From: an uncultured Gammaproteobacteria bacterium
GTDB lineage: Bacteria > Pseudomonadota > Gammaproteobacteria > Ga0077536
Direction: 5' to 3'
NCBI GenBank assembly: GCA_963976285.1
Contig: CAXBJY010000012.1
Coordinates: forward strand, 23,830-87,829
Length of the DNA: 64,000 nt
Shown: positions 1-64,000 of the stretch, in pieces
Numbering within the stretch: the stretch's first letter is position 1
Layout of the letters: each line of letters starts with the position of its first letter
Notes under the pieces: generated by a model
Told to the model about the DNA's origin: nothing
Database searches by the model: none
The model's input: the letters and a program-made list of their open reading frames with translations, nothing else
Program-made: the position numbers and the translations under genes

Positions 1-55
1 CGGAAAGCGCCGGGCGCCCGATAACGGTCACGCCGGCATCATTACAGGAATCGAT

Positions 56-727
56 ATGGCAAGCTTGTTAGCACTGGAAACAGCAACCGACGCCTGTTCC
101 GTCGCGCTGTTGCACGCCGGTGAAACGCTCGAGCGTTATGAAGTCGCGCCGCGGCGCCATACCGATCTGATCCTGCCGATGGTGGATTCCCTGCTCGCGC
201 AAGCGGGGCTCGACTGCAGCCGCCTCGACGCGATTGCGTTTGGCGCGGGGCCGGGCTCGTTTACCGGGGTGCGCATTGCCACGTCCGTGGCCCAGGGACT
301 CGCACTCGCCCACGATCTTCCGGTCGTGCCCGTTTCATGTCTCGCGCTGCTCGCGATCGGCGGCGCACGTGAGCACGATGCCGAAATCGTCGTGCCGGTC
401 ATGGATGCGCGCAAGCAGGAAGTCTACGGTGCCGCCTACCGCGTCGATCGGGAGCGTTCCCTCGTTAGCGTGCTGATCGACGACTGGCTCGGCGCGGCGG
501 CCGCTTTACCGCTGCCGCCGCAGCCCGAACTGATCGTCGTCGGGCGCGGCGCGGACGTATACCGCGACGCAATTCAGGCGCGGGTACCGGCCGGCACCCG
601 CGTGTACGGCGAGCCCGCGTTTCCGCACGCGCGCGACGCACTGGCGAGCGCCGCGGCTGCACTCGCCGCGGACACGGCGATCGCGCCGGAATTTGCCCGG
701 CCGCTGTATCTGCGTCACGCCGTCTGA
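56..727 (+). CDS. tsaB: tRNA threonylcarbamoyladenosine biosynthesis protein TsaB (YeaZ)
   Basis: LLALETATDACSVAL N-terminus, GAGPGSFTGVRIA motif, MDARKQEVY, C-terminal PLYLR. Confidence 0.93.
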   Translation: MASLLALETATDACSVALLHAGETLERYEVAPRRHTDLILPMVDSLLAQAGLDCSRLDAIAFGAGPGSFTGVRIATSVAQGLALAHDLPVVPVSCLALLAIGGAREHDAEIVVPVMDARKQEVYGAAYRVDRERSLVSVLIDDWLGAAAALPLPPQPELIVVGRGADVYRDAIQARVPAGTRVYGEPAFPHARDALASAAAALAADTAIAPEFARPLYLRHAV

Positions 728-770
728 GCGGCGATGCTTCCGGCAGCGCTCGACGCTCCCGGCAGACACT

Positions 771-1526
771 TTAAACCCGCTCGACTTGCGTCGTGATCGT
801 GCCGTCACGGTGGAGTTGCAGGCGACGAAACCCCGCGCCGAGGCAATCGCGCGCGAACTCGCGCGACCGCGGCGCGAATTGCACGCACGTCGACGGCGTC
901 GCGAGCAGGCGCACGGCACCGCGAAACCGATCGTAGTTCTGGTGGACGTGGCCCCACAGCACGCCGCGCACCTGGGTATGACGCTCGACGAGCGTCCAGA
1001 ACGCCGGCGCATCACGCAGCACCATCGTATCCATCCAGCGGCTGTCGAGTCGCACGGGATGATGATGCAGCACGATCAGGGTCGGCGTTTCCGGGTATTG
1101 CGCGAGCCGGTGTGCCAGGTTCGCGAGTGCTGCGTCGCCGAGCGCGCCGTATTCCTCGCCCGGCACAGCGGAATTCAGCAACACGAAATGCCAGTCCCCG
1201 AGCCGGTATGAACCGCAGCCCCGCCAACCGGCCGCGGCGACGATGGCGGCCAGCGTATCGGGGTTGTCGTGATTGCCCGGCACATACCAGATTGGCGTGT
1301 CCCAGGTGCTGAAGGCGTCGACGAGCCAGCGATAGGCATCACCCTCCTCCGCGGCCGCGAGATCACCGGTGAGCAGCACGAGGTCGACGGGCGCGGCATC
1401 CGTCTGCGCCCGGTCGATGACCGCGCGCAGACTCGCGCGTGTGTCCATCCCGCCGAGCGTCGTCGTCGGGTCCGCGAAAATATGCGTATCGGTGAACTGC
1501 AGTACCCGCAGCGGCGCGTGAATCAT
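771..1526 (-). CDS. cpdA: 3',5'-cyclic-AMP phosphodiesterase (Icc/CpdA metallophosphoesterase)
   Basis: Metallophosphoesterase motifs DTH, LTGDL, VPGNHD, LHHHP, LWGHVHQ, and TPSTCVQFAP typical of CpdA. Confidence 0.88.
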   Translation of the reverse strand: MIHAPLRVLQFTDTHIFADPTTTLGGMDTRASLRAVIDRAQTDAAPVDLVLLTGDLAAAEEGDAYRWLVDAFSTWDTPIWYVPGNHDNPDTLAAIVAAAGWRGCGSYRLGDWHFVLLNSAVPGEEYGALGDAALANLAHRLAQYPETPTLIVLHHHPVRLDSRWMDTMVLRDAPAFWTLVERHTQVRGVLWGHVHQNYDRFRGAVRLLATPSTCVQFAPRSREFARDCLGAGFRRLQLHRDGTITTQVERV

Positions 1527-1706
1527 ACGGCGAGTGTACCAGCGCGGCGGTGGCGGGAAAGCTCACCGGTGGCGGCGCGCCGGCGGTTTTCCGCCACAGG
1601 CAATCACGGTTTCCCTAAGACGCTGATTCGTTCAGAAAAACTCGATTTATCCCCAATTTTTACCCAGTTTGCGCGCACCTTGTGGTATCACTCCCACACA
1701 GGGAGT

Positions 1707-1754
1707 GCACACTATCTTGTGGTATAAATACGCCTTGACCACATTTTATTGTGG
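1707..1754 (+). promoter_or_regulatory. Tandem NrdR boxes upstream of nrdA
   Basis: GCACACTATCTTGTGG (1707-1722) and CCACATTTTATTGTGG (1739-1754), 32 bp apart; this matches the known 16-bp NrdR palindrome and its tandem spacing. Confidence 0.75.
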
Positions 1755-1848
1755 TGCTATACAACCGCTTACGACGCAAACATAAATAATTTCGCTAGCG
1801 CCTGTCACAGGTCTGTCACGAAATAAAACAACAAAACCAGGAGGGAGT

Positions 1849-4728
1849 ATGGAGTTGGAGAACGCCGCTGTTTCAGCAGGCAATGCGGGGCGTGAAACCC
1901 CGGTTGCACCGACAGAATCGCCCGTCACCGCAGACCTTGCGGCGACGACACCAGGTGAATATCGGGTCATCAGACGCAACGGCAAAGTAACGGCTTTTGA
2001 CGGCAACAAAATCAAGGTTGCGGTGACGAAGGCGTTCCTCGCGGTCGAGGGCGGGAACGCAGCAGCCTCGAAGCGCATTCACGAAACTGTCGATCGGATC
2101 ACAGAATCGGTCGTCTATGCGATCACGCGCCGCATGCCCACGGGCGGCTCCGTGCACATCGAAGATATCCAGGACCAGGTCGAACTCGGACTCATGCGCA
2201 GCGAGGCGCATAAAGTCGCTCGCGCCTATGTGCTGTACCGCGAAGAACGTGCCCGCGAGCGCGAACTCAAGGCGCAGAGCGCCCCCACCGCGCGCCCGCA
2301 CTCCGGCCTCACGGTAACCCGAGGCGACGGAACGAACGTCGCGCTGGACGAGGAACGCATGCAGCGCCTCGTGGCCGAAGCGTGCACCGGCATTACCGAC
2401 ATGGACGCGCAGGCGGTCATCGAGGAAACGAAACGCTCGCTGTTCGATGGCGTCGCCGAAGAAGACGTCTCGAAAGCCCTGATCATGAGCGCGCGCACGT
2501 TCATCGAGCGCGAACCGAATTACACGTTCGTCGCCGCGCGCCTGCTGCTCGACGCCCTGCGTCACGAAGCACTCACGTTCGTCACGAAAATCGAACAGAC
2601 GGCGACGCAGGAGGAAATGACCGAGCGTTATCCCGCGTACTTCGAAGCCTACGTCAAGCAGGCGATAGAACTCGAACTGATGGATCCGCGTCTCGGCAAT
2701 TTCGATCTCGCACGCCTCGGCGCCGCGATCAAGCCCGAGCGCGACTTCCAGTTCACCTACCTCGGTCTGCAGACGCTGTACGACCGCTACTTCCTGCAGT
2801 CACATGGCACCCGCTTCGAACTCCCGCAGGTGTTTTTCATGCGCGTCGCGATGGGTCTTGCGATCAACGAAATCGAACCCGAGAGCTGGGCGATACAATT
2901 CTACGACCTGCTGTCCTCGTTCGACTTCATGAGCAGCACCCCGACGCTGTTCAATTCCGGCACGTTACGACCGCAGTTGTCGTCGTGCTATCTCACGTCC
3001 GTGCCTGATGATCTCGACGGCATCTTCAGCGCCATGAAAGACAACGCGCTGTTGTCGAAATTCGCCGGCGGTCTCGGCAACGACTGGACCCCGGTGCGCG
3101 GCATGGGCGCGCACATCAAGGGCACGAACGGCAAGTCGCAGGGCGTGGTGCCGTTCCTCAAGGTTGCGAACGACACCGCGGTCGCGGTCAACCAGGGCGG
3201 AAAGCGCAAGGGCGCGATGTGCGCTTATCTCGAATCCTGGCATATGGATTCCGAAGAGTTTTTCGAATTGCGCAAGAACACCGGTGACGACCGGCGCCGT
3301 ACGCACGATATGAACACGGCAAACTGGATCCCCGATCTGTTCATGAAGCGCGTGTGCGAAGACCAGCAATGGACCCTGTTCTCACCCGACGAAGTACCGG
3401 AGCTGCACGATGCCGTCGGTCAGGAGTTTGAACGCCTCTACGTCGCCTATGAAGAGAAAGCCGCGCGTGGCGAGATCAAGAACTCGAAGAAGATTCGGGC
3501 GCTCGATCACTGGCGCAAGATGCTTGGCATGCTCTACGAGACCGGGCATCCGTGGATCACGTTCAAGGATCCGTGCAACCTCCGCTCGCCGCAGCAACAT
3601 GCCGGGGTCGTCCACAGTTCGAACCTGTGCACCGAGATCACGCTGAATACGGCGCCGGGTCACGAAATCGCCGTGTGCAACCTCGGTTCGATCAACCTCG
3701 CGCAACACGTCACCTCCGCGGGGGTCGACATGAACAAGCTCGAACACACCGTCAACATCGCGATGCGCATGCTCGACAATGTGATCGACTACAACTACTA
3801 CAGCGTGCCGACCGCGCGCGCGTCGAATCTGCGCCACCGTCCGGTCGGCATGGGCATCATGGGTTTTCAGGACAGCCTGTATAAACTCGAGATCTCCTAT
3901 GCCTCGAACGAGGCGGTCGAATTCGCCGACCGCTCGATGGAAGCCGTCAGCTACTTCGCCATCCAGGCGTCTTCGAACCTCGCCGCCGAACGCGGCACCT
4001 ACCAGAGCTTCGAAGGCTCACTGTGGAGCCAGGGCATTCTGCCGATCGATTCGATCGCGCTGCTCGAGCAGGGTCGTGGCGGATACCTCGATATGGATCG
4101 CTCCTCGACGCTCGACTGGGACAGCCTGCGTGAACGGGTCGTCACTGTCGGCATGCGCAACTCGAACTGCATGGCGATCGCACCGACCGCGACGATTTCA
4201 AATATTTGCGGCGTCAGCCAGTCGATCGAACCGACCTATCAAAACCTGTTCGTGAAAGCGAACCTGTCCGGAGATTTCACCGTCATCAACATGGCGCTCG
4301 TCGAGAAACTGAAATCACTCGGTTTGTGGGACGAAGTCATGGTTAACGACATGAAGTACTACGACGGCAGTATCGCGAACATCGACCGGGTACCGGACGA
4401 CATCAAACAGGTCTTTGCAACCGCGTTCGAAATCGACCCGCGCTGGCTCGTCGAAGCGGGCTCACGTCGGCAGAAATGGCTCGACCAGGCGCAATCGCTG
4501 AACCTGTACCTGTCGGAACCTAACGGTTCGAAGCTGGACAACCTGTACAAACTTGCGTGGGTACGCGGTCTCAAGACGACGTATTACCTGCGCACGCTCG
4601 GCGCAACCCATGTCGAGAAGAGCACGCTCGCCGACGGCAAATTAAACGCGGTCCAGGGGGAAACCACCGCGCCGGAACCGTCGCCGGTCTGCTCGATACT
4701 CGACCCGGATTGCGAGGCTTGCCAATAA
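1849..4728 (+). CDS. nrdA: Class Ia ribonucleoside-diphosphate reductase alpha subunit with two N-terminal ATP cones
   Basis: STPTLFNSG, LSSCYL, SSNLCTEI, VCNLGSINL, TTYYLRT and C-terminal CxxC (CEACQ); ATP cones at VIRRNG and VTRGDG; GGAG RBS before the ATG. Confidence 0.97.
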   Translation: MELENAAVSAGNAGRETPVAPTESPVTADLAATTPGEYRVIRRNGKVTAFDGNKIKVAVTKAFLAVEGGNAAASKRIHETVDRITESVVYAITRRMPTGGSVHIEDIQDQVELGLMRSEAHKVARAYVLYREERARERELKAQSAPTARPHSGLTVTRGDGTNVALDEERMQRLVAEACTGITDMDAQAVIEETKRSLFDGVAEEDVSKALIMSARTFIEREPNYTFVAARLLLDALRHEALTFVTKIEQTATQEEMTERYPAYFEAYVKQAIELELMDPRLGNFDLARLGAAIKPERDFQFTYLGLQTLYDRYFLQSHGTRFELPQVFFMRVAMGLAINEIEPESWAIQFYDLLSSFDFMSSTPTLFNSGTLRPQLSSCYLTSVPDDLDGIFSAMKDNALLSKFAGGLGNDWTPVRGMGAHIKGTNGKSQGVVPFLKVANDTAVAVNQGGKRKGAMCAYLESWHMDSEEFFELRKNTGDDRRRTHDMNTANWIPDLFMKRVCEDQQWTLFSPDEVPELHDAVGQEFERLYVAYEEKAARGEIKNSKKIRALDHWRKMLGMLYETGHPWITFKDPCNLRSPQQHAGVVHSSNLCTEITLNTAPGHEIAVCNLGSINLAQHVTSAGVDMNKLEHTVNIAMRMLDNVIDYNYYSVPTARASNLRHRPVGMGIMGFQDSLYKLEISYASNEAVEFADRSMEAVSYFAIQASSNLAAERGTYQSFEGSLWSQGILPIDSIALLEQGRGGYLDMDRSSTLDWDSLRERVVTVGMRNSNCMAIAPTATISNICGVSQSIEPTYQNLFVKANLSGDFTVINMALVEKLKSLGLWDEVMVNDMKYYDGSIANIDRVPDDIKQVFATAFEIDPRWLVEAGSRRQKWLDQAQSLNLYLSEPNGSKLDNLYKLAWVRGLKTTYYLRTLGATHVEKSTLADGKLNAVQGETTAPEPSPVCSILDPDCEACQ

Positions 4729-4813
4729 ACAGGCACTGGCCGGCCTGCCGCGAGCTGGGAGTCAGTGCGCGGGGTTATTGGGTCGGAAATAGAAAAAAGG
4801 TGAGGGAGAACAC

Positions 4814-6082
4814 ATGTTGAATTGGGAAGACCCGATCGAAAAATTCAAGTCGTCGAATACATCAACGGGTACGACCGCGATGATGGCGACAGAAGCGCTG
4901 GCCGCCGTCGAACGGGTCGAACAGGCCCGCGCGAACGTCGAACCTGTCGCACCCGCCGCCAACGCACCGGCGGCAAAACCGCGGGTAGCACCCGCACCGC
5001 CGCCGGCAGCCGGGATTCCTGAAGAAACCGGCGTTACCGGGCTGGAACAGGTCGAGTTCGGCGCGAAACGTCTCGCGGTAGACGACAAACAGATGATTAA
5101 CTGCCGCGCGGACGTCAACCAGCTCGTACCGTTCAAGTACAAGTGGGCATGGCAAAAATATCTCGACGGCTGCGCGAATCACTGGATGCCGCAGGAAATC
5201 AACATGAATGCGGACATCGCGCTGTGGAAAAGCAAAGATGGCCTGACCGACGATGAACGCACGGTAATCAAGCGCAACCTCGGTTTCTTCTCGACGGCGG
5301 ATTCGCTCGTCGCGAACAACCTCGTACTCGCGGTTTACCGCCACATCACAAACCCCGAATGCCGGCAGTACCTGTTGCGCCAGGCATTCGAAGAGGCACT
5401 GCATACGCATGCCTACCAGTACTGTGTGGAAAGCCTCGGTCTCGATGAAGCCGAGATCTTCAACATGTACCGTGAACTGCCGGTCGTGCACAAGAAAGCA
5501 CAATGGGCGATGCAGTTCACCGACAGCCTCGGCGATCCGAATTTCCACACCGGCACGCTGGAGACGAACCAGCGACTGCTGCGTGATCTGATCGCGTTCT
5601 ATGTCGTGTTCGAAGGCATCTTCTTTTACGTCGGTTTCGTGCAGATCCTGTCGATGGGACGGCGTAACAAAATGACCGGGGTCGCGGAACAATTCCAGTA
5701 CATCCTGCGCGATGAATCGATGCACATGAATTTCGGTATCGACGTCATCAACCAGATCAAACTGGAAAACCCGGAGATCTGGACGGACGCGTTTCAGCGC
5801 GAAATCATCGAACTGCTGAAAGAAGCCGTCGACCTCGAGATCGAATACGCGCACGACACGATGCCGCGCGGTGTGCTCGGTCTCAATGCCGCGATGTTCG
5901 AACAATACCTGCAATTCATCGCGAACCGACGCTGTTCGCAAATCGGCCTGCCGGAGCAGTATCCGGGGGCAACGAATCCGTTTCCGTGGATGAGTGAAGT
6001 GATCGACCTGAAAAAGGAAAAGAACTTCTTCGAAACCCGGGTTACGGAATATCAGACTGGCGGCGCGCTTAGCTGGGACTAA
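4814..6082 (+). CDS. nrdB: Class Ia ribonucleotide reductase beta subunit
   Basis: [18 protein letters not shown] (metal ligands plus radical Tyr), [27 protein letters not shown]. Confidence 0.96.
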
Positions 6083-6132
6083 TTGGGCATTAGACCAGGC
6101 CTCCTCGCATGGAGCTATGACGCGCTGCATTG

Positions 6133-6168
6133 GCCGGTGCCCGGTTTACCCGGGCACCGGCTTTTTTT
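6133..6168 (+). terminator. Rho-independent terminator of nrdAB
   Basis: 12-bp stem GCCGGTGCCCGG/CCGGGCACCGGC followed by T7. Confidence 0.9.
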
Positions 6169-6219
6169 ATTCTGCCGGCTGAAACTTGCGCGCAAGCGCC
6201 ACCGGGCATGACAGACCGC

Positions 6220-6870
6220 TCACCCCGGCTGTCGCATCGAACCCGTAATCGCACGTTGCGGTAACGCAGCACCCGCCACGAGCTGCACGAACTCCTGTGT
6301 CGCCGATCGCTCGATCCACCACAACGGCTGCTCGCCACCACGCAGCAGCACCGGCAGCCACGTGTCGATGAATGCCTCGGCCGCGAGCGCCGACGCCAGG
6401 CCGCCGGTACTCGCAGCGTGGCGGGATTTCACGAGTACCGTGCCGGTGGCGCCAATGTGCCGGCCCAACCAGGCCGCGATGCTGTCCGACGTTGCCGACC
6501 AGTCCGCGGGGATCGCGCTCGTCGCGAGCACCGGATCGGACGGATCCCACACGATGAGCCCGGTGTCGTCACAACGCTCACCGAGCGCGTCGAGCGTAAG
6601 CAGTCCCGGGACCGTGCCCGGTACGAGCGCGGCGATCGCGAGCGCAAACTGACGCATGCCGAGTATTGCCATCGCGTGCGCGGTGGCATCGTCGATGCCC
6701 AGAGCTGTTTGCGCATCGCGCACCGAATCGGCGAACGGCCCGCCGCCCGCGACGATCACGATCCGGGCACGCCCGGACACTTCACTCAAGGTCGCGAGCC
6801 AGTCCGCCAGCGCGGCACCGCCGACGAGACTGCCGCCGAGCTTAACGACCCAGGTCGGGAACTTCGGCAT
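6220..6870 (-). CDS. Amino-acid-kinase-family protein, Orf21/MfnE-like (methylofuran/H4MPT biosynthesis)
   Basis: VVKLGGSL, VAGGGPFADSVR, AHAMAILGM, DWSATSDSIAAW; position after pabB in the H4MPT cluster. ATG at 6870 preferred over TTG at 6876. Confidence 0.8.
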   Translation of the reverse strand: MPKFPTWVVKLGGSLVGGAALADWLATLSEVSGRARIVIVAGGGPFADSVRDAQTALGIDDATAHAMAILGMRQFALAIAALVPGTVPGLLTLDALGERCDDTGLIVWDPSDPVLATSAIPADWSATSDSIAAWLGRHIGATGTVLVKSRHAASTGGLASALAAEAFIDTWLPVLLRGGEQPLWWIERSATQEFVQLVAGAALPQRAITGSMRQPG

Positions 6871-8236
6871 GGGCAAACACGTTCAGCATCGCGGCGGCCT
6901 TGTCGAGACATTCGCGGTATTCCGCGTCGAGTTCCGAGTCGGCGACGATTCCGCCACCGGCCCAGCAGTACATCCGCCCGTGATGGTGCACGAGCGTGCG
7001 GATGGCGATATTCGTATCCATCGCACCGTCGGCCGACAGGTATCCGATTGCGCCGCAGTACACGGTGCGGCGACAGGGCTCGAGTTCTTCGATGATCTCC
7101 ATTGCGCGCAATTTCGGCGCGCCCGTAATCGATCCGCCGGGAAAACAACCGCGCAGCAATTCACACTCACGAACGCCGGCGGCGAGCGTACCGCGCACCG
7201 TACTGACGAGATGATGGACCGTGGCGTAACTCTCGATCGCGAACAGTTCCGGCACGACGACGCTGCCGACCGCGCACGACTTGCCGAGATCATTCCTCAA
7301 CAGGTCGACGATCATGACGTTCTCCGCGCGGTCTTTCGTACTCACACGCAGTTCCTCGGCGAGTTGCCGGTCGATCGACACGTCGGTGGCGCGCGGCCGT
7401 GTTCCCTTGATCGGTTTTGTCTCGACCTGCCGGTTCCTGACGCTGAGAAACCGCTCCGGTGACGAACTGAGGATGGCGCCGTGTTCGAGCCGCAGGTAGG
7501 CCGAAAACGGCGCGGGGTTCAGATTGCGCAAACGCAGGTACGCATCCCACGATGCGCCGCGAACGTCGGCGGAAAACCGCTGCGCGAGATTCACCTGATA
7601 ACAATCCCCGTCGATGATGTAGCGCTTGATGCGCGCGAATTTTTCCGCGTACTCGGCAAACGTAATTTCCGGCATGACCGACGACGTCACCTCGAACGAA
7701 GTGCCGTACGCCGCCGGCGTGACGGGATCCGGCGCCGCCATAAGGTCGCGCCAGTGATCGAGATCGGCGGCCGCGTCCGCGTGCGCGACGATCCACGCGC
7801 GCCGCGTTTCGTGGTCGACGACGATCGCCCAGTCGTAGATCCCGACGACCATGTCGGGAACATCGATGTCGGCCGCGGCATGCTCGGGCAGGTGTTCGAT
7901 TCGGCGCCCGAGGTCGTAGGCAAAGTAGCCGATCGCACCGCCACAAAATGGCAGTTCCGTCGGCTCGCAGTGCAGCGAGCTCAGGGCCTCACTGACGAGT
8001 TCGAACGGATCGGCCGCACTCGTGACGCAGCGATTGCGCGAGCGTATCTCCGTTGTGTTGCCGCGCGTGGACAGTACCGTGGTCGGTGCGCTGGAGATAA
8101 TGTCGTAACGCCCGCCAGGCGTGCGTCCGGCGCAGCTGTCGAGATAGACAAAACCCGGCGAACTCCCGTGCATGGCCAGCCGTGAGGCCGGATCGCGCTG
8201 ATAGGTGATCGGAATGATGCGCGGCGAACCGCTCAT
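6842..8236 (-). CDS. pabB: Aminodeoxychorismate synthase component I
   Basis: GDCYQVNLAQRF, SSSPERF, KPIKGTRPR, KDRAENVMIVDLLRND, FPGGSITGAPK, GGGIVADS; start at 8236 gives an ATGA overlap with the orf9 stop. Confidence 0.9.
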   Translation of the reverse strand: MSGSPRIIPITYQRDPASRLAMHGSSPGFVYLDSCAGRTPGGRYDIISSAPTTVLSTRGNTTEIRSRNRCVTSAADPFELVSEALSSLHCEPTELPFCGGAIGYFAYDLGRRIEHLPEHAAADIDVPDMVVGIYDWAIVVDHETRRAWIVAHADAAADLDHWRDLMAAPDPVTPAAYGTSFEVTSSVMPEITFAEYAEKFARIKRYIIDGDCYQVNLAQRFSADVRGASWDAYLRLRNLNPAPFSAYLRLEHGAILSSSPERFLSVRNRQVETKPIKGTRPRATDVSIDRQLAEELRVSTKDRAENVMIVDLLRNDLGKSCAVGSVVVPELFAIESYATVHHLVSTVRGTLAAGVRECELLRGCFPGGSITGAPKLRAMEIIEELEPCRRTVYCGAIGYLSADGAMDTNIAIRTLVHHHGRMYCWAGGGIVADSELDAEYRECLDKAAAMLNVFAHAEVPDLGR

Positions 8237-9270
8237 GCCGGGTCGCCCCGTAACGCCGCGACGGCCACGGCGGGCGCACACGTCGCCACGAGGTGCGGAT
8301 CGGCACCCGTGACGTCGAACAGGGACGCGAAATCAATGCACTCGATGGCATTGAACGCGGCGAGCCGTTCGACCAGGAAGTGCCCCGCCCCGGCGGCGAC
8401 GAGCGTTGCGCAATCCCCGCTCATGCCGCTTGTTACACGCAGCAACGCGCGTTGCAGCAAGTCGAACTGACGGTAGGCGAAATAATCGGCGACCCGGCGC
8501 ACGCGGTCGGTATCGCCGGCGTAATCACGTCCGAGCATGCGCATGACCCGACGCCCGCTCGATGCGAGCGAGCGGTCCGCGCCGTCCGCGGTGTCATGCA
8601 GGTCGGCGCCTTCCGGCAATTCTCCACGCAGCCGGTAGACGTCGGCCGTGTTCGCGAAATATTCCGCTGCGAGCCCGTGCATTTCGCCGTCGCAGGGCGC
8701 CGTGTCGGCGAGCGCCATCAACGGCGTGCGTACAACCCCCGTATACACGAGTTCCGCGCAACGCAGGCGACTCGCGTCGTCGAAGCCGCGACAGGCAACC
8801 CGCCCCGCTGTGATCGGAACGAGGTCCGTCGTGGTGCTGCCAATATCGATCAACAGCGCATCCGGGCATCGCCGGGCGACGGCCTCGGCCATCGCATGCC
8901 AGTTGGCGGATGCGCAAGTGAGCGCGTTGTCCTTGTCCAGCATCTCCGGCGCCAGCCAGCCGGCCGGTCCGGCATAAAAGCGGGTCCGGTCGCTGCCGAG
9001 CACGCGCGCGGCGGTTTCGGCGATCGCGACAACCCCGGCTTCGCGCGAACCAAAATTGTCACACAATTCGCCGGTCATCGTAACGGCGTGGACAAGCGCC
9101 CCGGCGGGTTCGTTCGCCGATGCGAGTGCCGCGGCCAAATGCTCCAGCCCGCGCCACAGCGGGCACGCGAGTTGGCGCGCCGCCATCACGCGGCCATGTT
9201 CATCGAGAACCACGCGCTTCACGTGAGCGCCGCCGAGGTCCCAGCCAACTGTTGTCGCCGTTGCCGTCAA
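8233..9270 (-). CDS. H4MPT-linked C1 pathway protein Orf9 (hydantoinase/oxoprolinase-like, MfnF-like)
   Basis: VGWDLGGAHVK, TMTGELCD, ASANWHA, IDIGSTTTD, ELVYTGVVRTP; TTG start. Confidence 0.85.
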   Translation of the reverse strand: MTATATTVGWDLGGAHVKRVVLDEHGRVMAARQLACPLWRGLEHLAAALASANEPAGALVHAVTMTGELCDNFGSREAGVVAIAETAARVLGSDRTRFYAGPAGWLAPEMLDKDNALTCASANWHAMAEAVARRCPDALLIDIGSTTTDLVPITAGRVACRGFDDASRLRCAELVYTGVVRTPLMALADTAPCDGEMHGLAAEYFANTADVYRLRGELPEGADLHDTADGADRSLASSGRRVMRMLGRDYAGDTDRVRRVADYFAYRQFDLLQRALLRVTSGMSGDCATLVAAGAGHFLVERLAAFNAIECIDFASLFDVTGADPHLVATCAPAVAVAALRGDPA

Positions 9271-9388
9271 ATGTCCCTGCCCTCCGGCCCAATGCGCCCG
9301 GTTTCCGGCGCCGCGCCATTATAAAATTGATCGCCGCAGCGGGATCGATTGGGCGAATCGCATCGATGCGCTAGACTGCGGCGCCTCG

Positions 9389-10099
9389 ATGAATGTGATC
9401 CCCGTACTCGATTTAAAACACGGCATGGTCGTGCTCGCAGCCGGTGGCCGGCGCGACGACTACCGGCCTGTCGACACACCGCTATGTCGCGATCCCGCGC
9501 CGACGGCCGTGATCGCGGCATTGAGTACACTGTACCCTTTTACGACGTTCTACATCGCTGATCTGGATCGCATCACGGACCGCGGCACGAACGATGCCGT
9601 CGTTATCGAGCTGGCGCGACGATTACCGGCGGTGGAATTCTGGCTCGACGGCGGTTTTACCGCGGGTTCCGACGTGCTGCCCTTCGCGGACATTCCCAAC
9701 ATCCGCTTCGTCATCGGCTCCGAAACGCTGAACTCGCTCGCGCATTACACACAACTGCGCGCGGCACCGGAGTTCGCGCGTCACGTGCTGTCGCTCGATC
9801 GCAAAAACGGCGAAGAACTCGGTCCGCCTGAGCTGATCACGCGCCCGGAACTGTGGCCGGACACGGTGATTTCGATGGATCTGAACCGGGTGGGCGAGAA
9901 CCGTGGCCCGAACCGCATGCGCCTGAACGCGCTGCGTCGGCGCCGCACGGATATCGAATTCGCCGCGGCGGGCGGTGTGCGCGGGATCGAGGATTTGCGG
10001 CAACTCCGTGATGACGGGGTGGCTCATGCGCTGATTGCAACCGCCCTGCACCACAAGACGCTCGGGTCGACCGAACTCGCCGCGCTCGCGGCCCAATAA
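9389..10099 (+). CDS. HisA/HisF-like TIM-barrel protein Orf17 (H4MPT/methylofuran cluster)
   Basis: VIPVLDLKHGMVV, YIADLDRI, WLDGG, VIGSETL, AAGGVRG, ATALH; cluster context. Confidence 0.85.
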   Translation: MNVIPVLDLKHGMVVLAAGGRRDDYRPVDTPLCRDPAPTAVIAALSTLYPFTTFYIADLDRITDRGTNDAVVIELARRLPAVEFWLDGGFTAGSDVLPFADIPNIRFVIGSETLNSLAHYTQLRAAPEFARHVLSLDRKNGEELGPPELITRPELWPDTVISMDLNRVGENRGPNRMRLNALRRRRTDIEFAAAGGVRGIEDLRQLRDDGVAHALIATALHHKTLGSTELAALAAQ

Positions 10100-10127
10100 A
10101 AAAAAACGCCCCGTAAACGGGGCGTTT
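10098..10127 (-). terminator. Intrinsic terminator between convergent orf17 and fae (probably bidirectional)
   Basis: AAACGCCCCGT/ACGGGGCGTTT stem, flanked by A9 (U-tail on the minus strand) and TTT. Confidence 0.85.
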
Positions 10128-10155
10128 CTCTACAGTACCGCGGATGCGGTTGTGC

Positions 10156-10668
10156 TTAGCTGTGTGCGGCGAACGGATGCGCGGCGCTGCCTTTCTGCGC
10201 AACAACGTCGGACGCTTTCGGTTCACGGGCGACCGCACGCTGGATCGATTCTTTCACCGCCTGGTAGTTGTAGTCCTGGATCTTCGCATCATCCTCGGCC
10301 AACCAGTGGATAAACACACCGACGCAGATAAAAATGTCGTCGGCTTCATCCGCGGGAATCGTGCCGTCTTCAACACAGTCGGCAACCGCCATCGCGACAC
10401 CACGCTGTGCCGGACCGAACATCTGCACGGCCTGCTTCGAGCCCTTGATCGTCACCTTGTTGAACATGACGGTGCTCGGCTTTGCGGCGAGGTTCGGCGC
10501 GACCACCGCGAGCAAGCTGCTGAACCCGTCCTTGTTGTTCGTCAGGCAGTTGCAGAATGCGACTTCGGCGCTGCTTCCGCGCGGCCCCATGATGAGGTCG
10601 ATGTGTGCAACCTCGTTACCGTCACCAACGAGTGACTCACCTACTAATACGCGATCAACAACCGCCAT
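10156..10668 (-). CDS. fae: Formaldehyde-activating enzyme
   Basis: [44 protein letters not shown]; strong AAGGAG RBS before ATG 10668. Confidence 0.97.
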
Positions 10669-10821
10669 GATTTTTTCTCCTTCTGTCGTCGCCGTCTGAC
10701 TCGACTGCGTTCCGAATAGCGCCTTAAAGATGGACATTGGCTCTCACCACCTTTGTGCAAGCTTATTGATTGGTTGATTCAGTCGTGCCGCGGATAACGC
10801 AGCCAGACGAACCGTGTTCCA

Positions 10822-11670
10822 TTAGGCATGTTCCAACAGCAATGCGATGAGACACGCTACCGTCAGATCCGCGCTCGTCCCGGGATTCACGCCGTTTTGT
10901 TTTAACTCGCGATCGAATTTCTTCAACTCCGGCGCGAATGTCGCCGGATTCTCGCACGCTTTGAAACCGCTTTCCAGCGCCCTCGCGGCGGCAGACACCG
11001 AGTGTGCCCGATCAGCGCCGAACTTGCGCATGATGTGCGTATCGGGAATCCGCCCGAGCAGCGCGAGGTAAACGCCGACGGCGGCCCACGCGAGTGATTG
11101 CCAGCGTTGTCGATAAGCGCGCAACAACGGTAATCCGAACTCGAACACATCGACGAACTCGTGCGTATATTCGTACGCAATACGGTCCCGTACGGACGCG
11201 AACTGCATCGCCTCGAGCAACGTAACCGCGGGCACGTCATCGACGTCGTGTTCGGCGCTGTGCCCGAGACCGGCGGGTTGCGCGATCCGAATCGCGGCAA
11301 AAACCTGCACGGCGTCATCAATCGTGAGCCCGTTGAGCACCCGACCGAGGCTCGTGCGCAACGATTCGCCTTCGCGTTGCCATAGCGCAGCGTGGGCCAG
11401 CGGCGCGCCGAGCAGAACGATACCGAGGTTCGTGTTGCAGCCGGTCGCGCGGACACTTGCCGTGACCGCGTTGCGAACGGCCCGGCCGAGCGTCGTGCCG
11501 TCATCCGCGAGGGCGCGCGCGGTATAGGCCGCGGCGACAAGAAAGTCCGTCGCCCGCATGTCATGGCCGGGGGAGTCGAAACTCACGTTTCCCGGCTTGA
11601 ACGCCATCACGTCGAGCCGGCACGCACACCGCAGCGCATCGCAAACGATGGCAACACGTTCGCTCGACAC
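10822..11670 (-). CDS. CitG-family triphosphoribosyl-dephospho-CoA-synthase-like protein Orf7
   Basis: KPGNVS, NTNLGIVLL, PDTHIMRKFG, NPGTSADLTVA; in-frame GTG at 11670 just after the orf5 stop. Confidence 0.85.
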   Translation of the reverse strand: MSSERVAIVCDALRCACRLDVMAFKPGNVSFDSPGHDMRATDFLVAAAYTARALADDGTTLGRAVRNAVTASVRATGCNTNLGIVLLGAPLAHAALWQREGESLRTSLGRVLNGLTIDDAVQVFAAIRIAQPAGLGHSAEHDVDDVPAVTLLEAMQFASVRDRIAYEYTHEFVDVFEFGLPLLRAYRQRWQSLAWAAVGVYLALLGRIPDTHIMRKFGADRAHSVSAAARALESGFKACENPATFAPELKKFDRELKQNGVNPGTSADLTVACLIALLLEHA

Positions 11671-11672
11671 GC

Positions 11673-12623
11673 CTAGCCGGCCGCCGCCAGCGTAGTCTGC
11701 CTGTGGATCTTGCCGGTGAATGCGCTGACGAGTTGTTGCGTGATATCGACCCCCGATGCGCGTTGCAGCCCCTGCCATGCCGGGATGCCGTTGACTTCGC
11801 TCACATACCAGTGGCCCGTGCTGTCGCGCAGCAGATCGATGCCGGCGTAATCGACGTCCAGGGCCGCGGCCGCGGCTTCGGCCAACTGCGCGAGTTGTCC
11901 GTCGTGGATCGAGGCGGGTTCGCACACGGCGCCCTGCGCGCGGTTCGTCACCCAATGTGATGATCGCCGTTGCATCGCGGCAACCGCATGGCCGTCGATC
12001 ACAAATACACGCCAGTCGCGGAAGTCGCCCTCGCCCGCATCGATGTATTCCTGCAGGTAGTACATCCCGCCCGGCGGCACGAGTCGATCAAACTCGTCGA
12101 GTGACCCGAGCTTCGCTACCCCGTTGCCCTGCGAGCCGAACAGCGGTTTCACGACGAGCTTCCTCGCCGCGCGGAACTCGCACTCGGCGACCGCGCGCGC
12201 GGCGGCGGCAGATTCGAGCACCCACGTCCGCGGCGTGGGAATACCGTCGCGGCTCAGCAGAAAACTCGTCAGTCCCTTGTCGACCGTACGCTCGATCGCG
12301 CGACCGTCGTTGAACACCGGCACGCCGACCATGCGCAGGGTATGCAATATGTTCAGCCGGGTAATGATCTGCTCGAGCGAGCCACCCGCAACCCCGCGGA
12401 CGAACGCCGCCTGCGGCAGGCTCGCGAAAGTCGGGATCGCGATACGCGGTGCGTTACCGGACAGATCGATCGAGCAATCGCACAAACTCGTGAAGCGCGC
12501 CACGTAACGTTCCGCGGCCAGCGCCGCGCGCAGGCGCCTGCCGTGCCAGCCCGGTTCGTCGGTGAAAATGACGACGGCACCGCGTTCGGTCAGCGCTTCG
12601 GGGTCACGCACCAAACGATTCAT
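11673..12623 (-). CDS. RimK-family ATP-grasp glutamate ligase Orf5 (cofactor polyglutamylation)
   Basis: [60 protein letters not shown]; start uncertain (12623 ATG or 12638 GTG). Confidence 0.85.
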
Positions 12624-13575
12624 CGAGTAAATCTTCACGGAACTCGCCGGCGTGGAACGTGCGTCCGCTCCTGATCGAGGTTACCGCGCACACCGCGGGC
12701 GAGAACAACATCGGGTCGATCTTGTAGAAATCGTAACCGCAGTCCTTGAAGATCGTGCCGAATGGCTTACCGAAATCACGCGACGAAGAACTCGGTAAAC
12801 CCGTCGCGAGTTCCTCGGCCGCCGCATCGTCGCTATCGACATACAGATGGACGCGTCCACCGAACAGTATCGCGTCGTTCGTGCGTCCCATCGCGGTCAT
12901 GAAATCGGCGCTCGGCGGCGGTACCGGCGCATTGCCGCCGCCATCGACGAGTTGCCCGAGCGGGAACTTCAGTTCATGCACCTTGTGCAAGGCCACCTCG
13001 AGTACGCGCGAGACAATTTGCACACCGCCGGCGAGGCTCGTCGTCGGCGTGAGGATCAGGGTCAGTTGCGCCGGTTCTATCTGGCAGTAACTGATGATTT
13101 TCTCGATGACTTCCGGCGGCGGCTTGCGATCGACTTCGAGTACGAGCGCCGTCGTCCCCGGCGGATTACGGAAACCGAGTTCCTCGAACAAGGGTTCACG
13201 GCTGCCAATCGCCCGCGCCGGACCGGACCCCAGCGCATAGAACGCGTCCTTGCCCTTGCCGTGATTCAGACTCCAGCCCGCGTACTGCGACCCAAGACAC
13301 GCGATCACCGGATTACTCGCATGGACGTCGACGCTCCACGACCAGTGTTTGAACGCCGTGCCCGTCGCGAGATTCACGCGACCGAGTCCGCCGAGACAGA
13401 TCTCGCCGATCATCCTGCCTGCTTCCAGCCCGCCGGCGACGTCGATGCCCGCATCGACAATCGTAACGCCGCTGGCTTCCGTCGACACCTGCACCCGGTA
13501 CCGGTCGGGCTGAGTGATCAACGCCTCAACCCCGGGTCTGGCCAGTTCGCTCACGTTCACAGTCGTCTCACCCAT
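12604..13575 (-). CDS. mch: Methenyl-H4MPT cyclohydrolase
   Basis: [65 protein letters not shown]; AGGGAG RBS before ATG 13575. Confidence 0.96.
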
Positions 13576-13641
13576 GCAGAAATTCTCCCTAGATTCCATG
13601 TGTTGATGTTTCGAGTTATCGCGCACCGCAGTCGCGCGCGC

Positions 13642-14781
13642 TCAATGCGCGGCGTCCGCAACGCCAGCCGCGGGCGTTTCACCGGCGAACAGTCGGCCGA
13701 GACTTGCGAGACGCTCCTGCAGTACGTGGCGCGTTGCCGGTACGGTGCCCGCGCGCGCAACGTACGCCGAACAGACCGGCATGCCGGCGGTGATCCGCGT
13801 GCCGGCCTGTGGACGATCCGTGCACCACGACGGCAAGTCTAACCCGTCGCTTACGGTAAACGATCGCTTTGCAACGCACACGCCCGATGCCCGTACGTCG
13901 CCGTATGTCCGAATTGCGGTCTCGCGTGCGTTCATGTGAGCGGCGAACACATCTCCCGGATCCGCGAGCAGATCGAACGTTGCAACCGGACGCGGGTTGA
14001 TCTCGATCAGGGTCAGCGTACCGCCCTCGCCGGCAATAAAATCGATCCCGCACAAACCGCGCAACGAAAAGTAATCCGTCACTGCGGCGGCAATGTGACG
14101 AACTTCGTCGGCATAGTGCGCGAACGTATCCGGAATCGTGACCGCGCCGGCGTAGTGATAGGCCGCCGCGCCGTCGGGTCCGACACCCGGCAATGCCGCG
14201 CACATGCCGAGCACGCTGACCCCTGCCGGCCTGGCGACGAACGCCGCCGACACGGGCGCACCGGTGATGTGTGCCGCGAAATAGTCGCGCTGCCCGGGAA
14301 TCGATTCCGCGCGGGCCGCGCGTATGTGATCACCACCGCAACCGCCGCGCCGTTTCAACAGCCAGCGCTTCGCGCCGGGCACCAGGGTCCAGGCCGTTCG
14401 CGGGCTCGCAATGCCGAGTTCATCGAGGCCGCGCCGAAACCGGACGGGATCGTTGCACGCAGCGACCGCCGCGGTGCGGCAACCGTGCAACTTCGCGCGC
14501 GCTTCGAGCGCCGCGAGCAGATGGATCTGATCTTCGAACCCGCTGCCACAAACGATCGGCAGCGGGCCATGAGTCGCCGTGATTCCGCGTACGAGGTCGA
14601 GCAGTCTGGCGCCGGGAAATGCGAGCCCGTGCGCTGGCGGGATGACGAAATTCACCGCGCACCGGGCCTGCGTGTCGGCATCTCCGAACAGGTCGATGAC
14701 AACCGGCGTATACCCGGCACGCCGTGCCGCGGCTGCGAGTTGCCGCCCGGAGCGGGCGATGATCAGAACGTCCGGACGCAT
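13642..14781 (-). CDS. ATP-grasp protein OrfY
   Basis: SGRQLAAAARRAG, DLFGDADT, GSGFE, WLLKRRGGCGG, LIEINPRP; canonical position between mtdB and mch. Confidence 0.8.
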   Translation of the reverse strand: MRPDVLIIARSGRQLAAAARRAGYTPVVIDLFGDADTQARCAVNFVIPPAHGLAFPGARLLDLVRGITATHGPLPIVCGSGFEDQIHLLAALEARAKLHGCRTAAVAACNDPVRFRRGLDELGIASPRTAWTLVPGAKRWLLKRRGGCGGDHIRAARAESIPGQRDYFAAHITGAPVSAAFVARPAGVSVLGMCAALPGVGPDGAAAYHYAGAVTIPDTFAHYADEVRHIAAAVTDYFSLRGLCGIDFIAGEGGTLTLIEINPRPVATFDLLADPGDVFAAHMNARETAIRTYGDVRASGVCVAKRSFTVSDGLDLPSWCTDRPQAGTRITAGMPVCSAYVARAGTVPATRHVLQERLASLGRLFAGETPAAGVADAAH

Positions 14782-14800
14782 CGCTTGCGGGACGCGTGGC

Positions 14801-15712
14801 TTACAGGCGATCGGCGACGATCGCGCGGGCCATCTCGAATGCCTCCGGATAGGACAGGTATACCGGCTTGTCCGTCGCATGCATGCGCCCCAGGAGTCCG
14901 GTGTGCACGCGGTACTTGATGTCGCCGATCGCGAGCGCACCGATCCCGAGTGCGCGTGCGCCGGGAACGTCGAGCGGGACCTGGCGCGCGTCCGGTGCGA
15001 CGCCGGCGATACCGCTCGGTGGTACGGCATTCGCATCCGCGGCGACGAGCAGGCGATCGGCGTTCGCGAGCATCGCTTCGTCGATCACCTCGATACCCGC
15101 TTTCGCCGTATTAAACACGACTTCCGCTTCGGTCATGATCGCGGCGACCGCTTCCGTACTGCTGCCGTCCACGCCGTTGAACGCGAGCCCGTAGCGTCGC
15201 GCGCAACGATCCGCGGCAAACTGCGCGGCGCCGAGGCCCTGATGCGAAACCACCGAGACTTCGGCCCCGGCGAGCGCCGACAACAGCGCGACACAGGTTC
15301 CAACCGGACCCGTCCCACCGAATATAAACACGCGCGCTCGTTCGAGCGTGCGCGAGAATTTTTGCTGCAATGTGCGTTCGACGATCGCCGCCATCGCCGA
15401 TGCCGTCGTAATGGCACCGCTCGGATCGGCCATCACGGAGATTTCAAATGGCGGCACCATGGCGCCGCGACACGCCTCGAGCATATCGAGCGCGGCATCG
15501 AGTTCGCGCCCACCGATAAAAATACCCGTACGCTTAACGCCTTCGGGACGGCGCGAGAAAATCGTGTCCTGCGTCAGTGAATGGACTTCATCGAGTTGGA
15601 CGTCGCAGTACGGGATCACGGCATCGAAATTCGCTTCGTAAGCCATGTTGATGTCGAACGGACTGACGTATTTCGTCGGACTGAAAATATGCAGCAGGTA
15701 AGGATCGCTCAC
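14801..15712 (-). CDS. mtdB: NAD(P)-dependent methylene-H4MPT dehydrogenase (MtdB-type)
   Basis: SPFDINMAY, QDTIFSR, RTGIFIGGR, MVPPFEISVMADPSGAITTA, FGGTGPVG, DANAVPPSGI, GALAIGDIKY. Confidence 0.92.
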   Translation of the reverse strand: MSDPYLLHIFSPTKYVSPFDINMAYEANFDAVIPYCDVQLDEVHSLTQDTIFSRRPEGVKRTGIFIGGRELDAALDMLEACRGAMVPPFEISVMADPSGAITTASAMAAIVERTLQQKFSRTLERARVFIFGGTGPVGTCVALLSALAGAEVSVVSHQGLGAAQFAADRCARRYGLAFNGVDGSSTEAVAAIMTEAEVVFNTAKAGIEVIDEAMLANADRLLVAADANAVPPSGIAGVAPDARQVPLDVPGARALGIGALAIGDIKYRVHTGLLGRMHATDKPVYLSYPEAFEMARAIVADRL

Positions 15713-15776
15713 GCTCGCTCCCGATAATGTTGTGGTCGCCCGCCGTCGTCAGTGCGCGCCGATACGCGAGCGCTCA

Positions 15777-16775
15777 TCATGCCGTGGCGTTCGATCGCTG
15801 TTTCGCGGCCGCCGAGCGTTGTATCGACGCGCCCGTGTTACGCGCCGCGTGTACGGAGAAGCCCACATGCGGCTGATCCGCGAAGCGGGCCGCGGCGGCC
15901 CTGACCGCGGCGGCGGCAACGGCAGCGGACGGGGCGAAAGCAAATCCGGTGGGTCCCCAGGATGTCTGCCCGATACCCTGTAAGCCGTGCGCGTCGCGCA
16001 GATAAGCGACGGCGGCGGCGACATCGGGACTCGTAAACCGCCCGCCCTGATACGGGCTGAAGTAATCACCGATGATTGCCTGAATCTGCGCTATGGACGT
16101 GGCAAACGTCGCGAAATCGCGCTCGACGAGCGCCGGAAATACGCCCATCAGGGTCAGGCGACAGAGCCGCTCCGCGAGCGCTACGCGCATCGGCGGCGCG
16201 TCGCGAAACGCCGCGTTCTCCGCCGAACCGCTGAGCCCCTCGTGCGCCTCGTCGTGCACGAGTATGACGCGCCAGTCCGCGGGAAAGTCGAAACGTGCGA
16301 GCACCGGCGGTACACTCGATTTGTCCGAGCGCCCGCCATCGACGACGAACCCGCCGCTCGCGAACACGCCGATCCCGATCCCCGAGCGCGCGCCGCGCCC
16401 GGTCAGCTCGGCGAGTTCGGGGACGCTGCGTTCGAAATCGCACGCGGTCGTAATCGCCGAGGCGACCGCGAGCGCGAGCTGGGTACCGGAACCGAGGCCG
16501 GCGTGTGCGGGAATTGCCGTGTGCACGTCGAGCGCGACGCACGGATCGAGCTGCAGCGATGCAAGCACATCGCGAGCGTACCCGAGCGTTCTCGCGCTCT
16601 CGAGGCCGGTCGCCGTGAGAGACTGCGACCGGGTCGCGCTGACGATCGTCGACAGGCCTTCGATGGCGAGGCCGAGAGAACCGAATTTGCGGCCGAGATC
16701 GCCACTCAGATCAACAAACCCGAGATGCAGGCGAGCCGGCGATTCGACGGTGATGCAACGCGGCGCAGCACTCAT
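15777..16775 (-). CDS. mptG: Beta-ribofuranosylaminobenzene 5'-phosphate synthase (GHMP kinase fold)
   Basis: ARLHLGF, HAGLGSGTQLALA, RGARSGIG, GGFVVDGG, GQTSWGPTGF. Confidence 0.92.
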   Translation of the reverse strand: MSAAPRCITVESPARLHLGFVDLSGDLGRKFGSLGLAIEGLSTIVSATRSQSLTATGLESARTLGYARDVLASLQLDPCVALDVHTAIPAHAGLGSGTQLALAVASAITTACDFERSVPELAELTGRGARSGIGIGVFASGGFVVDGGRSDKSSVPPVLARFDFPADWRVILVHDEAHEGLSGSAENAAFRDAPPMRVALAERLCRLTLMGVFPALVERDFATFATSIAQIQAIIGDYFSPYQGGRFTSPDVAAAVAYLRDAHGLQGIGQTSWGPTGFAFAPSAAVAAAAVRAAAARFADQPHVGFSVHAARNTGASIQRSAAAKQRSNATA

Positions 16776-16984
16776 GGCTAACGGAAGTCCTCGATCGCAT
16801 CGGCCTTGTCGGAGACAGTGACAGGCTGATGGAATTGCTTAGTAGCGTTATAGTTTAACGGATGAGCAGCGGATAGATAGTGTACGGCTCCGCACGTTGT
16901 GATAACGTTAGTTGCTCTGTTGCGGCGGCCGGGAGCGCAACGGATGTTTGAATTTTTATCCAACATTTTCGTGTAACGCAGACT

Positions 16985-18259
16985 GTGCCGAAACGATCCC
17001 ATTCCGGTTCCGCCCCCGCTCAGCGCATCGACGACGTTGCGTGCCCGTTCTGTCCCCTGTTGTGTGACGACCTCGTGATCGAGAAACGCGGTGACGAACT
17101 CGCGGCGCGCAAGCACGCCTGTGCGCGGGCGGTGTCCGCTTTCGCACGGCCCCGACCGGCAGGCACAGCGCTCGTCAACGGCGAACGCGCAAACCATACG
17201 GCAGCGATCGGTGCGGCCGTGAAGATCCTGAAAGCTGCGCAGGCGCCGCTGATCAGCGGACTGGGTACGGATGTCGATGGCGTGCGTGCGGCGGTTGCGC
17301 TCGCCGAGCGTGCGCGCGCAATGCTGGACCACGCGAACACGGCTGGCCTCGACAGCGGTATGCGCGTGCTCCAGTCGCGCGGCTGGTACACGACAACACT
17401 CGCGGAAGTCCGCAACCGCGCCGATCTGATTATTCTCGTCGGCGCCGATGTCGTGACGAATTACGCGAATTTCATGCGCCGCGTCGTCGAACCGAGGCAG
17501 ACGCTGCACAACGATCGACGTGAACACCGACGCGTCGTGCATATCGGTCCGCAGGCAAGCGCGCCGGCGGCGACGCCATCCTGCACGGTCGAGACGATTC
17601 GCACGCGCCCTGCCGATCTCGCCGCGACGATGTCGCAATTGCGCGCGGCGCTCGGCGGCCATGCACTTGCCCGCGGTACCCGCACGCGTCGCATCGCAGC
17701 ACTCGCGGCAGCCATCAGGCAGGCTGCCTACCCCGTATTCGTGTGGGCACCCGGGCAGCTTCCGCGTGGCGATGCGGACGTGACGATCGCGACGACCACG
17801 CGCCTGATTGATGATTTGAACCGGCATCAGCGGGCCGCCGGCCTCGTCCTTGGCGGCGACAATGGTGCGATCGGTGCGGTCAATGTCTGCGCCTGGCTGA
17901 CCGGGTTCCCGTTACACGTTTCGTTTGCCGGCAAGACGCTCGAGTACGACCCCGTACGCTACCGCACGGAACGTCTGCTCGGCGATCGTGCGATCGACAC
18001 GCTCGTGTGGATAGACGCGTTCGGCGATGCACCGATGCCGGCACTCGACGACGCCATCAAGTGCATCGCGATTGGTGATCCGGCAGCCGCGGCGAATACG
18101 CGCGCGAACGTTTTCATCCCCGTCGGCACACCGGGGGTCGATCATGCCGGCCGCCTCGTGCGCACGGACTCCGTCATAACGCTGCACGTCGATCAACTGC
18201 GGCCACGGGGTTTCCGGAGTGCCGCGGACGTGCTGCAGGAGTTACTCGCGCAATGGTGA
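16985..18259 (+). CDS. fhcB: Formyltransferase/hydrolase complex subunit B (FwdB homologue)
   Basis: CPFCPLLCDDL, TTLAEVRNRADL, GFPLHVSF, PGVDHAG; first gene of the BADC order; GTG start. Confidence 0.88.
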   Translation: MPKRSHSGSAPAQRIDDVACPFCPLLCDDLVIEKRGDELAARKHACARAVSAFARPRPAGTALVNGERANHTAAIGAAVKILKAAQAPLISGLGTDVDGVRAAVALAERARAMLDHANTAGLDSGMRVLQSRGWYTTTLAEVRNRADLIILVGADVVTNYANFMRRVVEPRQTLHNDRREHRRVVHIGPQASAPAATPSCTVETIRTRPADLAATMSQLRAALGGHALARGTRTRRIAALAAAIRQAAYPVFVWAPGQLPRGDADVTIATTTRLIDDLNRHQRAAGLVLGGDNGAIGAVNVCAWLTGFPLHVSFAGKTLEYDPVRYRTERLLGDRAIDTLVWIDAFGDAPMPALDDAIKCIAIGDPAAAANTRANVFIPVGTPGVDHAGRLVRTDSVITLHVDQLRPRGFRSAADVLQELLAQW

Positions 18260-18281
18260 TTTCACGGGCGGAGCCGACGTC

Positions 18282-19946
18282 ATGCTGACACGACTGAAAG
18301 GCGCGCGTATTTACGACCCGGCAAACGGGATCGACGGACGGCGCCAGGATCTGTTTTTCGAAAACGGCAAAATCGTCGCGGCGCCGGACAACACACGCCG
18401 CGCCGACGTCACGATCGACGCGCGCGGCTGCGCGATCATGGCCGGCGGGATCGACATTCACACCCATATCGGCGGCGGCAAGGTCAATATCGCACGCATG
18501 ATGCTGCCCGAAGATCATGCCGACAGCCTCGTCACGCGCGGCGCGCAGCCACGCATGGGGTGTGGGCATGCCGCGCCGTCCACCCTCACGGCCGGCTACC
18601 GCTACGCGGAAATGGGTTATACCGCGTGTTTCGAACCCGCGATGCTGCCCGTCAATGCGCGCCAGGCGCATATGGAAATGGCCGATACGCCGATCGTCGA
18701 CAAGGGTGCCTACGCGCTCCTCGGCAACGATGACTTCCTGCTGCGCCTGTTGCGCAAGAAGGCCGATCCGGAAGTCATCCGTAACTACATTGCCTGGACC
18801 CTGCACTCCGCTCAGGCGCTCGCGATCAAGGTCGTGAATCCGGGCGGCATCAATGCGTTCAAATTCAACCAGCGCAAACTCGATGTCGATGAGAAAAACT
18901 CGCACTACGACGTAACCCCGCGCGCAATCCTGCAGGCACTCGCGAGCGGCGTACAGGCGCTCGGCCTGGCCCACCCGCTGCATATTCACGGCTGCAACCT
19001 CGGCGTGCCCGGCAACATGGACACAACGCTCGACACGATTGCGGCGCTCGACGGCATTCCGGCACATCTCACGCACCTGCAGTTCCACAGTTACGGCACC
19101 GAGGGCGATCACAAATTTTCCTCCGGTGCGGCAGCGATTGCGGAACGCATCAATGCAAGTCCGAATATCTCGCTCGACGTGGGTCAGATCATGTTCGGGC
19201 AGACGGTGACGGAATCGGGCGACAGCATGCGTCAGCACGCCGGCAGCGCCTACGCTCACCCGAAGAAGTGGGTTGGCATGGATATCGAGTGCGACGCCGG
19301 TTGCGGGGTCGTACCGTTCCGCTACAAGGATCAGAATTTCGTCAACGCGCTGCAATGGGCGATTGGACTCGAACTGTTTCTCAGCATCGACGACCCGTGG
19401 CGGATCTTCCTGACCACCGATCATCCAAACGGCGCCCCGTTCACGACGTATCCGCATCTGATCCGGCTGCTCATGGATCGGAGTTTCCGTAACGACATGC
19501 TCGCCACGATCAACCCCGACGCGGCCGCCGCGAGCCACCTCGGTGCGATGAAACGCGAGTACAGCCTGTACGAGATCGCGATCATGACCCGCGCGGGCCC
19601 GGCACGATCGCTCGGACTGAAATCCAAGGGTCATCTTGGCCCCGGCGCGGATGCGGATATCACCGTCTACCGCGAACATGCGAACCGCGAGCGCATGTTC
19701 ACGAACCCGGATTATGTGTTTAAAGCGGGCGAACTCGTCGCGCGCAAGGGACGGATCCGGAGCGTTCCCGTCGGTACGACACACGTCTCGCGCGCCGAGT
19801 ATGACGACGGCATCGATGCGGACCTCGACACCTATTTCGAACGCTATATGACCATGCGCAAAAACCGTATCCGGGTATCCGACGACGAAATCCGGGATCA
19901 CGGCCGCGGCAAACTGAAAATCCACAAAGCGCAGCGTCGAACATGA
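18282..19946 (+). CDS. fhcA: Fhc subunit A (formyl-methylofuran amidohydrolase, FwdA homologue)
   Basis: GGIDIHTHIGGG, GYRYAEMGYT, AIKVVNPGG, HLQFHSYG, TTDHPNG, GHLGPGADADI; GGAG RBS before ATG 18282. Confidence 0.96.
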   Translation: MLTRLKGARIYDPANGIDGRRQDLFFENGKIVAAPDNTRRADVTIDARGCAIMAGGIDIHTHIGGGKVNIARMMLPEDHADSLVTRGAQPRMGCGHAAPSTLTAGYRYAEMGYTACFEPAMLPVNARQAHMEMADTPIVDKGAYALLGNDDFLLRLLRKKADPEVIRNYIAWTLHSAQALAIKVVNPGGINAFKFNQRKLDVDEKNSHYDVTPRAILQALASGVQALGLAHPLHIHGCNLGVPGNMDTTLDTIAALDGIPAHLTHLQFHSYGTEGDHKFSSGAAAIAERINASPNISLDVGQIMFGQTVTESGDSMRQHAGSAYAHPKKWVGMDIECDAGCGVVPFRYKDQNFVNALQWAIGLELFLSIDDPWRIFLTTDHPNGAPFTTYPHLIRLLMDRSFRNDMLATINPDAAAASHLGAMKREYSLYEIAIMTRAGPARSLGLKSKGHLGPGADADITVYREHANRERMFTNPDYVFKAGELVARKGRIRSVPVGTTHVSRAEYDDGIDADLDTYFERYMTMRKNRIRVSDDEIRDHGRGKLKIHKAQRRT

Positions 19947-20839
19947 AAATAAACGGCGTAGCGATAGAGAACACGTTTGCCGAGGCGTTCCCGATGAAGG
20001 CGACCCGCCTGATCGTGACCGCGGCTAACGATACCTGGGCGGGACACGCCGGTACCGCGATGACCGGCTTCGCGACGTCCGTGATCGCCTGCGGTTGTGA
20101 AGCCGGAATCGAACGCGTACTGAAACCGCGCGAGACGCCGGACGGACGACCCGGCGTCTCCGTGCTGCTGTTCACGATGAGCAAGAAGGAACTCGGCAAA
20201 CAAATCCAGAACCGGGTCGGCCAGTGCGTGCTCACGTGCCCGACTACGGCGTGCTACGCCGGACTCGATGAAGGCGATCCGATCGAACTCGGGAAAAACC
20301 TGCGGTTTTTCGGCGACGGCTACCAGATTGCGAAGAAATTCGGCAACACGCGCTACTGGCGGGTGCCGGTCATGGATGGCGAGTTCGTATGCGAGGAAAC
20401 TACCCGGATCGCTCCGGCGATCGGCGGGGGTAATTTTCTGATCCTCGCGGAAACCCAGGCCCAGGCACTCGAAGCAAGCGAGCGCGCAATCACGGCCATG
20501 CGCCGGGTGCCAAACGTCATCATGCCGTTCCCGGGGGGCGTTGTGCGTTCCGGCTCGAAGGTCGGTTCGAAATACAAGGCACTGCCCGCCTCGACGAATG
20601 ATCGTTATTGCCCGACCCTGAAAGGGCTCGTCGATTCCGCGCTCGGCGCCGAGGTCGGCGCGGTCCTCGAAATCGTCATCGACGGGCTCGATACGGCCTC
20701 GATCGACGCAGCGACCCGGGTCGGCATCGAAGCGGCATGTCGCATGGGGCGCAAGCGCGGCATCATCGCGATCAGCGCGGGTAACTATGGCGGCAGCCTC
20801 GGTCCTTACCACTTCAAATTGCGCGAGATACTGCGGTGA
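19943..20839 (+). CDS. fhcD: Fhc subunit D, formylmethanofuran:H4MPT formyltransferase (Ftr)
   Basis: ENTFAEAF, TGFATSVIACGCEAGIE, GQCVLTCPT, GGVVRSGSKVGS, EIVIDG, AGNYGG. Confidence 0.96.
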   Translation: MKINGVAIENTFAEAFPMKATRLIVTAANDTWAGHAGTAMTGFATSVIACGCEAGIERVLKPRETPDGRPGVSVLLFTMSKKELGKQIQNRVGQCVLTCPTTACYAGLDEGDPIELGKNLRFFGDGYQIAKKFGNTRYWRVPVMDGEFVCEETTRIAPAIGGGNFLILAETQAQALEASERAITAMRRVPNVIMPFPGGVVRSGSKVGSKYKALPASTNDRYCPTLKGLVDSALGAEVGAVLEIVIDGLDTASIDAATRVGIEAACRMGRKRGIIAISAGNYGGSLGPYHFKLREILR

Positions 20840-21654
20840 GCGGGATCAACCTGAAACTGATGCAGGCGGGCGGATTCGACATCGACGCGAGCGAACTGTT
20901 GCCGGAAACCTTGCGTGACCGCAAGGTCGAGGAGATCAGGTCGATGCGACTCGCGCAGGGACGGCGCCAGGTGGCACTCGGCGATCTGTTCGACGTCGCG
21001 TCCCGCGACGACGATGTGCTCGGTATCGAAGCCGCAACCCCGCGCCTGCGCCACCTCGGCCGCAATATGTCGGGCGGACGTTTGCACATCAGCGGCACGG
21101 CGGGCGATGGCCTTGGTGCCGGCATGCGCGCGGGTACGATCACCGTCGACGGCGACGCCGGCGACTTTGTCGGCAGCGGCATGCGCAATGGCTTGATCGA
21201 GATCAGCGGCGACGCCGGCGATTTCCTCGGCGGTGCGCTGCCGAACGAGTCGCTCGGCTTGCGCAACGGCGTCGTCCGCGTTGGCGGCAGCGTCGGCGCA
21301 CGGGCCGGTGAACGCATGCGCCGCGGCCTGCTGATCGTCAATGGCGATGCCGGCGCGTGCTGCGGCTCCGGCATGATCGCCGGAACAATCGTCGTCACCG
21401 GACACTGTGCCGACGGGATCGGCCTCGGCATGCGCCGCGGCACGATTTTGCTCACACACGCGCCGGCCTCGATCCCCGTGACGTTCAATCCCTGCGGTAC
21501 CTACGCGCTCGCGGTGATCGAACTGCTGCGCCGATACGTAGCAACCTTTGATCAACGCGTGGCGCGGAGAATCGGCCGCGGCGCGCACGTTCAACGTTAC
21601 GCCGGCGACCGTGGCGCGAACGGTCAGGGCGAACTGCTCATCACCGCGCCCTGA
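20836..21654 (+). CDS. fhcC: Fhc subunit C (FwdC-like beta-helix)
   Basis: Repeated GxxG/MRxG beta-helix units (GAGMRAG, GSGMRNG, GERMRRG, GSGMIAG, GLGMRRG); GTGA overlap with fhcD. Confidence 0.93.
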   Translation: MSGINLKLMQAGGFDIDASELLPETLRDRKVEEIRSMRLAQGRRQVALGDLFDVASRDDDVLGIEAATPRLRHLGRNMSGGRLHISGTAGDGLGAGMRAGTITVDGDAGDFVGSGMRNGLIEISGDAGDFLGGALPNESLGLRNGVVRVGGSVGARAGERMRRGLLIVNGDAGACCGSGMIAGTIVVTGHCADGIGLGMRRGTILLTHAPASIPVTFNPCGTYALAVIELLRRYVATFDQRVARRIGRGAHVQRYAGDRGANGQGELLITAP

Positions 21655-21678
21655 GTCGATGCACATGAGACGACACCA

Positions 21679-23334
21679 GTGAACAAACGCGTAAAAGGCC
21701 AGCAACGCGGCCGTCGGGTAGAACCGGCCGCCATCGAGGAAGTGCGCGCACTGACGGGTCCCGGAACCCTGCGTCGTGATCTGCTGATCGAGTATCTGCA
21801 CCTGATCCAGGACGCCTACGGGTGTATCAGCAGCGCGCATTGCGTCGCGCTCGCGAACGAGATGCGGCTGTCGACGACGGAAGTCTATGAAGTCGCAACG
21901 TTCTATCACCACTTCGACGTCCCGCGGGACGGCGAGGCACCACCGCCGGAACTCACCGTGCGCGTGTGCGAATCGGTGACCTGTGCGATGTACGGTGCCG
22001 CCGGCTTGATCGAGGAACTGCGTGAACAATGTGGCGCTGACGTGCGCATCCAGCCCGTCCCCTGTGTCGGTCGCTGCGCGACCGCGCCGGTTGCGGTAGT
22101 CGGCAACAACCCGATCGAACACGCGTGCGCGGCAGATGTCATGACGGCCGTGCAACAACGCGCCACCGAGCCCGCGTCCGTGGATCACGCGGACTACGCG
22201 GCGTACCGCGCGCACGGCGGCTACACGCTGCTCGCTGCCTGCCACGCGGGCCAACACACACGCGACGACATCGTTCAGGCGATGCAGGACTCGAAGCTGC
22301 GCGGGCTCGGTGGGGCGGGATTTCCGGCCGGCCAGAAATGGTCCATCCTGCGTGAACAGGCGGCGCCGCGCCTCGTGGCGGTGAATATCGATGAGGGCGA
22401 ACCCGGTACGTTCAAGGATCGCTATTACCTCGAACGCGATCCGCACCGGTTTATCGAAGGCATGCTGATCGCGGCCTGGGCCATCGAAGCACAAGCGTGT
22501 TATGTCTACATTCGTGACGAATATACCGGCTGCCGGCGCATCCTCGAGGCCGAACTCGCGGCGCTGCGCGCGGACCCGCCCGTAAACCTGCCGCGGATCG
22601 AATTGCGCCGCGGCGCCGGTGCCTACATCTGCGGTGAGGAGTCGGCGATGATCGAATCCATCGAGGGCAAGCGCGGACTGCCGCGCCTGCGGCCGCCGTA
22701 CGTCGCCCAGGTCGGCCTGTTCGGGCGGCCCACGCTCGAGCACAACCTCGAAACACTGCACTGGGTTCGCGACATCATCGAACAGGGCCCGCCCGCGTTT
22801 GCCGCGCACGGGCGCCGTGGACGAACGGGATTACGCTCGTTCTCCGTCAGCGGACGGGTCAAAAAGCCCGGCGTCCATGTCGCGCCGGCGGGCATCTCTG
22901 TAACCGAACTGATCGACGAATATTGTGGCGGCATGACGGATGGTCATGCGTTTTATGCTTATTTTCCCGGCGGCGCGTCCGGCGGGATCCTGCCGGCCTC
23001 GCTCGGTGACGAGCCGCTGGATTTCGATACGCTGCAGGAGCACGGCTGTTTTATCGGCTCCGCCGCCGTCATCGTGCTGTCCGATCAGGACAGTGCGCGC
23101 GACGCAGCACTGAATGCGATGCGCTTTTTCGAACACGAATCGTGCGGTCAATGCACCCCCTGCCGCGTCGGCACGGCTAAAGCCGCGGCCCTGATGCAGG
23201 CCGAGCACTGGGACACGCCGTTGCTCGAAGAGCTTGCCCGGGCGATGGAAGATGCATCGATTTGCGGACTCGGCCAGGCGGCGCCGAACCCGCTACGCTG
23301 TGCGCTGCGGTATTTCCCGCAGGAATTCGTCTAG
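21679..23334 (+). CDS. fdh1B: NAD-dependent formate dehydrogenase beta (diaphorase) subunit, NuoE+NuoF-like (Fdh1B-type)
   Basis: [2Fe-2S] VCESVTC...CVGRC; FMN/NADH motifs GLGGAGFP, NIDEGEPGT, YICGEE; [4Fe-4S] CGQCTPCRVG...SICGLG. Confidence 0.88.
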   Translation: MNKRVKGQQRGRRVEPAAIEEVRALTGPGTLRRDLLIEYLHLIQDAYGCISSAHCVALANEMRLSTTEVYEVATFYHHFDVPRDGEAPPPELTVRVCESVTCAMYGAAGLIEELREQCGADVRIQPVPCVGRCATAPVAVVGNNPIEHACAADVMTAVQQRATEPASVDHADYAAYRAHGGYTLLAACHAGQHTRDDIVQAMQDSKLRGLGGAGFPAGQKWSILREQAAPRLVAVNIDEGEPGTFKDRYYLERDPHRFIEGMLIAAWAIEAQACYVYIRDEYTGCRRILEAELAALRADPPVNLPRIELRRGAGAYICGEESAMIESIEGKRGLPRLRPPYVAQVGLFGRPTLEHNLETLHWVRDIIEQGPPAFAAHGRRGRTGLRSFSVSGRVKKPGVHVAPAGISVTELIDEYCGGMTDGHAFYAYFPGGASGGILPASLGDEPLDFDTLQEHGCFIGSAAVIVLSDQDSARDAALNAMRFFEHESCGQCTPCRVGTAKAAALMQAEHWDTPLLEELARAMEDASICGLGQAAPNPLRCALRYFPQEFV

Positions 23335-23339
23335 CGGCA

Positions 23340-26090
23340 ATGGACGGAAAAATGGAAACGATCACGTTTACGCTGGACGGCAAGACAGTCGAGGCCCTCC
23401 CGGGCGAAACGATTTTGCAGGCGGCAAGCCGAACCGGCACGGACATCCCGCACCTGTGCTACAAGGATGGCTACCGTGCCGACGGAAACTGCCGCGCCTG
23501 CGTCGTGGAGATCGACGGCGAACGCACACTCGCGCCCTCGTGCTGCCGTACACCGCGCGACGGTATGTCCGTAGCCTCGGGCAGCGAACGTGCACGGCAT
23601 TCACAGCGGATCGTGCTCGAGCTGCTGAAAGCCGATATGCCGCGCGGCGACCGCTCACCGTATACGCCGCGTTCCGAATTCGACCACTGGGCGGAATTTC
23701 TCGGCGTCGGCGAAGCGCGCTTTCCGGCGCGGGCGCAGCCAGACGCGGACCTGTCGAATCCGGCGATCGCGGTCAATCTCGACGCGTGTATCCAGTGTAC
23801 GCGCTGCGTGCGTGCGTGCCGCGAAGAGCAGGTAAACGATGTCATCGGCTACGCCTATCGCGGCGCACACGCGAAGATTGTGTTCGATCTCGACGATTCG
23901 ATGGGCGACAGCACCTGTGTCAGTTGCGGTGAATGCGCGCAGGCGTGCCCGACCGGTGCGCTGATGCCGGCGGCGGATGCCGGCAACACGGTGGCCGACC
24001 GGATCGTCGAATCGGCGTGCCCGTACTGCGGCGTCGGCTGTTTGCTGAACTACCACGTGAAGGACGACCGGATCCAGTTCGTCGAAGGCCGCGATGGACC
24101 TGCGAACCACAGCCGCCTGTGCGTGAAGGGACGCTACGGATTCGATTACGTGCATAACCCGGCGCGCCTGACGAATCCGCTTATCCGTCGGGAAGGGGTC
24201 GCGAAGACGACGGCGCTGTTGTCATATGACGATATCGACGCGACATTCCGCGAGGCCACGTGGGACGAGGCGCTCGATTTCGCCGCCTCAGGCCTCGCCG
24301 CGATTCGTCGCGAATCCGGCCCGAACGCGCTCGCGGGTTTTGGCTCGGCCAAGGGCTCGAATGAAGAAGCCTACCTGTTCCAGAAACTCGTCCGTGCCGG
24401 CTTCGGCACGAACAATGTCGATCACTGTACCCGCCTGTGTCACGCGTCCTCCGTCGCGGCGATGCTCGAGACGATCGGTTCAGGGTCGGTGTCGAACCAG
24501 GTAGCCGACGTCGCCGAGGCCGAGGTGATCATGATCATCGGCGCGAAACCCACGGTGAATCACCCGGTCGCCGCGACGTTCATGAAGAACGCGGCGAAGA
24601 ACGGCAAAATCCTGATCCTGCTTGATCCCTATCGCTCCGATCTCGCGCGACACGCGGATTATTACCTGCAGTTCCGCGCCGACACGGACGTGCCGTTGCT
24701 GAACGGCATCATGCACGCGATTATCGAGCAGGGCCTGCACAACGAAGCATACATCGAGCAATACACGGAAGGTTTCGCGGCCCTGCGCGAAGCCGTGCGC
24801 GACTACTCGCCGGAAAGGGTCGCGCCGATTTGCGGCATTCCGGCCGAGACCTTGCGCGAAGTCGCGCGCGTGTACGCGACGTCGCGCGGTTCGATGATTT
24901 TCTGGGGTATGGGCATCTCCCAGCACATCCATGGCACGGACAATGCGCGTTGCCTGATTTCGCTCGCGCTACTCACCGGACAGATCGGGCGACCCGGGAC
25001 CGGACTGCATCCCCTGCGTGGACAAAACAACGTTCAGGGAGCCTCCGACGTCGGGCTCATCCCGATGGTATTCCCCGATTATCAGGCGGTGAGCGACGAC
25101 GCGGCGCGCGGCCGCTTCGAGACCCTGTGGAACACGCCGCTCGATCCCGAGCCCGGACTCACGGTCGTCGAAATCATGGGCGCGGTGCATGCCGGCAAAC
25201 TGCACGGTATGTACATCATGGGTGAAAACCCGGCGATGTCGGATCCGAATCTGAATCACGCGCGTGCCGCACTGGCGAAACTGAAACACCTCGTCGTGCA
25301 GGATATCTTCATGACCGAAACCGCCGGGTTCGCCGATGTGATCCTGCCCGCTTCCGCGTTCCCCGAAAAAACCGGGACGTTTACGAATACGGATCGGCGA
25401 GTCCAGCTAGGACGCAAAGCGATCCCCTGCCCCGGCGACGCGCGGGAAGATTTGTGGATTATCGAGCAGATGGCCAAACGCCTCGGCCTCGACTGGCATT
25501 ACAGCGACGTCGCGGACGTTTTCGATGAAATGCGGCAGGCCGTGCCGAGCATCGCCGGGATCACCTGGGAGCGTCTGCAAAGCGAGCATTCCGTTACCTA
25601 CCCGTGTAAGAACGTCGGCGACCCGGGCCAGGAGATCCTGTTCGAGAACGGCTTCCCGACCCCGAGTGGTCGCGGGAAATTCGTCGCGGCAGCGTACACG
25701 CATGCGGCGGAACTGCCGGATGACGAGTATCGTTTTATCCTGATGACGGGTCGCCAGCTGGAGCACTGGCACACCGGCAGTATGACGCGCCACGCGAGTG
25801 TGCTCGATGCCATTGAACCGGAACCCGTCGTCAGCCTCCACCCGGACGATATGCGCGCGTTGAAAATCGACGACGGCGAGTTCGTCCGCGTCGAATCGCG
25901 CCGTGGGGAACTCGTCGCTCGCGTGCGCATGGACGCCGGGCTGCAGACCGGATCGGTGTTCATGGCGTTTTGCTATGCGGAAGCCGCCGTTAATGTGCTG
26001 ACCGTCGATGATCTCGATCCGCACGGAAAAATTCCGGAGTTCAAATTCTGCGCGGTGAAAGTCTCCGCCGCGACGGCGACGATCGCATAA
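23340..26090 (+). CDS. fdh1A: Formate dehydrogenase alpha subunit (Mo/W-bis-MGD, Cys ligand; Fdh1A-type)
   Basis: N-terminal NuoG-like Fe-S domain (GNCRAC, CIQCTRCVRAC, CVSCGECAQAC), CPYCGVGC, DHCTRLCHASS, LRGQNNVQG, PEFKFCAV; start 23340 or 23352. Confidence 0.92.
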   Translation: MDGKMETITFTLDGKTVEALPGETILQAASRTGTDIPHLCYKDGYRADGNCRACVVEIDGERTLAPSCCRTPRDGMSVASGSERARHSQRIVLELLKADMPRGDRSPYTPRSEFDHWAEFLGVGEARFPARAQPDADLSNPAIAVNLDACIQCTRCVRACREEQVNDVIGYAYRGAHAKIVFDLDDSMGDSTCVSCGECAQACPTGALMPAADAGNTVADRIVESACPYCGVGCLLNYHVKDDRIQFVEGRDGPANHSRLCVKGRYGFDYVHNPARLTNPLIRREGVAKTTALLSYDDIDATFREATWDEALDFAASGLAAIRRESGPNALAGFGSAKGSNEEAYLFQKLVRAGFGTNNVDHCTRLCHASSVAAMLETIGSGSVSNQVADVAEAEVIMIIGAKPTVNHPVAATFMKNAAKNGKILILLDPYRSDLARHADYYLQFRADTDVPLLNGIMHAIIEQGLHNEAYIEQYTEGFAALREAVRDYSPERVAPICGIPAETLREVARVYATSRGSMIFWGMGISQHIHGTDNARCLISLALLTGQIGRPGTGLHPLRGQNNVQGASDVGLIPMVFPDYQAVSDDAARGRFETLWNTPLDPEPGLTVVEIMGAVHAGKLHGMYIMGENPAMSDPNLNHARAALAKLKHLVVQDIFMTETAGFADVILPASAFPEKTGTFTNTDRRVQLGRKAIPCPGDAREDLWIIEQMAKRLGLDWHYSDVADVFDEMRQAVPSIAGITWERLQSEHSVTYPCKNVGDPGQEILFENGFPTPSGRGKFVAAAYTHAAELPDDEYRFILMTGRQLEHWHTGSMTRHASVLDAIEPEPVVSLHPDDMRALKIDDGEFVRVESRRGELVARVRMDAGLQTGSVFMAFCYAEAAVNVLTVDDLDPHGKIPEFKFCAVKVSAATATIA

Positions 26091-26492
26091 CCGGCTTCAT
26101 CCGACAGCGCGCCAGCCGGGACGCAGCGGTTATTCACGCTGACGTGGCCGCTCGAGAAGGTAGAAGTCATGCGCGCGGGCTGACGGCCCTGGCGACTGGA
26201 GTATCGTCGCGCCGAAACCGCTGCCCGGGTCTGGCGGACGTGAATCCGATGCGGCTTACCGCGGATCGCATCATCGATCCCGCTCCGGGGCGTCAGGTTT
26301 GTCCGGTAGCGGCTCCAACCGGGTTTATCATGCGTTTTTTGCCGCGACGGGAACCGTCGATACGGCGCATCGGCGACGACAGCCCCGGAACCTGACCGGA
26401 GCGCGAACGGCAGGCGCCGCAACGCGAAAATACCGGACGGTCGTCGGATCCCGGTTGCGCGATCGCCGACGACGCGCGCGCCGGCGAAAGCG

Positions 26493-27233
26493 TTATTTCG
26501 TCAGCGCGGCGCTGTGAGCCGCGGTGCCCGGTTCAACGCTGACGAGTTGCAGGAATTCGCGAATCAGCGGCAAATCATCGGGCCCGGACCCGGGGATCAC
26601 CGTCTCGATACTGTAAATGTAGCCGGGAATTTTATCCGACACGACAATGCGGTAGGACTTGTCCGCGAATTCCTCGAACAGGGCCCGCTTCGGATCATTT
26701 GCGTAGGGGCTGAAAGAGACCCGGACCGCTGGCAGCGCTTCGCCGTTAAAGTTGACCGTAACATTCTCGACACTCGCGGCATCGGCCATCGCGAACTTGA
26801 TGCGACGCTGAAAATAACGCCAGCGTTCGCGCGATTTTCCGTCCGGATCGGTCAGGCGATTCATCTCGTAGACATCGCCCTGCAGGTAGATTTTCAGGAT
26901 CGGGTTGACGTTCGTGCTTTCAACCGGCGGTACTTCGAACCGACGCTCACCGGTGAAAAAATCGACTGACGCCGCCTTCGTGCCGTCGTCCTTGACCGCG
27001 CGAATCGTAAACGTGACCTTATCCGAAAACCCCGGTTCGAACGTTCCGGTGCGCTCGAATGCATAATTCAGCTGCAGCGGTTGCTCGATCATCTTCAGTT
27101 GATCGGTCATCCAGAGCAGCGTTTCCGCCTGGGAAAACTCGGCTTCCCCGGCCACGGCCGTGAGTACGAACAGTTGCAGCAACGCGGCCGCCATGACGCA
27201 CCGCACACCTGTTCTGAACCTGTTAATCGTCAT
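26493..27233 (-). CDS. Secreted hypothetical protein (about 246 aa), last gene of the paz-xoxJ unit
   Basis: Signal peptide MTINRFRTGVRCVMAAALLQLFVLTAVA; start overlaps the xoxJ stop by 11 bp; globular composition. Confidence 0.7.
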   Translation of the reverse strand: MTINRFRTGVRCVMAAALLQLFVLTAVAGEAEFSQAETLLWMTDQLKMIEQPLQLNYAFERTGTFEPGFSDKVTFTIRAVKDDGTKAASVDFFTGERRFEVPPVESTNVNPILKIYLQGDVYEMNRLTDPDGKSRERWRYFQRRIKFAMADAASVENVTVNFNGEALPAVRVSFSPYANDPKRALFEEFADKSYRIVVSDKIPGYIYSIETVIPGSGPDDLPLIREFLQLVSVEPGTAAHSAALTK

Positions 27234-28089
27234 CGTCGTCCACCTTTTTCGTGTACACGAGCTCGAGGCGCGGTATTCCGTAGTCGTCGAGAATTGCATT
27301 GATCTCGTCCTGATTTTCCTCGATCAATTTATCGATCGTCGCTTTCCATTTCGGTTCGCCGTAGCGTACGGCCATTGATATCTGGAAATCGAACAGCACG
27401 CGCAGTTCATTGCGCATGGGGATGACGACGATTTCATGATCCTTGATGCCTTTCGCGTAATAACCCGCAATCGGGCCCCACACGAGCGTCAGGTTGATCT
27501 TGTCCTCGACGAGATCTTCCTCGATGATCTTCCCCGGATTTCGTTCCGTATCCCCGGACATGATCTGATAAGGCGTGGATTGCTCCATCAGGCCGCGATG
27601 ATAGAACCATTCCGGGGCCGGCCCCTTGTCCCAGACGCCGATCCTCAGTTTTGCTTTCTGCTCGGGCGGCAGATTCTTCAGATCGTCCTGCGACTTGATG
27701 AAATCGAGCCCGCGTCCCTTCACGTAGACGAGTGCCCACGCTGAATGCAGATACGGGCGGGTAGTCGCGGCGAGTTCGAAGTTTTCGATGACCCCCATTA
27801 CGAGATCGCATTTGTACTGACCATCCTCGGTGTTGTCATCCCGCAGCGTGTTGCGAATGAAGCCGATACGTTGCGGAAACCACACATATTCGAGCGGTAC
27901 GCCGAGTTTCTCCGCAAACAGTTCCGCGATCTTGTTCTCGTAACCCGCCCCGGCCCGGTCCGACATCGGCAGATTCGCCGGTGGCGCGCAGACTTTCAGG
28001 GAGCCGCGATCGAGCGGGTCGGCGTGAACCGGCGCCGCCAGCATCAGCGCTGCGAATAGTGCAATACCAATCCGATAAGTCATGTTCAT
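27223..28089 (-). CDS. xoxJ: XoxJ/MxaJ periplasmic substrate-binding-protein-like MDH accessory
   Basis: Signal peptide, LKVCAPPANLPMS, GYENKIAELFA, GFIRNTL, CDLVMGV, WGPIAGY, ISMAVRYGE; next to xoxF. Confidence 0.88.
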   Translation of the reverse strand: MNMTYRIGIALFAALMLAAPVHADPLDRGSLKVCAPPANLPMSDRAGAGYENKIAELFAEKLGVPLEYVWFPQRIGFIRNTLRDDNTEDGQYKCDLVMGVIENFELAATTRPYLHSAWALVYVKGRGLDFIKSQDDLKNLPPEQKAKLRIGVWDKGPAPEWFYHRGLMEQSTPYQIMSGDTERNPGKIIEEDLVEDKINLTLVWGPIAGYYAKGIKDHEIVVIPMRNELRVLFDFQISMAVRYGEPKWKATIDKLIEENQDEINAILDDYGIPRLELVYTKKVDDDDD

Positions 28090-28200
28090 GATTATACGAT
28101 GCTACGCGGTTTTGAAGGTGAGCGGGTGATGCGGGGCCTGGGGAGAGAGGTTTCCGAAGCAGGGCGGGCGCCCTGTCGATGGCGCCCGCATGCTTTCGGC

Positions 28201-28659
28201 CTAGCCCTCGGCGCGCTTGGCAAGCGCCTTTTTCATCTTTCTGATCGTCCGGTTGACCATGTTGCGTCCGACCGAAACACCCGGCAGCGACGCTTCAATC
28301 GATTCGAGGTTTGCCGGGTCGCCGTCCCCGACGATGATGGCGCCGACCATGCCGGTCGAGATGTGCGGGGTGCACTTGTAGATGTAAGCGCCCTCCTTCT
28401 CCACCGTTATCGTGAACGCCTCTTCACCCAGCTTCGAATGCCAGCCTTCGGCGCCTTCCGGAATCATCCCCTCGAGCGATGCCGTGTCGTGCCCGGCCAT
28501 GTTCGTAAACGTTACCGTATCGCCAGGTTGCGCGAACAACACGAGTGGTTGCCATTGCGTAATTACACCTTTCACTTTCAGTTGCTCGGCGTTCGCACCT
28601 TGCGCGACGACAGCCGCGAAAATCAGCCCGGCGAAATAGGTCATAGTTCCGAATCGCAT
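28201..28659 (-). CDS. Periplasmic pseudoazurin (type-1 blue copper protein)
   Basis: Signal peptide ending ANA; GH...MIPEGAE...KCTPHISTGMVGAI gives the His, Cys, His, Met ligand set; GGAG RBS. Confidence 0.9.
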   Translation of the reverse strand: MRFGTMTYFAGLIFAAVVAQGANAEQLKVKGVITQWQPLVLFAQPGDTVTFTNMAGHDTASLEGMIPEGAEGWHSKLGEEAFTITVEKEGAYIYKCTPHISTGMVGAIIVGDGDPANLESIEASLPGVSVGRNMVNRTIRKMKKALAKRAEG

Positions 28660-28801
28660 CTAACATTCTCCAACAGTTGTACAAAATTTCCGGCGCGAGC
28701 GGCGCACATCGTTGATACGTACCGCGCACGTATTCCGGGTCACCGTGCTGTAACGATAGAGTCGTTTCGATGAATGAACCCTGAACGCATGAGCGGTCGT
28801 T

Positions 28802-28829
28802 TTTATACCAGACCCCAAAATTCAGTCAA
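28802..28829 (-). promoter_or_regulatory. Putative sigma70 promoter for pseudoazurin-xoxJ-hypothetical
   Basis: Minus strand TTGACT (28829-28824), 16-bp spacer, TATAAA (28807-28802), about 140 bp upstream of the paz start. Confidence 0.55.
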
Positions 28830-28877
28830 GAAGGTCAATGACTTAAGTACTTGCGCGCGCATGCGCAGCGGTCCCGT

Positions 28878-29549
28878 TCAGGCGCCGTCGTGACTCTCCA
28901 GCGCCTGCTTCAGTTTGCGAATCGCGCGGCCAATCATGCCCTTGTTTTGCGGGTGCGCCTCGATCGCATCGAGGTTTGCGTACGGCGGGTCGCCGACCGC
29001 AATCGCGCCGATCATTCCGAGGCTCACATGCGGGTTGCACTTGTACATGTAGATTCCCGGGACATCCGGCGACACCGCGAATCCTTCCTGGCCAAGCTTC
29101 GATTTCCAGGTCGCGGCGCCCTCGGGGATCATGCCTTCGATGGTTTCGCTGTCGTGACCGGCCATCTGGCGAAATACGATCTGGTCACCGGGTTTGACGA
29201 ATAACACGAGTGGCGCCCATTGCGTCACGACGCCTTTAACGATGTGCTGGGTGGGCGCTGCCGCCGGCATCGGATCGGCGGTATCCGGCGCCGGCTCCGC
29301 GCGCACCGGTTCCGATGCGGCGTCCGGTACTGGCGCCGGTTCCGCATTCGGCGCAGTTGTCACCGCCGGCGCGGGACTCTGCGGCATCGCGTGCATGCCA
29401 CTGTCGTCCTCGCTCGTCACCGCTTGAGGCATCCCGGCCGATGGCTTCGGATCAGCGCTGCCGGGAGCGTCATCGTTCGAGCAGGCGGTCAGCGCGAACG
29501 CTACGATCAGTGCGGACACGAAGGCAGAATTCGGGACTCTGATTTTCAT
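28878..29549 (-). CDS. Lipoprotein pseudoazurin with Pro/Ala-rich N-terminal tether
   Basis: Lipobox LTA|C, about 75-aa low-complexity linker, then GH...MIPEGA...KCNPHVSLGMIGAI copper domain. Confidence 0.88.
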   Translation of the reverse strand: MKIRVPNSAFVSALIVAFALTACSNDDAPGSADPKPSAGMPQAVTSEDDSGMHAMPQSPAPAVTTAPNAEPAPVPDAASEPVRAEPAPDTADPMPAAAPTQHIVKGVVTQWAPLVLFVKPGDQIVFRQMAGHDSETIEGMIPEGAATWKSKLGQEGFAVSPDVPGIYMYKCNPHVSLGMIGAIAVGDPPYANLDAIEAHPQNKGMIGRAIRKLKQALESHDGA

Positions 29550-29590
29550 AGCAAAGGATTTCTCAGTTTTCTGTCGCCATGCGACGCAGG

Positions 29591-29627
29591 AAAAAAAAAC
29601 CCGGCGCCTCTCGCGAAGCGCCGGGTT
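29591..29627 (-). terminator. Rho-independent terminator after xoxF
   Basis: AACCCGGCGC/GCGCCGGGTT stem with an A9 run (U-tail on the minus strand), 30 bp after the xoxF stop. Confidence 0.85.
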
Positions 29628-29657
29628 GATCACAGAATTACAAGAGTAATTCTACGC

Positions 29658-31520
29658 TTACGGCAGGCTGAAAACGCTCAGCACACCGCCGAGGCGGGTG
29701 TAGCTGTTCAAGCCCTTGTAAGCGCCGACGGCACCGAGACCGTCCGTGTCGTTGATCAAGCCAGCGGCCATGCCGATACCGGCCCAACCACCAACACCGG
29801 ACAGAACACCAACATACTGTTTGCCACCATGGCCCCAGCTGTTGACGTTACCGATGATGCCGGAAGGCGTTTTGAATTTCCAAAGCAGCTTGCCGCTCTT
29901 CGCGTCGATGGCTTTCAGATAGCCACCCAAGGTGCCGTAGAAAACAACATCGCCGGCCGTCGCCAGTGCGCCACTCCAAACGGAGAAGCGTTCCGGAATC
30001 GACCAGACGATTTTGCCTTTGTCCGCATCCCAAGCGATGAAGTTACCCAGGTTGTTATTGTTCGCGTTGTTACCGAACTCGGGGCCCGGTGACACACGAC
30101 CTGCAGGGAACATGCTCAGAACTGCGTTGACGTAAGGCTGACCCGCGACGTACTCACCACCGCTGACCGGCTCGTAGTTCATGCAGACGTGGTTCGTCGG
30201 CACATAGAACAAGCCAGTACGCGGGCTAAACGCTGCCGGTTGCTGGTCTTTCGAACCCAGCGCGGCAGGGCAAATGTTCGTCGAGTTGACGTCTTCGCCG
30301 TTAGCATGCGTGCTGTACTTCGCAACCACCTGGGGACGGCCCGTCTTCATATCGACGTGCGTTGCCCAGTTAACTGCGGGGTCAAATTTCTCGGCGACAA
30401 GCAGTGCACCGTTGGTGCGGTCCATGGTGTAACCAAAGCCGTTCCGGTCGAAATGGACCAACGCCTTCGTGTCTTTACCCTTGACCTTCATGTCGACGAG
30501 GATCATTTCGTTGATGCCGTCGTAATCCCACTCATCGTGAGGCGTCATCTGGTAAACCCAATGGGCCATACCAGTATCTACGTCACGCGAGAAAATCGAC
30601 ATCGACCACTTGTTGTCGCCAGGGCGAACAACCGGGTTCCATGTCGACGGATTACCGGTACCGTAGTAAAGGGCATTACGCTCTTTATCATACGGCCACC
30701 AACCCCAGGTCGAACCACCACCGATTTTCCACTGATCGCCTTTCCAGGTTTTCAGTGAAGAATCCTTGCCGATGGGTTGACCAAGCGACGTTGTCTTCAT
30801 CGGATCGACGAGCATATCCTCGTCCGGTCCCATGCTGTAGGCGCGCCAGGCGCGCTTGCCATCGCTGAGGTTATAGGCATTGATCCAGCAACGAACACCG
30901 AATTCCGCGCCCGACATACCCGTGATGACTTTGTCTTTCATCACATGCGGAGCGTTTGTATTCGTTTGTCCGAGTTTCGGATCGCCGTTCTTGACAGACC
31001 AAACCAACTCACCAGTTTTCGCGTTCAACGCGACCAACGTGGTGTCGGCCTGCTGTAACAGGATCTTGCCATCACCGTAACCAAGACCACGGTTCACCGT
31101 ATCGCAGCACATCACTGGGACGGTTTCGTCGTAATCCTGGACCGGGATGTATTCCCAAACGATTTCCAACGTATCGAGATTAATCGCGAACGTGTTGTTC
31201 GGGAATGCCGCATGAATGTACAACGTATCATGCGGAAGACCGGTTGCAGACCCGGGCAGTACCAGCGGACCACCTTCATGGCCACGCAGGACCCCCGTTG
31301 AGAATGTCCAGGCTGCTTGGAGCTTGTGCGCGTTCGTATTGTTGATTTGCTTCAACTCAGTATAACGCCAGTTCCAATAGTTACCGCCCGGAAAGGCCCA
31401 ATAGTTGGGGTCTTGGTTTAGCTTCTCTACACCAGCGTTAGCCAGCACCCCATTGGATGCCAGAACCACTACGAGAGAGGCTACCGTTATGAGCCATCGT
31501 TTTAACGATGATTTTCTCAT
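29658..31520 (-). CDS. xoxF: Lanthanide-dependent PQQ methanol dehydrogenase XoxF (XoxF5/4-like, clade not resolved)
   Basis: [19 protein letters not shown] (vicinal disulfide), [18 protein letters not shown] with the extra Ln-binding Asp (D-Y-D), [12 protein letters not shown]; AAGGAGGAGG RBS before ATG 31520; no mxaI. Confidence 0.96.
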
Positions 31521-31954
31521 GACCTCCTCCTTCACACTTTTTTCACTATCACTGTTAACAGTCACGTGTTGACCTCTAAGGTGTTTAAACTCCTGGCCGG
31601 CCCGAGATCAAAAAACCGGTCGAGAGTATAGCTGTCTGTATTTTACGTTCGAACGCAATCGCCTCGGGTTCGCGATCGAACGTTTCCGGGAATGCACTGC
31701 ATGCATGACGCAAATCCGTGCGTGGAACGATGCCTGGTCTGCCGCGAAAACTTTGTTATTTTTGTGCCGGTGAGACCAGCCGCCTGCCACGATGCCGCTA
31801 CCGCCGCGAAGATCGGGTATCCCGGTGTTGCAACAACCGCCCGTAGAGTCGGCCTAAGGCCTGCGGTCGCGGGTGTCGAATCTGCGTGGGCTAGGATTTT
31901 TATGCTTGCTTTTCCGGTAATCGCAACGCGTCATTTTCTTCGACGCTTCAAAAG

Positions 31955-31982
31955 ATTATAGAGATTTATTTGCCCCCAGCAA
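31955..31982 (-). promoter_or_regulatory. Possible sigma70 promoter for xoxF
   Basis: Minus strand TTGCTG, 16 bp, perfect TATAAT (31960-31955), embedded in nested inverted repeats about 430 bp upstream of xoxF. Confidence 0.35.
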
Positions 31983-32111
31983 CCGTTTTCGGGACGGGCA
32001 AAATGCCCGATTCACGGTTGCCGCGACAACGGAAAATGAAGCGTCAAGACGTGCGGCACCGTATGTTCAGCCGCTGCCCGGCGAAGCAAAAACAGCGCCG
32101 CTGCGATCCGA

Positions 32112-32492
32112 CTAATCCGCCGCACTCGGCGCGTCTTTCGTTTTCTTGCGATTCGCTCCGATGAAGCATCGCTTCTTCGCGTCGGCACGTGCAGCTTCGA
32201 GTTTTGCCACGATTTCATCGGAACGATCGCTTTCGCGGAACAAACCGCCTTTCTCACCGGGCATACGCTTGTAAATTTCGTAAGTGCGCGCTTCGGTGAA
32301 ATCCTCGAAATCGACCGCCTGAGCAATAACGTCGATTTCACACGAGCACGCGTACAGATTATCGACCGTCTGCCCGCCGGCCAGACGCATGCAGGTGAGC
32401 ACGTGATCCACGCGTTCCAGGGTCGGGTAGTCATTCGCGCTCGCGAACGCAGCGGGTAAGATCAGAAAAAGACCGAGAAGTTTGGATTTCAT
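32112..32492 (-). CDS. Small secreted Cys-rich hypothetical protein upstream of xoxF
   Basis: Signal peptide ending ASA|NDYPT; four Cys (TCM, CSC, RCF). It resembles, from memory, NDYPT-type proteins near PQQ dehydrogenase genes. Confidence 0.7.
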   Translation of the reverse strand: MKSKLLGLFLILPAAFASANDYPTLERVDHVLTCMRLAGGQTVDNLYACSCEIDVIAQAVDFEDFTEARTYEIYKRMPGEKGGLFRESDRSDEIVAKLEAARADAKKRCFIGANRKKTKDAPSAAD

Positions 32493-32625
32493 GAATTCTC
32501 TACTCTCGCGCTTGGCGTTAATCTAAAGATTATATCAGAGGAATCCGCTAGCTTACTTAGGGCGCGGCCCCGGAAGGCCGCGACCGTTAGAAAAAGCGCA
32601 ACGTTTAATCAAGTGTATTTTCCCC

Positions 32626-33603
32626 ATGAGTAATATCCTCGTTACCGGCGGCGCCGGGTATATCGGCAGCCACACGGCCAAGTTGCTCGGCGCTGCCGGG
32701 CATACGCTCACCACGCTCGATGACCTGAGCAAGGGTTTCCGCGAAGCGGTTCTGTTCGGCGAACTCGTTGTTGGCGATGTCGGCGACATGGAGCTCGTGG
32801 ATTCGATCCTGAGCAAGAACGGGATCGATTCCGTGATTCATTTCGCCGCGAAAACGATCGTACCGGAGTCGGTCGAGAATCCGCTGCTGTACTACGGCAA
32901 CAACACGAGCAAAACCCGCAACCTGATTGAATGCTGCGTCCGAAACGGCGTACGCAACTTTATTTTTTCGTCGACCGCCGCGGTGTACGGTATCCCGGCC
33001 TCGGGCCGCTGCAGTGAGCAGTCGCCGCTCGCACCGATCAATCCGTACGGCACCTCGAAAATGATGTCGGAAATGATCCTCCGCGACACGGCCGCCGCGA
33101 GCGATCTGAATTACGTGATCCTGCGCTACTTCAACGTCGCCGGTTCCGATCCGGACGGCGAGATTGGCCAGTCGACTCCGAACGCAACGCTGTTGATCAA
33201 GGTTGCCTGCGAAGTCGCGATGGGTAAACGCGAAAAGCTGCTCGTCTACGGGACGGATTACGACACGCCCGATGGCACCGGCGTGCGCGACTACATACAC
33301 GTAAGCGACCTCGCGCTCGCACACCTGAACGCGCTCGAGTACCTCGAACGCGGCGGGCAATCACAAACGCTGAACTGCGGCTACGGTCGCGGCATGAGCG
33401 TTAACGAGATCATCGAGATCGTCGAGGCGGCGCACGGCAGCCCGATCAACGTCGAACGGGTCGGGCGTCGCGCCGGCGATCCCCCGTCCCTCGTCGCCGA
33501 GGCCGACGCGATCCGGACCCTGCTCGGCTGGCATCCGCAACATGCTTCGGCCGACGAGATCGTACGCACCTCGCTCGCATGGGAGCAAAATCGCAAATGG
33601 TAG
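32626..33603 (+). CDS. galE: UDP-glucose 4-epimerase
   Basis: LVTGGAGYIGSH, HFAAK, FSSTAAVYG, YGTSK, LRYFNVAG, GTGVRDYIHV, RRAGDP. Confidence 0.93.
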   Translation: MSNILVTGGAGYIGSHTAKLLGAAGHTLTTLDDLSKGFREAVLFGELVVGDVGDMELVDSILSKNGIDSVIHFAAKTIVPESVENPLLYYGNNTSKTRNLIECCVRNGVRNFIFSSTAAVYGIPASGRCSEQSPLAPINPYGTSKMMSEMILRDTAAASDLNYVILRYFNVAGSDPDGEIGQSTPNATLLIKVACEVAMGKREKLLVYGTDYDTPDGTGVRDYIHVSDLALAHLNALEYLERGGQSQTLNCGYGRGMSVNEIIEIVEAAHGSPINVERVGRRAGDPPSLVAEADAIRTLLGWHPQHASADEIVRTSLAWEQNRKW

Positions 33604-34400
33604 CGCCACACGGGCAACGTTGCCGCCATGCCCGGGTAGCCATCCGCGCCATCGCGGTCCTGCTGGCGGGCTTATTCGCAGCCTTGCCGGCGACGACGGT
33701 TGCGGCCGATCTCGTTGGTCTCATTTCCGCGATCAAGCCGAGCATAGTCGGGGTCGGCACGTCGCAGGCAACGCGGCGGCCGCCACATGAACTGCTCGGC
33801 ACCGGCTTCGTCGTTGGCGACGGCAGCCTCGTACTGACAAACGCCCATGTCGTGCCGGATGATCTTGACGATTCAAAGTTCGAAAAGCTCGTCGTGTTCT
33901 TCGGCACCGGCAAGAAGGTCCGCGGGCGCGAAGCGAGCGTCGTCGCGACGGACCGGACCCACGACCTCGCGCTCCTGCGTCATGCCGGACCGAAAGCACC
34001 GGCGCTGCGCATTGCCGGCCGGGAAACGGTGCCGGAAGGGACGCAGATCGCGTTTACCGGATTTCCGATCGGCGCCGTGCTGGGCCTGTATCCCGTGACG
34101 CACACAGGGATCATCTCGGCGATCACGCCAACGGCGATTCCGGCACCGAACTCAACGAGTCTCAGCGCGAATCAGATCAGGGCCTTGCGCGCCCCCTATT
34201 CCGTGTACCAACTCGATGCAACGGCGTACCCGGGCAACAGCGGCAGCCCCCTCATCGATGTTGAATCCGGTACCGTGATCGGGATCATCAACAAGGTGCT
34301 GGTGAAGAAAACGAAGGAAAACCTGTTGCGGGATCCAAGCGATATCAGCTATGCGATCCCGGCGACGTTTCTGCTCGACTTGCTCGCGAAAGCCCGCTGA
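33597..34400 (+). CDS. Secreted trypsin-like (S1) serine protease without PDZ domain
   Basis: Triad TNAHVV / HDLALL / GNSGSP; signal peptide; start overlaps the galE stop. Confidence 0.85.
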   Translation: MVAPHGQRCRHARVAIRAIAVLLAGLFAALPATTVAADLVGLISAIKPSIVGVGTSQATRRPPHELLGTGFVVGDGSLVLTNAHVVPDDLDDSKFEKLVVFFGTGKKVRGREASVVATDRTHDLALLRHAGPKAPALRIAGRETVPEGTQIAFTGFPIGAVLGLYPVTHTGIISAITPTAIPAPNSTSLSANQIRALRAPYSVYQLDATAYPGNSGSPLIDVESGTVIGIINKVLVKKTKENLLRDPSDISYAIPATFLLDLLAKAR

Positions 34401-34419
34401 ACGGCGGCGCGCCGCTTGG

Positions 34420-35298
34420 CTATCCGTCGCGCAAAGCCGCGGCGAGCGCCCGTTCGAGCGCGCGCCGTTCGGACGCCGACGTGAACGAGTGATCGGCGGC
34501 CGGGAAATCGGTCACGCTCACATTGTCCCTGCCCATCACGTCGGACCAGCGGCGCTGCATCTTCACGAGTTCACGAAACTCCTGGGCGACGAGGTCGTTG
34601 CCGGATAACGCGACGAGTACGCTGCCGTCGAAGCGGCGCAGTCCCACGAGCATCCGATACACGTATCCCGGTGCGCGGATCATCGTCGTTTCCGGGGTCA
34701 GCGCGGATTTCAGAAAATGCATGAGATATCCGCCGAGTGACAACAGGCTTTTCGGGATATTGATCTTGCCGGTGACGAGCTTCTTCCAGAATTCCTTGCC
34801 CCGCAAGCGCGAGATGTAATATCCCTCGATGCGCGCCCGTGCTTCGAGGTTGCTGGAATGCACCCACGGATTGATCAACAGCAGCGTGTCGACCTTGCTA
34901 ATCTGATGCCCGGCCATGAGCGCCGCCGAGGCCCCGTCACACAGGCCACACAGTGCCAGGCTACGCAGCGCAGGCACGTTGTTCACGAGCGTTTCCACCG
35001 CGGCTTCTATGTCCGGGAACGTGTTTTCGAACCCGTCATAATTACCGCGATTGTCACCGATCCCGCGATGATCGAAGCGCAGCACAGCCACCCCCGCCTC
35101 GGCCAGGTTGCGTGCGAGTTGCACGAACAGACGGTGGCTGCTGACCCGGTACTGATCGCCACCCGCCACGAGCACGACGCCAACCTCGGCGCCACGGGGC
35201 CGGTTGATAATACCGACGAGTTCCGTGCCTTCGCAGCGAAACACGACCGGAAACTCGTCGCCGTAATCCGCGGCCCCGGTCTGCTGTGCCGCCGTCAC
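34420..35298 (-). CDS. Alpha/beta hydrolase 1, exosortase A system-associated type
   Basis: GGDQYRVSSHRLFV, RFDHRGIGD, GLCDGASA, LINPWV, YYISRL, ADHSF; GTGA overlap with hydrolase 2. Confidence 0.82.
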   Translation of the reverse strand: MTAAQQTGAADYGDEFPVVFRCEGTELVGIINRPRGAEVGVVLVAGGDQYRVSSHRLFVQLARNLAEAGVAVLRFDHRGIGDNRGNYDGFENTFPDIEAAVETLVNNVPALRSLALCGLCDGASAALMAGHQISKVDTLLLINPWVHSSNLEARARIEGYYISRLRGKEFWKKLVTGKINIPKSLLSLGGYLMHFLKSALTPETTMIRAPGYVYRMLVGLRRFDGSVLVALSGNDLVAQEFRELVKMQRRWSDVMGRDNVSVTDFPAADHSFTSASERRALERALAAALRDG

Positions 35299-36110
35299 GC
35301 TTGCGCTCCGGCGATGAAGTCGACCACGCACGCGATGGCGTCGGTCGGCAGGCTTGGGAGCTCCTGCGACCAGAACGGTTCCGTTGCAACGAATGCATAC
35401 GTCGCGTCCGCCCCCTCCGCGCACCATGATTCAGCGAGGGCGCGCATCGCCGCATTACGCCGGGTTTCGGGCGAGCGTCCACAGCCGAGTACGAGGGCGT
35501 GTTGCAGCCGCGCGCCGAGATCTTCGATCGTGGCGTCGTTGAGGCTGGCGTACAGGCCGGACGACAGGTCGTAACCTCCGACTTCCATCGACGCGCCACC
35601 GGCCAGGGCCTCGGTGAGCATCGCAATCGATTCTTTCGTGCCCTCGAAAATTGAGCGCGCCACGCGTAACTGCAGGAACTCACGCACGGAATCGGCGCCG
35701 GTGACAAATGGTTCGACGAGGCAGATGCGGGCGAAGCGATCCGGTTCGGCGTCGAGCAGATCGCTCAGGAACAAGGCCCCGGCGCGCAACGCAACGAGAT
35801 GCACCGGGCCCGCCTTGTCATGCAACCAGGCCGAAGCCAGACGCAATTCCTCGATCCAGCGGGACCACTCGGCGTTGCGAAACTCGCCGGTACTGTCGCC
35901 CGTACCGGACAGGTCCGGTTGCAGGACATGAAAGCCGGCTTCGCTGAGCCTGAACGAGATCCGGGATACGAACGAACGCGTGCGGTTCATTTCCTCGGCG
36001 AAGGCCGGCAACATGAGGACGCTGCCGCGTACTGGGACGTGGGCGACCGGTTCGCGATGGATGCAGAACAGCCGTTCGGCGCCGGACTCGATGAATAGTG
36101 GTTGTATCAA
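35295..36110 (-). CDS. Alpha/beta hydrolase 2, exosortase A system-associated type
   Basis: PAFAEEMNRTR, DLSGTGDSTGEF, ALRAGA, FLQLRVA, EVGGY, EPFW; TTG start with GAGGGG RBS. Confidence 0.82.
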   Translation of the reverse strand: MIQPLFIESGAERLFCIHREPVAHVPVRGSVLMLPAFAEEMNRTRSFVSRISFRLSEAGFHVLQPDLSGTGDSTGEFRNAEWSRWIEELRLASAWLHDKAGPVHLVALRAGALFLSDLLDAEPDRFARICLVEPFVTGADSVREFLQLRVARSIFEGTKESIAMLTEALAGGASMEVGGYDLSSGLYASLNDATIEDLGARLQHALVLGCGRSPETRRNAAMRALAESWCAEGADATYAFVATEPFWSQELPSLPTDAIACVVDFIAGAQA

Positions 36111-36497
36111 TGAACCCCTCAACCACCGCGGACGTTCAGGCATCCGCATGTTGTTGTCATTGTTGAACGCGTTAGTCGCGGCGACCGCTTACCGCCGGAC
36201 CCGGGGCAGTCTACCCGCGCCCGGATCCGAGTACAAACCGGGCCTGAGCCGGATTCGACGTGCGCCACAACGACATCAAAATTTGCAATCGGGCGCGCGA
36301 TTCACGCGCGACATCGGGGATATCATTCGCCCCCACGGCACCCGTTGTAGGGCACCACCGTAGCTGGCGCAACGGGATCACGCCGGCAGTGCTGCTTCAG
36401 TTTTTGACGGCCAGTTCCGTTACAAAGTACACACACGCAGGTAGACTTCGAACGGCAAGCCGCCGCGCATGAAACAGACTGAACAAAGGTAAATCGA

Positions 36498-37304
36498 GTG
36501 GAAGCTGAAACGCACAATATCGACGCGCACGACAAATTTCTCGATTACACCTCCGATCGCATGGATGCACCCGCGGTGCAAAAGCGCTTCGCCGATCTGA
36601 AATCGAAAGTCGAGGCCGCGTTTCCGGCCTCGCGCGACCCCGCGGCGGTCGACGTGCTCGATGTCGGCTGCGGTATCGGAATCCAGTCGCGGTTGTGGGC
36701 GAAAGAAGGTTACAAGGTCACCGCACTCGACTACGACCCCGGCCTGATCGGCCTCGCCACGGAGCGCTCGCAAGCGGCCGGCCTCGATATCGACTTCAAC
36801 TGCGGCAGCGCTGAGGACATTCCGTTCGAGGATCGACGCTTCGACGTCTGCCTCGCGATCGAATTGCTGGAACACGTGAACGACTGGCGCGCCTGTCTCG
36901 ACGAATTTTGCCGGGTGCTCAAGCCGGGCGGATTCCTGTTGTTGACGACGAGCAACGTGATTTGCCCGAAACAAAACGAATACCGCCTGCCGCTGTACAG
37001 CTGGTGGCCAGGATTCATCAAAAAGTATGTGCCGGAACTCGTGCGGACGAAATATCCGGCGCTGGCCAACCATTCGCCGTGCCCGGCGCTGCACTGGTTT
37101 TCCATCTTCCAGTTGCGGCGGGAACTCGGCAACCGTGGCATGACCGTGAAGGATCGGGTCGACATGATCGATTTGGCCGGTAAACCCGCCGTCGTCGCGG
37201 CGCTCGTACGACTGGCCCGGAAGTTCGATCTCGTGCGACTCGGTTTCTACCTGTTCTACACGGGAACGATCGTGTACGCGTACAAGGACCCGGATCTCGC
37301 CTGA
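36498..37304 (+). CDS. Class I SAM-dependent methyltransferase (UbiG-like fold)
   Basis: VLDVGCGIG, ALDYD, GSAEDIPF, FDVCLAIELLEHV, RVLKPGG. Confidence 0.85.
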   Translation: MEAETHNIDAHDKFLDYTSDRMDAPAVQKRFADLKSKVEAAFPASRDPAAVDVLDVGCGIGIQSRLWAKEGYKVTALDYDPGLIGLATERSQAAGLDIDFNCGSAEDIPFEDRRFDVCLAIELLEHVNDWRACLDEFCRVLKPGGFLLLTTSNVICPKQNEYRLPLYSWWPGFIKKYVPELVRTKYPALANHSPCPALHWFSIFQLRRELGNRGMTVKDRVDMIDLAGKPAVVAALVRLARKFDLVRLGFYLFYTGTIVYAYKDPDLA

Positions 37305-37316
37305 GGCACGGCTCGC

Positions 37317-37586
37317 TTAGTTCGCGATCTTTTCCGCGACGAAATTCGCCAGCGTCCCGACCGTCTCGAACAATTCCGCCGACACTTCGTCGTCTTCGAA
37401 CGTAATGCCGAACTCGTCTTCGAGTTCCAGCATCAGGGCGACCACGGAGTGAGAATCAAAGCCCGGCAGATTCCCGACCAGCGCCGTGTGTCGATCCACG
37501 TTTCCGCCGGCGTCGTCGAGCACGAGCACGGTGTCGAGGACGGTGATTACATTGTTTACGAGCGTGTCGTCGGCGGTCCGGTTCAT
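37317..37586 (-). CDS. Acyl carrier protein
   Basis: Acidic 89-aa protein, FDSHSVV phosphopantetheine Ser, LEDEFGI, FETVGTL. Confidence 0.88.
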   Translation of the reverse strand: MNRTADDTLVNNVITVLDTVLVLDDAGGNVDRHTALVGNLPGFDSHSVVALMLELEDEFGITFEDDEVSAELFETVGTLANFVAEKIAN

Positions 37587-37660
37587 CGGTTGTTCGTTCT
37601 GCTGTTAAATATGGCCTGTCTCCGCGCGGTCCCGGCCGAAGGCCGCTGAACCGGGCGGGT

Positions 37661-38746
37661 TCAAGAGGTGTTGCTGGCGCTAGTGTTACTCAAGCGGCGT
37701 TTCCATGACAACAGCTTCCCCCACGGGGAACGCGTATTGATGCATTCGAAACCCCAGTGTTCGCCCTTCACGGACACCCAGTCGGCCTTGTAGGCATCGT
37801 CGCCGCTGAGGAAATCGATACACCGGGTATCGGGCATGCGCAGAAATTCCTCAATCATCGCGGCCGTCAACAGTGAGCCAACGGAGTATTTCGCGAAACG
37901 CGGGCGGTAGGACAATTTGAAAACGCCCCAGTGGTCACCGATCCGCAGCCAGATCTGCGCGGCCGCCGGCTCCTCATCGACGTACAGTATGCCGGCCCGG
38001 GCGCGATCCGCGGCAATCAGGTGTTTCATCACGGCGCGAATAAATTCCGGATGGGATTCTTCCGGTTTCCAGCTGTCCGCATACACGCGTTCGAAATCGG
38101 CAAGCGCGGTATCGAGGTCGCCTGCGGGGCCGGTAATGTCGATGCGCGCCTGCGTCTCCCGTTCGAGCAGGCGGGATTTGCGTTTCAGGGTGCTGCGCAG
38201 CTGTCCGGGCCGCTGCGCCAGGTAAGCGTCATAGCTCGGTGCTGCCGTGAACGGCTCGTGCCAGTTCGCGGTTTTTCCGAAACGCCGGGTCGCGTAGCCG
38301 TGTGCCGCGAACGCATCGATCATGGCGGCATACAATCGCGTCTCGCCGCGCAGGGGGCTCAGTTCGATCAACGCCGCGCGCGGAAATGAATCGACGAGAT
38401 AATCCGTGAGCGTTTGCGCGATCGCGGCCGGGTCGTCCGCTTCGAAGCCGGCGTTCGTTACCGGCGCGTAGATGTTCGTGTAGAAGTTCGCCATGGAACG
38501 AACTTTCGCGACCCGCAGCCAGCGATGCGTTTCGATGATCAGCGGCAGTATGAGACGCGGTCGCTCGTCAGCGGCAACGACGACATAACACGCCTGTTCG
38601 TTCGTTTTGAGTAAGCGCGCTTCGAATTCACGCAGCCATGTCCCGCACATGAACGGGTTCGTGGCGCCAAAATTCTCGGCCATCTCGCGCACCGCCGGCG
38701 GCAGATCGGCGTAGCGCGCGAAACCCGTTGCGTTCATGCTCGCCAT
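37661..38746 (-). CDS. GNAT-family (CelD/BcsL, FemAB-like) acyltransferase
   Basis: LRSTLKRK, AAAQIW, KLSYRPRFAKYSVGSLLT, IDFLSGDDAYKADW. Confidence 0.78.
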   Translation of the reverse strand: MASMNATGFARYADLPPAVREMAENFGATNPFMCGTWLREFEARLLKTNEQACYVVVAADERPRLILPLIIETHRWLRVAKVRSMANFYTNIYAPVTNAGFEADDPAAIAQTLTDYLVDSFPRAALIELSPLRGETRLYAAMIDAFAAHGYATRRFGKTANWHEPFTAAPSYDAYLAQRPGQLRSTLKRKSRLLERETQARIDITGPAGDLDTALADFERVYADSWKPEESHPEFIRAVMKHLIAADRARAGILYVDEEPAAAQIWLRIGDHWGVFKLSYRPRFAKYSVGSLLTAAMIEEFLRMPDTRCIDFLSGDDAYKADWVSVKGEHWGFECINTRSPWGKLLSWKRRLSNTSASNTS

Positions 38747-38798
38747 CGACGTTTCCGGTTGCCGGGCCGCAGGCCGGCTCGCGCTCCTTGCCTGCCGC

Positions 38799-40040
38799 TC
38801 ACACGCCGGCCAGAATTTCCGCCGGCGGCGGGTGCCCGAGGAAGCCGAGCGGGCTCGCGGAACGGCCATACGCGCCGGATTGCAGCACGACGATCAGATC
38901 GCCGATATCGAGACGCGGCAACACGACGTTCTTCGCGACCATATCGAGTGGTGTGCACAGGGGGCCGACGATCGACACGGGTACACCGTCCGCGGCGGCG
39001 TTCAGCTTATTGCCGACGACAACGGGATAGTTCTTGCGCAGCACCTGGCCGAAATTGCCGGAATTCGCGAGGTGGTGATGCAGGCCGCCGTCGACGACGG
39101 CGAAGCGCTCGCCGCGAGATGTTTTAATATCCAGCACGCGGGTGACGTAGTAGCCGGCTTCACCCACGAGATAACGGCCGAGTTCGACGATGAGTTGCGT
39201 TCCGCGCAACGTCCCCGCGTGCGCGGCCATCGACTCGCCGAGCGCCGCGCCGACGGCCGCGATATCGAGGTCGCGTTCATTCTCGAAATACGGGATGCCG
39301 AAGCCTCCGCCGATGTTCAGCGACGCAAGCTCGAGCTCGCATTGCGCCGCAAGCTCACTCGCGAGTTGCAGGGACAGGCGGTTTGCTTCGCCGATCGCCC
39401 CGGCGTCGAGGTTTTGCGAACCCGCGTAGATGTGCAGACCGTCAACCGTGAGCCCCCCGGCACGCGCCGCGGCGACGACCGCGGGTACCTGTTCGACGTC
39501 GATGCCGAACTGGCTCGCATAACCGCCCATCTTCGCGCCGGAACGCTTCAGCTCGAAATCGGGATTCACCCGGAGACTCAGGCGCGGCACCGCCCCCGTT
39601 TCGGCGGCGATCGTCGCGATGCGGTGCATCTCGGTCAATGATTCGACCGACACACGCACCCCGGCCGCCACCGCCGCCCGCAGCTCTTCGATGCGCTTGC
39701 CCGGCCCCGCGAACCCGATCCGCGGCGCGGACATACCGCTGTCGAGCGCAATCCGCATCTCGCCGGCGGACGCCACATCGAAACCATCGACGAGCGCGGC
39801 GAGTTGCGCGACGAGTTCGGGCTGCGGGTTGGCCTTAATCGCGTAATGCAGTTGTACCGGCTCCGGCAAGGCTTTACGCAAGTCGTCGACCCGCTGCGCG
39901 ACGAGGTCCCGGTCGTAGGCATAGAACGGCGTCGACCCGACCCGTCCGGCGAGTTCGCTCAGTCGCTGGCCGGCGATCAGCAGTTCACCCCGGTCGTGCT
40001 GTACCCGGGACAACCGCGCGTGTTGGCGTGCTTCGCTCAC
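38799..40040 (-). CDS. PLP-dependent group IV decarboxylase, exosortase A system-associated type
   Basis: HYAIKANP, DVASAGE, FAGPGK, HIYAGSQ, NIGGGFGIPY, ELGRYLV, GPLCTPLD, GAYG. Confidence 0.88.
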   Translation of the reverse strand: MSEARQHARLSRVQHDRGELLIAGQRLSELAGRVGSTPFYAYDRDLVAQRVDDLRKALPEPVQLHYAIKANPQPELVAQLAALVDGFDVASAGEMRIALDSGMSAPRIGFAGPGKRIEELRAAVAAGVRVSVESLTEMHRIATIAAETGAVPRLSLRVNPDFELKRSGAKMGGYASQFGIDVEQVPAVVAAARAGGLTVDGLHIYAGSQNLDAGAIGEANRLSLQLASELAAQCELELASLNIGGGFGIPYFENERDLDIAAVGAALGESMAAHAGTLRGTQLIVELGRYLVGEAGYYVTRVLDIKTSRGERFAVVDGGLHHHLANSGNFGQVLRKNYPVVVGNKLNAAADGVPVSIVGPLCTPLDMVAKNVVLPRLDIGDLIVVLQSGAYGRSASPLGFLGHPPPAEILAGV

Positions 40041-40041
40041 C

Positions 40042-41646
40042 TCAGGATCCGTCCGCCGCGGCATACCCGGGCGCATACGTGTGAGCCAGCGCGAGCCGGT
40101 CGACCTTGCCGTTCTGATTCAGCGGCATCGTGTCGAGCACGAAAATCTCCTTCGGTACCATGTAAGCGGGTAACGCGGCGCGACACGCGTCGAGCACCTG
40201 CACGGATGAAAACCCGCTCGCCGGCGCCCGCGGCACCACCGCGAGCCCGATCACCTGCCCCAGCGTTTCATCGGCGATCCCGAACGCACCGGCCATATCG
40301 ACGAGCCCGCTCGTGTAGGCGGCCTCCTCGATCTCTTCCGGGCTCACCCGGTAGCCCGACGTTTTAATCTGCCCGTCACGGCGACCCACGAAGTACAGGA
40401 ATCCATCGCTGTCCGTCCGCACGATATCGCCCGACCACACCCCAATCGCGGGCCTCCCGCTTGCATCGGTGACACCGGGAACGGCACGAAAACGTTCCGC
40501 GGTGGCGGCCGGGTTGTTCCAGTATCCCGCCGTCACGTGGCAGCCGCTGTGCACAAGTTCGCCCTCTTCGTCTGCTGCCGCCGGCTTCCCCGCCGCATTG
40601 ATAACGACAATATCCGCGCCCGGGATCGGGATCCCGATCGAACCCGGACGTTCATCGATATATTTCGGCGGCAGGTAGGTGGACCTGAATGCTTCCGTGA
40701 GTCCGTACATGAGAAACGGCTCGGCGGCCGGGAACAACGCACGAATCCGGGCGAGTACGCTGCGCGGTAACGCGCCACCGGAATTCGTGAAATAACGCAG
40801 CGCGGGGAATGATGTGTCCGCCGGCTCGAGCGCGGCGAGTTGACTCCACAGCGTCGGCACCCCGGCGAGCCCGGTAATGTCGTGTTGAGCCAGCGCGGTG
40901 AGGATGTCCCGCGCCAGCAGGTATTCGAACATGACGCACGTACCGCCGACGGCGAGCGCCGTTGTCAACTGGTTCAGGCCGTAATCGAAGCTGAACGGCA
41001 ATACCGCGAGCAGGCGATCGTCCGCCGACAGACGCAGGTACTCGGCGACGCTGTCGATCCCGGCGAGCAGGTTCGCGTGGGTCACGACGACGCCTTTCGG
41101 ATTACCGGTGGAACCGGAGGTGTACAACAACGCGGCGATCCCGGCGCGCGCGCGAACGGCCACTGTGGCGGCATCGCGGTCGCGCGCACGGGTGATCCCG
41201 GCCCACGTCAGCGCGCGCCCGGCGAAGCCGTCCGGGTCCGCGAGCTCACCGTCCACGAGTACGCGTCCGGCCAGTGGTTCACTGGCAATCAGCGCCGCAT
41301 GTCGCGCCGCCCGCTCCGCGCTCGTCACGAGCAGTTTCGCCTCGCTGTCGCGCAGAATATGGCCCAATTGCGCCGCTTTCAGCAGCGGATTCACGGGCAC
41401 GAAGACGGCCCCAATCAATGACGCCGCATACGGCGCAAGCGCGCTCAGCAGCGTTTTCGGCAGGTATACGGCAATGCGATCACCGGCGCCGACCCCGGCT
41501 GCCTGAAACTGGCGCGCGAGCGTTTCGATGCTTGCCACGACCGATCCGTAGTCGACGGATGCCCCTTTGTGCACGATCAGCGCCGCGGCATCGGGGTTTG
41601 CTTCGGCGTTGGCGTACAGGGACTGGTGCAGCAGTTCGAAAGACAT
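40042..41646 (-). CDS. Acyl-CoA/acyl-ACP ligase (AMP-forming), exosortase A system-associated type
   Basis: YTSGSTGNPKG, LPFSFDYGLNQL, MYGLTEAFRS, WSGD, GRRDGQIKTSGYRVSP, NGKVDR. Confidence 0.9.
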   Translation of the reverse strand: MSFELLHQSLYANAEANPDAAALIVHKGASVDYGSVVASIETLARQFQAAGVGAGDRIAVYLPKTLLSALAPYAASLIGAVFVPVNPLLKAAQLGHILRDSEAKLLVTSAERAARHAALIASEPLAGRVLVDGELADPDGFAGRALTWAGITRARDRDAATVAVRARAGIAALLYTSGSTGNPKGVVVTHANLLAGIDSVAEYLRLSADDRLLAVLPFSFDYGLNQLTTALAVGGTCVMFEYLLARDILTALAQHDITGLAGVPTLWSQLAALEPADTSFPALRYFTNSGGALPRSVLARIRALFPAAEPFLMYGLTEAFRSTYLPPKYIDERPGSIGIPIPGADIVVINAAGKPAAADEEGELVHSGCHVTAGYWNNPAATAERFRAVPGVTDASGRPAIGVWSGDIVRTDSDGFLYFVGRRDGQIKTSGYRVSPEEIEEAAYTSGLVDMAGAFGIADETLGQVIGLAVVPRAPASGFSSVQVLDACRAALPAYMVPKEIFVLDTMPLNQNGKVDRLALAHTYAPGYAAADGS

Positions 41647-41860
41647 GAACGTTGCGGGCGAACGGCGTGTGGAGGACCCGGGGATTATACTGGATGCGTT
41701 ACGGTGCGTCCCTTCGCCAAGGCACCGCTTGCCGGGTTATGCGACGCGCGTAATGCCGACCCGCAGACACTAGCGATACGCGCGACCTGACGCACGCCGC
41801 GAACGTGGCCGGTAGCGTAGAATTCACGTTCAGCGCTACATCACGACGCGGACGGACACC

Positions 41861-42991
41861 TTGCAGACAATCGATGAACTGAATATCGCCCACGTCGTCT
41901 TCGCGTTTGGCTACGGCGGCCTCGAACGCCGGATCCTGCGCCTGATCGACGGACTCGCCACCGATCGGGTCAACTTCCATATCATTTCCCTGCGCGATTC
42001 CGACGGCGCGTTCCTCGAGCCTGGCCCGCGGGTCACACACGAGGTATTGCACGCGCAACCGGGCATCGACGTGCGCGCGATCGCGGCGTTGCGCCGTTAC
42101 CTGCGCGCGCATGACGTGCATATCGTGCATTCACATAACTGGGTATCCATGCTCGAAGGCATCGTTTGCGCGCGTCTCGCGCACGTGCCCGTGGCCGTGC
42201 ATGGCGAGCACGGCGCAAGCCGCTTCCTGCCGGAGCAATTGCGCTGGCGCCGCACGCTTGTCCAGCGTCTGCTCGCGCGTGCGGCGGATCGGATCGTGCC
42301 GGTGAACGATCCGATCGCCAGGCGCGTACGCGAAGTCTGGGGGCTCGGTGACAACGCGATCACCGTGATCCAGAACGGGGTCGACGTCGCTAAGTTTGCC
42401 CCGACCGAGGCGCGGCGCGGTGAGGAAATCGTCATCGGCAGTATCAGCCGCCTCGAACCGATCAAGAACTTCCCGTGCCTCGTACGCGCCGTGGCGTTGC
42501 TGAATCGCGAGTACGGGACGCCGCGTTACCGGCTCGTCATCGTCGGCGCGGGGAGTGAGCTCGAACGCCTCGATGCGCTCGCGCGAGAACTCGGGGCGAC
42601 GGATTTCATCGAGTTTCCCGGCGCTACCGACGCCCCGGAGGACTGGTACGGCAAGTTCGATATCTACGTGAACTGCTCGTTCTCCGAAGGCATGAGCAAC
42701 ACCGTGCTCGAAGCAATGGCCTGCGGGCTGCCGGTCGTGGCGTCCGACGTTGCGGGTCATCGCACGTGGCTCGACGAGGGCGAGAATGCCGTGTTTTTCC
42801 CGTCCGACGAACCCGCGGCGCTCGCCACGGCGCTCGCGTCACTGGATGAACCGGCGCGGCGCCGGATCGGGGCGACGAACCGCACGAAAGTTGTCGACCG
42901 CTACAGCCAGGCGACGTTTATCGCGGCCTATCGCCGCCTGTATACGGAATTGCTTGCGGCCCGGGGCTATCGCTACCACTTCGACGATTAA
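41861..42991 (+). CDS. GT4 glycosyltransferase
   Basis: GYGGLERR, VHGEHG, IQNGVD, SRLEPIKN, SFSEGMSNTVLEAMACGLPVV. Confidence 0.88.
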   Translation: MQTIDELNIAHVVFAFGYGGLERRILRLIDGLATDRVNFHIISLRDSDGAFLEPGPRVTHEVLHAQPGIDVRAIAALRRYLRAHDVHIVHSHNWVSMLEGIVCARLAHVPVAVHGEHGASRFLPEQLRWRRTLVQRLLARAADRIVPVNDPIARRVREVWGLGDNAITVIQNGVDVAKFAPTEARRGEEIVIGSISRLEPIKNFPCLVRAVALLNREYGTPRYRLVIVGAGSELERLDALARELGATDFIEFPGATDAPEDWYGKFDIYVNCSFSEGMSNTVLEAMACGLPVVASDVAGHRTWLDEGENAVFFPSDEPAALATALASLDEPARRRIGATNRTKVVDRYSQATFIAAYRRLYTELLAARGYRYHFDD

Positions 42992-43113
42992 CGACGCGCG
43001 CCACGTGCGGGAACGATCGCGCGGCGGACCCGGCGCCCGGTCCGTCCCGCTCTTGCCGTCCGGTCGAGACGAAGCGCAAGCTTCATCGCAGTACCGAATC
43101 GCTTCGTTGCGCA

Positions 43114-44628
43114 CTATGATTTTTGCCCCGCCGCGGCGCTTCGGTGGCGGCGGGCGGCGAGCATCTCGAGGACGTCACGTTCGATCCCGCCCGGTTTACC
43201 GCACCCGAGCCACAAACCGAGCACCGCGAGCGCGTAAGTGATGGCTCCCGTCGTGATCTGGACGCCGAGTACGAGTCCGTCCGCGCCCGTTGCGACGAAG
43301 CCGGTGATCAGACGGACCGCGCCGGCCATGAGGGCGGCGGCAACGAGCGGACGCCAGACGACGTCGACGAGGCGCGCGCGGTTGATGTCGCGGGTAGTCG
43401 TGACCAGCCACGAAATGGCCCAGAAATTGAAGGCTACGAGCAACACTTTCGACCACGCAATCCCCTCGATGCCGGCAAGCCGGAATCCCGCGTACACCGC
43501 GAACGGCGTGAGCGCGGCACGTAAGAGCGCGATTTTTGCCACCGCATCGATATGCCCCGAAACCATGTTCAGCACGGCGCTCGCGGTCACGAGCGTACGC
43601 AACAGCGCATAGAAACACAGGATCTGCACGACCGGAACCGCGGCGTCCCAGTTCGGACCGAGCGCGATCGGAATGAACGCGGGCGCGACGAGCGCAAGAC
43701 CAATCGAGCACGGCGCGCCAACGAGCGCCGCCGCGGCCAGCGATTTCAGGTACGCCTGATCGAGCCGCGCCGGTTCGTCGCGCAGTTTTGCAAACCCCGG
43801 GATCAGGGCGCGTGACACCGGCGCGGTAATTTCCGGACCCGCCATGTTCGCGATTTCGCCACCGATTGAATAATGCCCGACGACCTGCGGCCCGCCGAGC
43901 GCACCGACGAACACGCGATCGATACGGGTCGCGATATGGTTGCCAATATGGGTTGCGAGCATCCATTTCGAGAACGACCAAATCGCGGAAAACGCCGCGA
44001 GCGAGAAGCGCGGCCGGTACGGGTGCATCACGTAACTGAACACGACTTCGGCGGCGTAACTGACGACGATGCCGATGACGAGCGCCCAGTAATTGCGCAA
44101 CCACAGCGCGAGCGCGAGGGTCGCGATCATCGCCGCCACCTTCGTCAGGAGTTCGTAAGTAAATTCACGACGGAATTCGAGTTCGCGGCGGAACAGGACG
44201 ACTCCGATATTCGCACTGCCGCGCACCATCGACGCGACGGCGACGACGAGCAGGATCGGCACGACCCGCTCATCGTCGTAAATGAATCCGGCGAACGGGA
44301 TCAGCGCGAGCATCGTGGCGCCCGCACCGAGCGCCTGCAACAGCCGCAGCGTCCAGCCCGTATCCAGCGTCGCGCGATCCGCCGAAGAACTCGTGATCAC
44401 GGCGTAGTCGACCCCGAATTCGAACAGGATATTCACGCTCGCGACGAGCACCATCGTCATCGCCGCGAGCCCGAAGTCTTCCGGTTCGAGCAGGCGGGCG
44501 AGGATGAACGTGCTGATGATCCCGAGCAGGCGCACGCCCCACTTCGTCGCCACCATCCATGCGGCGCCGCGGATTAGCTGGCCGCGCAGGGGCGGCGGTG
44601 TGGCACTCGTCGGATCGTTCGGTGTCAC
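43114..44628 (-). CDS. wzx: Wzx-type (PST family) repeat-unit flippase
   Basis: ILARLLEPEDFGL, multiple TM segments, FSKWM, VGHYSIG; GTGA overlap with the upstream gene. Confidence 0.85.
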   Translation of the reverse strand: MTPNDPTSATPPPLRGQLIRGAAWMVATKWGVRLLGIISTFILARLLEPEDFGLAAMTMVLVASVNILFEFGVDYAVITSSSADRATLDTGWTLRLLQALGAGATMLALIPFAGFIYDDERVVPILLVVAVASMVRGSANIGVVLFRRELEFRREFTYELLTKVAAMIATLALALWLRNYWALVIGIVVSYAAEVVFSYVMHPYRPRFSLAAFSAIWSFSKWMLATHIGNHIATRIDRVFVGALGGPQVVGHYSIGGEIANMAGPEITAPVSRALIPGFAKLRDEPARLDQAYLKSLAAAALVGAPCSIGLALVAPAFIPIALGPNWDAAVPVVQILCFYALLRTLVTASAVLNMVSGHIDAVAKIALLRAALTPFAVYAGFRLAGIEGIAWSKVLLVAFNFWAISWLVTTTRDINRARLVDVVWRPLVAAALMAGAVRLITGFVATGADGLVLGVQITTGAITYALAVLGLWLGCGKPGGIERDVLEMLAARRHRSAAAGQKS

Positions 44629-45725
44629 CGATGGGCCGCTGTAGAAAGCGCGCGAGAGAAGAAACCCACGGCTTCGGGCACGAAAAATTCATGCCCTCGA
44701 TCGGGCATGACTACAAGTTCGACGGCATCCCCCGCGCCCGCGGCTGACCATGCGGCCGCGACACCCAAGCGAAATGCCTCGGTCAACGGCCGATCCTCGC
44801 TACCGCGCAGTGCCAGCGTCGGCCGGGGCGCGAGCAGCAGAACGATGTCTTCCCGACGCATCAGCCGTATCAATCCGGGGATAATATGACAGTAGTGCGG
44901 TTGCGCTCCGCGGTCGCCTGAAGCGTAACCGAAAGGCCCAGCGGTTCCGCCGAACGCCGAAAAATATACGGCGCGCACGTCGTTCGACAAGGCGCCGAGC
45001 GTGACCGCGAGTTCACCACCTAGTGATGCCCCAGCGACACCTACACGCGCTGGATCGACAAAGTCGAACGACCGCAAAGCAGCAAGCGCATAGAGCGCGT
45101 CCGCAAGCACGATGCGCTTGTAGAACGATCCTTCGAGCAGTGCGTTGTAGGCGACGAGACGATGATCTGTATTATGCGGCGCGCCCAGCAAACCGAATCC
45201 GCGCAGTTCGAATGCGAGGGTCACGAATCCCGCGCGAGCAAGCGCCGTAGCGGCGGCGTGCTGATAGCTGTCTTCATCGTAGACAAGTTGCGCGAGGCCG
45301 GATTCATCGGGTTTTGTATGCCCCGGGATCAGAAGAACCGCCGGCATCGTGTCGCTCCCCCGCGGCCGGTGCAAAACCGCGGGAATGTGCGTTCCGTCGA
45401 GGCTCACGAACGTGAGCGTTTCGCGGATCAGGCCACCGCGCAGCGTTTCCGTTCGCACGACTGACGTCTGTACCTCACGCGGTTTTACCTGGCGAAAGTC
45501 GAAAACGTCTGTCAGGTGCGAGCGGAGATCCGTCTGCCATCGCAAAAACTGCTGTGCGTCACCGATGGGGGCCGGCGGCGGCACTGCACTGGTCATATTG
45601 ACGTAGCCAACGTCGCCAACACTGAATTCGTCCGCGAGTTTTGCAACGGGATCCGGCCGTGTCAGCCCGATGATCACGCCAATAAAAATGGCGAACCCGG
45701 CTGCAATCAAAAAATTTCTCGCCAC
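44625..45725 (-). CDS. Membrane-anchored alpha/beta hydrolase (esterase/deacylase-like)
   Basis: N-terminal TM anchor, PAVLLIPGH, GFGLLG, GASLGG nucleophile elbow, LAPRP, GHEF. Confidence 0.78.
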   Translation of the reverse strand: MARNFLIAAGFAIFIGVIIGLTRPDPVAKLADEFSVGDVGYVNMTSAVPPPAPIGDAQQFLRWQTDLRSHLTDVFDFRQVKPREVQTSVVRTETLRGGLIRETLTFVSLDGTHIPAVLHRPRGSDTMPAVLLIPGHTKPDESGLAQLVYDEDSYQHAAATALARAGFVTLAFELRGFGLLGAPHNTDHRLVAYNALLEGSFYKRIVLADALYALAALRSFDFVDPARVGVAGASLGGELAVTLGALSNDVRAVYFSAFGGTAGPFGYASGDRGAQPHYCHIIPGLIRLMRREDIVLLLAPRPTLALRGSEDRPLTEAFRLGVAAAWSAAGAGDAVELVVMPDRGHEFFVPEAVGFFSRALSTAAHR

Positions 45726-45742
45726 CCGTTCCGAGCCTCACA

Positions 45743-47080
45743 TCACGAACCGTACCTGGGTCCCGGCCGGTGGGCCCGCCGCCGGCCAGAACGTTCGTCA
45801 TACGTCTGGCGGGACACGCTTGATCGCTCGCGAACTTCCGGCAGATTCATCGTCGCTGCGATCATACCGATCATCCAGAACTGCACTTCGGCGAAGACGT
45901 AATTCGAAAACATTCCCGAGGCAAACACACTCGCGAGCACCGCGGCGAACATCGCGGCGAAAATACCGAGGTCGGTGTCGCGATCGAATTCAGCGATACT
46001 CTTCACACGAAACAGCTGTTTCGCGGACCACAGGTACAGCATAAGGTACAAGCCGCAACCGATGAATCCATAGGATACGAGCGCGGCCATGACCGAGTTG
46101 TGCGCAGCGCGACGGCCGTGACTGAGTAGGCGTGCGTCCATATAGCCGGGACTCAGCGCCCGCGTGCCCTTGTGACCAGCGCCAAGCGGATAATCTTTCG
46201 CCATTTCCCACCCAGCAGCAGCAATGTCGAAACGACTCGCCGCGCTATGGTCCATCGCCTCCTGTCCTTCCGTAACAAGAAATATCGAGGCAAGCCGGTC
46301 GAGAAACTGATCGTGTGCAAGCATGAGAAACAACACTAAAGCCAGCATCGACAGGAACCCGAACTGGCCGCGAAATCGGCGCGGGCAAAATACGGCAGCA
46401 GCGATGCCGCCAGATACCAACCCGAGGAACGCACCACGACTGCCGCTCAGAATCACGGTATTCAGGATCAGCGGAATGCACAAAAACGCGCCCCATTTGT
46501 AGCGTCCCCTGAACCCAAGAAGCATCATTGCACCGATCAAGACGCCCGTCACCATATGCATACCGAGGGTATTTGCGTCGGAGATCGCACCCGCTACGCC
46601 CTCAAGACGATCGCCAGACTTTCCGAACGCCTGCCAGCCGAACCACGTACAACCAACAATCATGACCAGCGAAATCGTTTTGAGCATTTCACGATCAATA
46701 GCGATCCGGTATATAGCGTAAGTGATCAACAGGTGCTTCGCGTACAGGATGCAACCTTCCCAGTGCTCCTCCGGATCGACCGCCCAGAAATACATCGGAA
46801 ACAGCAACACGACGAACGCGATGAATATTTTGAAACCGCCGATCTCCGTCCACTTCAGGCCCGAAGACTTCGTACTCTGAACGAGCAATGCAATGAGGGT
46901 GACAGAGCCCGCGATCATCAAATAGCGGATATCCGGCACGAGGTCTTCCCACCACGTCTTGTCCGGCGACATGAAGAATGCGAGAAAATACGTATACAGG
47001 CCGTATTTCGGGTGCACGAAAAATGCCGCGACAATACCCAGCGCGAACAGGCCGAGAAAAATGAGCGGCGTTAAGGACAC
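45743..47080 (-). CDS. Wzy-like polymerase / O-antigen-ligase-family membrane protein
   Basis: About 10-12 TM segments, DANTLG, SGSRGAFLGL, SAASR, YPLGAG, AHNS motifs. Confidence 0.82.
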   Translation of the reverse strand: MSLTPLIFLGLFALGIVAAFFVHPKYGLYTYFLAFFMSPDKTWWEDLVPDIRYLMIAGSVTLIALLVQSTKSSGLKWTEIGGFKIFIAFVVLLFPMYFWAVDPEEHWEGCILYAKHLLITYAIYRIAIDREMLKTISLVMIVGCTWFGWQAFGKSGDRLEGVAGAISDANTLGMHMVTGVLIGAMMLLGFRGRYKWGAFLCIPLILNTVILSGSRGAFLGLVSGGIAAAVFCPRRFRGQFGFLSMLALVLFLMLAHDQFLDRLASIFLVTEGQEAMDHSAASRFDIAAAGWEMAKDYPLGAGHKGTRALSPGYMDARLLSHGRRAAHNSVMAALVSYGFIGCGLYLMLYLWSAKQLFRVKSIAEFDRDTDLGIFAAMFAAVLASVFASGMFSNYVFAEVQFWMIGMIAATMNLPEVRERSSVSRQTYDERSGRRRAHRPGPRYGS

Positions 47081-47131
47081 GTCGGCGCGCTGTTTCGGTT
47101 CGACTGGATCATGCTGCGTTCGGTTTCGGGC

Positions 47132-48301
47132 TCAGGCCGCACTGTCAACGAGGATGGTCCGCAGCCGCTCGCACGTCGTGTCCCAGCCGAACGTTTCAGC
47201 CCTCGCGTGCAGTTCGGCGGCGGCCGGCGGGTCATCGAGACAGGTGCGCAAAGCCTCGGCGAACGCCGTTGGCGTTCGCCCCTGAACGAGCAGGCGCAGA
47301 CACGATGATGGTACGAGCTCCGGGATCGCGCCCACGGCCGTGGCGACGACCGGGGTTCCACACGCGATCGCTTCGAGCACGACATTCGGGCAGCCTTCGC
47401 TGCTCGAGGCCAGCGCGAAGACGTCGGCGGCATTGTAATAAGCGGGCAGCTCGGCGTTGTCCACCGCTCCGAGCAGGCGCACCCGATCGGCGACCCCCAG
47501 CTGTGTGATCAAGCGGTTCAGGTTTGTCTCCTCCTCGCCGGTTCCGATGATAATGAGCGATACCCCCGGCAATGTCGCGACGGCGCGGATCAGGATATCG
47601 TGCCCTTTCAGTTCCCGCAGATTACCCACGCTCAGCACGATCGGGCCAGCCGCGCCGAGGCGTTCGCGCAGCGCCGCTTCGGGGCGCGGGAAGAACCGGC
47701 CGCGATCGACCCCGTTCGGCAGCACGTGCACGACCGGGGGCGTATCGGTCAAGGCGCGTATTTTCGCCGCGAGTTCGCCGGAGACCGCGATCAGCGTTTT
47801 CGCGCGGCTCATCGCCCAACGGATCATGCGCCGCGGCAGCCAGTAGCGTGGCGAATCGTTGATGTCGGATCCGCGTGCCGTAATACACACGGGTACCCCA
47901 CACAGGCCCCCGAGCATTTGCGCCGCGACCCCGTCGGGAAAAACGAAATGCGCGTCGATCAGGTCAAAGGCAAACCCCTGGCGGCGCAGGCCCCGAACCG
48001 TTCGCAGCGCCCCCAAGACGAGCATGAGCGGCGCGAAACGCCACGTCAACTTCGGCACCACGAGGTAACGCGGATGCGAAATCTCGACCCCTGAGCGCGT
48101 TTCGCGTCGCGGCACCCGTGCGAATGCCGCGTAGCGCCCACCGCCGAGCCAGCGCGGAAACCACGGGACCGGCGCCACCACGCGAACGTCGCAGGGGTAA
48201 CGGCGGATCAACTCGAGCAGACGCTTTTCGACGAACAATCCATGATGCGGCTGCGCGGCGTTCGGGTACAGCGTCGTGAACACGAGTAGTTTCATCAGCA
48301 T
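47132..48301 (-). CDS. GT4 glycosyltransferase
   Basis: DAHFVFPDG, ARGSDIN, PNGVD, GNLRELKGH, SSSEGCPNVVLEA. Confidence 0.9.
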   Translation of the reverse strand: MLMKLLVFTTLYPNAAQPHHGLFVEKRLLELIRRYPCDVRVVAPVPWFPRWLGGGRYAAFARVPRRETRSGVEISHPRYLVVPKLTWRFAPLMLVLGALRTVRGLRRQGFAFDLIDAHFVFPDGVAAQMLGGLCGVPVCITARGSDINDSPRYWLPRRMIRWAMSRAKTLIAVSGELAAKIRALTDTPPVVHVLPNGVDRGRFFPRPEAALRERLGAAGPIVLSVGNLRELKGHDILIRAVATLPGVSLIIIGTGEEETNLNRLITQLGVADRVRLLGAVDNAELPAYYNAADVFALASSSEGCPNVVLEAIACGTPVVATAVGAIPELVPSSCLRLLVQGRTPTAFAEALRTCLDDPPAAAELHARAETFGWDTTCERLRTILVDSAA

Positions 48302-48316
48302 GAACCGGCAGGCGGT

Positions 48317-50215
48317 TTAAGCACCCGATGCGGTGCCGCCCGAGAGATATTGATCGAACCAGATCTGGAATGACAGGTTCGCGAGGATGAAGTCCGTGCG
48401 GTCCTCGCTTTTGCTCATATGCTCCGCGACCGCCGCGTTCAGGACCTCGGGATTGAACAGGCCCTGGCGCCGGATCCGATCTTCGCTCAGGTAGTCCTGC
48501 ACCATCGTTTTCAGGCCGCCGCGGATCCAGCCCCCGAACGGGGCGCCGAACCCCTTCTTTTTACGCCCGAGAACGTAATCGGGGATGCGGCCGCGCAGGT
48601 ACTGTTTCTGTAAATAACGCAACTGAAAACCGCGCACGCGAAACTTCGGCGGCGTCCGCGCGAGCAGTTCGACGAGACGATGATCGAGGTAGGGTACGCG
48701 CGCTTCCAGTGATTCCGCCATCGTCATCTTGTCCGTCAGCATCAGCAACTGCTCCGGCAACGAGTGCTTCAGATCGAAATACATCACCTTGTCGAGCACA
48801 TGCTCGGCGTCGCTCGCATCGAACTCCGTACCCAGCCACTCGAAGCCGCCACCGGCGCCACCGACGAGGTAGTCGTCGATCCGCTCGTCCGTCAACAACG
48901 ACAGGTAGCCGGTGTAGCGCTCGAGCGGCTCACCACCGGCATTCGACAGATAACTTTTCGCGAGACGGAGGTTGTTCAGCAGTGGATTGTTGCGGTCCGC
49001 CGGAATTCGCTCAGCGAGCGCCGGCAACATACGTTCGCGCACGATGCCCGGGAGAAAATTGTAGTAGCGGTCGAGACTCGAGAACAGGTAACGTCGGTAG
49101 CCGCCGAAGATCTCGTCGCCGCCGACCCCCGACAGGATCACCTTGACCGTTTCGGCCGCCAGCTGCGAGACGAGATACGTGACCACGAACGAGGAATCCG
49201 CGAGCGGTTCGTCGAGCATGCCGACGAGTCGCGGGATCAGCGATTCGACGTCCGGGGTCGCCAGGATCGCGTGATGATCCGTGTTGTAGTCGCGCGCGAA
49301 TACGGCCGCGTCCGCGGATTCGTCGTGCATGCCGAATTCGTTCTCGAACCCGATCGAATACGTCTTGATCGGATCGGCGCCGTTCTCGCGCATCAGGTGC
49401 ACGATGCCGCTCGAATCGAGGCCACCGCTCAGGAATGCGCCGAGCGGTACGTCCGCGATCATCTGCAGTTCGACCGCGTTCGACAGCAGTTCATCGAGTC
49501 GTTCGAGCAGCGCCGTTTCGCCGAGACGTAGTTTATCGGCGAATGAAACCTGCCAGTAGCGTTCGATCCGGACGTCATTGCCGTTCAGTTCCATCCGGTG
49601 TGCCGGCGGCAGTTTCGAGATCCCGGTAAACAGCGTGCGCGGCGCCGGGGTGAAGCCGTATTTGAAATACGCGGGCAGCGACGCCGTGTCGAGCGCGGCG
49701 TGCACCCCGGGATATTTCAGGATCGCCTTGATCTCGGACGCGAACACGATCTTGTCCGCATCGCGGTAGTAATAAAGCGGCTTGATCCCGATCCGGTCGC
49801 GGACGATATGCAACCGGTTCGTCGACTTGTCGTGGATCGCGAAACCAAACATGCCATTCAGGCGTTCGAGCGATTCGATGCCGAACTCGTTATAAAGGCC
49901 GAGCGTGACTTCCGTATCGGAGACGGTTGTGCGTACGTAGCCGCGCGCATCCAGTGTGCGTGCCTGCTCGCGGTAGTTGTAGACTTCGCCGTTGAAAACG
50001 ATCGCTTTCGATTTGTCCGCGCTGAAAATCGGCTGATGGCCGCCCGCCAAATCGATAATACTGAGCCGGCGCATCGCGAGGCCGACATTGCCGCAAACGT
50101 AATAGCCGGCATCGTCCGGCCCGCGGTGCACGATCGCATCCGCCATGGCAACGAGATCCTGCTCGCGCACCGTAAAGTTACGATCGAAATGATAAACGCC
50201 GACGATGCCGCACAT
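48317..50215 (-). CDS. asnB: Asparagine-synthase-like glutamine amidotransferase (polysaccharide-associated)
   Basis: MCGIVG N-terminal nucleophile, HRGPD, RRLSIID, FNGEVYNY, FLSGGLDSS, SGVGGDEIFGGY, LEARVPYLD. Confidence 0.9.
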   Translation of the reverse strand: MCGIVGVYHFDRNFTVREQDLVAMADAIVHRGPDDAGYYVCGNVGLAMRRLSIIDLAGGHQPIFSADKSKAIVFNGEVYNYREQARTLDARGYVRTTVSDTEVTLGLYNEFGIESLERLNGMFGFAIHDKSTNRLHIVRDRIGIKPLYYYRDADKIVFASEIKAILKYPGVHAALDTASLPAYFKYGFTPAPRTLFTGISKLPPAHRMELNGNDVRIERYWQVSFADKLRLGETALLERLDELLSNAVELQMIADVPLGAFLSGGLDSSGIVHLMRENGADPIKTYSIGFENEFGMHDESADAAVFARDYNTDHHAILATPDVESLIPRLVGMLDEPLADSSFVVTYLVSQLAAETVKVILSGVGGDEIFGGYRRYLFSSLDRYYNFLPGIVRERMLPALAERIPADRNNPLLNNLRLAKSYLSNAGGEPLERYTGYLSLLTDERIDDYLVGGAGGGFEWLGTEFDASDAEHVLDKVMYFDLKHSLPEQLLMLTDKMTMAESLEARVPYLDHRLVELLARTPPKFRVRGFQLRYLQKQYLRGRIPDYVLGRKKKGFGAPFGGWIRGGLKTMVQDYLSEDRIRRQGLFNPEVLNAAVAEHMSKSEDRTDFILANLSFQIWFDQYLSGGTASGA

Positions 50216-50236
50216 GTTTTCGCTGCCCTGCTGCGC

Positions 50237-51409
50237 TCAGGACCGTACGTGTTGCCACGTCACGTAACGGTTACCGCGCGCGTAGTCGATAATGCCGAGC
50301 AGTGCCGCCAGGTTCGACAGGTAGAAATAATACGGGATGCCGCAATACGCCGGCACTTCGGGACCGGCGATCGAGCGCCGCCAGCCTGTGAGCGCGAGGA
50401 TGATCGACAACACGATCAAGCCGCACGTCAGCACATAGATCCCGGGCCCGCCGAGCAGAAGCACGGCCACATTGCACGCGAGCGCAATCATGGCCCACAG
50501 CAGGGTAAACCAGCGTACGAGCTTGTGGGCGACGAGCATAACAGTGTAGCGCGGATTCGCCCTGTACAGGCGCCCGATCCCGTAACGCAACAACGCTCCC
50601 CACGTGCGGCACACGATGCGCCGTTTACGGCGAAACTCCTTGGCGAAATCGTTCGCGGGATCCTCGAACGCGCGGGCATTCGCACTGAAAACGCCGCGAT
50701 AGCCCGCGCCGATGATATGCAGCGGGTTCATGAAGTCGTTGATGTCCTCGGCCGCCAGCGGTTCGTAGTGACGCCGCCAAATACCGTAGATCGCGCCGTC
50801 CCCGCCGATGACGGATTCGAACGTGGACTCGAGCCGCTTGATCGCGAGTTCGTACTTCCAGTACAGCCCCTCGTTGCCACCCGCCGTGGAACCCGGTTCA
50901 CTCGTATACAGGGCCGAGCCGACGACATAGCCGACGTTCTCGCCACCGAGTTCGCGCGCGATTTCGCGGACGGCATCGGCGGCGAAAATGGCATTTGCGT
51001 CCGTAAAGATCACGACATCGCTCGTGATTGTCTCCATCGCGATGTTCAGACCGGCAGTCTTGCCGCGGTGTTCGGTGATCTCGACGAGCCGCACGCGTGG
51101 ATCTTCGGCCGCGAGCCGGCCCACGATCGCATTCGTCTCGTCCGTGCTGGCATCGGACACGATCACAACCGCGAGACTCTCAGCCGGATAGTCCAGTGCC
51201 AGGGTCGTGCGGATCTTCGTTTCGATCACCGCTTCTTCATTATGGGCCGAGACCACGACGGTGACGGACGGCCACGTTGCCGGCTCCGGGGTCGGCGCGG
51301 CTTTTCGTTTCAGGGCAACCGCAACGTACAACAGCGCCGGGTAGATGACATAGGGCAGAACCGTGAGTACGGACGCGGTCCAGAACAGGCATTCAAACAC
51401 CGTGATCAT
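50237..51409 (-). CDS. GT2 glycosyltransferase with TM helices
   Basis: SAHNEE, VSDASTD, GKTAGLN, FTDAN, GDGAIY, EDIND, RKRR. Confidence 0.88.
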   Translation of the reverse strand: MITVFECLFWTASVLTVLPYVIYPALLYVAVALKRKAAPTPEPATWPSVTVVVSAHNEEAVIETKIRTTLALDYPAESLAVVIVSDASTDETNAIVGRLAAEDPRVRLVEITEHRGKTAGLNIAMETITSDVVIFTDANAIFAADAVREIARELGGENVGYVVGSALYTSEPGSTAGGNEGLYWKYELAIKRLESTFESVIGGDGAIYGIWRRHYEPLAAEDINDFMNPLHIIGAGYRGVFSANARAFEDPANDFAKEFRRKRRIVCRTWGALLRYGIGRLYRANPRYTVMLVAHKLVRWFTLLWAMIALACNVAVLLLGGPGIYVLTCGLIVLSIILALTGWRRSIAGPEVPAYCGIPYYFYLSNLAALLGIIDYARGNRYVTWQHVRS

Positions 51410-51442
51410 GCGCGCGGCAGCCGGGCCGTTACAGCCATGACG

Positions 51443-52675
51443 TTACGTACGATGCCCATCGTGGCGCTCCGATTCGGCGGTTTCACGACAGATCTCGCCG
51501 AAGCGCGCGGCTACCGTGGCCCAGCCGAAATGCTCCACGACGAGCTCGCGCGCGGCTTCACCGATCGCATCTCGCCGCGCCGGGTCCCGCAGCAGTTCGC
51601 TCATCGCCGTGGCAAACTGCGCCGGATCGTCGACGAGCCGGATGTTCACGTTGTCGGTAACATCGAGACCTTCGGCGCCGACGGTCGTCGATATGACGGC
51701 CTTGCCCATCGCCATCGCCTCGTAGATCTTCATCCGCGTGCCGCCACCGATCCGCAACGGGACGATGCACACGGCCGCCTCGCGCAGGTAAGGTCTGACA
51801 TCGTCGACCCAGCCCGTGAGCTCGACGTTGCCCAGTCTTGCGGCGTCGGCTTTCATCGCCTCGGACGGGTTGCGCCCGACCACGACGAGTTCCCAGTCGT
51901 CCTCCAGCGCCGACAGCGCCGGGGCAATTTCCGCGAGGAAGTACTTGATCCCGTCTTCATTCGGCAACCAGTCCATCGACCCGCAGAACACGATCCGGTT
52001 CGGCTTGATCGCGGCGCTCGTCCCCGGCTCGTAGAAGTCGACGTCAACCCCGGTCGGTATGCTGACGGCATTCCTGGCGCCGTATTCGGCGGCGAATATA
52101 TCGGCATCGTTATCCGATACCGCGATCACCTTGTCGAACGCGCGCACGGATTCGGCCTCGAACGCGAACATCCGGCGATGCTGGCCCGACCACAGCGTAC
52201 GCGTAAAAACGTTCGTGGCCGCATCGAGATGACGTAACGCGATCTTCGCTTCAACATTGTGCTGAAACAGCAGGGTCGGGATGCCGGTGACGTGTTTGAA
52301 CATGAGTGCCGATTGCACGAAATCGCAGATGGCCAAATCGAAAGACTCCCCGGCGAGCGTGTCGAGGAGCGCGCGCTCGAGTTCACGGGAGTAATCGTTC
52401 AACGCGGTCACCGGGTATCGTGACAGCAGGTTTTTCGCCAGCCGCCAGTAAAACGCGACACTGCCGCGAGCCGGCTCTTTCCACGCCACGGGCACGTAGC
52501 GTCGGCAGAAGCGCTGCATTTCCTCGAGCCGCGGCCCGTCCGCGACCGGGTCGTAGTTGCCGACGATCACGATCTCGTGTTCGCGGCTCAACTGCTCGAG
52601 GATTTTTCCCGTGCGGATCTTGCCGCCCGTATCCATCGGCAGCAGGAAGCGCTGGGAAAGGAAGAGAATACGCAC
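51443..52675 (-). CDS. GT4 glycosyltransferase
   Basis: DTGGKIR, FQHNVE, IPTGVD, GSMDWLPNEDG, GGGTRMKIYEAMA, GAEGL. Confidence 0.88.
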   Translation of the reverse strand: MRILFLSQRFLLPMDTGGKIRTGKILEQLSREHEIVIVGNYDPVADGPRLEEMQRFCRRYVPVAWKEPARGSVAFYWRLAKNLLSRYPVTALNDYSRELERALLDTLAGESFDLAICDFVQSALMFKHVTGIPTLLFQHNVEAKIALRHLDAATNVFTRTLWSGQHRRMFAFEAESVRAFDKVIAVSDNDADIFAAEYGARNAVSIPTGVDVDFYEPGTSAAIKPNRIVFCGSMDWLPNEDGIKYFLAEIAPALSALEDDWELVVVGRNPSEAMKADAARLGNVELTGWVDDVRPYLREAAVCIVPLRIGGGTRMKIYEAMAMGKAVISTTVGAEGLDVTDNVNIRLVDDPAQFATAMSELLRDPARRDAIGEAARELVVEHFGWATVAARFGEICRETAESERHDGHRT

Positions 52676-52689
52676 GGAACGTTCGATCG

Positions 52690-54015
52690 CTACCAGGCCA
52701 GGCCCTCGTAAGCGTAACCGCCGCGCAGGTCGTCCGCGATGCGGGCGAGGTCGACGACCGTCTTGTCCGCGGCAAGTTTCGCCAGGTGCGGACCGTAGGC
52801 GTCTTCGTAATTACACACGACGATGACCTCCCCGAACGCGACGACGCTTTCGAGGTCGTCGGAAATTACGCTGTCGATATGCGGCAGATGTTCCTTGATA
52901 TAGGCCGCGTTCGCGCCGATCAGGCGCGAAACCGACACGTTCGTGTCGAACACCTGCAGTTCGAAACCCTTGCCGATCAACTCCTCGGCCAGCGTGACAA
53001 ACGGCGATTCACGCAGGTCGTCGGTATCTTTCTTGAACGACAGCCCGAGCAGGCTCACCTTGCGTTTGCCGAGGTCGCGTACGCGCTGGGCGGTCCGTTC
53101 GATCAGCAGGCGGTTGCTCGGCAGCATGCTGTCGAGCAGCGGCAACTGGATATCCTCGTGGCGCGCGATGTAATTCAACGCGCGCAGGTCCTTCGGCAGG
53201 CACGAGCCGCCGAACGCGAACCCCGGGGTCAGGTATTTGCGCGAGATATTCAGCTTGTCGTCCATACACACGACGTTCATGACGTCATGGCTGTCGATCG
53301 ACAACGACTTGCACAGCGAGCCGATTTCGTTCGCAAATGTCACTTTCAGCGCATGGAACGCATTGTTCACGTATTTGATCATTTCGGCGGCGCGCAGGTC
53401 GAGATGCACGACCGCGGCATCGATGAAGCCGTACAGGGATTCGATGATTTCGCCGGCTTTCTGATCCGATTCGCCGATGATCGTTACCGGCGGGTTCTCA
53501 AAATCGTCGATCGAACTGCCTTCGCGCAGAAACTCCGGATTCATACAAAAACCGAGGCGCCCCGCCGCCACGGCATCGGGAATGGCTGCGCCCGACCCGA
53601 TCAGGCTGTCGGTCGTGCCGGGCGGCACCGTGCTGCGCACGACCACGACGTGGTAATCATCCTTCGCGGCGAGCATCTCGGCGATCGACTGAACGCAGCG
53701 CCGGACTCCGTCGAGGTTCACGTTCCCGGAGGCATCACTCGGTGTGCCGACGCAAATCATCGTGATATCGGAGTTCGCGATCGCCTCGGCGGCGTCGTTC
53801 GTCGCGCGGAATCCGCCGGCGGACTGACGCGCCGGGTTCGTGACCTCGGCGATAAGCTCCGGGAGCCCCGGTTCGACGATTGGGCATTCGCCATCGTTGA
53901 TCAGTTTCACTTTCACCGGGTTCACGTCCACGCCAATCACATCGTGCCCGTGCTTCGCGAGGCAGGCCCCGCTTACGCAGCCGACATAGCCCAATCCGAA
54001 TACCGAAACTTTCAT
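52690..54015 (-). CDS. NDP-sugar 6-dehydrogenase, GDP-mannose dehydrogenase (AlgD)-like
   Basis: FGLGYVGCVSGACLA, CVGTPS, NPEFLREG, KYVNNAFHALK, PGFAFGGSCLPKD; substrate not provable from sequence alone. Confidence 0.85.
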   Translation of the reverse strand: MKVSVFGLGYVGCVSGACLAKHGHDVIGVDVNPVKVKLINDGECPIVEPGLPELIAEVTNPARQSAGGFRATNDAAEAIANSDITMICVGTPSDASGNVNLDGVRRCVQSIAEMLAAKDDYHVVVVRSTVPPGTTDSLIGSGAAIPDAVAAGRLGFCMNPEFLREGSSIDDFENPPVTIIGESDQKAGEIIESLYGFIDAAVVHLDLRAAEMIKYVNNAFHALKVTFANEIGSLCKSLSIDSHDVMNVVCMDDKLNISRKYLTPGFAFGGSCLPKDLRALNYIARHEDIQLPLLDSMLPSNRLLIERTAQRVRDLGKRKVSLLGLSFKKDTDDLRESPFVTLAEELIGKGFELQVFDTNVSVSRLIGANAAYIKEHLPHIDSVISDDLESVVAFGEVIVVCNYEDAYGPHLAKLAADKTVVDLARIADDLRGGYAYEGLAW

Positions 54016-54197
54016 GAATTTCCTTCGTCACTAAACAATCAAAAACGCCGGCATGATGCGCAATGGAAGATGAGAATTCCATTGATGCAACAATTGTTTT
54101 GGCCGTTTTCCTCGCGCGAGTCTACAACAACGCCGACTGGCCCACAGTTTGTATCGGCAGCGTCGCCGCAGTCCTTATCGGCGACCCGGGGGGGCGC

Positions 54198-54959
54198 TCA
54201 GGGTGTGCCTCCCGCGGCGCGCGGATCTTCGCTGCCGATGCGTACGTCGTCGAACAGGATCGAGCGTGGTTCGCGCGGATGATAGGAGCCGATTTTCAGG
54301 TAGACACCGCGCAGGTCGTTGTACGTATTCGGCCCGTCGCGATCGACGATCAACTCGCCGTCACGCCAAATCTGCATAATCCCGTCGTCTTCGTACGACC
54401 AGCGGGCGCGCACCGTCCATTCGACCCAGCGGCCGGTAATCACGGGCCCGTACCACAGTGTGTAGCGCGCGAGCGACTTTTTCGTGCTGCGGAAGTTCTT
54501 GTCCCAACCGAATGAAATGCGGAAATAGCCGTCGATCACGCGCAGCGCGAGCGGTGGCCCGCGACCCCGGGTGTCACCGACGAACTTGTCACGGGTGGAG
54601 TGCCATTGCGCCAGCACCTCGTTGCCCTCGGACCGTTTCCACGGCTCACCGAGAAACACGCGGAACGAATACCAGCGGTCGGTGCCGAACGGCTCGCGCT
54701 TCAGATCACCGAGAAACCCCGAGAACACCCGCGGCACGATTTCGCATCGCGCACCATTATCGGCCTGGAACCGTGCCGCCGGATTACCGTCCGGCGCCGC
54801 CGTGATATCGATCGTACAGTCGCCCTTCGCATCAACCTGCCAGCGCTCCAGATCGAGCGTAGGAGCAGCAAAATCGTCATGGAACTCCCCGGCTTGCGCC
54901 ATCAGGACGGGCAGGAATTGACACAGGCAGACAACCAGGGTGCGGGCAAAATAATTCAT
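54198..54959 (-). CDS. Secreted polysaccharide-lyase-like protein (jelly-roll, heparin lyase I / Polysacc_lyase-like)
   Basis: Signal peptide, RCEI, WYSFRVFL, LAQWH, PPLAL, GRWVEW, YLKIGSY. Confidence 0.7.
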   Translation of the reverse strand: MNYFARTLVVCLCQFLPVLMAQAGEFHDDFAAPTLDLERWQVDAKGDCTIDITAAPDGNPAARFQADNGARCEIVPRVFSGFLGDLKREPFGTDRWYSFRVFLGEPWKRSEGNEVLAQWHSTRDKFVGDTRGRGPPLALRVIDGYFRISFGWDKNFRSTKKSLARYTLWYGPVITGRWVEWTVRARWSYEDDGIMQIWRDGELIVDRDGPNTYNDLRGVYLKIGSYHPREPRSILFDDVRIGSEDPRAAGGTP

Positions 54960-56305
54960 GAATTCACAACTTCATCAAGCACCCCGGCGAGTTGCCGGGT
55001 GAGGGCAGCGTAACCGAACGCCGCGATCGTTTCGGTGGCCGGCGGAACAATCGACAATCGTCCGTCCACGAGCGCGGTGATCGCGGCGCACAGATCCTCG
55101 TGATTATCGGCACACACGTGACCGAGCTTGTGCTCGCGCACGAGCGACGCCGTCGCGCCCTCCCCGCCAACGAGAAACAGCGGACGACCGGTGGCGACAT
55201 ACTCGTAGATCTTGCCCGGGATCTGCAACGGAAAATCCTGCTGCAGGACGAGCAGGTGCTGCGCGGATCGGATCCGTTCGAGGTAGGCCGTGTGACTGAC
55301 CGCGGCCTGTCGCCGGATCAGATCGCGGGCTTCGAGGCGCTCGGCGAGCGCGTTGCAGGCGGGATCGGATACGCCCCAGTTGCCGGTAAACGTAATGCGG
55401 AACTCCCCGGGCTGAATGCGCCCGCTGTCCGCGAGTGATGCGACCGCCTCGAGCAGGACCGTGGGTTTCCGCAATTCATACACCGACCCGTAGTATTCCA
55501 GTTCGATGCCCGAAGTTTGTACCTCCGGCGCGTGCTCGTTCATACCGGGAACGAGCAGGCTTTCGTGGTATCCATTCGTGATCGTTACGATTTTGTCCGC
55601 ACTCGCGGGATACTGCGCCGCGAACGCGTCGTGCAGTGCCGGGGTATTCGCAATAACCCGGTCGGCGCGGGTGAGGATCCGCCGCTCACAGGCGGCGGCG
55701 GCCGCGACGAGTTCCGGCAGCGGCGGTTTCGGATTCTGCGTCCACGGATCACGAAAGTCCGCGACAAACGGCACTCCGAGCATTTTCGCGACGTCGAGAC
55801 CGGCGACGAGCGAAGACCATGGATTGCCCGTCGCGAACACCACATCCGGGCGTTCGTCAGGCGCAAGCGCGCGTGCGGCGCGGCGCACCGCCGCGATCCA
55901 GCGGTTCTGGCGATCGGGGAACAACAGCAGGCGGTTCACGATGCGGTCACGCAGCTGCCGGATCGAGCCGCCGTGGGCACCGGCATCCGGCTCCCCCGCC
56001 TCGCCCGTTGATGTTGCCTGCACCGGCGCCGCCGTGTTGCCACGTACCCGCGCGCGCAGGTCCAGCAGGCTCTGCATCCAATCGGCGTGTGGGATCCGAT
56101 CGATTCGCAGGTCGTCCGGTACGAGTCGCATCAGCGACGGATCGACGGGGATCGTGCCGCCTTCGGCCGGCGGTATCGCATTGGAAATGACGTGGGCCTC
56201 GTAGCCGTATTCGTGCAAATGGGAGCAAAACCCCGCGGGTCGCATCGAACCGCTCACCGCCATCGGCGGAAAGTAATAGGCGAGGATTAAAACGCGTTTC
56301 GTCAC
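54956..56305 (-). CDS. GT4 glycosyltransferase
   Basis: YYFPPMAVSGSMR, ATGNPWS, DFRDPW, ITNGY, PGKIYEY. Confidence 0.85.
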   Translation of the reverse strand: MTKRVLILAYYFPPMAVSGSMRPAGFCSHLHEYGYEAHVISNAIPPAEGGTIPVDPSLMRLVPDDLRIDRIPHADWMQSLLDLRARVRGNTAAPVQATSTGEAGEPDAGAHGGSIRQLRDRIVNRLLLFPDRQNRWIAAVRRAARALAPDERPDVVFATGNPWSSLVAGLDVAKMLGVPFVADFRDPWTQNPKPPLPELVAAAAACERRILTRADRVIANTPALHDAFAAQYPASADKIVTITNGYHESLLVPGMNEHAPEVQTSGIELEYYGSVYELRKPTVLLEAVASLADSGRIQPGEFRITFTGNWGVSDPACNALAERLEARDLIRRQAAVSHTAYLERIRSAQHLLVLQQDFPLQIPGKIYEYVATGRPLFLVGGEGATASLVREHKLGHVCADNHEDLCAAITALVDGRLSIVPPATETIAAFGYAALTRQLAGVLDEVVNS

Positions 56306-56575
56306 AAACCCACGCCCAACCTAAAAAATTCGCAAAATTCCGTAATCATTCCGTTATCACAATGCCGGTTTGGTATCCTGTCGCTCGTGGCTTCGATGCC
56401 TCGCGTCGCTCGCATGCGCTTATAAAATGCGGGGTTCCTGCCGATACCACACGTGCACGGGTCACGTGCCGGGTAAGCTTCGGTCCCGCGGGTTACCCAA
56501 CCGGATTGAGCGACCAATCCGGACGAAACATTAACCATTGTGATAATCCACTGATGAGTAAGGACACAAAGCAAC

Positions 56576-58312
56576 ATGACGGCTGAGGCCGCTTCGCAAC
56601 GTTCGGGCCCGGTGCTCGTACTCGGACGCGATATTCGCGCGTTTCTGTCGGTCATCCGCTCCCTCGGGCGCGCATCGCTCGATGTCCACGTCGGCATGTG
56701 CCCGAGCGACGATCTGGCGCTTAAGTCGCGTTACATCAAACACGTACATGACATTCCCAATTACGATGACGCGCCCGAAGCGTGGCTCGACACGGTGCTC
56801 GGGCTTGCCCGCCGGTATCGATTCGACCTGATCATTCCAACCCACGACGAATCGGCCATCCCGGTCCAGATCCACCAGGATCGCCTGCGCGAGGAAGCCC
56901 GGATCTATGCCCTCGAGGCGGAAGTGTTCGACGTCGCCTTCGACAAGATCAAATCGTCACTCCTCGTCGAATCACTCGGCATCAGGATTGCCCGGCAAAT
57001 CTCCGTTGAACTGTCATCACTCGAGGCCGGTTTACCGGACGGGTTTGATTTTCCTGTCGTCATTAAACCATCGTCATCGTACGTGAGTGAAGACCTCGCG
57101 AATCGCCGTGAGGTTGTCGTCGCGTCCAATGCCGCGCAACTTCACGATATTTTACCGAAGCTCAAGGGCTGGGACGTTGCGTTACTGCAGGAACATTTCA
57201 CCGGTGTCGGCGCCGGGGTTGAAGTACTCGTCGAGGATGGCCGCATTTTGTACGCGTTCCAGCACGTCCGCGTGCATGAACCGCGCGGTGGCGGCGCGAG
57301 TTCGTATCGCAAGAGCGTCTACCCGATCGACCCCGCGCTGTATGCCGCGACCGAAAAGCTCATGGCGAAAATTCGCTACACCGGGGTCGCGATGGTCGAG
57401 TACAAGATCAACCCGGTTACCGGCGACTGGATATTCATTGAGATCAACGGTCGCTTCTGGGGTTCTTTGCCGCTTGCGATCGCGAGCGGCGCCGATTTCC
57501 CCCGCATGCTTTACGAACTGCTCGTGGATGGCCACGTCAACCTGCCGCCACCGCCGCGCGGCGAGGTGTATTGCCGCAATATCAAGCGCGATTTGTACTG
57601 GGCCATCGACAATTTGAAGGATCGACTGTCGGATCGACCGTCGAAGTTTTCGATCCCGCTACCACAGGTATTGCGTGAATACTGGCGCCTCATCACCTGC
57701 CGCGAACATGTCGACAGCTTTGCCATCGACGATCCGTCGCCGGCGCTGCGGGAGTTTGGCAGCGTTATCGCGATGATGGTGGCCAAGGCGGTTTCCGTGA
57801 CGCACCGGCGGGTCCGCTCGTTCGCGCCCGTCCACGCGTTACGTCGCCGCCGGATCCGACGGCGCACGCTCGCAGCCGGCAAGGTCATGTTTTTGTGCTC
57901 CGGTAATATTTGCCGCAGCCCGTTTGCGGCGGCTTACGCGCGGGAAATTTTTGGTCCCGGGGTGGACATACGATCGTCGGGTTTCCACGATATCGTGCGC
58001 CGCCACGCACCGACGCAGGCGGTGCAGTCAGCGCGTGAACTCGGCGTCGATCTCGCCGACCATGAATCCCACCGGATCGACGCGGCAACGCTCGACGAAT
58101 TCGATGTCGTGTTCGTGTTCGAGGAAAAACACATGCACGCACTGCGGGCCGAATTCCCGCAGTACCGCGGCGATGTGTTCTATCTCGGCGACGTGCTGAT
58201 CGGGAGCGATTTCGAGATCGCCGATCCGTACGGCGGCGGGAGTGAACGTTTTCGCGCTGCGTACCTGTCCATTGTTTACGCTATCGACTTCCTCGATTCG
58301 CGCTATGAATGA
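56576..58312 (+). CDS. ATP-grasp ligase fused to a C-terminal low-molecular-weight phosphatase domain
   Basis: ATP-grasp: FDKIK, PVVIKP, LLQEH, AMVEYK, FIEINGRFWGSL. LMW-PTP: FLCSGNICRSPFA (CX5R) and IADPYGG. Confidence 0.85.
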   Translation: MTAEAASQRSGPVLVLGRDIRAFLSVIRSLGRASLDVHVGMCPSDDLALKSRYIKHVHDIPNYDDAPEAWLDTVLGLARRYRFDLIIPTHDESAIPVQIHQDRLREEARIYALEAEVFDVAFDKIKSSLLVESLGIRIARQISVELSSLEAGLPDGFDFPVVIKPSSSYVSEDLANRREVVVASNAAQLHDILPKLKGWDVALLQEHFTGVGAGVEVLVEDGRILYAFQHVRVHEPRGGGASSYRKSVYPIDPALYAATEKLMAKIRYTGVAMVEYKINPVTGDWIFIEINGRFWGSLPLAIASGADFPRMLYELLVDGHVNLPPPPRGEVYCRNIKRDLYWAIDNLKDRLSDRPSKFSIPLPQVLREYWRLITCREHVDSFAIDDPSPALREFGSVIAMMVAKAVSVTHRRVRSFAPVHALRRRRIRRRTLAAGKVMFLCSGNICRSPFAAAYAREIFGPGVDIRSSGFHDIVRRHAPTQAVQSARELGVDLADHESHRIDAATLDEFDVVFVFEEKHMHALRAEFPQYRGDVFYLGDVLIGSDFEIADPYGGGSERFRAAYLSIVYAIDFLDSRYE

Positions 58313-59123
58313 GATCCTGGATCCGACGGCCGCACCCGCACCGGAATCGTGCACGACGGTACTGAAGGAGAATGCATACAAACGGGTCGCCCTGACGACG
58401 GAAGCCGACGGCAGGAAATTGATCCGTAAACGTTACCGCGGACATCGCGCGGAACACCTCGCGGCGAATACGCGCTACGTCGCCGCTACGCTCGCGCTGT
58501 TCCGGGAGCACTTCAGCGATATCGTCCTGACCCCGGCCTGTTGCGGCATCGACCTCGCGGAGTATGAAGTGACGATCGAGTATCTCCCGTCGCTGCCCGG
58601 CGCCGCGCTACTGACGAAACACACGTTCGCGCGCGCCGCGGTGTTTTTTGAACGCTGCTACACGATCCGCGACGATCGCGGTTGCCTGCGCCCGATGTCG
58701 CTGTCCGTGTACTACACGCCACGGATGCAGGCACTGATCGAGGACGGAATACCGCTCGCGCTCGGTCTCAAGGGCGATCTGTGGCAGAACCTGTGCCTCG
58801 ACGGTGATGCCCTCGTGCTCGCGGATATCGATTCCGCCGCACTCGAACCGCTCGGGCTCAGCGAACTGATCATGATCGCGGAAATCGCGGCGTCACTGCG
58901 CCGCGAGAATTTCGCCTTTGCCGGGGTCGCGCCCGAACCCGTGTGTTTTCGGCACCTGACACGCGATGAGGCCGATGCGATCATCGACGCCGCGCTCGAA
59001 ATCTTCGACCTGCGCCTCGCCGCGGCCCTGCCCGGTTTGCGTTACGCGAAACGCCGGATCGCGCGCAGCGTCCTCGAGCGTGCCCGGGATCGCGCGTATA
59101 CACCGCGGAGTAATCCGATATGA
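58305..59123 (+). CDS. Hypothetical protein, possible divergent protein-kinase-like (APH/Kdo-WaaP) fold
   Basis: LIRKRY, VTIEYLP, KGDLWQNL, VLADID in kinase-like order; overlaps both neighbours. The CDS is likely real, the fold call is tentative. Confidence 0.55.
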   Translation: MNEILDPTAAPAPESCTTVLKENAYKRVALTTEADGRKLIRKRYRGHRAEHLAANTRYVAATLALFREHFSDIVLTPACCGIDLAEYEVTIEYLPSLPGAALLTKHTFARAAVFFERCYTIRDDRGCLRPMSLSVYYTPRMQALIEDGIPLALGLKGDLWQNLCLDGDALVLADIDSAALEPLGLSELIMIAEIAASLRRENFAFAGVAPEPVCFRHLTRDEADAIIDAALEIFDLRLAAALPGLRYAKRRIARSVLERARDRAYTPRSNPI

Positions 59124-60118
59124 CGGCAAAACTGATCGTGACGATCGATACGGAAGAAGAAGGCCTGTGGTCGGGAAAATTCTCCGGTTATGACAACCCG
59201 GTGGAGAATCTCGCCGGGATTCCCGCATTTCAGGCGATCTGTGACCGCCACGACATCCGCCCGACGTACCTCGTGAACTCACCCGTAGTCAGCAACGAGC
59301 AGGGTTGCGCGGTGCTCGACGACATTCTCCGCGACGGCCGCTGCGAGATCGGCTGTCATATCCACCCCTGGAACACGCCGCCGGAAGAAGACGATATTAC
59401 GAGCGAACGTTCTTATCTGTGCAATCTTCCGCGCGAGCTTCAGCGCGCAAAACTCACGACCGTGACGGCGCAGATCGAACAGCGCTTTGGCATCCGGCCA
59501 ACGTCGTTCCGCGCCGGACGTTACGGACTCGACGACGACGGCGCGGCGATCCTGAAGGAACTCGGTTACACGGTCGACTCGAGCGTGTGCCCCTACATGG
59601 ATTACTCGGACGACGGGGGGCCGGATTTTCGCGGCGCGACGTGGCGGCCCTACTTTGTCGGCGAGAAATTACTCGAACCGGCACCCACGCGTACCGAACT
59701 CGTCGAAGTGCCGGTGTCATTCGGGTTCAACTGGACGAACTTCGAGGCCGCCCATCGTCTCGACGAGTTTCTAGCCGGCCCCCGCGTGCGCCGATTTCGG
59801 GTCAAGGGCATTCTCGAACGACTCGGCGCCCTGAGGAAGATCAAGTTCTCGCCGGAAAAAGCGGATTCCGGGCGTCTCAACGCACTCGCGGATGCGTACA
59901 CCCGGCAGGCCGCACCGTGCATGGTCATGATGTTCCACAGTTCATCGCTGCAGCCCGGATATTCGCCGTACGTGCCGGATCCGGCCGCGCTCGACACGTT
60001 CCTGCGCACGATCGACGAAACGTTCACGTACTGCCTCGATACGCTCGGCATGCGCGGCGCAACGCTGAGCGAGTTCGCGGCTGAATTCGCCGCCACCCCC
60101 GTTCATGCCGGGGCGTGA
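59120..60118 (+). CDS. Polysaccharide deacetylase family protein (WalW-like)
   Basis: TIDTEEE, IGCHIHPW, SFRAGRYG, VDSSV, MMFHSSSL. Confidence 0.8.
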   Translation: MTAKLIVTIDTEEEGLWSGKFSGYDNPVENLAGIPAFQAICDRHDIRPTYLVNSPVVSNEQGCAVLDDILRDGRCEIGCHIHPWNTPPEEDDITSERSYLCNLPRELQRAKLTTVTAQIEQRFGIRPTSFRAGRYGLDDDGAAILKELGYTVDSSVCPYMDYSDDGGPDFRGATWRPYFVGEKLLEPAPTRTELVEVPVSFGFNWTNFEAAHRLDEFLAGPRVRRFRVKGILERLGALRKIKFSPEKADSGRLNALADAYTRQAAPCMVMMFHSSSLQPGYSPYVPDPAALDTFLRTIDETFTYCLDTLGMRGATLSEFAAEFAATPVHAGA

Positions 60119-61151
60119 CATCGACCGCGCGATGACGCGCCGGCGGGAGCGCGGCGCGATCCGGTTCAGGCCGATGATCGCGCTGAACGTGCTCGCACTC
60201 GGCCTGCTCACGGTGGCGGTCATCACATTCGGGACGTCGAAGGAAAACGGCACCCGGGTACGCAACAGTTTTCTCGTGCAGACCGCGGGTGAACAGCTGT
60301 TGTCGCTGCCGCCCGCGGCCCTGCCCGCCGATTTTCAGCGCGAACGATTGCCCGCCCCGGAATATCTTGTCGTGAAGGTCGACGAGTTGATCCCGCCACA
60401 CACGCGCGGCGAGATCCCGGAATTCGAGCAGAGTTTGATCCTCGCGCGCCACCTGATTGCGAACAAAGGCAAGGGCAAGGCGATCCAGGGCAGCGTGCAA
60501 GAAGCGTATCGCCTGATCCGCGATCAGGGGCGCGGTTATTGCGCGGATTACTCCCAGGTATTCACGGCGCTGGCACTCGCTGCCGGGATCCCGGTGCGCG
60601 AATGGGGGCTCGGCTTCGATGGTTTCGGTCGTGGTCATGCCTTCAACGACGTCTACGACACGCGGCTGCAACAGTGGGTGTTTATCGACAGCTACCACTC
60701 GTTGTTCGTCATCGATCCGGCCAGCGGCAGACCGTTATCGACGCTCGAGTTCCAGCGCCGCCTGCTCGACGACGGCAACATGCAGACGTACCGGTTCGTG
60801 CCGATCGTCGCGGAGAAATACCGTTTTCACACCGCCGCCGAGGCCAACGACTACTACGCGAAGACCGCGGCGAATTTCTACCTGTTCTGGGGTAATGACG
60901 TGTTCTCCTACGACGACGACCCCGTCGTCCGGCTGCTGGCCCCGCTGTCGCGGCCGCTCGAAGTGCTCGGCGCGATTGCAAGCGGCGCGCAGCCCGGGAT
61001 CCGGGTGTTGGAACTACCGGGCAACGCGCGTTATATCGCGCGTCTGGAGACGATCCGGCAGGCACTCGTTACCGCCCTCATCGTCGCGTTGGCGCTACTG
61101 ATAACATTGGGTTTACAACTTATGCGCTTAATGCGCCGGCGCCAGGCATGA
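60105..61151 (+). CDS. Membrane-anchored transglutaminase-like protein
   Basis: GYCADYS (Cys), GHAFNDVY (His), VFIDS (Asp); N- and C-terminal hydrophobic helices; start uncertain (60105, 60132 or 60174). Confidence 0.78.
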   Translation: MPGRDIDRAMTRRRERGAIRFRPMIALNVLALGLLTVAVITFGTSKENGTRVRNSFLVQTAGEQLLSLPPAALPADFQRERLPAPEYLVVKVDELIPPHTRGEIPEFEQSLILARHLIANKGKGKAIQGSVQEAYRLIRDQGRGYCADYSQVFTALALAAGIPVREWGLGFDGFGRGHAFNDVYDTRLQQWVFIDSYHSLFVIDPASGRPLSTLEFQRRLLDDGNMQTYRFVPIVAEKYRFHTAAEANDYYAKTAANFYLFWGNDVFSYDDDPVVRLLAPLSRPLEVLGAIASGAQPGIRVLELPGNARYIARLETIRQALVTALIVALALLITLGLQLMRLMRRRQA

Positions 61152-63169
61152 CCGGCGCGCCCCCAGGTCTCGCCGGTGCGCTCGCGTTTGCGAGCGTTGC
61201 CGCCATGTGTACCACTTTCATGCTTGCTAACACCACGCAAATCGGGCGCGAGAGCACGCCGGATTCGGCCGGAAGGACAACTATCGTCCCCGAGAACTCA
61301 CGTTTCTGGGGTCGAGAGGCGTTCGTTCCGGACTGGCGTCGCGGTGACGAAATCGACGCAGTGGCCAGTGAATATTTTATCAAGCACTATTGGCCGAAAC
61401 TTCGACCACCGCGCTACGCGAATTCCAACGCGTCACAGCCTCGACCGGCCGCCGATGGGGTGCGGATATTTCCCGCGAAATACTGGCATGCCATAGACCC
61501 CGATCATCAGGTCAGCGCCGAAGACCGATTCACCTCACCGATTGAGCTGTTCGCGGCCCGCGGCGAAAGCGAACCGGTTGCCATTGGCGTGCGCACCGGG
61601 GCATCTTCGCGCGTTGTCTCGCTGACAACAACGACCCTCGCCAGCGCAGCCAGCGCAATCGATGCGCAGGCCGTAACGAACCGACTCATGCTGAGTTACT
61701 CAGCGCGCCGCGATCCGGGGAGACGCCCAACCGAAACGGTGGAAAAACCGATGGTATTGCTGAAGCCGCCTGCTAACCGATGGAAATTTCCGCCCGCGAC
61801 AGCAATGGCATATGTTGTCGATTTTCACGTACCTGTCGATCAGCCCGCCGGCGAATACCGGGGTGAAATCATCGTCTCCGTTGATGGCGAAGAACACGAA
61901 CGACTTCCGGTGTTACTAACCGTGCTGCCGTTTTCGCTCAAGACGAACGGTTTCCACGCGGGGGCATTCGGCACAACGTACAACATCTGGACAGGCGGCT
62001 TCAGCGGCTATACAGAAGAGATGATCGAAATGGACAGCCGCTACGGCTACAACCTTGCCGGCGGTTTCTTCAACAAGGGCAACGAGGTGCCGTTCGTACG
62101 CGAAAAAGGCGGCCGCGTGCGGGTCGACGAGTCGGACGCCAAATTCGCCAAATTCAACGCCACAATGAAGTTGTTGCGGAACTATGGCATGGGTGATGTT
62201 GCGTTCTGGAACTGGGGCGCGAGCGGAAATGTCAAACAATTCAATAACGTGCTGGCAAAAGTCGGCTTTCCTCCTATCGACACGGACAGCGGCAAGCGCG
62301 GTTTCGCCTTGATCTGTGCGGCGCTGAAGCGCGCAGAAATCCGAAACGATTGGCCGGAGTTCGTACTGAACCCTTACGATGAGGCGCTCAAAGACCAGGA
62401 TTCAACACTTGAAATCATCAAGTCTATCCCGGCTGTACGACAGATAAGTCCCAGTACGCGCCTTTACATGACCGAATGGCGCCGGGGTTACACACGGCTT
62501 TACCAAAGCACTGGACTGTCGCTCAGCGGTTCGAAACGGCCACGAAAGCGTGAAATGCGGATCCTCGCGTCGGCTCACGAGACCCCGAGAATGAACTTCC
62601 AAGTAATTGGCGCAAATACGCTCAGTCATGAAGCCGCAAACCTGCAACATCGACTTGGGGGAGAATACTGGCACTATGGCGGTGCTAGCCGGCTAGATGC
62701 GCAATCACGCCTCGCGTATGGATTTATTCCCTGGGTAGTCCGGGCCGACGCGAGTCTGATATGGGCCAATTACAAAGGCGATCTACTTGGTAACGGCTGG
62801 ACACTGCACTATGCGATGCCAATCGACCCGGACGGGCGGCGCAATCGCGACACTCGCGGGCCAATTATTCCGAGCGTTCGCGCTATCGCTGTCAGAGAGG
62901 GTATTGACGATCGGAAATACATCGAAACACTGCGCTTTTATGCGACACAGTCCGGCTCGATGGCGGATTTACGGTACCTCGATTCACTTAGCACCGAAGT
63001 GCGTCGTTCCGTGTCCAATATAATTGCGGTCGGAGGGCTCGACAATATTGAGCCCCTTGTATCCGAACAACGGCAAATGGACGAGCTTCGCGCAGAACTA
63101 CGCACCCGCATAGTCAAGTTAATGGAGATACCGCGTAAAAGTTACGAGAGCCCGACAGCGGTCCATTGA
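61148..63169 (+). CDS. Large exported protein, GH123/DUF4091-like glycoside-hydrolase-like
   Basis: LFAARGESEP, VPVDQPAGEYRGEI..V..LPVLLTVLPFSL, YDE acidic pair, REGIDDRKY. Confidence 0.55.
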   Translation: MTGAPPGLAGALAFASVAAMCTTFMLANTTQIGRESTPDSAGRTTIVPENSRFWGREAFVPDWRRGDEIDAVASEYFIKHYWPKLRPPRYANSNASQPRPAADGVRIFPAKYWHAIDPDHQVSAEDRFTSPIELFAARGESEPVAIGVRTGASSRVVSLTTTTLASAASAIDAQAVTNRLMLSYSARRDPGRRPTETVEKPMVLLKPPANRWKFPPATAMAYVVDFHVPVDQPAGEYRGEIIVSVDGEEHERLPVLLTVLPFSLKTNGFHAGAFGTTYNIWTGGFSGYTEEMIEMDSRYGYNLAGGFFNKGNEVPFVREKGGRVRVDESDAKFAKFNATMKLLRNYGMGDVAFWNWGASGNVKQFNNVLAKVGFPPIDTDSGKRGFALICAALKRAEIRNDWPEFVLNPYDEALKDQDSTLEIIKSIPAVRQISPSTRLYMTEWRRGYTRLYQSTGLSLSGSKRPRKREMRILASAHETPRMNFQVIGANTLSHEAANLQHRLGGEYWHYGGASRLDAQSRLAYGFIPWVVRADASLIWANYKGDLLGNGWTLHYAMPIDPDGRRNRDTRGPIIPSVRAIAVREGIDDRKYIETLRFYATQSGSMADLRYLDSLSTEVRRSVSNIIAVGGLDNIEPLVSEQRQMDELRAELRTRIVKLMEIPRKSYESPTAVH

Positions 63170-63193
63170 TGCTGTCTTATCAAAAAGGTGCGG

Positions 63194-64000
63194 TTATTTT
63201 TCTCGCACAAGGTCTTCGTAGAATTCAAGAGTATCGCGCCACGTGACACGCGAATCGTACATTTCCAGCACACGTCTTCGAGCACTTTCACCCATCGTAC
63301 GCCGTAGCTCTGGGTTTTCAACGAGTTCGAGAATAGAATCCGACAGAGCAAGAGTATCGCCACAATTCACGACACGCCCCTCAAACCCTTCACGGACTAC
63401 TAGCGGCAAATCACCAGGATTTGTCACTACACTTGGCAAGCCGCACGACATGGCTTCGAGCGTTGCAAATGGAAATCCTTCGGTGTCGGAACAAAGGACA
63501 TAGATATCACCGGATCGCAGGAAACTGGCAACGTCGTCGATGTGCCCAGCAAGTGTTACGCACTCGCCGAGGTTTAAAGACCGAATCTGGTTTTCAAGTT
63601 CCGGTCTATCGGCACCCTCCCCAGCAATTACGATTTCGAAACTCGTGCCGCGGTCACGAAGAAGAGCGCCAGCATCAATCAGCAAGTCAAATCGCTTTTG
63701 CTTTGTTAAACCGCCACAAGCGACGATTCGCGGCATGTCTTGAGATTCCAGCCGAGTTTCCTTCGGCGAGAACCGAATAATATCCACACCATTTGGCAAG
63801 AAGGTAAAAAACCGGGACGGCAAATTCAATAGCTTCGTGATCACGCCTGCGTGATAGTTACTCACGCTCATACCCGTATCGAACAACGATAAGAATTCGG
63901 TTCGTTCTTTTAGTGACTTGTTTTCTTCGGTCCATGGAATCAAACGACGATTTCGATGAAGGTTGCTATGATCAGTAACAATCGGTAGATGCATAGAGAA
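63194..64000 (-). CDS. GT4 glycosyltransferase, probably 5'-truncated by the window edge
   Basis: LPNGVD, GGLTKQKRF, SDTEGFPFATLEAMSCGLPSV; frame stays open to position 64000. Confidence 0.85.
   Translation of the reverse strand, partial: FSMHLPIVTDHSNLHRNRRLIPWTEENKSLKERTEFLSLFDTGMSVSNYHAGVITKLLNLPSRFFTFLPNGVDIIRFSPKETRLESQDMPRIVACGGLTKQKRFDLLIDAGALLRDRGTSFEIVIAGEGADRPELENQIRSLNLGECVTLAGHIDDVASFLRSGDIYVLCSDTEGFPFATLEAMSCGLPSVVTNPGDLPLVVREGFEGRVVNCGDTLALSDSILELVENPELRRTMGESARRRVLEMYDSRVTWRDTLEFYEDLVREK

What the first reader, a model, noticed from the sequence alone, without database searches (positions are those of the whole stretch)
28878..29549. Membrane-tethered pseudoazurin on a long flexible Pro/Ala linker
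Seen: lipobox LTAC, Ser at +2, then about 75 residues of low-complexity Pro/Ala/acidic linker (PAPAVTTAPNAEPAPVPDAASEPVRAEPAPDTADPMPAAAP), then an intact His/Cys/His/Met copper site. Established: this architecture parallels the lipid-modified azurin (Laz) of Neisseria, and classical pseudoazurins are soluble. Inference: a swinging-arm electron shuttle. With the soluble paralog it could form a two-step relay, or serve two sinks such as an oxidase and a peroxidase/nitrite reductase.
Basis: partly seen in the sequence, partly recalled or inferred. Interest (0 to 1): 0.65.

Follow-up and report, generated by a model that had tools for sequence, protein, structure and literature searches.

The report
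Lipid-tethered pseudoazurin in a XoxF cluster
A small blue-copper electron carrier that is normally free-floating is here fastened to a membrane by a lipid anchor and a long floppy tether, and it sits where the lanthanide-dependent methanol dehydrogenase XoxF normally keeps its cytochrome partner, so it probably carries that enzyme's electrons; this is untested.

Summary
On the minus strand, 28878-29549 encodes a 223-aa protein with three parts. Residues 1-23 are a signal peptide ending in the lipobox LTAC. Residues 24-97 are a disordered linker (17 Ala, 16 Pro, net charge -10). Residues 98-223 are a pseudoazurin domain with ligands His132, Cys171, His174 and Met179.

Cys23 and the four ligands are invariant in 36 homologues. 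Linker sequence decays to 15-25% identity, but linker length stays at 73.5 +/- 7.4 residues.

The context is the main addition. The gene lies in the order xoxF - lipo-pseudoazurin - soluble pseudoazurin - xoxJ - LolA-like protein. No c-type cytochrome gene is nearby. The genome, and 15 of 16 related genomes with this cluster, show no trace of cytochrome cL/XoxG; one has a near-miss below the cut-off.

The family has gained or lost membrane anchors at least seven times. Anchors are either lipoboxes or, in cultured Methylophaga, an N-terminal transmembrane helix.

Best reading: a membrane-tethered, probably inner-membrane, copper carrier in the XoxF-to-oxidase chain. Other tethered cupredoxins and cytochromes are known. 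I found no description of a tethered pseudoazurin or of a XoxF-pseudoazurin pairing. I rate it a new variant of a known kind. All function is inferred.

The parts
29481..29549 (-). Signal peptide with lipobox LTAC (residues 1-23). Cys23 (29481-29483) is the predicted acylated first residue of the mature protein.
   Evidence: Cys23 is invariant in 36 homologues.
29259..29480 (-). Disordered acidic Pro/Ala-rich linker (residues 24-97, 74 aa, net charge -10). It begins S-N-D-D, a possible inner-membrane retention signal.
   Evidence: composition; pLDDT about 58, no secondary structure; length 73.5 +/- 7.4 conserved while sequence is not; no DNA repeats.
28881..29258 (-). Pseudoazurin-type cupredoxin domain with two C-terminal helices (residues 98-223). 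Copper ligands are His132 (29154-29156), Cys171 (29037-29039), His174 (29028-29030) and Met179 (29013-29015). The stop codon is 28878-28880.
   Evidence: Ligands are invariant.
29589..29627 (-). Terminator-like hairpin (13-bp stem, 9 G-C pairs) plus a T-run, between the xoxF stop and the lipo-pseudoazurin start. It is a likely attenuator that sets a high xoxF to low carrier ratio.
   Evidence: It is conserved in position with different stem sequences in L001-L005 and L081.
29658..31565 (-). xoxF, a lanthanide-type PQQ methanol dehydrogenase (WDYDG at residue 346). The likely true start is Met16 at 31520.
   Evidence: TIGR03075, 683.7 bits; PDB 6dam XoxF 919.6 bits, 6oc5 XoxF 852.8 bits; motif; 620-aa gene calls in relatives.
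28201..28659 (-). Soluble pseudoazurin paralogue (152 aa, ordinary cleavable signal peptide). It is 55% identical to the tethered domain.
27223..28089 (-). XoxJ/MoxJ-like periplasmic binding protein.
   Evidence: TIGR03871, 257.5 bits, above its cut-off of 212.15.
26493..27233 (-). Conserved secreted 246-aa protein with no family, last gene of the cluster. The predicted fold resembles the LolA/LprG/LppX superfamily.
   Evidence: conserved in 30 loci; pLDDT 89.8; Foldseek probability 1.0 but TM only 0.23-0.39; no Pfam hit.
32112..32492 (-). Conserved secreted 126-aa four-Cys protein upstream of xoxF, with no family.
   Evidence: 56-87% identity in close xoxF clusters, about 41-44% in distant ones; no Pfam hit.

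Best explanation
The gene encodes a type-1 copper electron carrier of the pseudoazurin kind. After signal peptidase II cleavage, the carrier is lipid-anchored at Cys23. The redox domain hangs on a disordered, acidic, Pro/Ala-rich tether of about 74 residues.

The gene is part of a conserved cluster: small Cys protein - xoxF - [tethered pseudoazurin] - soluble pseudoazurin - xoxJ - LolA-like protein. In this cluster the pseudoazurins take the place of xoxG, the dedicated cytochrome cL of lanthanide methanol dehydrogenase.

Most likely mechanism, all inferred. PQQH2 in periplasmic XoxF is reoxidised one electron at a time by Cu(II)-pseudoazurin. The tethered copy keeps a carrier within roughly 60-100 Angstrom (at most about 250) of the membrane surface. 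It passes the electrons on to a membrane oxidase. It does this either alone, as in relatives that have only the tethered form, or after the soluble paralogue. That second arrangement would mirror the classical cytochrome cL to cytochrome cH relay.

The anchor is more likely in the inner membrane than the outer.

Shown here: the architecture, its conservation, the synteny, the absence of cytochrome cL, and the repeated gain and loss of anchors.

Inferred: lipidation, which membrane, electron flow from XoxF, and the downstream acceptor.

My confidence by layer is about 0.85 that it is a lipid-anchored copper carrier, about 0.65 that it serves XoxF, and about 0.6 that the anchor is in the inner membrane.
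For: Architecture and conservation.

The neighbour is XoxF5-like. It scores 919.6 bits to PDB 6dam and 852.8 bits to 6oc5, and carries the lanthanide Asp motif WDYDG.

Synteny. The order xoxF - Paz - xoxJ - unknown recurs in about 30 of 80 related loci. The pseudoazurin lies within a few hundred bases of xoxF, which leaves no room for xoxG.

No cytochrome nearby. No CxxCH ORF occurs in window 18000-36000. In 16 related loci only three incidental CxxCH ORFs occur, all outside the cluster.

No cytochrome cL in the genomes. In the own genome the best TIGR03872 hit is 42.4 bits against a cut-off of 147.8. None of 16 related cluster-bearing genomes is over the cut-off, while 3 of 3 Methylophaga controls are.

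These two genes are the only cupredoxins found in this 6.0-Mb genome, which is 97% complete.

Genome G003 (locus L004) has the tethered form as its only pseudoazurin, next to xoxF.

Anchor turnover. The anchored or soluble state changed at least 7 times on well-supported branches. There are 31 lipobox forms and 9 forms with an N-terminal transmembrane helix, the latter necessarily in the inner membrane.

Inner-membrane hint. Nine confirmed outer-membrane lipoproteins of this genome have no acidic residue at +2 to +4. The inner-membrane-function lipoproteins ApbE (C|GNED), an RND membrane-fusion protein (C|SEPA) and a family-5 binding protein (C|AEPD) do. The target reads C|SNDD. Asp or Glu at +4 occurs in 34 of 44 homologues.

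Oxidases are available: five heme-copper oxidase subunit I hits.
Against: A strong terminator-like hairpin separates xoxF from the gene. Co-transcription is therefore not shown.

The domain scores 80.7 bits on TIGR02375, below the 109.85 cut-off. It is a divergent subfamily whose partners cannot be read from classical pseudoazurins.

The genome has NirS and three CCP/MauG-type proteins. These are classical pseudoazurin acceptors in Paracoccus (own knowledge).

In Methylophaga the tethered forms are orphan genes in genomes that keep cytochrome cL. The family's tether is therefore not tied to XoxF as such.

TIGR03872 is named for MoxG (cytochrome cL) and might under-score divergent XoxG proteins. 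One genome shows a 130.6-bit near-miss.

The inner-membrane calibration rests on 5 proteins against 9, and two of the five (DctP-type, PilP) have no acidic residue at +3 or +4.
Confidence: 0.6

Rival explanations
1. It is a classical pseudoazurin in function. It would take electrons from the bc1 complex and give them to cd1 nitrite reductase (NirS), a cytochrome c peroxidase or another periplasmic reductase. Its place beside xoxF would then be incidental.
For: The genome encodes NirS (482.3 bits) and three CCP/MauG-family proteins. Pseudoazurin donates to cd1 nitrite reductase and to peroxidase in Paracoccus (own knowledge). In Methylophaga the tethered relatives are not next to methanol dehydrogenase genes.
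Against: Synteny with xoxF and xoxJ is kept across dozens of genomes while the pseudoazurin sequence diverges to about 50%. Cytochrome cL is absent from these genomes. No NirK is over the cut-off. Neither nir nor ccp genes are near the cluster.
Confidence: 0.15
2. It is an outer-membrane lipoprotein like Laz. It would be anchored in the inner leaflet of the outer membrane, or surface-exposed, and the long linker would let it reach across the periplasm to its partners.
For: Ser at +2, with no Asp at +2, means outer-membrane sorting under the E. coli rule (own knowledge; summarises the rule). Neisseria Laz is an outer-membrane lipoprotein with an Ala/Pro-rich spacer (own knowledge). A 74-residue linker could in principle span up to about 250 Angstrom.
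Against: The Asp+2 rule does not hold generally outside Enterobacteriaceae (PMC6469965). In this genome nine confirmed outer-membrane lipoproteins lack acidic residues at +2 to +4, while three inner-membrane-function ones have them, as does the target. Nine homologues use an N-terminal transmembrane helix instead, which can only sit in the inner membrane.
Confidence: 0.3
3. It is not a redox carrier for XoxF but a copper-handling or maturation protein of the cluster, for example one that buffers or delivers periplasmic copper.
For: No direct evidence of electron transfer exists. The cluster holds other unexplained proteins, one LolA-like and one small four-Cys protein.
Against: A complete and invariant type-1 site (His, Cys, His, Met) with the pseudoazurin loop spacing C-x2-H-x4-M is the signature of electron transfer, not of copper trafficking. 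XoxF needs no copper (own knowledge).
Confidence: 0.04

Closest known systems
Classical pseudoazurins (Achromobacter cycloclastes, Alcaligenes faecalis, Paracoccus pantotrophus, Methylobacterium extorquens AM1; PDB 1bqk, 1paz, 1adw, 1pmy)
   Same: The fold is the same, including the two C-terminal helices. The four ligands and the C-x2-H-x4-M loop match. Identity is 31-39% over about 125 aligned positions for the closest solved ones.
   Different: The classical proteins are soluble with a cleavable signal peptide and serve nitrite reductase and other reductases. This one has a lipobox and a 74-residue tether. Its N-terminal hairpin is shorter (the profile match starts at position 12 of 116). 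It scores below the TIGR02375 cut-off. It sits in a xoxF cluster.
Laz, the lipid-modified azurin of Neisseria (own knowledge)
   Same: The overall architecture is shared: lipoprotein signal, an Ala/Pro-rich flexible spacer, then a type-1 copper domain.
   Different: Laz carries an azurin domain, not a pseudoazurin domain. Its spacer is built of AAEAP-type repeats, whereas here there is no repeat. Laz is in the outer membrane and serves peroxidase and nitrite reductase. The context here is methanol oxidation, and inner-membrane retention is favoured.
XoxG / MxaG (cytochrome cL), the dedicated acceptor of XoxF and MxaFI methanol dehydrogenases
   Same: It holds the same gene position, between xoxF and xoxJ, and is presumed to do the same job of taking single electrons from PQQH2.
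   Different: XoxG is a c-type heme protein. This protein is a copper protein with no CxxCH motif. It is a functional analogue only, not a relative.
Membrane-tethered soluble-type carriers: cytochrome cy of Rhodobacter capsulatus, cytochrome c552 of Paracoccus denitrificans, and auracyanins A (lipid anchor) and B (transmembrane tail) of Chloroflexus (own knowledge)
   Same: All have a membrane anchor, a flexible linker and a small redox domain that shuttles between membrane complexes. The auracyanin pair shows the same two anchor types that I see in this family.
   Different: They belong to different protein families and different electron-transfer chains. None is linked to a quinoprotein dehydrogenase.
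Amicyanin with methylamine dehydrogenase, and azurin with the quinohaemoprotein alcohol dehydrogenase ADH IIB of Pseudomonas putida HK5 (own knowledge)
   Same: These set the precedent that a cupredoxin can be the physiological acceptor of a periplasmic quinoprotein dehydrogenase.
   Different: The dehydrogenases differ (a TTQ enzyme, and a PQQ enzyme with its own heme). The cupredoxins are soluble. No such pairing is described for XoxF in the literature I could search.

Membership tests
Pseudoazurin (TIGR02375 / pseudoazurin fold) | Cupredoxin beta-sandwich followed by two C-terminal alpha-helices. | tested here: met
   The AlphaFold2 model has strands at 101-185 and helices at 193-197 and 204-221, with pLDDT above 90. 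The top 27 Foldseek PDB hits are pseudoazurins, with TM 0.79-0.90 on the target.
Pseudoazurin (TIGR02375 / pseudoazurin fold) | Type-1 copper ligands His, Cys, His and Met, with Cys-x2-His-x4-Met and the first His about 38-39 residues upstream. | tested here: met
   The ligands are His132, Cys171, His174 and Met179. They are invariant in 36 homologues and align to the ligands of 3tu6 and 5yw3.
Pseudoazurin (TIGR02375 / pseudoazurin fold) | Score above the curated equivalog cut-off. | tested here: not met
   The score is 80.7 bits against a cut-off of 109.85. The soluble paralogue also fails, at 85.6 bits. Both belong to a divergent subfamily.
Pseudoazurin (TIGR02375 / pseudoazurin fold) | Soluble periplasmic protein that donates electrons to nitrite reductase and related reductases. 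| tested here: not met
   A lipobox replaces the signal peptidase I site. The gene context is xoxF and xoxJ, not nir. The partner itself cannot be tested here.
Bacterial lipoproteins (PROSITE PS51257-type signal) | Positively charged N-terminus, hydrophobic core, and lipobox [LVI][ASTVI][GAS]C with Cys at position 15-35. | tested here: met
   K2 and R4, the core ALIVAFAL, the lipobox LTAC and Cys23 all fit. The window protein passes the rule, written from memory, as do 33 of 44 long homologues; the other 11 show the Cys but have mis-called N-termini.
Bacterial lipoproteins (PROSITE PS51257-type signal) | Actual diacylglyceryl modification, signal peptidase II cleavage and N-acylation. | not testable with these tools
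   This needs globomycin, palmitate labelling or mass spectrometry. The genome does have the Lol pathway member LolB.
Laz-type lipid-modified azurin | Azurin-class domain and a spacer of AAEAP pentapeptide repeats. | tested here: not met
   The domain is pseudoazurin-class. The linker DNA has no tandem repeat. The resemblance is architectural only.
Cytochrome cL (XoxG/MxaG, TIGR03872) | c-type heme motif CxxCH and a profile score over the cut-off. | tested here: not met
   The protein has no CxxCH motif, and no CxxCH ORF occurs in the cluster. The best hit in the whole genome is 42.4 bits against a cut-off of 147.8. Only functional analogy is proposed.

The most novel reading that the evidence does not exclude
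A clade of mostly uncultured, partly marine Gammaproteobacteria runs lanthanide-dependent methanol oxidation through a heme-free, copper-only periplasmic wire. XoxF would hand electrons to a soluble pseudoazurin, taking the role of cytochrome cL. An inner-membrane-tethered pseudoazurin, taking the role of cytochrome cH or cy, would deliver them to the terminal oxidase. This would be a new physiological partner class for XoxF. It could be an iron-sparing adaptation comparable to the plastocyanin / cytochrome c6 swap. The repeated gain of lipid or helix anchors would show selection for keeping the last carrier at the membrane.
Probability: 0.4. Interest if true: 0.75.

Novelty: new variant of a known kind. 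Interest (0 to 1): 0.62.

Why it matters
Every studied XoxF or MxaF methanol dehydrogenase hands its electrons to a dedicated c-type cytochrome (own knowledge). Here a conserved gene cluster swaps that cytochrome for blue-copper proteins, one of them membrane-tethered.

If this is confirmed, lanthanide methylotrophy gains a second kind of electron outlet. That would affect redox tuning, in-vitro assays of XoxF (which currently rely on artificial dyes or XoxG), and the iron and copper economy of marine methanol oxidisers.

The tethered family also offers a natural experiment on why cells fasten small carriers to membranes. Anchors were gained or lost at least seven times, and two anchor chemistries are in use.

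Cultured Methylophaga species carry tethered relatives, so parts of the idea can be tested genetically.

Tried and rejected
Alternative starts. GTG at 29633 would include the terminator hairpin and lacks homologue support. Internal Met39, Met51 and Met54 would give no signal peptide. I rejected all of these.

Repeat-built spacer like the Laz spacer. No tandem repeat was found.

Literature. I searched six term sets: pseudoazurin + xoxF; xoxF/xoxG/cupredoxin; xoxF + blue copper protein; pseudoazurin + lipoprotein + methanol dehydrogenase; pseudoazurin + Methylophaga; and xoxJ + azurin. None of the returned papers, judged from titles, abstracts and two passages read, described a tethered pseudoazurin or a XoxF-pseudoazurin pairing. 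The library lacks most subscription-journal papers, so this does not prove novelty.

Organism name. Cluster look-ups and contig records gave only 'Gammaproteobacteria bacterium' MAG labels and marine or metagenome sample identifiers.

Electrostatics as a partner clue. The tethered domain (net -1), the soluble paralogue (-2) and mature XoxF (-5) are all near neutral, which is uninformative.

RND membrane-fusion proteins as an inner-membrane calibration set. Only one of 17 over the cut-off has a lipobox. I widened the calibration to ApbE, binding proteins and PilP.

Pfam, NCBIfam and PDB sequence searches for the two unnamed cluster proteins found nothing.

Full report
**What is there**

The finding's coordinates bound a minus-strand ORF with ATG at 29549 and stop at 28878-28880, 223 aa long. 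It has three parts.

- Residues 1-23, MKIRVPNSAFVSALIVAFALTAC, form a lipoprotein signal peptide. It has K2 and R4, a hydrophobic core and the lipobox LTAC. It passes a PROSITE-type lipobox rule that I wrote from memory.
- Residues 24-97 are a low-complexity linker with 17 Ala, 16 Pro and 12 Asp/Glu, net charge -10. The DNA has no tandem repeat. AlphaFold2 predicts no secondary structure, with pLDDT of about 58.
- Residues 98-223 are a pseudoazurin-type cupredoxin. The evidence is Pfam PF00127, solved pseudoazurins at E 1e-21 and a model with pLDDT above 90. The top 27 PDB fold matches are all pseudoazurins.

The ligands are His132, Cys171, His174 and Met179, with the pseudoazurin spacing C-x2-H-x4-M. 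The domain falls below the curated pseudoazurin cut-off (80.7 against 109.85 bits). Its N-terminal hairpin is shorter than in classical pseudoazurins. It is therefore a divergent subfamily.

**Is it more than chance?**

A database search found 75 relatives, 44 of them long. In a 36-sequence alignment the lipobox Cys and all four copper ligands are invariant.

Identity to the window protein falls to 15-25% in the linker, while the domain stays at 50-100%. Linker length holds at 73.5 +/- 7.4 residues, with a range of 59-89. In one relative (P0002, 93% overall) the domain is 100% identical and every difference lies in the linker.

This pattern fits a spacer selected for length and composition rather than sequence. 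Gene callers of three independent assemblies chose the same start.

**Context**

The upstream neighbour (29658-31565, minus strand) is a XoxF-type lanthanide methanol dehydrogenase. It scores 919.6 bits to the Methylomicrobium buryatense XoxF structure 6dam and 852.8 bits to the Methylobacterium extorquens XoxF 6oc5. It carries the lanthanide-binding WDYDG motif.

Downstream lie three genes:
- a soluble pseudoazurin paralogue, 55% identical in the domain;
- a XoxJ-like binding protein (TIGR03871);
- a conserved secreted protein with no family.

The canonical order is xoxF-xoxG-xoxJ (own knowledge). Here two cupredoxins fill the xoxG slot. No ORF with a CxxCH heme motif lies within 18 kb.

The whole 6.0-Mb genome, 97% complete, has no cytochrome cL. 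The best TIGR03872 hit is 42.4 bits against a cut-off of 147.8. These two genes are its only cupredoxins.

**Relatives**

Among 80 loci from species-representative genomes, about 30 show xoxF followed directly by a pseudoazurin, then xoxJ and the unknown protein. Most belong to uncultured Gammaproteobacteria.

- Most of these have only the short, soluble form.
- L001, L002 and L005 have the tethered and soluble pair, as in the window.
- L003 and L004 have only the tethered form. In L004's genome it is the sole pseudoazurin.

None of 16 cluster-bearing genomes has a cytochrome cL over the cut-off, with one near-miss at 130.6 bits. All three Methylophaga genomes used as positive controls have one. 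No c-type cytochrome gene lies inside any of 16 such clusters.

**The tether as an evolving character**

Of 95 pseudoazurin genes in these loci, 55 are short. A further 31 have a lipobox plus a 50-118-residue acidic linker. The remaining 9 have an uncleaved N-terminal transmembrane helix plus a similar linker. The last group includes cultured Methylophaga thiooxydans and M. sulfidovorans.

A maximum-likelihood tree of the domains needs at least 7 changes of anchor state on well-supported branches. The window protein sits in an all-lipoprotein clade of six, with 99/99 support, and all six lie in xoxF clusters.

A search of 1.84 billion representative proteins gave 202 hits at E <= 1e-10. About 42 of the best 150 are lipobox or helix-tethered forms by my rough sequence rules, a few of which are probably mis-sorted. 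Tethering is thus recurrent and presumably adaptive.

In Methylophaga the tethered genes are orphans beside unrelated genes, in genomes that keep cytochrome cL. The tether is therefore a general device and is not specific to XoxF.

**Which membrane?**

Ser at +2 would mean the outer membrane under the E. coli rule. That rule is not general outside Enterobacteriaceae (PMC6469965). I calibrated within this genome.

- Nine family-confirmed outer-membrane lipoproteins have no acidic residue at +2 to +4. They are BamD, BamB, LolB, FlgH, a NodT-type channel, RlpA, BamE, Blc and a Pal-like protein.
- Three of five lipoproteins whose function requires the inner membrane do have one: ApbE (C|GNED), an RND membrane-fusion protein (C|SEPA) and a family-5 binding protein (C|AEPD).

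Only 7 of 144 crude lipobox ORFs have two or more acidic residues at +3 to +5, and the target (C|SNDD) is one of them. Asp or Glu occupies +4 in 34 of 44 homologues.

Together with the helix-anchored homologues, this favours the inner membrane at about 0.6. The sample is small and the rule is unproven.

**Mechanism (inferred)**

XoxF is soluble in the periplasm. Its PQQH2 would be reoxidised by Cu(II)-pseudoazurin. The tethered copy would keep a carrier close to the membrane. My rough estimate for a 74-residue disordered chain is a typical reach of 60-100 Angstrom and a contour length of about 250 Angstrom. It would pass electrons to one of the heme-copper oxidases, of which the genome has five subunit I hits.

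The soluble paralogue may act first, mirroring the cytochrome cL to cytochrome cH relay. It may instead act in parallel. The genomes with only the tethered form show that the tethered carrier can stand alone.

A 13-bp G+C-rich hairpin with a T-run lies between xoxF and the gene. It is conserved in position, with different stem sequences, in six related loci. This suggests attenuation that gives much more XoxF than carrier. It also means co-transcription is not shown.

**Rivals**

A classical role toward NirS or peroxidases cannot be excluded, because the genes are present. Gene context gives it no support. An outer-membrane, Laz-like location remains possible at about 0.3. A copper-handling role is unlikely given the intact type-1 site.

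**Comparison with the known**

Tethered small carriers are well known (own knowledge). Examples are Laz, auracyanins A and B, halocyanin, cytochrome cy and cytochrome c552. Cupredoxins that serve quinoprotein dehydrogenases are also known: amicyanin with methylamine dehydrogenase, and azurin with ADH IIB.

Two things appear to be undescribed in the literature I could search:
- a lipid- or helix-tethered pseudoazurin family;
- pseudoazurins in the xoxG slot of XoxF clusters that lack cytochrome cL.

I file it as a new variant of a known kind. All functional statements are inference from sequence, structure prediction and comparative genomics.

**Limits**

No complex modelling was possible and the organism has no name. 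The TIGR03872 profile may under-score divergent XoxG proteins. The lipobox rule and several comparisons rest on my own knowledge and are marked as such.

Noticed in passing
window 26493-27233 (-): This is the last gene of the xox cluster. It encodes a secreted 246-aa protein conserved at 35-56% identity in 30 related loci. It has no Pfam, NCBIfam or PDB sequence match. The AlphaFold2 model is confident (pLDDT 89.8) and Foldseek points to the LolA/LprG/LppX lipid-carrier superfamily, with probability 1.0 but TM of only 0.23-0.39. It also occurs in clusters that have only the soluble pseudoazurin.
   Followed up: partly
window 32112-32492 (-): A secreted 126-aa protein with four Cys lies upstream of xoxF in nearly every related cluster, at 56-87% identity in close clusters and 41-44% in three distant ones. 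It belongs to no family.
   Followed up: no
window 29589-29627 (-), and L001-L005, L081: A strong terminator-like hairpin with a T-run follows the xoxF stop codon. Its position is conserved across relatives while the stem sequence differs, with paired changes. It is probably an attenuator or mRNA-stabilising element.
   Followed up: partly
own genome, contig C18 near 72218 (+): A second small lipoprotein (124 aa) has the same start, C|GKDD, and a long Ala/Pro-rich spacer followed by a short helical domain. It has no Pfam hit.
   Followed up: no
own genome, contig C140 near 966 (-): A 161-aa lipoprotein has Asp at +2 and a single CRYCH heme motif. It is a candidate membrane-tethered c-type cytochrome. 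It has no Pfam hit at E <= 1e-5.
   Followed up: no
own genome: The genome has eight PQQ alcohol dehydrogenases over the TIGR03075 cut-off. Several lie in frames of 700-800 aa, which suggests quinohaemoprotein types. This is an unusually large set for one genome.
   Followed up: no
proteins P0083 (1452 aa) and P0093 (1353 aa): These giant proteins match the query in 9 and 7 separate stretches; a copper-site motif count gives 9 and 5. They have a twin-arginine-like signal and a lipobox, and their N-termini look haloarchaeal.
   Followed up: no
L012, L006, L013, L031, L033, L034: In these genomes the set of tethered pseudoazurin, soluble pseudoazurin, xoxJ and the LolA-like protein stands apart from xoxF. 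In L012 it follows recO and other housekeeping genes directly.
   Followed up: partly
window 23262-26090 (+) and neighbours: A formate dehydrogenase alpha subunit and, in relatives, an NADH-dehydrogenase-type subunit and a GXGXG-domain protein lie next to the xox cluster. This fits a one-carbon oxidation island.
   Followed up: no

Follow-up and report, generated by a model that had tools for sequence, protein, structure and literature searches.

A deacetylase-like, a transglutaminase-core and a GH123-like gene in an XrtA/PEP-CTERM-type exopolysaccharide locus: probable separate accessory enzymes of one pathway

An exopolysaccharide locus and its five-gene operon

The window analysed here, a stretch of 64,000 nucleotides from an uncultured gammaproteobacterium, holds an XrtA/PEP-CTERM-type, Wzx/Wzy-dependent exopolysaccharide (EPS) locus. 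Loci of this type are what drives the formation of flocs and biofilms by wastewater and environmental bacteria, yet to our knowledge no chemistry has been assigned to most of the accessory genes in them. TIGR03100, TIGR03099 and TIGR03098 were all matched above their cut-offs within the window; the XrtA gene itself was not found there, and two XrtA genes above cut-off lie on other contigs of the same genome. The main EPS block encodes the XrtA-associated hydrolases 1 and 2, a decarboxylase, an acyl-CoA ligase and Wzx, together with an O-antigen-ligase-like protein, GT4 glycosyltransferases, AsnB, a GT2, a UDP-sugar dehydrogenase and a polysaccharide lyase. Divergent from this block runs an operon of five genes, the last three of which (g1, g2 and g3) are the subject of this work. 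The features are as follows:

34420..56305, minus strand: divergent EPS gene block, with the TIGR03100, TIGR03099 and TIGR03098 matches
41861-42991, plus strand: stp2-type GT4, the single plus-strand gene inside the span of the EPS block
56576..58312, plus strand: operon gene 1, fusion of an ATP-grasp ligase with an LMW phosphotyrosine-phosphatase-like domain (Pfam LMWPc, 1e-22, plus ATP-grasp matches)
58305..59123, plus strand: unk293, family not assigned, overlapping the genes on both sides
59120..60118, plus strand: g1, 332 aa, putative cytoplasmic deacetylase, WalW-like and a divergent member of the CE4 superfamily (profile match, homologue name, invariant residues)
60105..61151, plus strand: g2, bitopic transglutaminase-core protein, 348 aa, TM helices at about residues 21-45 and 314-344, predicted periplasmic domain
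60540-60542, plus strand: codon of g2 Cys146
61148..63169, plus strand: g3, predicted exported GH123-like (beta/alpha)8 glycosidase with a DE motif, 673 aa (fold and motif alignment)
62378-62383, plus strand: codons of g3 Asp411-Glu412

An earlier note on this DNA had described g1, g2 and g3 as a cassette with an overlap-coupled deacetylase, and the open reading frames bear out the overlaps: the g2 ATG at 60105 precedes the end of the g1 stop codon (60116-60118) in an overlap of 14 bp, and g2 and g3 overlap by 4 bp in a common ATGA at 61148-61151. Upstream of g1, unk293 overlaps it by 4 bp as well. No match to unk293 was found in Pfam or NCBIfam; its homologues occupy the same position in two other loci (L001 and L003), where the ATP-grasp/phosphatase fusion gene is also kept upstream of g3, and a further homologue starts an operon of Haliea (L100). 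Promoter- and terminator-like sites in the region were as numerous as in shuffled sequence.

Three proteins with different predicted locations

The name given to g1 in the earlier note, WalW-like deacetylase, is borne out at the level of a distant superfamily relationship, because the protein matches Pfam Polysacc_deac_1 (PF01522) with 20 bits (E 7e-4, below the cut-off of 23.1), has a homologue at 53% identity that is named 'WalW protein' in UniRef, and aligns with the genome's own TIGR03006 deacetylase at a probability of 80% (hhalign, E 1.4e-5). Its invariant residues (D10, E12, E13, H80, H82, R131, R134, Y135, D153 and H273) follow the order expected of the CE4 motifs (Asp/Asp, His-His, Arg-x-x-Tyr, His), with the histidines spaced as HxH and not as HxxxH. 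A profile search of the PDB gave nothing better than E ~0.5, no NCBIfam match was obtained, and g1 is absent from the five TIGR03006 matches in the genome, whose true member of that family is encoded on contig C79, adjoining XrtA. From its sequence, g1 appears to be related to the polysaccharide deacetylases, as a divergent WalW-like protein that has no signal peptide. The matches behind this assignment are sub-threshold.

Hydropathy revealed no signal peptide, TM helix or other hydrophobic segment in g1, and the lengths of the open frames leave no room for one, so the protein should be unable to deacetylate an exported polymer. The absence of an export signal led us to reject a periplasmic deacetylation of the PgaB or PelA kind. 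The amine-exposing deacetylation proposed in the earlier note is thus lost for an exported polymer, and it survives for the step before export, where g1 could still generate HexN residues.

The features that had been claimed for g2, a transglutaminase-like sequence with an intact Cys-His-Asp triad, a TM helix at each terminus and the C-terminal end LMRLMRRRQA, were all found as described. The protein matches Transglut_core (PF01841) with 31.7 bits against a Pfam cut-off of 23; among 30 homologues Cys146 is invariant, His178 and Asp195 are conserved in at least 90%, and the triad aligns with Cys191, His218 and Asp235 of PNGase. Both terminal helices are conserved in the homologue alignment and by hydropathy, which also supports the claimed orientation, with the catalytic domain predicted to face the periplasm. 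We considered whether the C-terminus could be a PEP-CTERM sorting signal and rejected this: there is no PEP motif ahead of the helix, whose conservation is that of a simple anchor.

Structural matches of g2 cover a core of only about 140 residues (TM 0.2-0.3, Foldseek), the best being putative cysteine proteases, LapG and the PeiP/PeiW endoisopeptidases, with PNGase also near; the fold is common to proteases, isopeptidases, PNGases and acyltransferases. The Cys-His-Asp triad lies on the same core in TgpA of P. aeruginosa (6g49), PeiP/PeiW and PNGase (1x3w), and the domain is periplasmic in TgpA as it is predicted to be in g2. Unlike TgpA, g2 has one TM helix per end and neither DUF3488 nor DUF4129, Transglut_core being the only domain found, so that it does not qualify as a TgpA-type protein. 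It also differs from these transglutaminase-core members in about 170 residues outside the core that have no structural match, and in the fixed place of its family beside sugar-nucleotide genes in XrtA loci. In the Atlas, g2 fell into clusters named 'hypothetical protein' only, and a literature search returned no relevant paper linking PEP-CTERM or exosortase with transglutaminase.

The claim that g3 is an exported GH123-like protein with a YDE acid pair is supported by its predicted structure and by its invariant motif. Against Pfam, g3 (P0003) gave nothing at E 0.01 and a single sub-threshold match, to the GH123 N-terminal domain (PF22680, E 0.04), which 17 of 28 members of the g3 family match; none of the 28 matched GH123_cat (PF13320, DUF4091) at E <= 1, and a profile limited to the g3 catalytic domain matched no PDB sequence. 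The AF2 model (pLDDT 86) has a beta-sandwich N-terminus and a (beta/alpha)8 barrel, the architecture of the GH123 and related DUF4091 beta-N-acetylgalactosaminidases (BvGH123, 5l7u; CpNga123, 5fqe; NgaCa, NgaAt and NgaDssm, 8k2f/h/j; Sumida et al. 2024, PMC11087588), with TM 0.65 on the target. BvGH123, Nga and CpNga123 are the closest structures (Foldseek E 3e-24), and every one of the top 22 Foldseek PDB matches is a GH123 or Nga enzyme, with E values from 3e-24 to 2e-17.

The pair D411-E412, in 'NPYDE', is invariant in 28 sequences and falls at the consecutive Asp-Glu motif of the GH123/DUF4091 enzymes. It aligns to 'SPMDE' of a bridging protein, P0231 (hhalign probability 99.7%), which carries PF13320 and whose MDE aligns in turn to 'IAMDE' of BvGH123, by way of a weak second domain. 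This bridge came from a representative search; no PF13320 match was present in genome G000, and no PF13320 protein was found for a bridging alignment in 150 Pseudomonadota genomes. A C-terminal REGIDD..YIE block is also shared with the GH123/DUF4091 group, from which g3 differs in having no GH123_cat/DUF4091 match, in its identity of 9-17% to the solved structures, and in a family setting of EPS biosynthesis loci instead of glycan-foraging loci. The N-termini of homologues support export of g3, and hydropathy and open-frame lengths contributed to the placing of the three proteins in their compartments. By sequence and model, the g3 family, which is small (44 clusters at 90% identity), would form a deep, DUF4091-negative branch of GH123-like hexosaminidases in EPS biosynthesis loci.

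The trio and its neighbours in other genomes

The earlier note had proposed that g1 exposes HexN amines, that the g2 transglutaminase joins them to Gln of surface proteins, and that g3 trims HexNAc ends, yielding a covalent EPS-protein matrix; PEP-CTERM proteins would be an example of such surface proteins. The intact triad of g2 and its periplasmic orientation are consistent with this proposal, as is the setting itself, a locus type that links protein sorting with EPS and in which XrtA markers are present. Further support comes from a Haliea genome, where a g2-like gene lies one gene from an exosortase and a g1-like gene ends the same operon, with g3 on a separate contig. Co-occurrence elsewhere, which the note had named as a check on the proposal, largely fails. 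Among 40 relatives searched, g2 was present in two genomes only, at 33-35% identity, g3 in three and g1 in four, and g2 was absent from all 10 same-genus genomes. In one genome of the same genus (G003, locus L001) g1 is directly followed by g3 without g2, in L003 g3 stands without an adjacent g1 or g2, and in G440 g1 comes after XrtA-associated hydrolase 1. No g1- or g3-family gene was detected by tblastn or HMM in any of 80 metagenomic loci of the g2 family.

Only in G000, among the genomes examined, are the three genes all adjacent. Close homologues of two, or of all three, of these genes seem to lie on metagenome contigs of 57,598 and 13,702 bp, with adjacency taken from matching sizes only: one homologue each of g1, g2 and g3 in the protein database has 57,598 bp as its longest contig, and if these entries represent a single metagenome contig, there may be a second lineage, at 63-79% identity, with all three. 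The tight translational coupling could be a sign that the genes do share a function in this clade. As each family is found alone in other bacteria, the data give no support to a dedicated sugar-to-protein crosslinking machine, and the three genes did not recur as a cassette in the genomes and loci searched. With the nearest structural relatives of g2 being mostly hydrolases (putative proteases, the PeiP/PeiW isopeptidases, PNGase and LapG) and no partner protein substrate identified, we judge the crosslinking matrix highly improbable; the analysis thereby removes a reading of the trio that was attractive but unsupported.

What the analysis defines instead are two uncharacterised families, those of g2 and g3, that can now be tested. 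The g2 family is that of a bitopic, predicted periplasmic transglutaminase-fold protein with a fixed place beside a sugar-nucleotide dehydrogenase gene in XrtA loci. In the sample of 80 metagenomic loci, with smaller denominators for each neighbour position, a nucleotide-sugar dehydrogenase gene was directly upstream in 42 of 47, an AsnB-like gene was within 6 kb in 30 of 37, and a GT4 gene was downstream in 34 of 46. Locus L047 has TIGR03108 (1051 bits) and TIGR03097 (510 bits) as neighbours of the g2-family gene. These neighbours, the dehydrogenase and the AsnB-type XrtA amidotransferases, point to uronic-acid/uronamide chemistry.

Transglutaminase-fold enzymes attack carboxamide groups. On this basis g2 could act on sugar carboxamides, with the AsnB-type amidotransferases turning the uronic acids made by the dehydrogenase into uronamides, which g2 would deamidate or whose uronyl group it would transfer to an amine (HexN or Lys), setting the charge of the polymer or crosslinking its chains. 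Both the synteny and the presence of TIGR03108 in the same operon as a g2-family gene favour such a role. The argument is one of synteny, however, and the role of the AsnB paralogues in such loci is itself putative; moreover, g2 in the window is not beside the dehydrogenase and AsnB genes, which lie 6-12 kb away on the opposite strand, and we consider this role quite improbable.

The earlier note had itself offered a protease or amidase as an alternative, and the results on g2 are compatible with transamidase, amidase or protease activity. If g2 were a cysteine protease or isopeptidase anchored in the membrane, with a PEP-CTERM client or some other periplasmic protein and no glycan as its substrate, this would account for its top Foldseek matches and for the association of its family with an exosortase locus. 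However, the family was absent from all 29 XrtA-positive genomes sampled, which argues against a general part in PEP-CTERM sorting, and the genes fixed beside it are those of sugar-nucleotide enzymes and glycosyltransferases rather than client proteins. We regard a proteolytic role as unlikely.

Proposed roles of the three enzymes

Our preferred reading, to which we give a probability of roughly 60%, is that g1, g2 and g3 are separate accessory tailoring enzymes of one EPS pathway, placed in three compartments and gained, lost and reordered independently. In the cytoplasm, g1 would most likely remove the N-acetyl group from a HexNAc of a repeat-unit intermediate that is linked to a nucleotide or to undecaprenyl, by analogy with WalW/WabN. 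The WalW/WabN-type LPS-core deacetylases (CDD cd10935) belong to the waa clusters of Edwardsiella and Sodalis (PMC6817725, PMC13588514). Like g1, they are signal-less CE4-superfamily proteins encoded among glycosyltransferases; the context of g1 is an EPS/XrtA locus and theirs is the LPS core, and the likeness stands on the UniRef WalW name of the homologue at 53% identity. No published biochemistry of WalW was found in a literature search.

With a helix at either end holding it to the periplasmic side of the inner membrane, g2 would use its putative catalytic triad to attack an amide or ester bond, which could belong to the flipped repeat unit, to the polymer or to a client protein. The exported g3 is predicted to be a retaining beta-N-acetylhexosaminidase with substrate-assisted catalysis, in which Asp411 would position the acetamido group and Glu412 would serve as acid/base, the roles that the Asp and the Glu have in GH123/Nga enzymes (PMC11087588). 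Its probable task is to cut or trim HexNAc-containing polymer made by the cell itself, in the way of the self-glycanases in other EPS operons. A GH123-type enzyme requires the 2-acetamido group, so residues deacetylated by g1 would resist g3 and be spared; the trimming that the earlier note assigned to g3 would not extend to them.

PgaB in the PNAG system and PelA in the Pel system are deacetylase and self-glycanase pairs of cationic EPS systems, and both deacetylate in the periplasm. With g1 and g3, which are adjacent to each other in G003, a gene of the HexNAc deacetylase type and one for a glycoside hydrolase likewise share an EPS operon, but g1 has no export signal and neither protein belongs to the families of PgaB or PelA.

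Beyond separate tailoring roles, we find it very improbable that the g2 family represents a periplasmic amide-transferase, so far undescribed, that serves XrtA-type EPS systems. Its Gln-like acyl donor would be polysaccharide-borne uronamides, made by the neighbouring dehydrogenase and AsnB-type amidotransferases, which it would couple to HexN from g1 or to lysines of exosortase clients. If true, glycans would be covalently crosslinked to one another or to proteins in flocs and biofilms.

A five-gene operon in an exopolysaccharide locus

Five closely packed genes occupy the plus strand of the window, and a long minus-strand exopolysaccharide (EPS) gene set is divergent from them.

56576-58312, plus strand: ATP-grasp/LMW-phosphatase fusion
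58305-59123, plus strand: unk293 (272 aa, no assigned family)
59120-60118, plus strand: g1, relative of WalW-like deacetylases
60105-61151, plus strand: g2, transglutaminase-core protein
61148-63169, plus strand: g3, GH123-like exported protein
EPS set, minus strand: XrtA-associated hydrolases 1 and 2, PLP decarboxylase and acyl-CoA ligase (TIGR03100, 03099 and 03098 all above cut-off)
EPS set, minus strand: Wzx, O-antigen-ligase-like protein, GT4s, AsnB, GT2, UDP-sugar dehydrogenase and PF14099 lyase

The overlap coupling of g1, g2 and g3 noticed earlier was confirmed, with 14 bp shared by g1 and g2 and an ATGA common to the end of g2 and the start of g3. The frequency of promoter-like and terminator-like sites around the operon did not exceed that seen in shuffled sequence. 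In the Campylobacter capsule pathway, an ATP-grasp enzyme couples glucuronate with a phospho-amine, after which the phosphate is stripped off by a phosphatase; by analogy, the kinase-like protein, amide ligase and phosphatase of this operon would recall that pathway. The fusion and unk293 (window 56576-59123) are kept together upstream of g3 in loci L001 and L003 of two other genomes.

The 3′ side of g3 holds a convergent GT4, a second AsnB-like gene and, just after it at the contig end, an IS-type integrase (rve; L102:4365-5408 on G000:C12 of the source genome, ~4.4 kb past the window end). Both exosortase A (XrtA) genes of the source genome, as well as its canonical TIGR03006 deacetylase, are on contigs other than the window's, and the integrase may be the reason for the assembly split between the EPS locus and the XrtA contigs.

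Predicted activities of g1, g2 and g3

Against Pfam Polysacc_deac_1, g1 scored 20 bits, under the threshold of 23.1, and it matched no NCBIfam model. Its family is large (>1000 matches), with many members annotated as polysaccharide deacetylase and one named 'WalW protein', and PF01522 is present in only 14-16% of members among its Atlas neighbours. Residues D10, E12, E13, H80, H82, R131, R134, Y135, D153 and H273 are invariant in the family and follow the CE4 motif order, and hhalign aligned g1 with its own genome's TIGR03006 protein (probability 80%, E 1.4e-5). No hydrophobic segment was found in g1 and the open frame exceeds the ORF by only 2 codons, which makes it a predicted cytoplasmic protein. 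WalW, encoded in enterobacterial LPS-core (waa) clusters, is classed as CE4-like (PMC6817725, PMC13588514); taking it as a parallel, the most economical reading of g1 would be a cytoplasmic deacetylase acting on lipid- or nucleotide-linked HexNAc.

The Transglut_core match of g2 exceeds the Pfam threshold, and the intact Cys-His-Asp triad and terminal TM helices described in the earlier note are conserved across 30 homologues (29-82% identity), with Cys146 invariant, His178 and Asp195 nearly invariant, and both helices retained. Since the Arg-rich flanks are on the cytoplasmic side, the positive-inside rule would place the domain in the periplasm. AF2 modelled g2 with high confidence (pLDDT 93). 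Solved structures match only a ~140-residue core, at TM 0.2-0.3; the matches are a putative protease (3isr), TglA, TgpA, PeiP/PeiW, PNGase, NATs and LapG. The triad aligned with C191/H218/D235 of yeast PNGase in a weak match (E 0.93), and the chemistry of g2 cannot be read from the modelled fold.

The small g3 family comprises 44 clusters, which come from MAGs of Gammaproteobacteria and Planctomycetota; a library-wide profile search returned 2420 distant relatives, only 15 of them at E <= 1e-30. In the family profile, the N-domain and a C-terminal REGIDD..YIE block match structures of GH123 and Nga enzymes, PF22680 is matched by 17 of 28 members, and the AF2 model (pLDDT 86) is closest to BvGH123, NgaDssm, NgaAt, NgaCa and CpNga123 (E 3e-24 to 1e-19). 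PF13320 itself is matched by no family member, so by sequence the family is placed as a deep outlying branch relative to GH123. We used P0231, a relative that has PF13320, as a bridge: over 522 aligned columns (probability 99.7%), NPYDE of g3 lies opposite SPMDE of P0231, whose MDE aligns with IAMDE of BvGH123, supporting the 'YDE' acid pair first proposed from the sequence. In GH123 and four related groups, the DE pair provides the acetamido stabiliser and the acid/base of substrate-assisted catalysis (Sumida et al., PMC11087588).

In most g3 homologues, the N-terminus is a signal anchor or a classical signal peptide. In this genus (window 61148-61240) it has a hydrophobic helix but no positive residue before Arg34, and the start codon or export mode may differ here.

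Independent distribution of the three families

A dedicated trio found little support in the co-occurrence check. L001 (genome G003) has the ATP-grasp fusion, unk293, g1 and g3, and L003 (G007) has the fusion, unk293 and g3, with g1 11 kb away; both are without g2, which was found in 0 of 10 same-genus genomes. At the remaining g3 loci (L002, L004-L007), the neighbours are esterases, a methyltransferase, GT2 and beta-helix proteins. Scanning metagenomes yielded 146 relatives of g2, and 80 loci were retained, some of them near-duplicates of one another. Neither tblastn nor HMM searches found a gene of the g1 or g3 family in any of the 80. XrtA was above cut-off in 29 of 400 sampled Pseudomonadota genomes (including the unpublished G420, counted solely as negative), and neither the g2 nor the g3 family was found in these XrtA-positive genomes.

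In a Haliea MAG, g3 is on a different contig from an operon ordered as unk293-like, ..., GT2, AsnB, g2-like, pectate-lyase-like, exosortase (EpsH+DUF3485), FemAB/GNAT, GT4, AsnB, GT4 and g1-like. This exosortase operon opens with its unk293-like gene at L100:236-994, and the g2-like gene, the pectate-lyase-like gene and the exosortase fused to DUF3485 (EpsI-like) are co-directional (L100:7743-11825, MAG G438:C11). In genome G440, g1 is directly 3′ of XrtA-associated hydrolase 1, g3 is ~26 kb from g1 on that contig, and no g2 was found. Because the gene sets differ among these loci, we conclude that the g1, g2 and g3 families belong to a pool of accessory genes in EPS loci of the XrtA type, each shuffled independently; the strict trio is confined to the source genome and perhaps a few close metagenomic relatives.

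Probable tailoring steps in place of a crosslinking machine

The earlier note had proposed a possible EPS-protein crosslinking system, and the best reading is instead that g1, g2 and g3 would be three tailoring steps of one EPS pathway, acting in separate compartments, rather than a dedicated crosslinking machine. The note had also supposed that the GH trims HexNAc ends. In GH123 chemistry, substrate-assisted hydrolysis is impossible on de-N-acetylated residues, so positions deacetylated by g1 would be shielded from g3, protected and not prepared for trimming.

Among metagenome loci, a nucleotide-sugar dehydrogenase is directly upstream of g2 in 42 of the 47 with sufficient flank, an AsnB-like gene is within 6 kb in 30/37, and a GT4 is just downstream in 34/46; at one locus, L047, the operon also includes TIGR03108 (1051 bits) and TIGR03097 (510 bits). 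As a minority hypothesis, the synteny with the dehydrogenase and AsnB-type amidotransferases suggests that g2 is a uronamide-directed enzyme. AXE1/DLH-type alpha/beta-hydrolase (esterase) genes are near g3-family genes in three loci (window 44625-45725, minus strand; L002:6074-7225; L005:7295-9838), and these esterases may partner the GH123-like enzyme by carrying out O-deacetylation.
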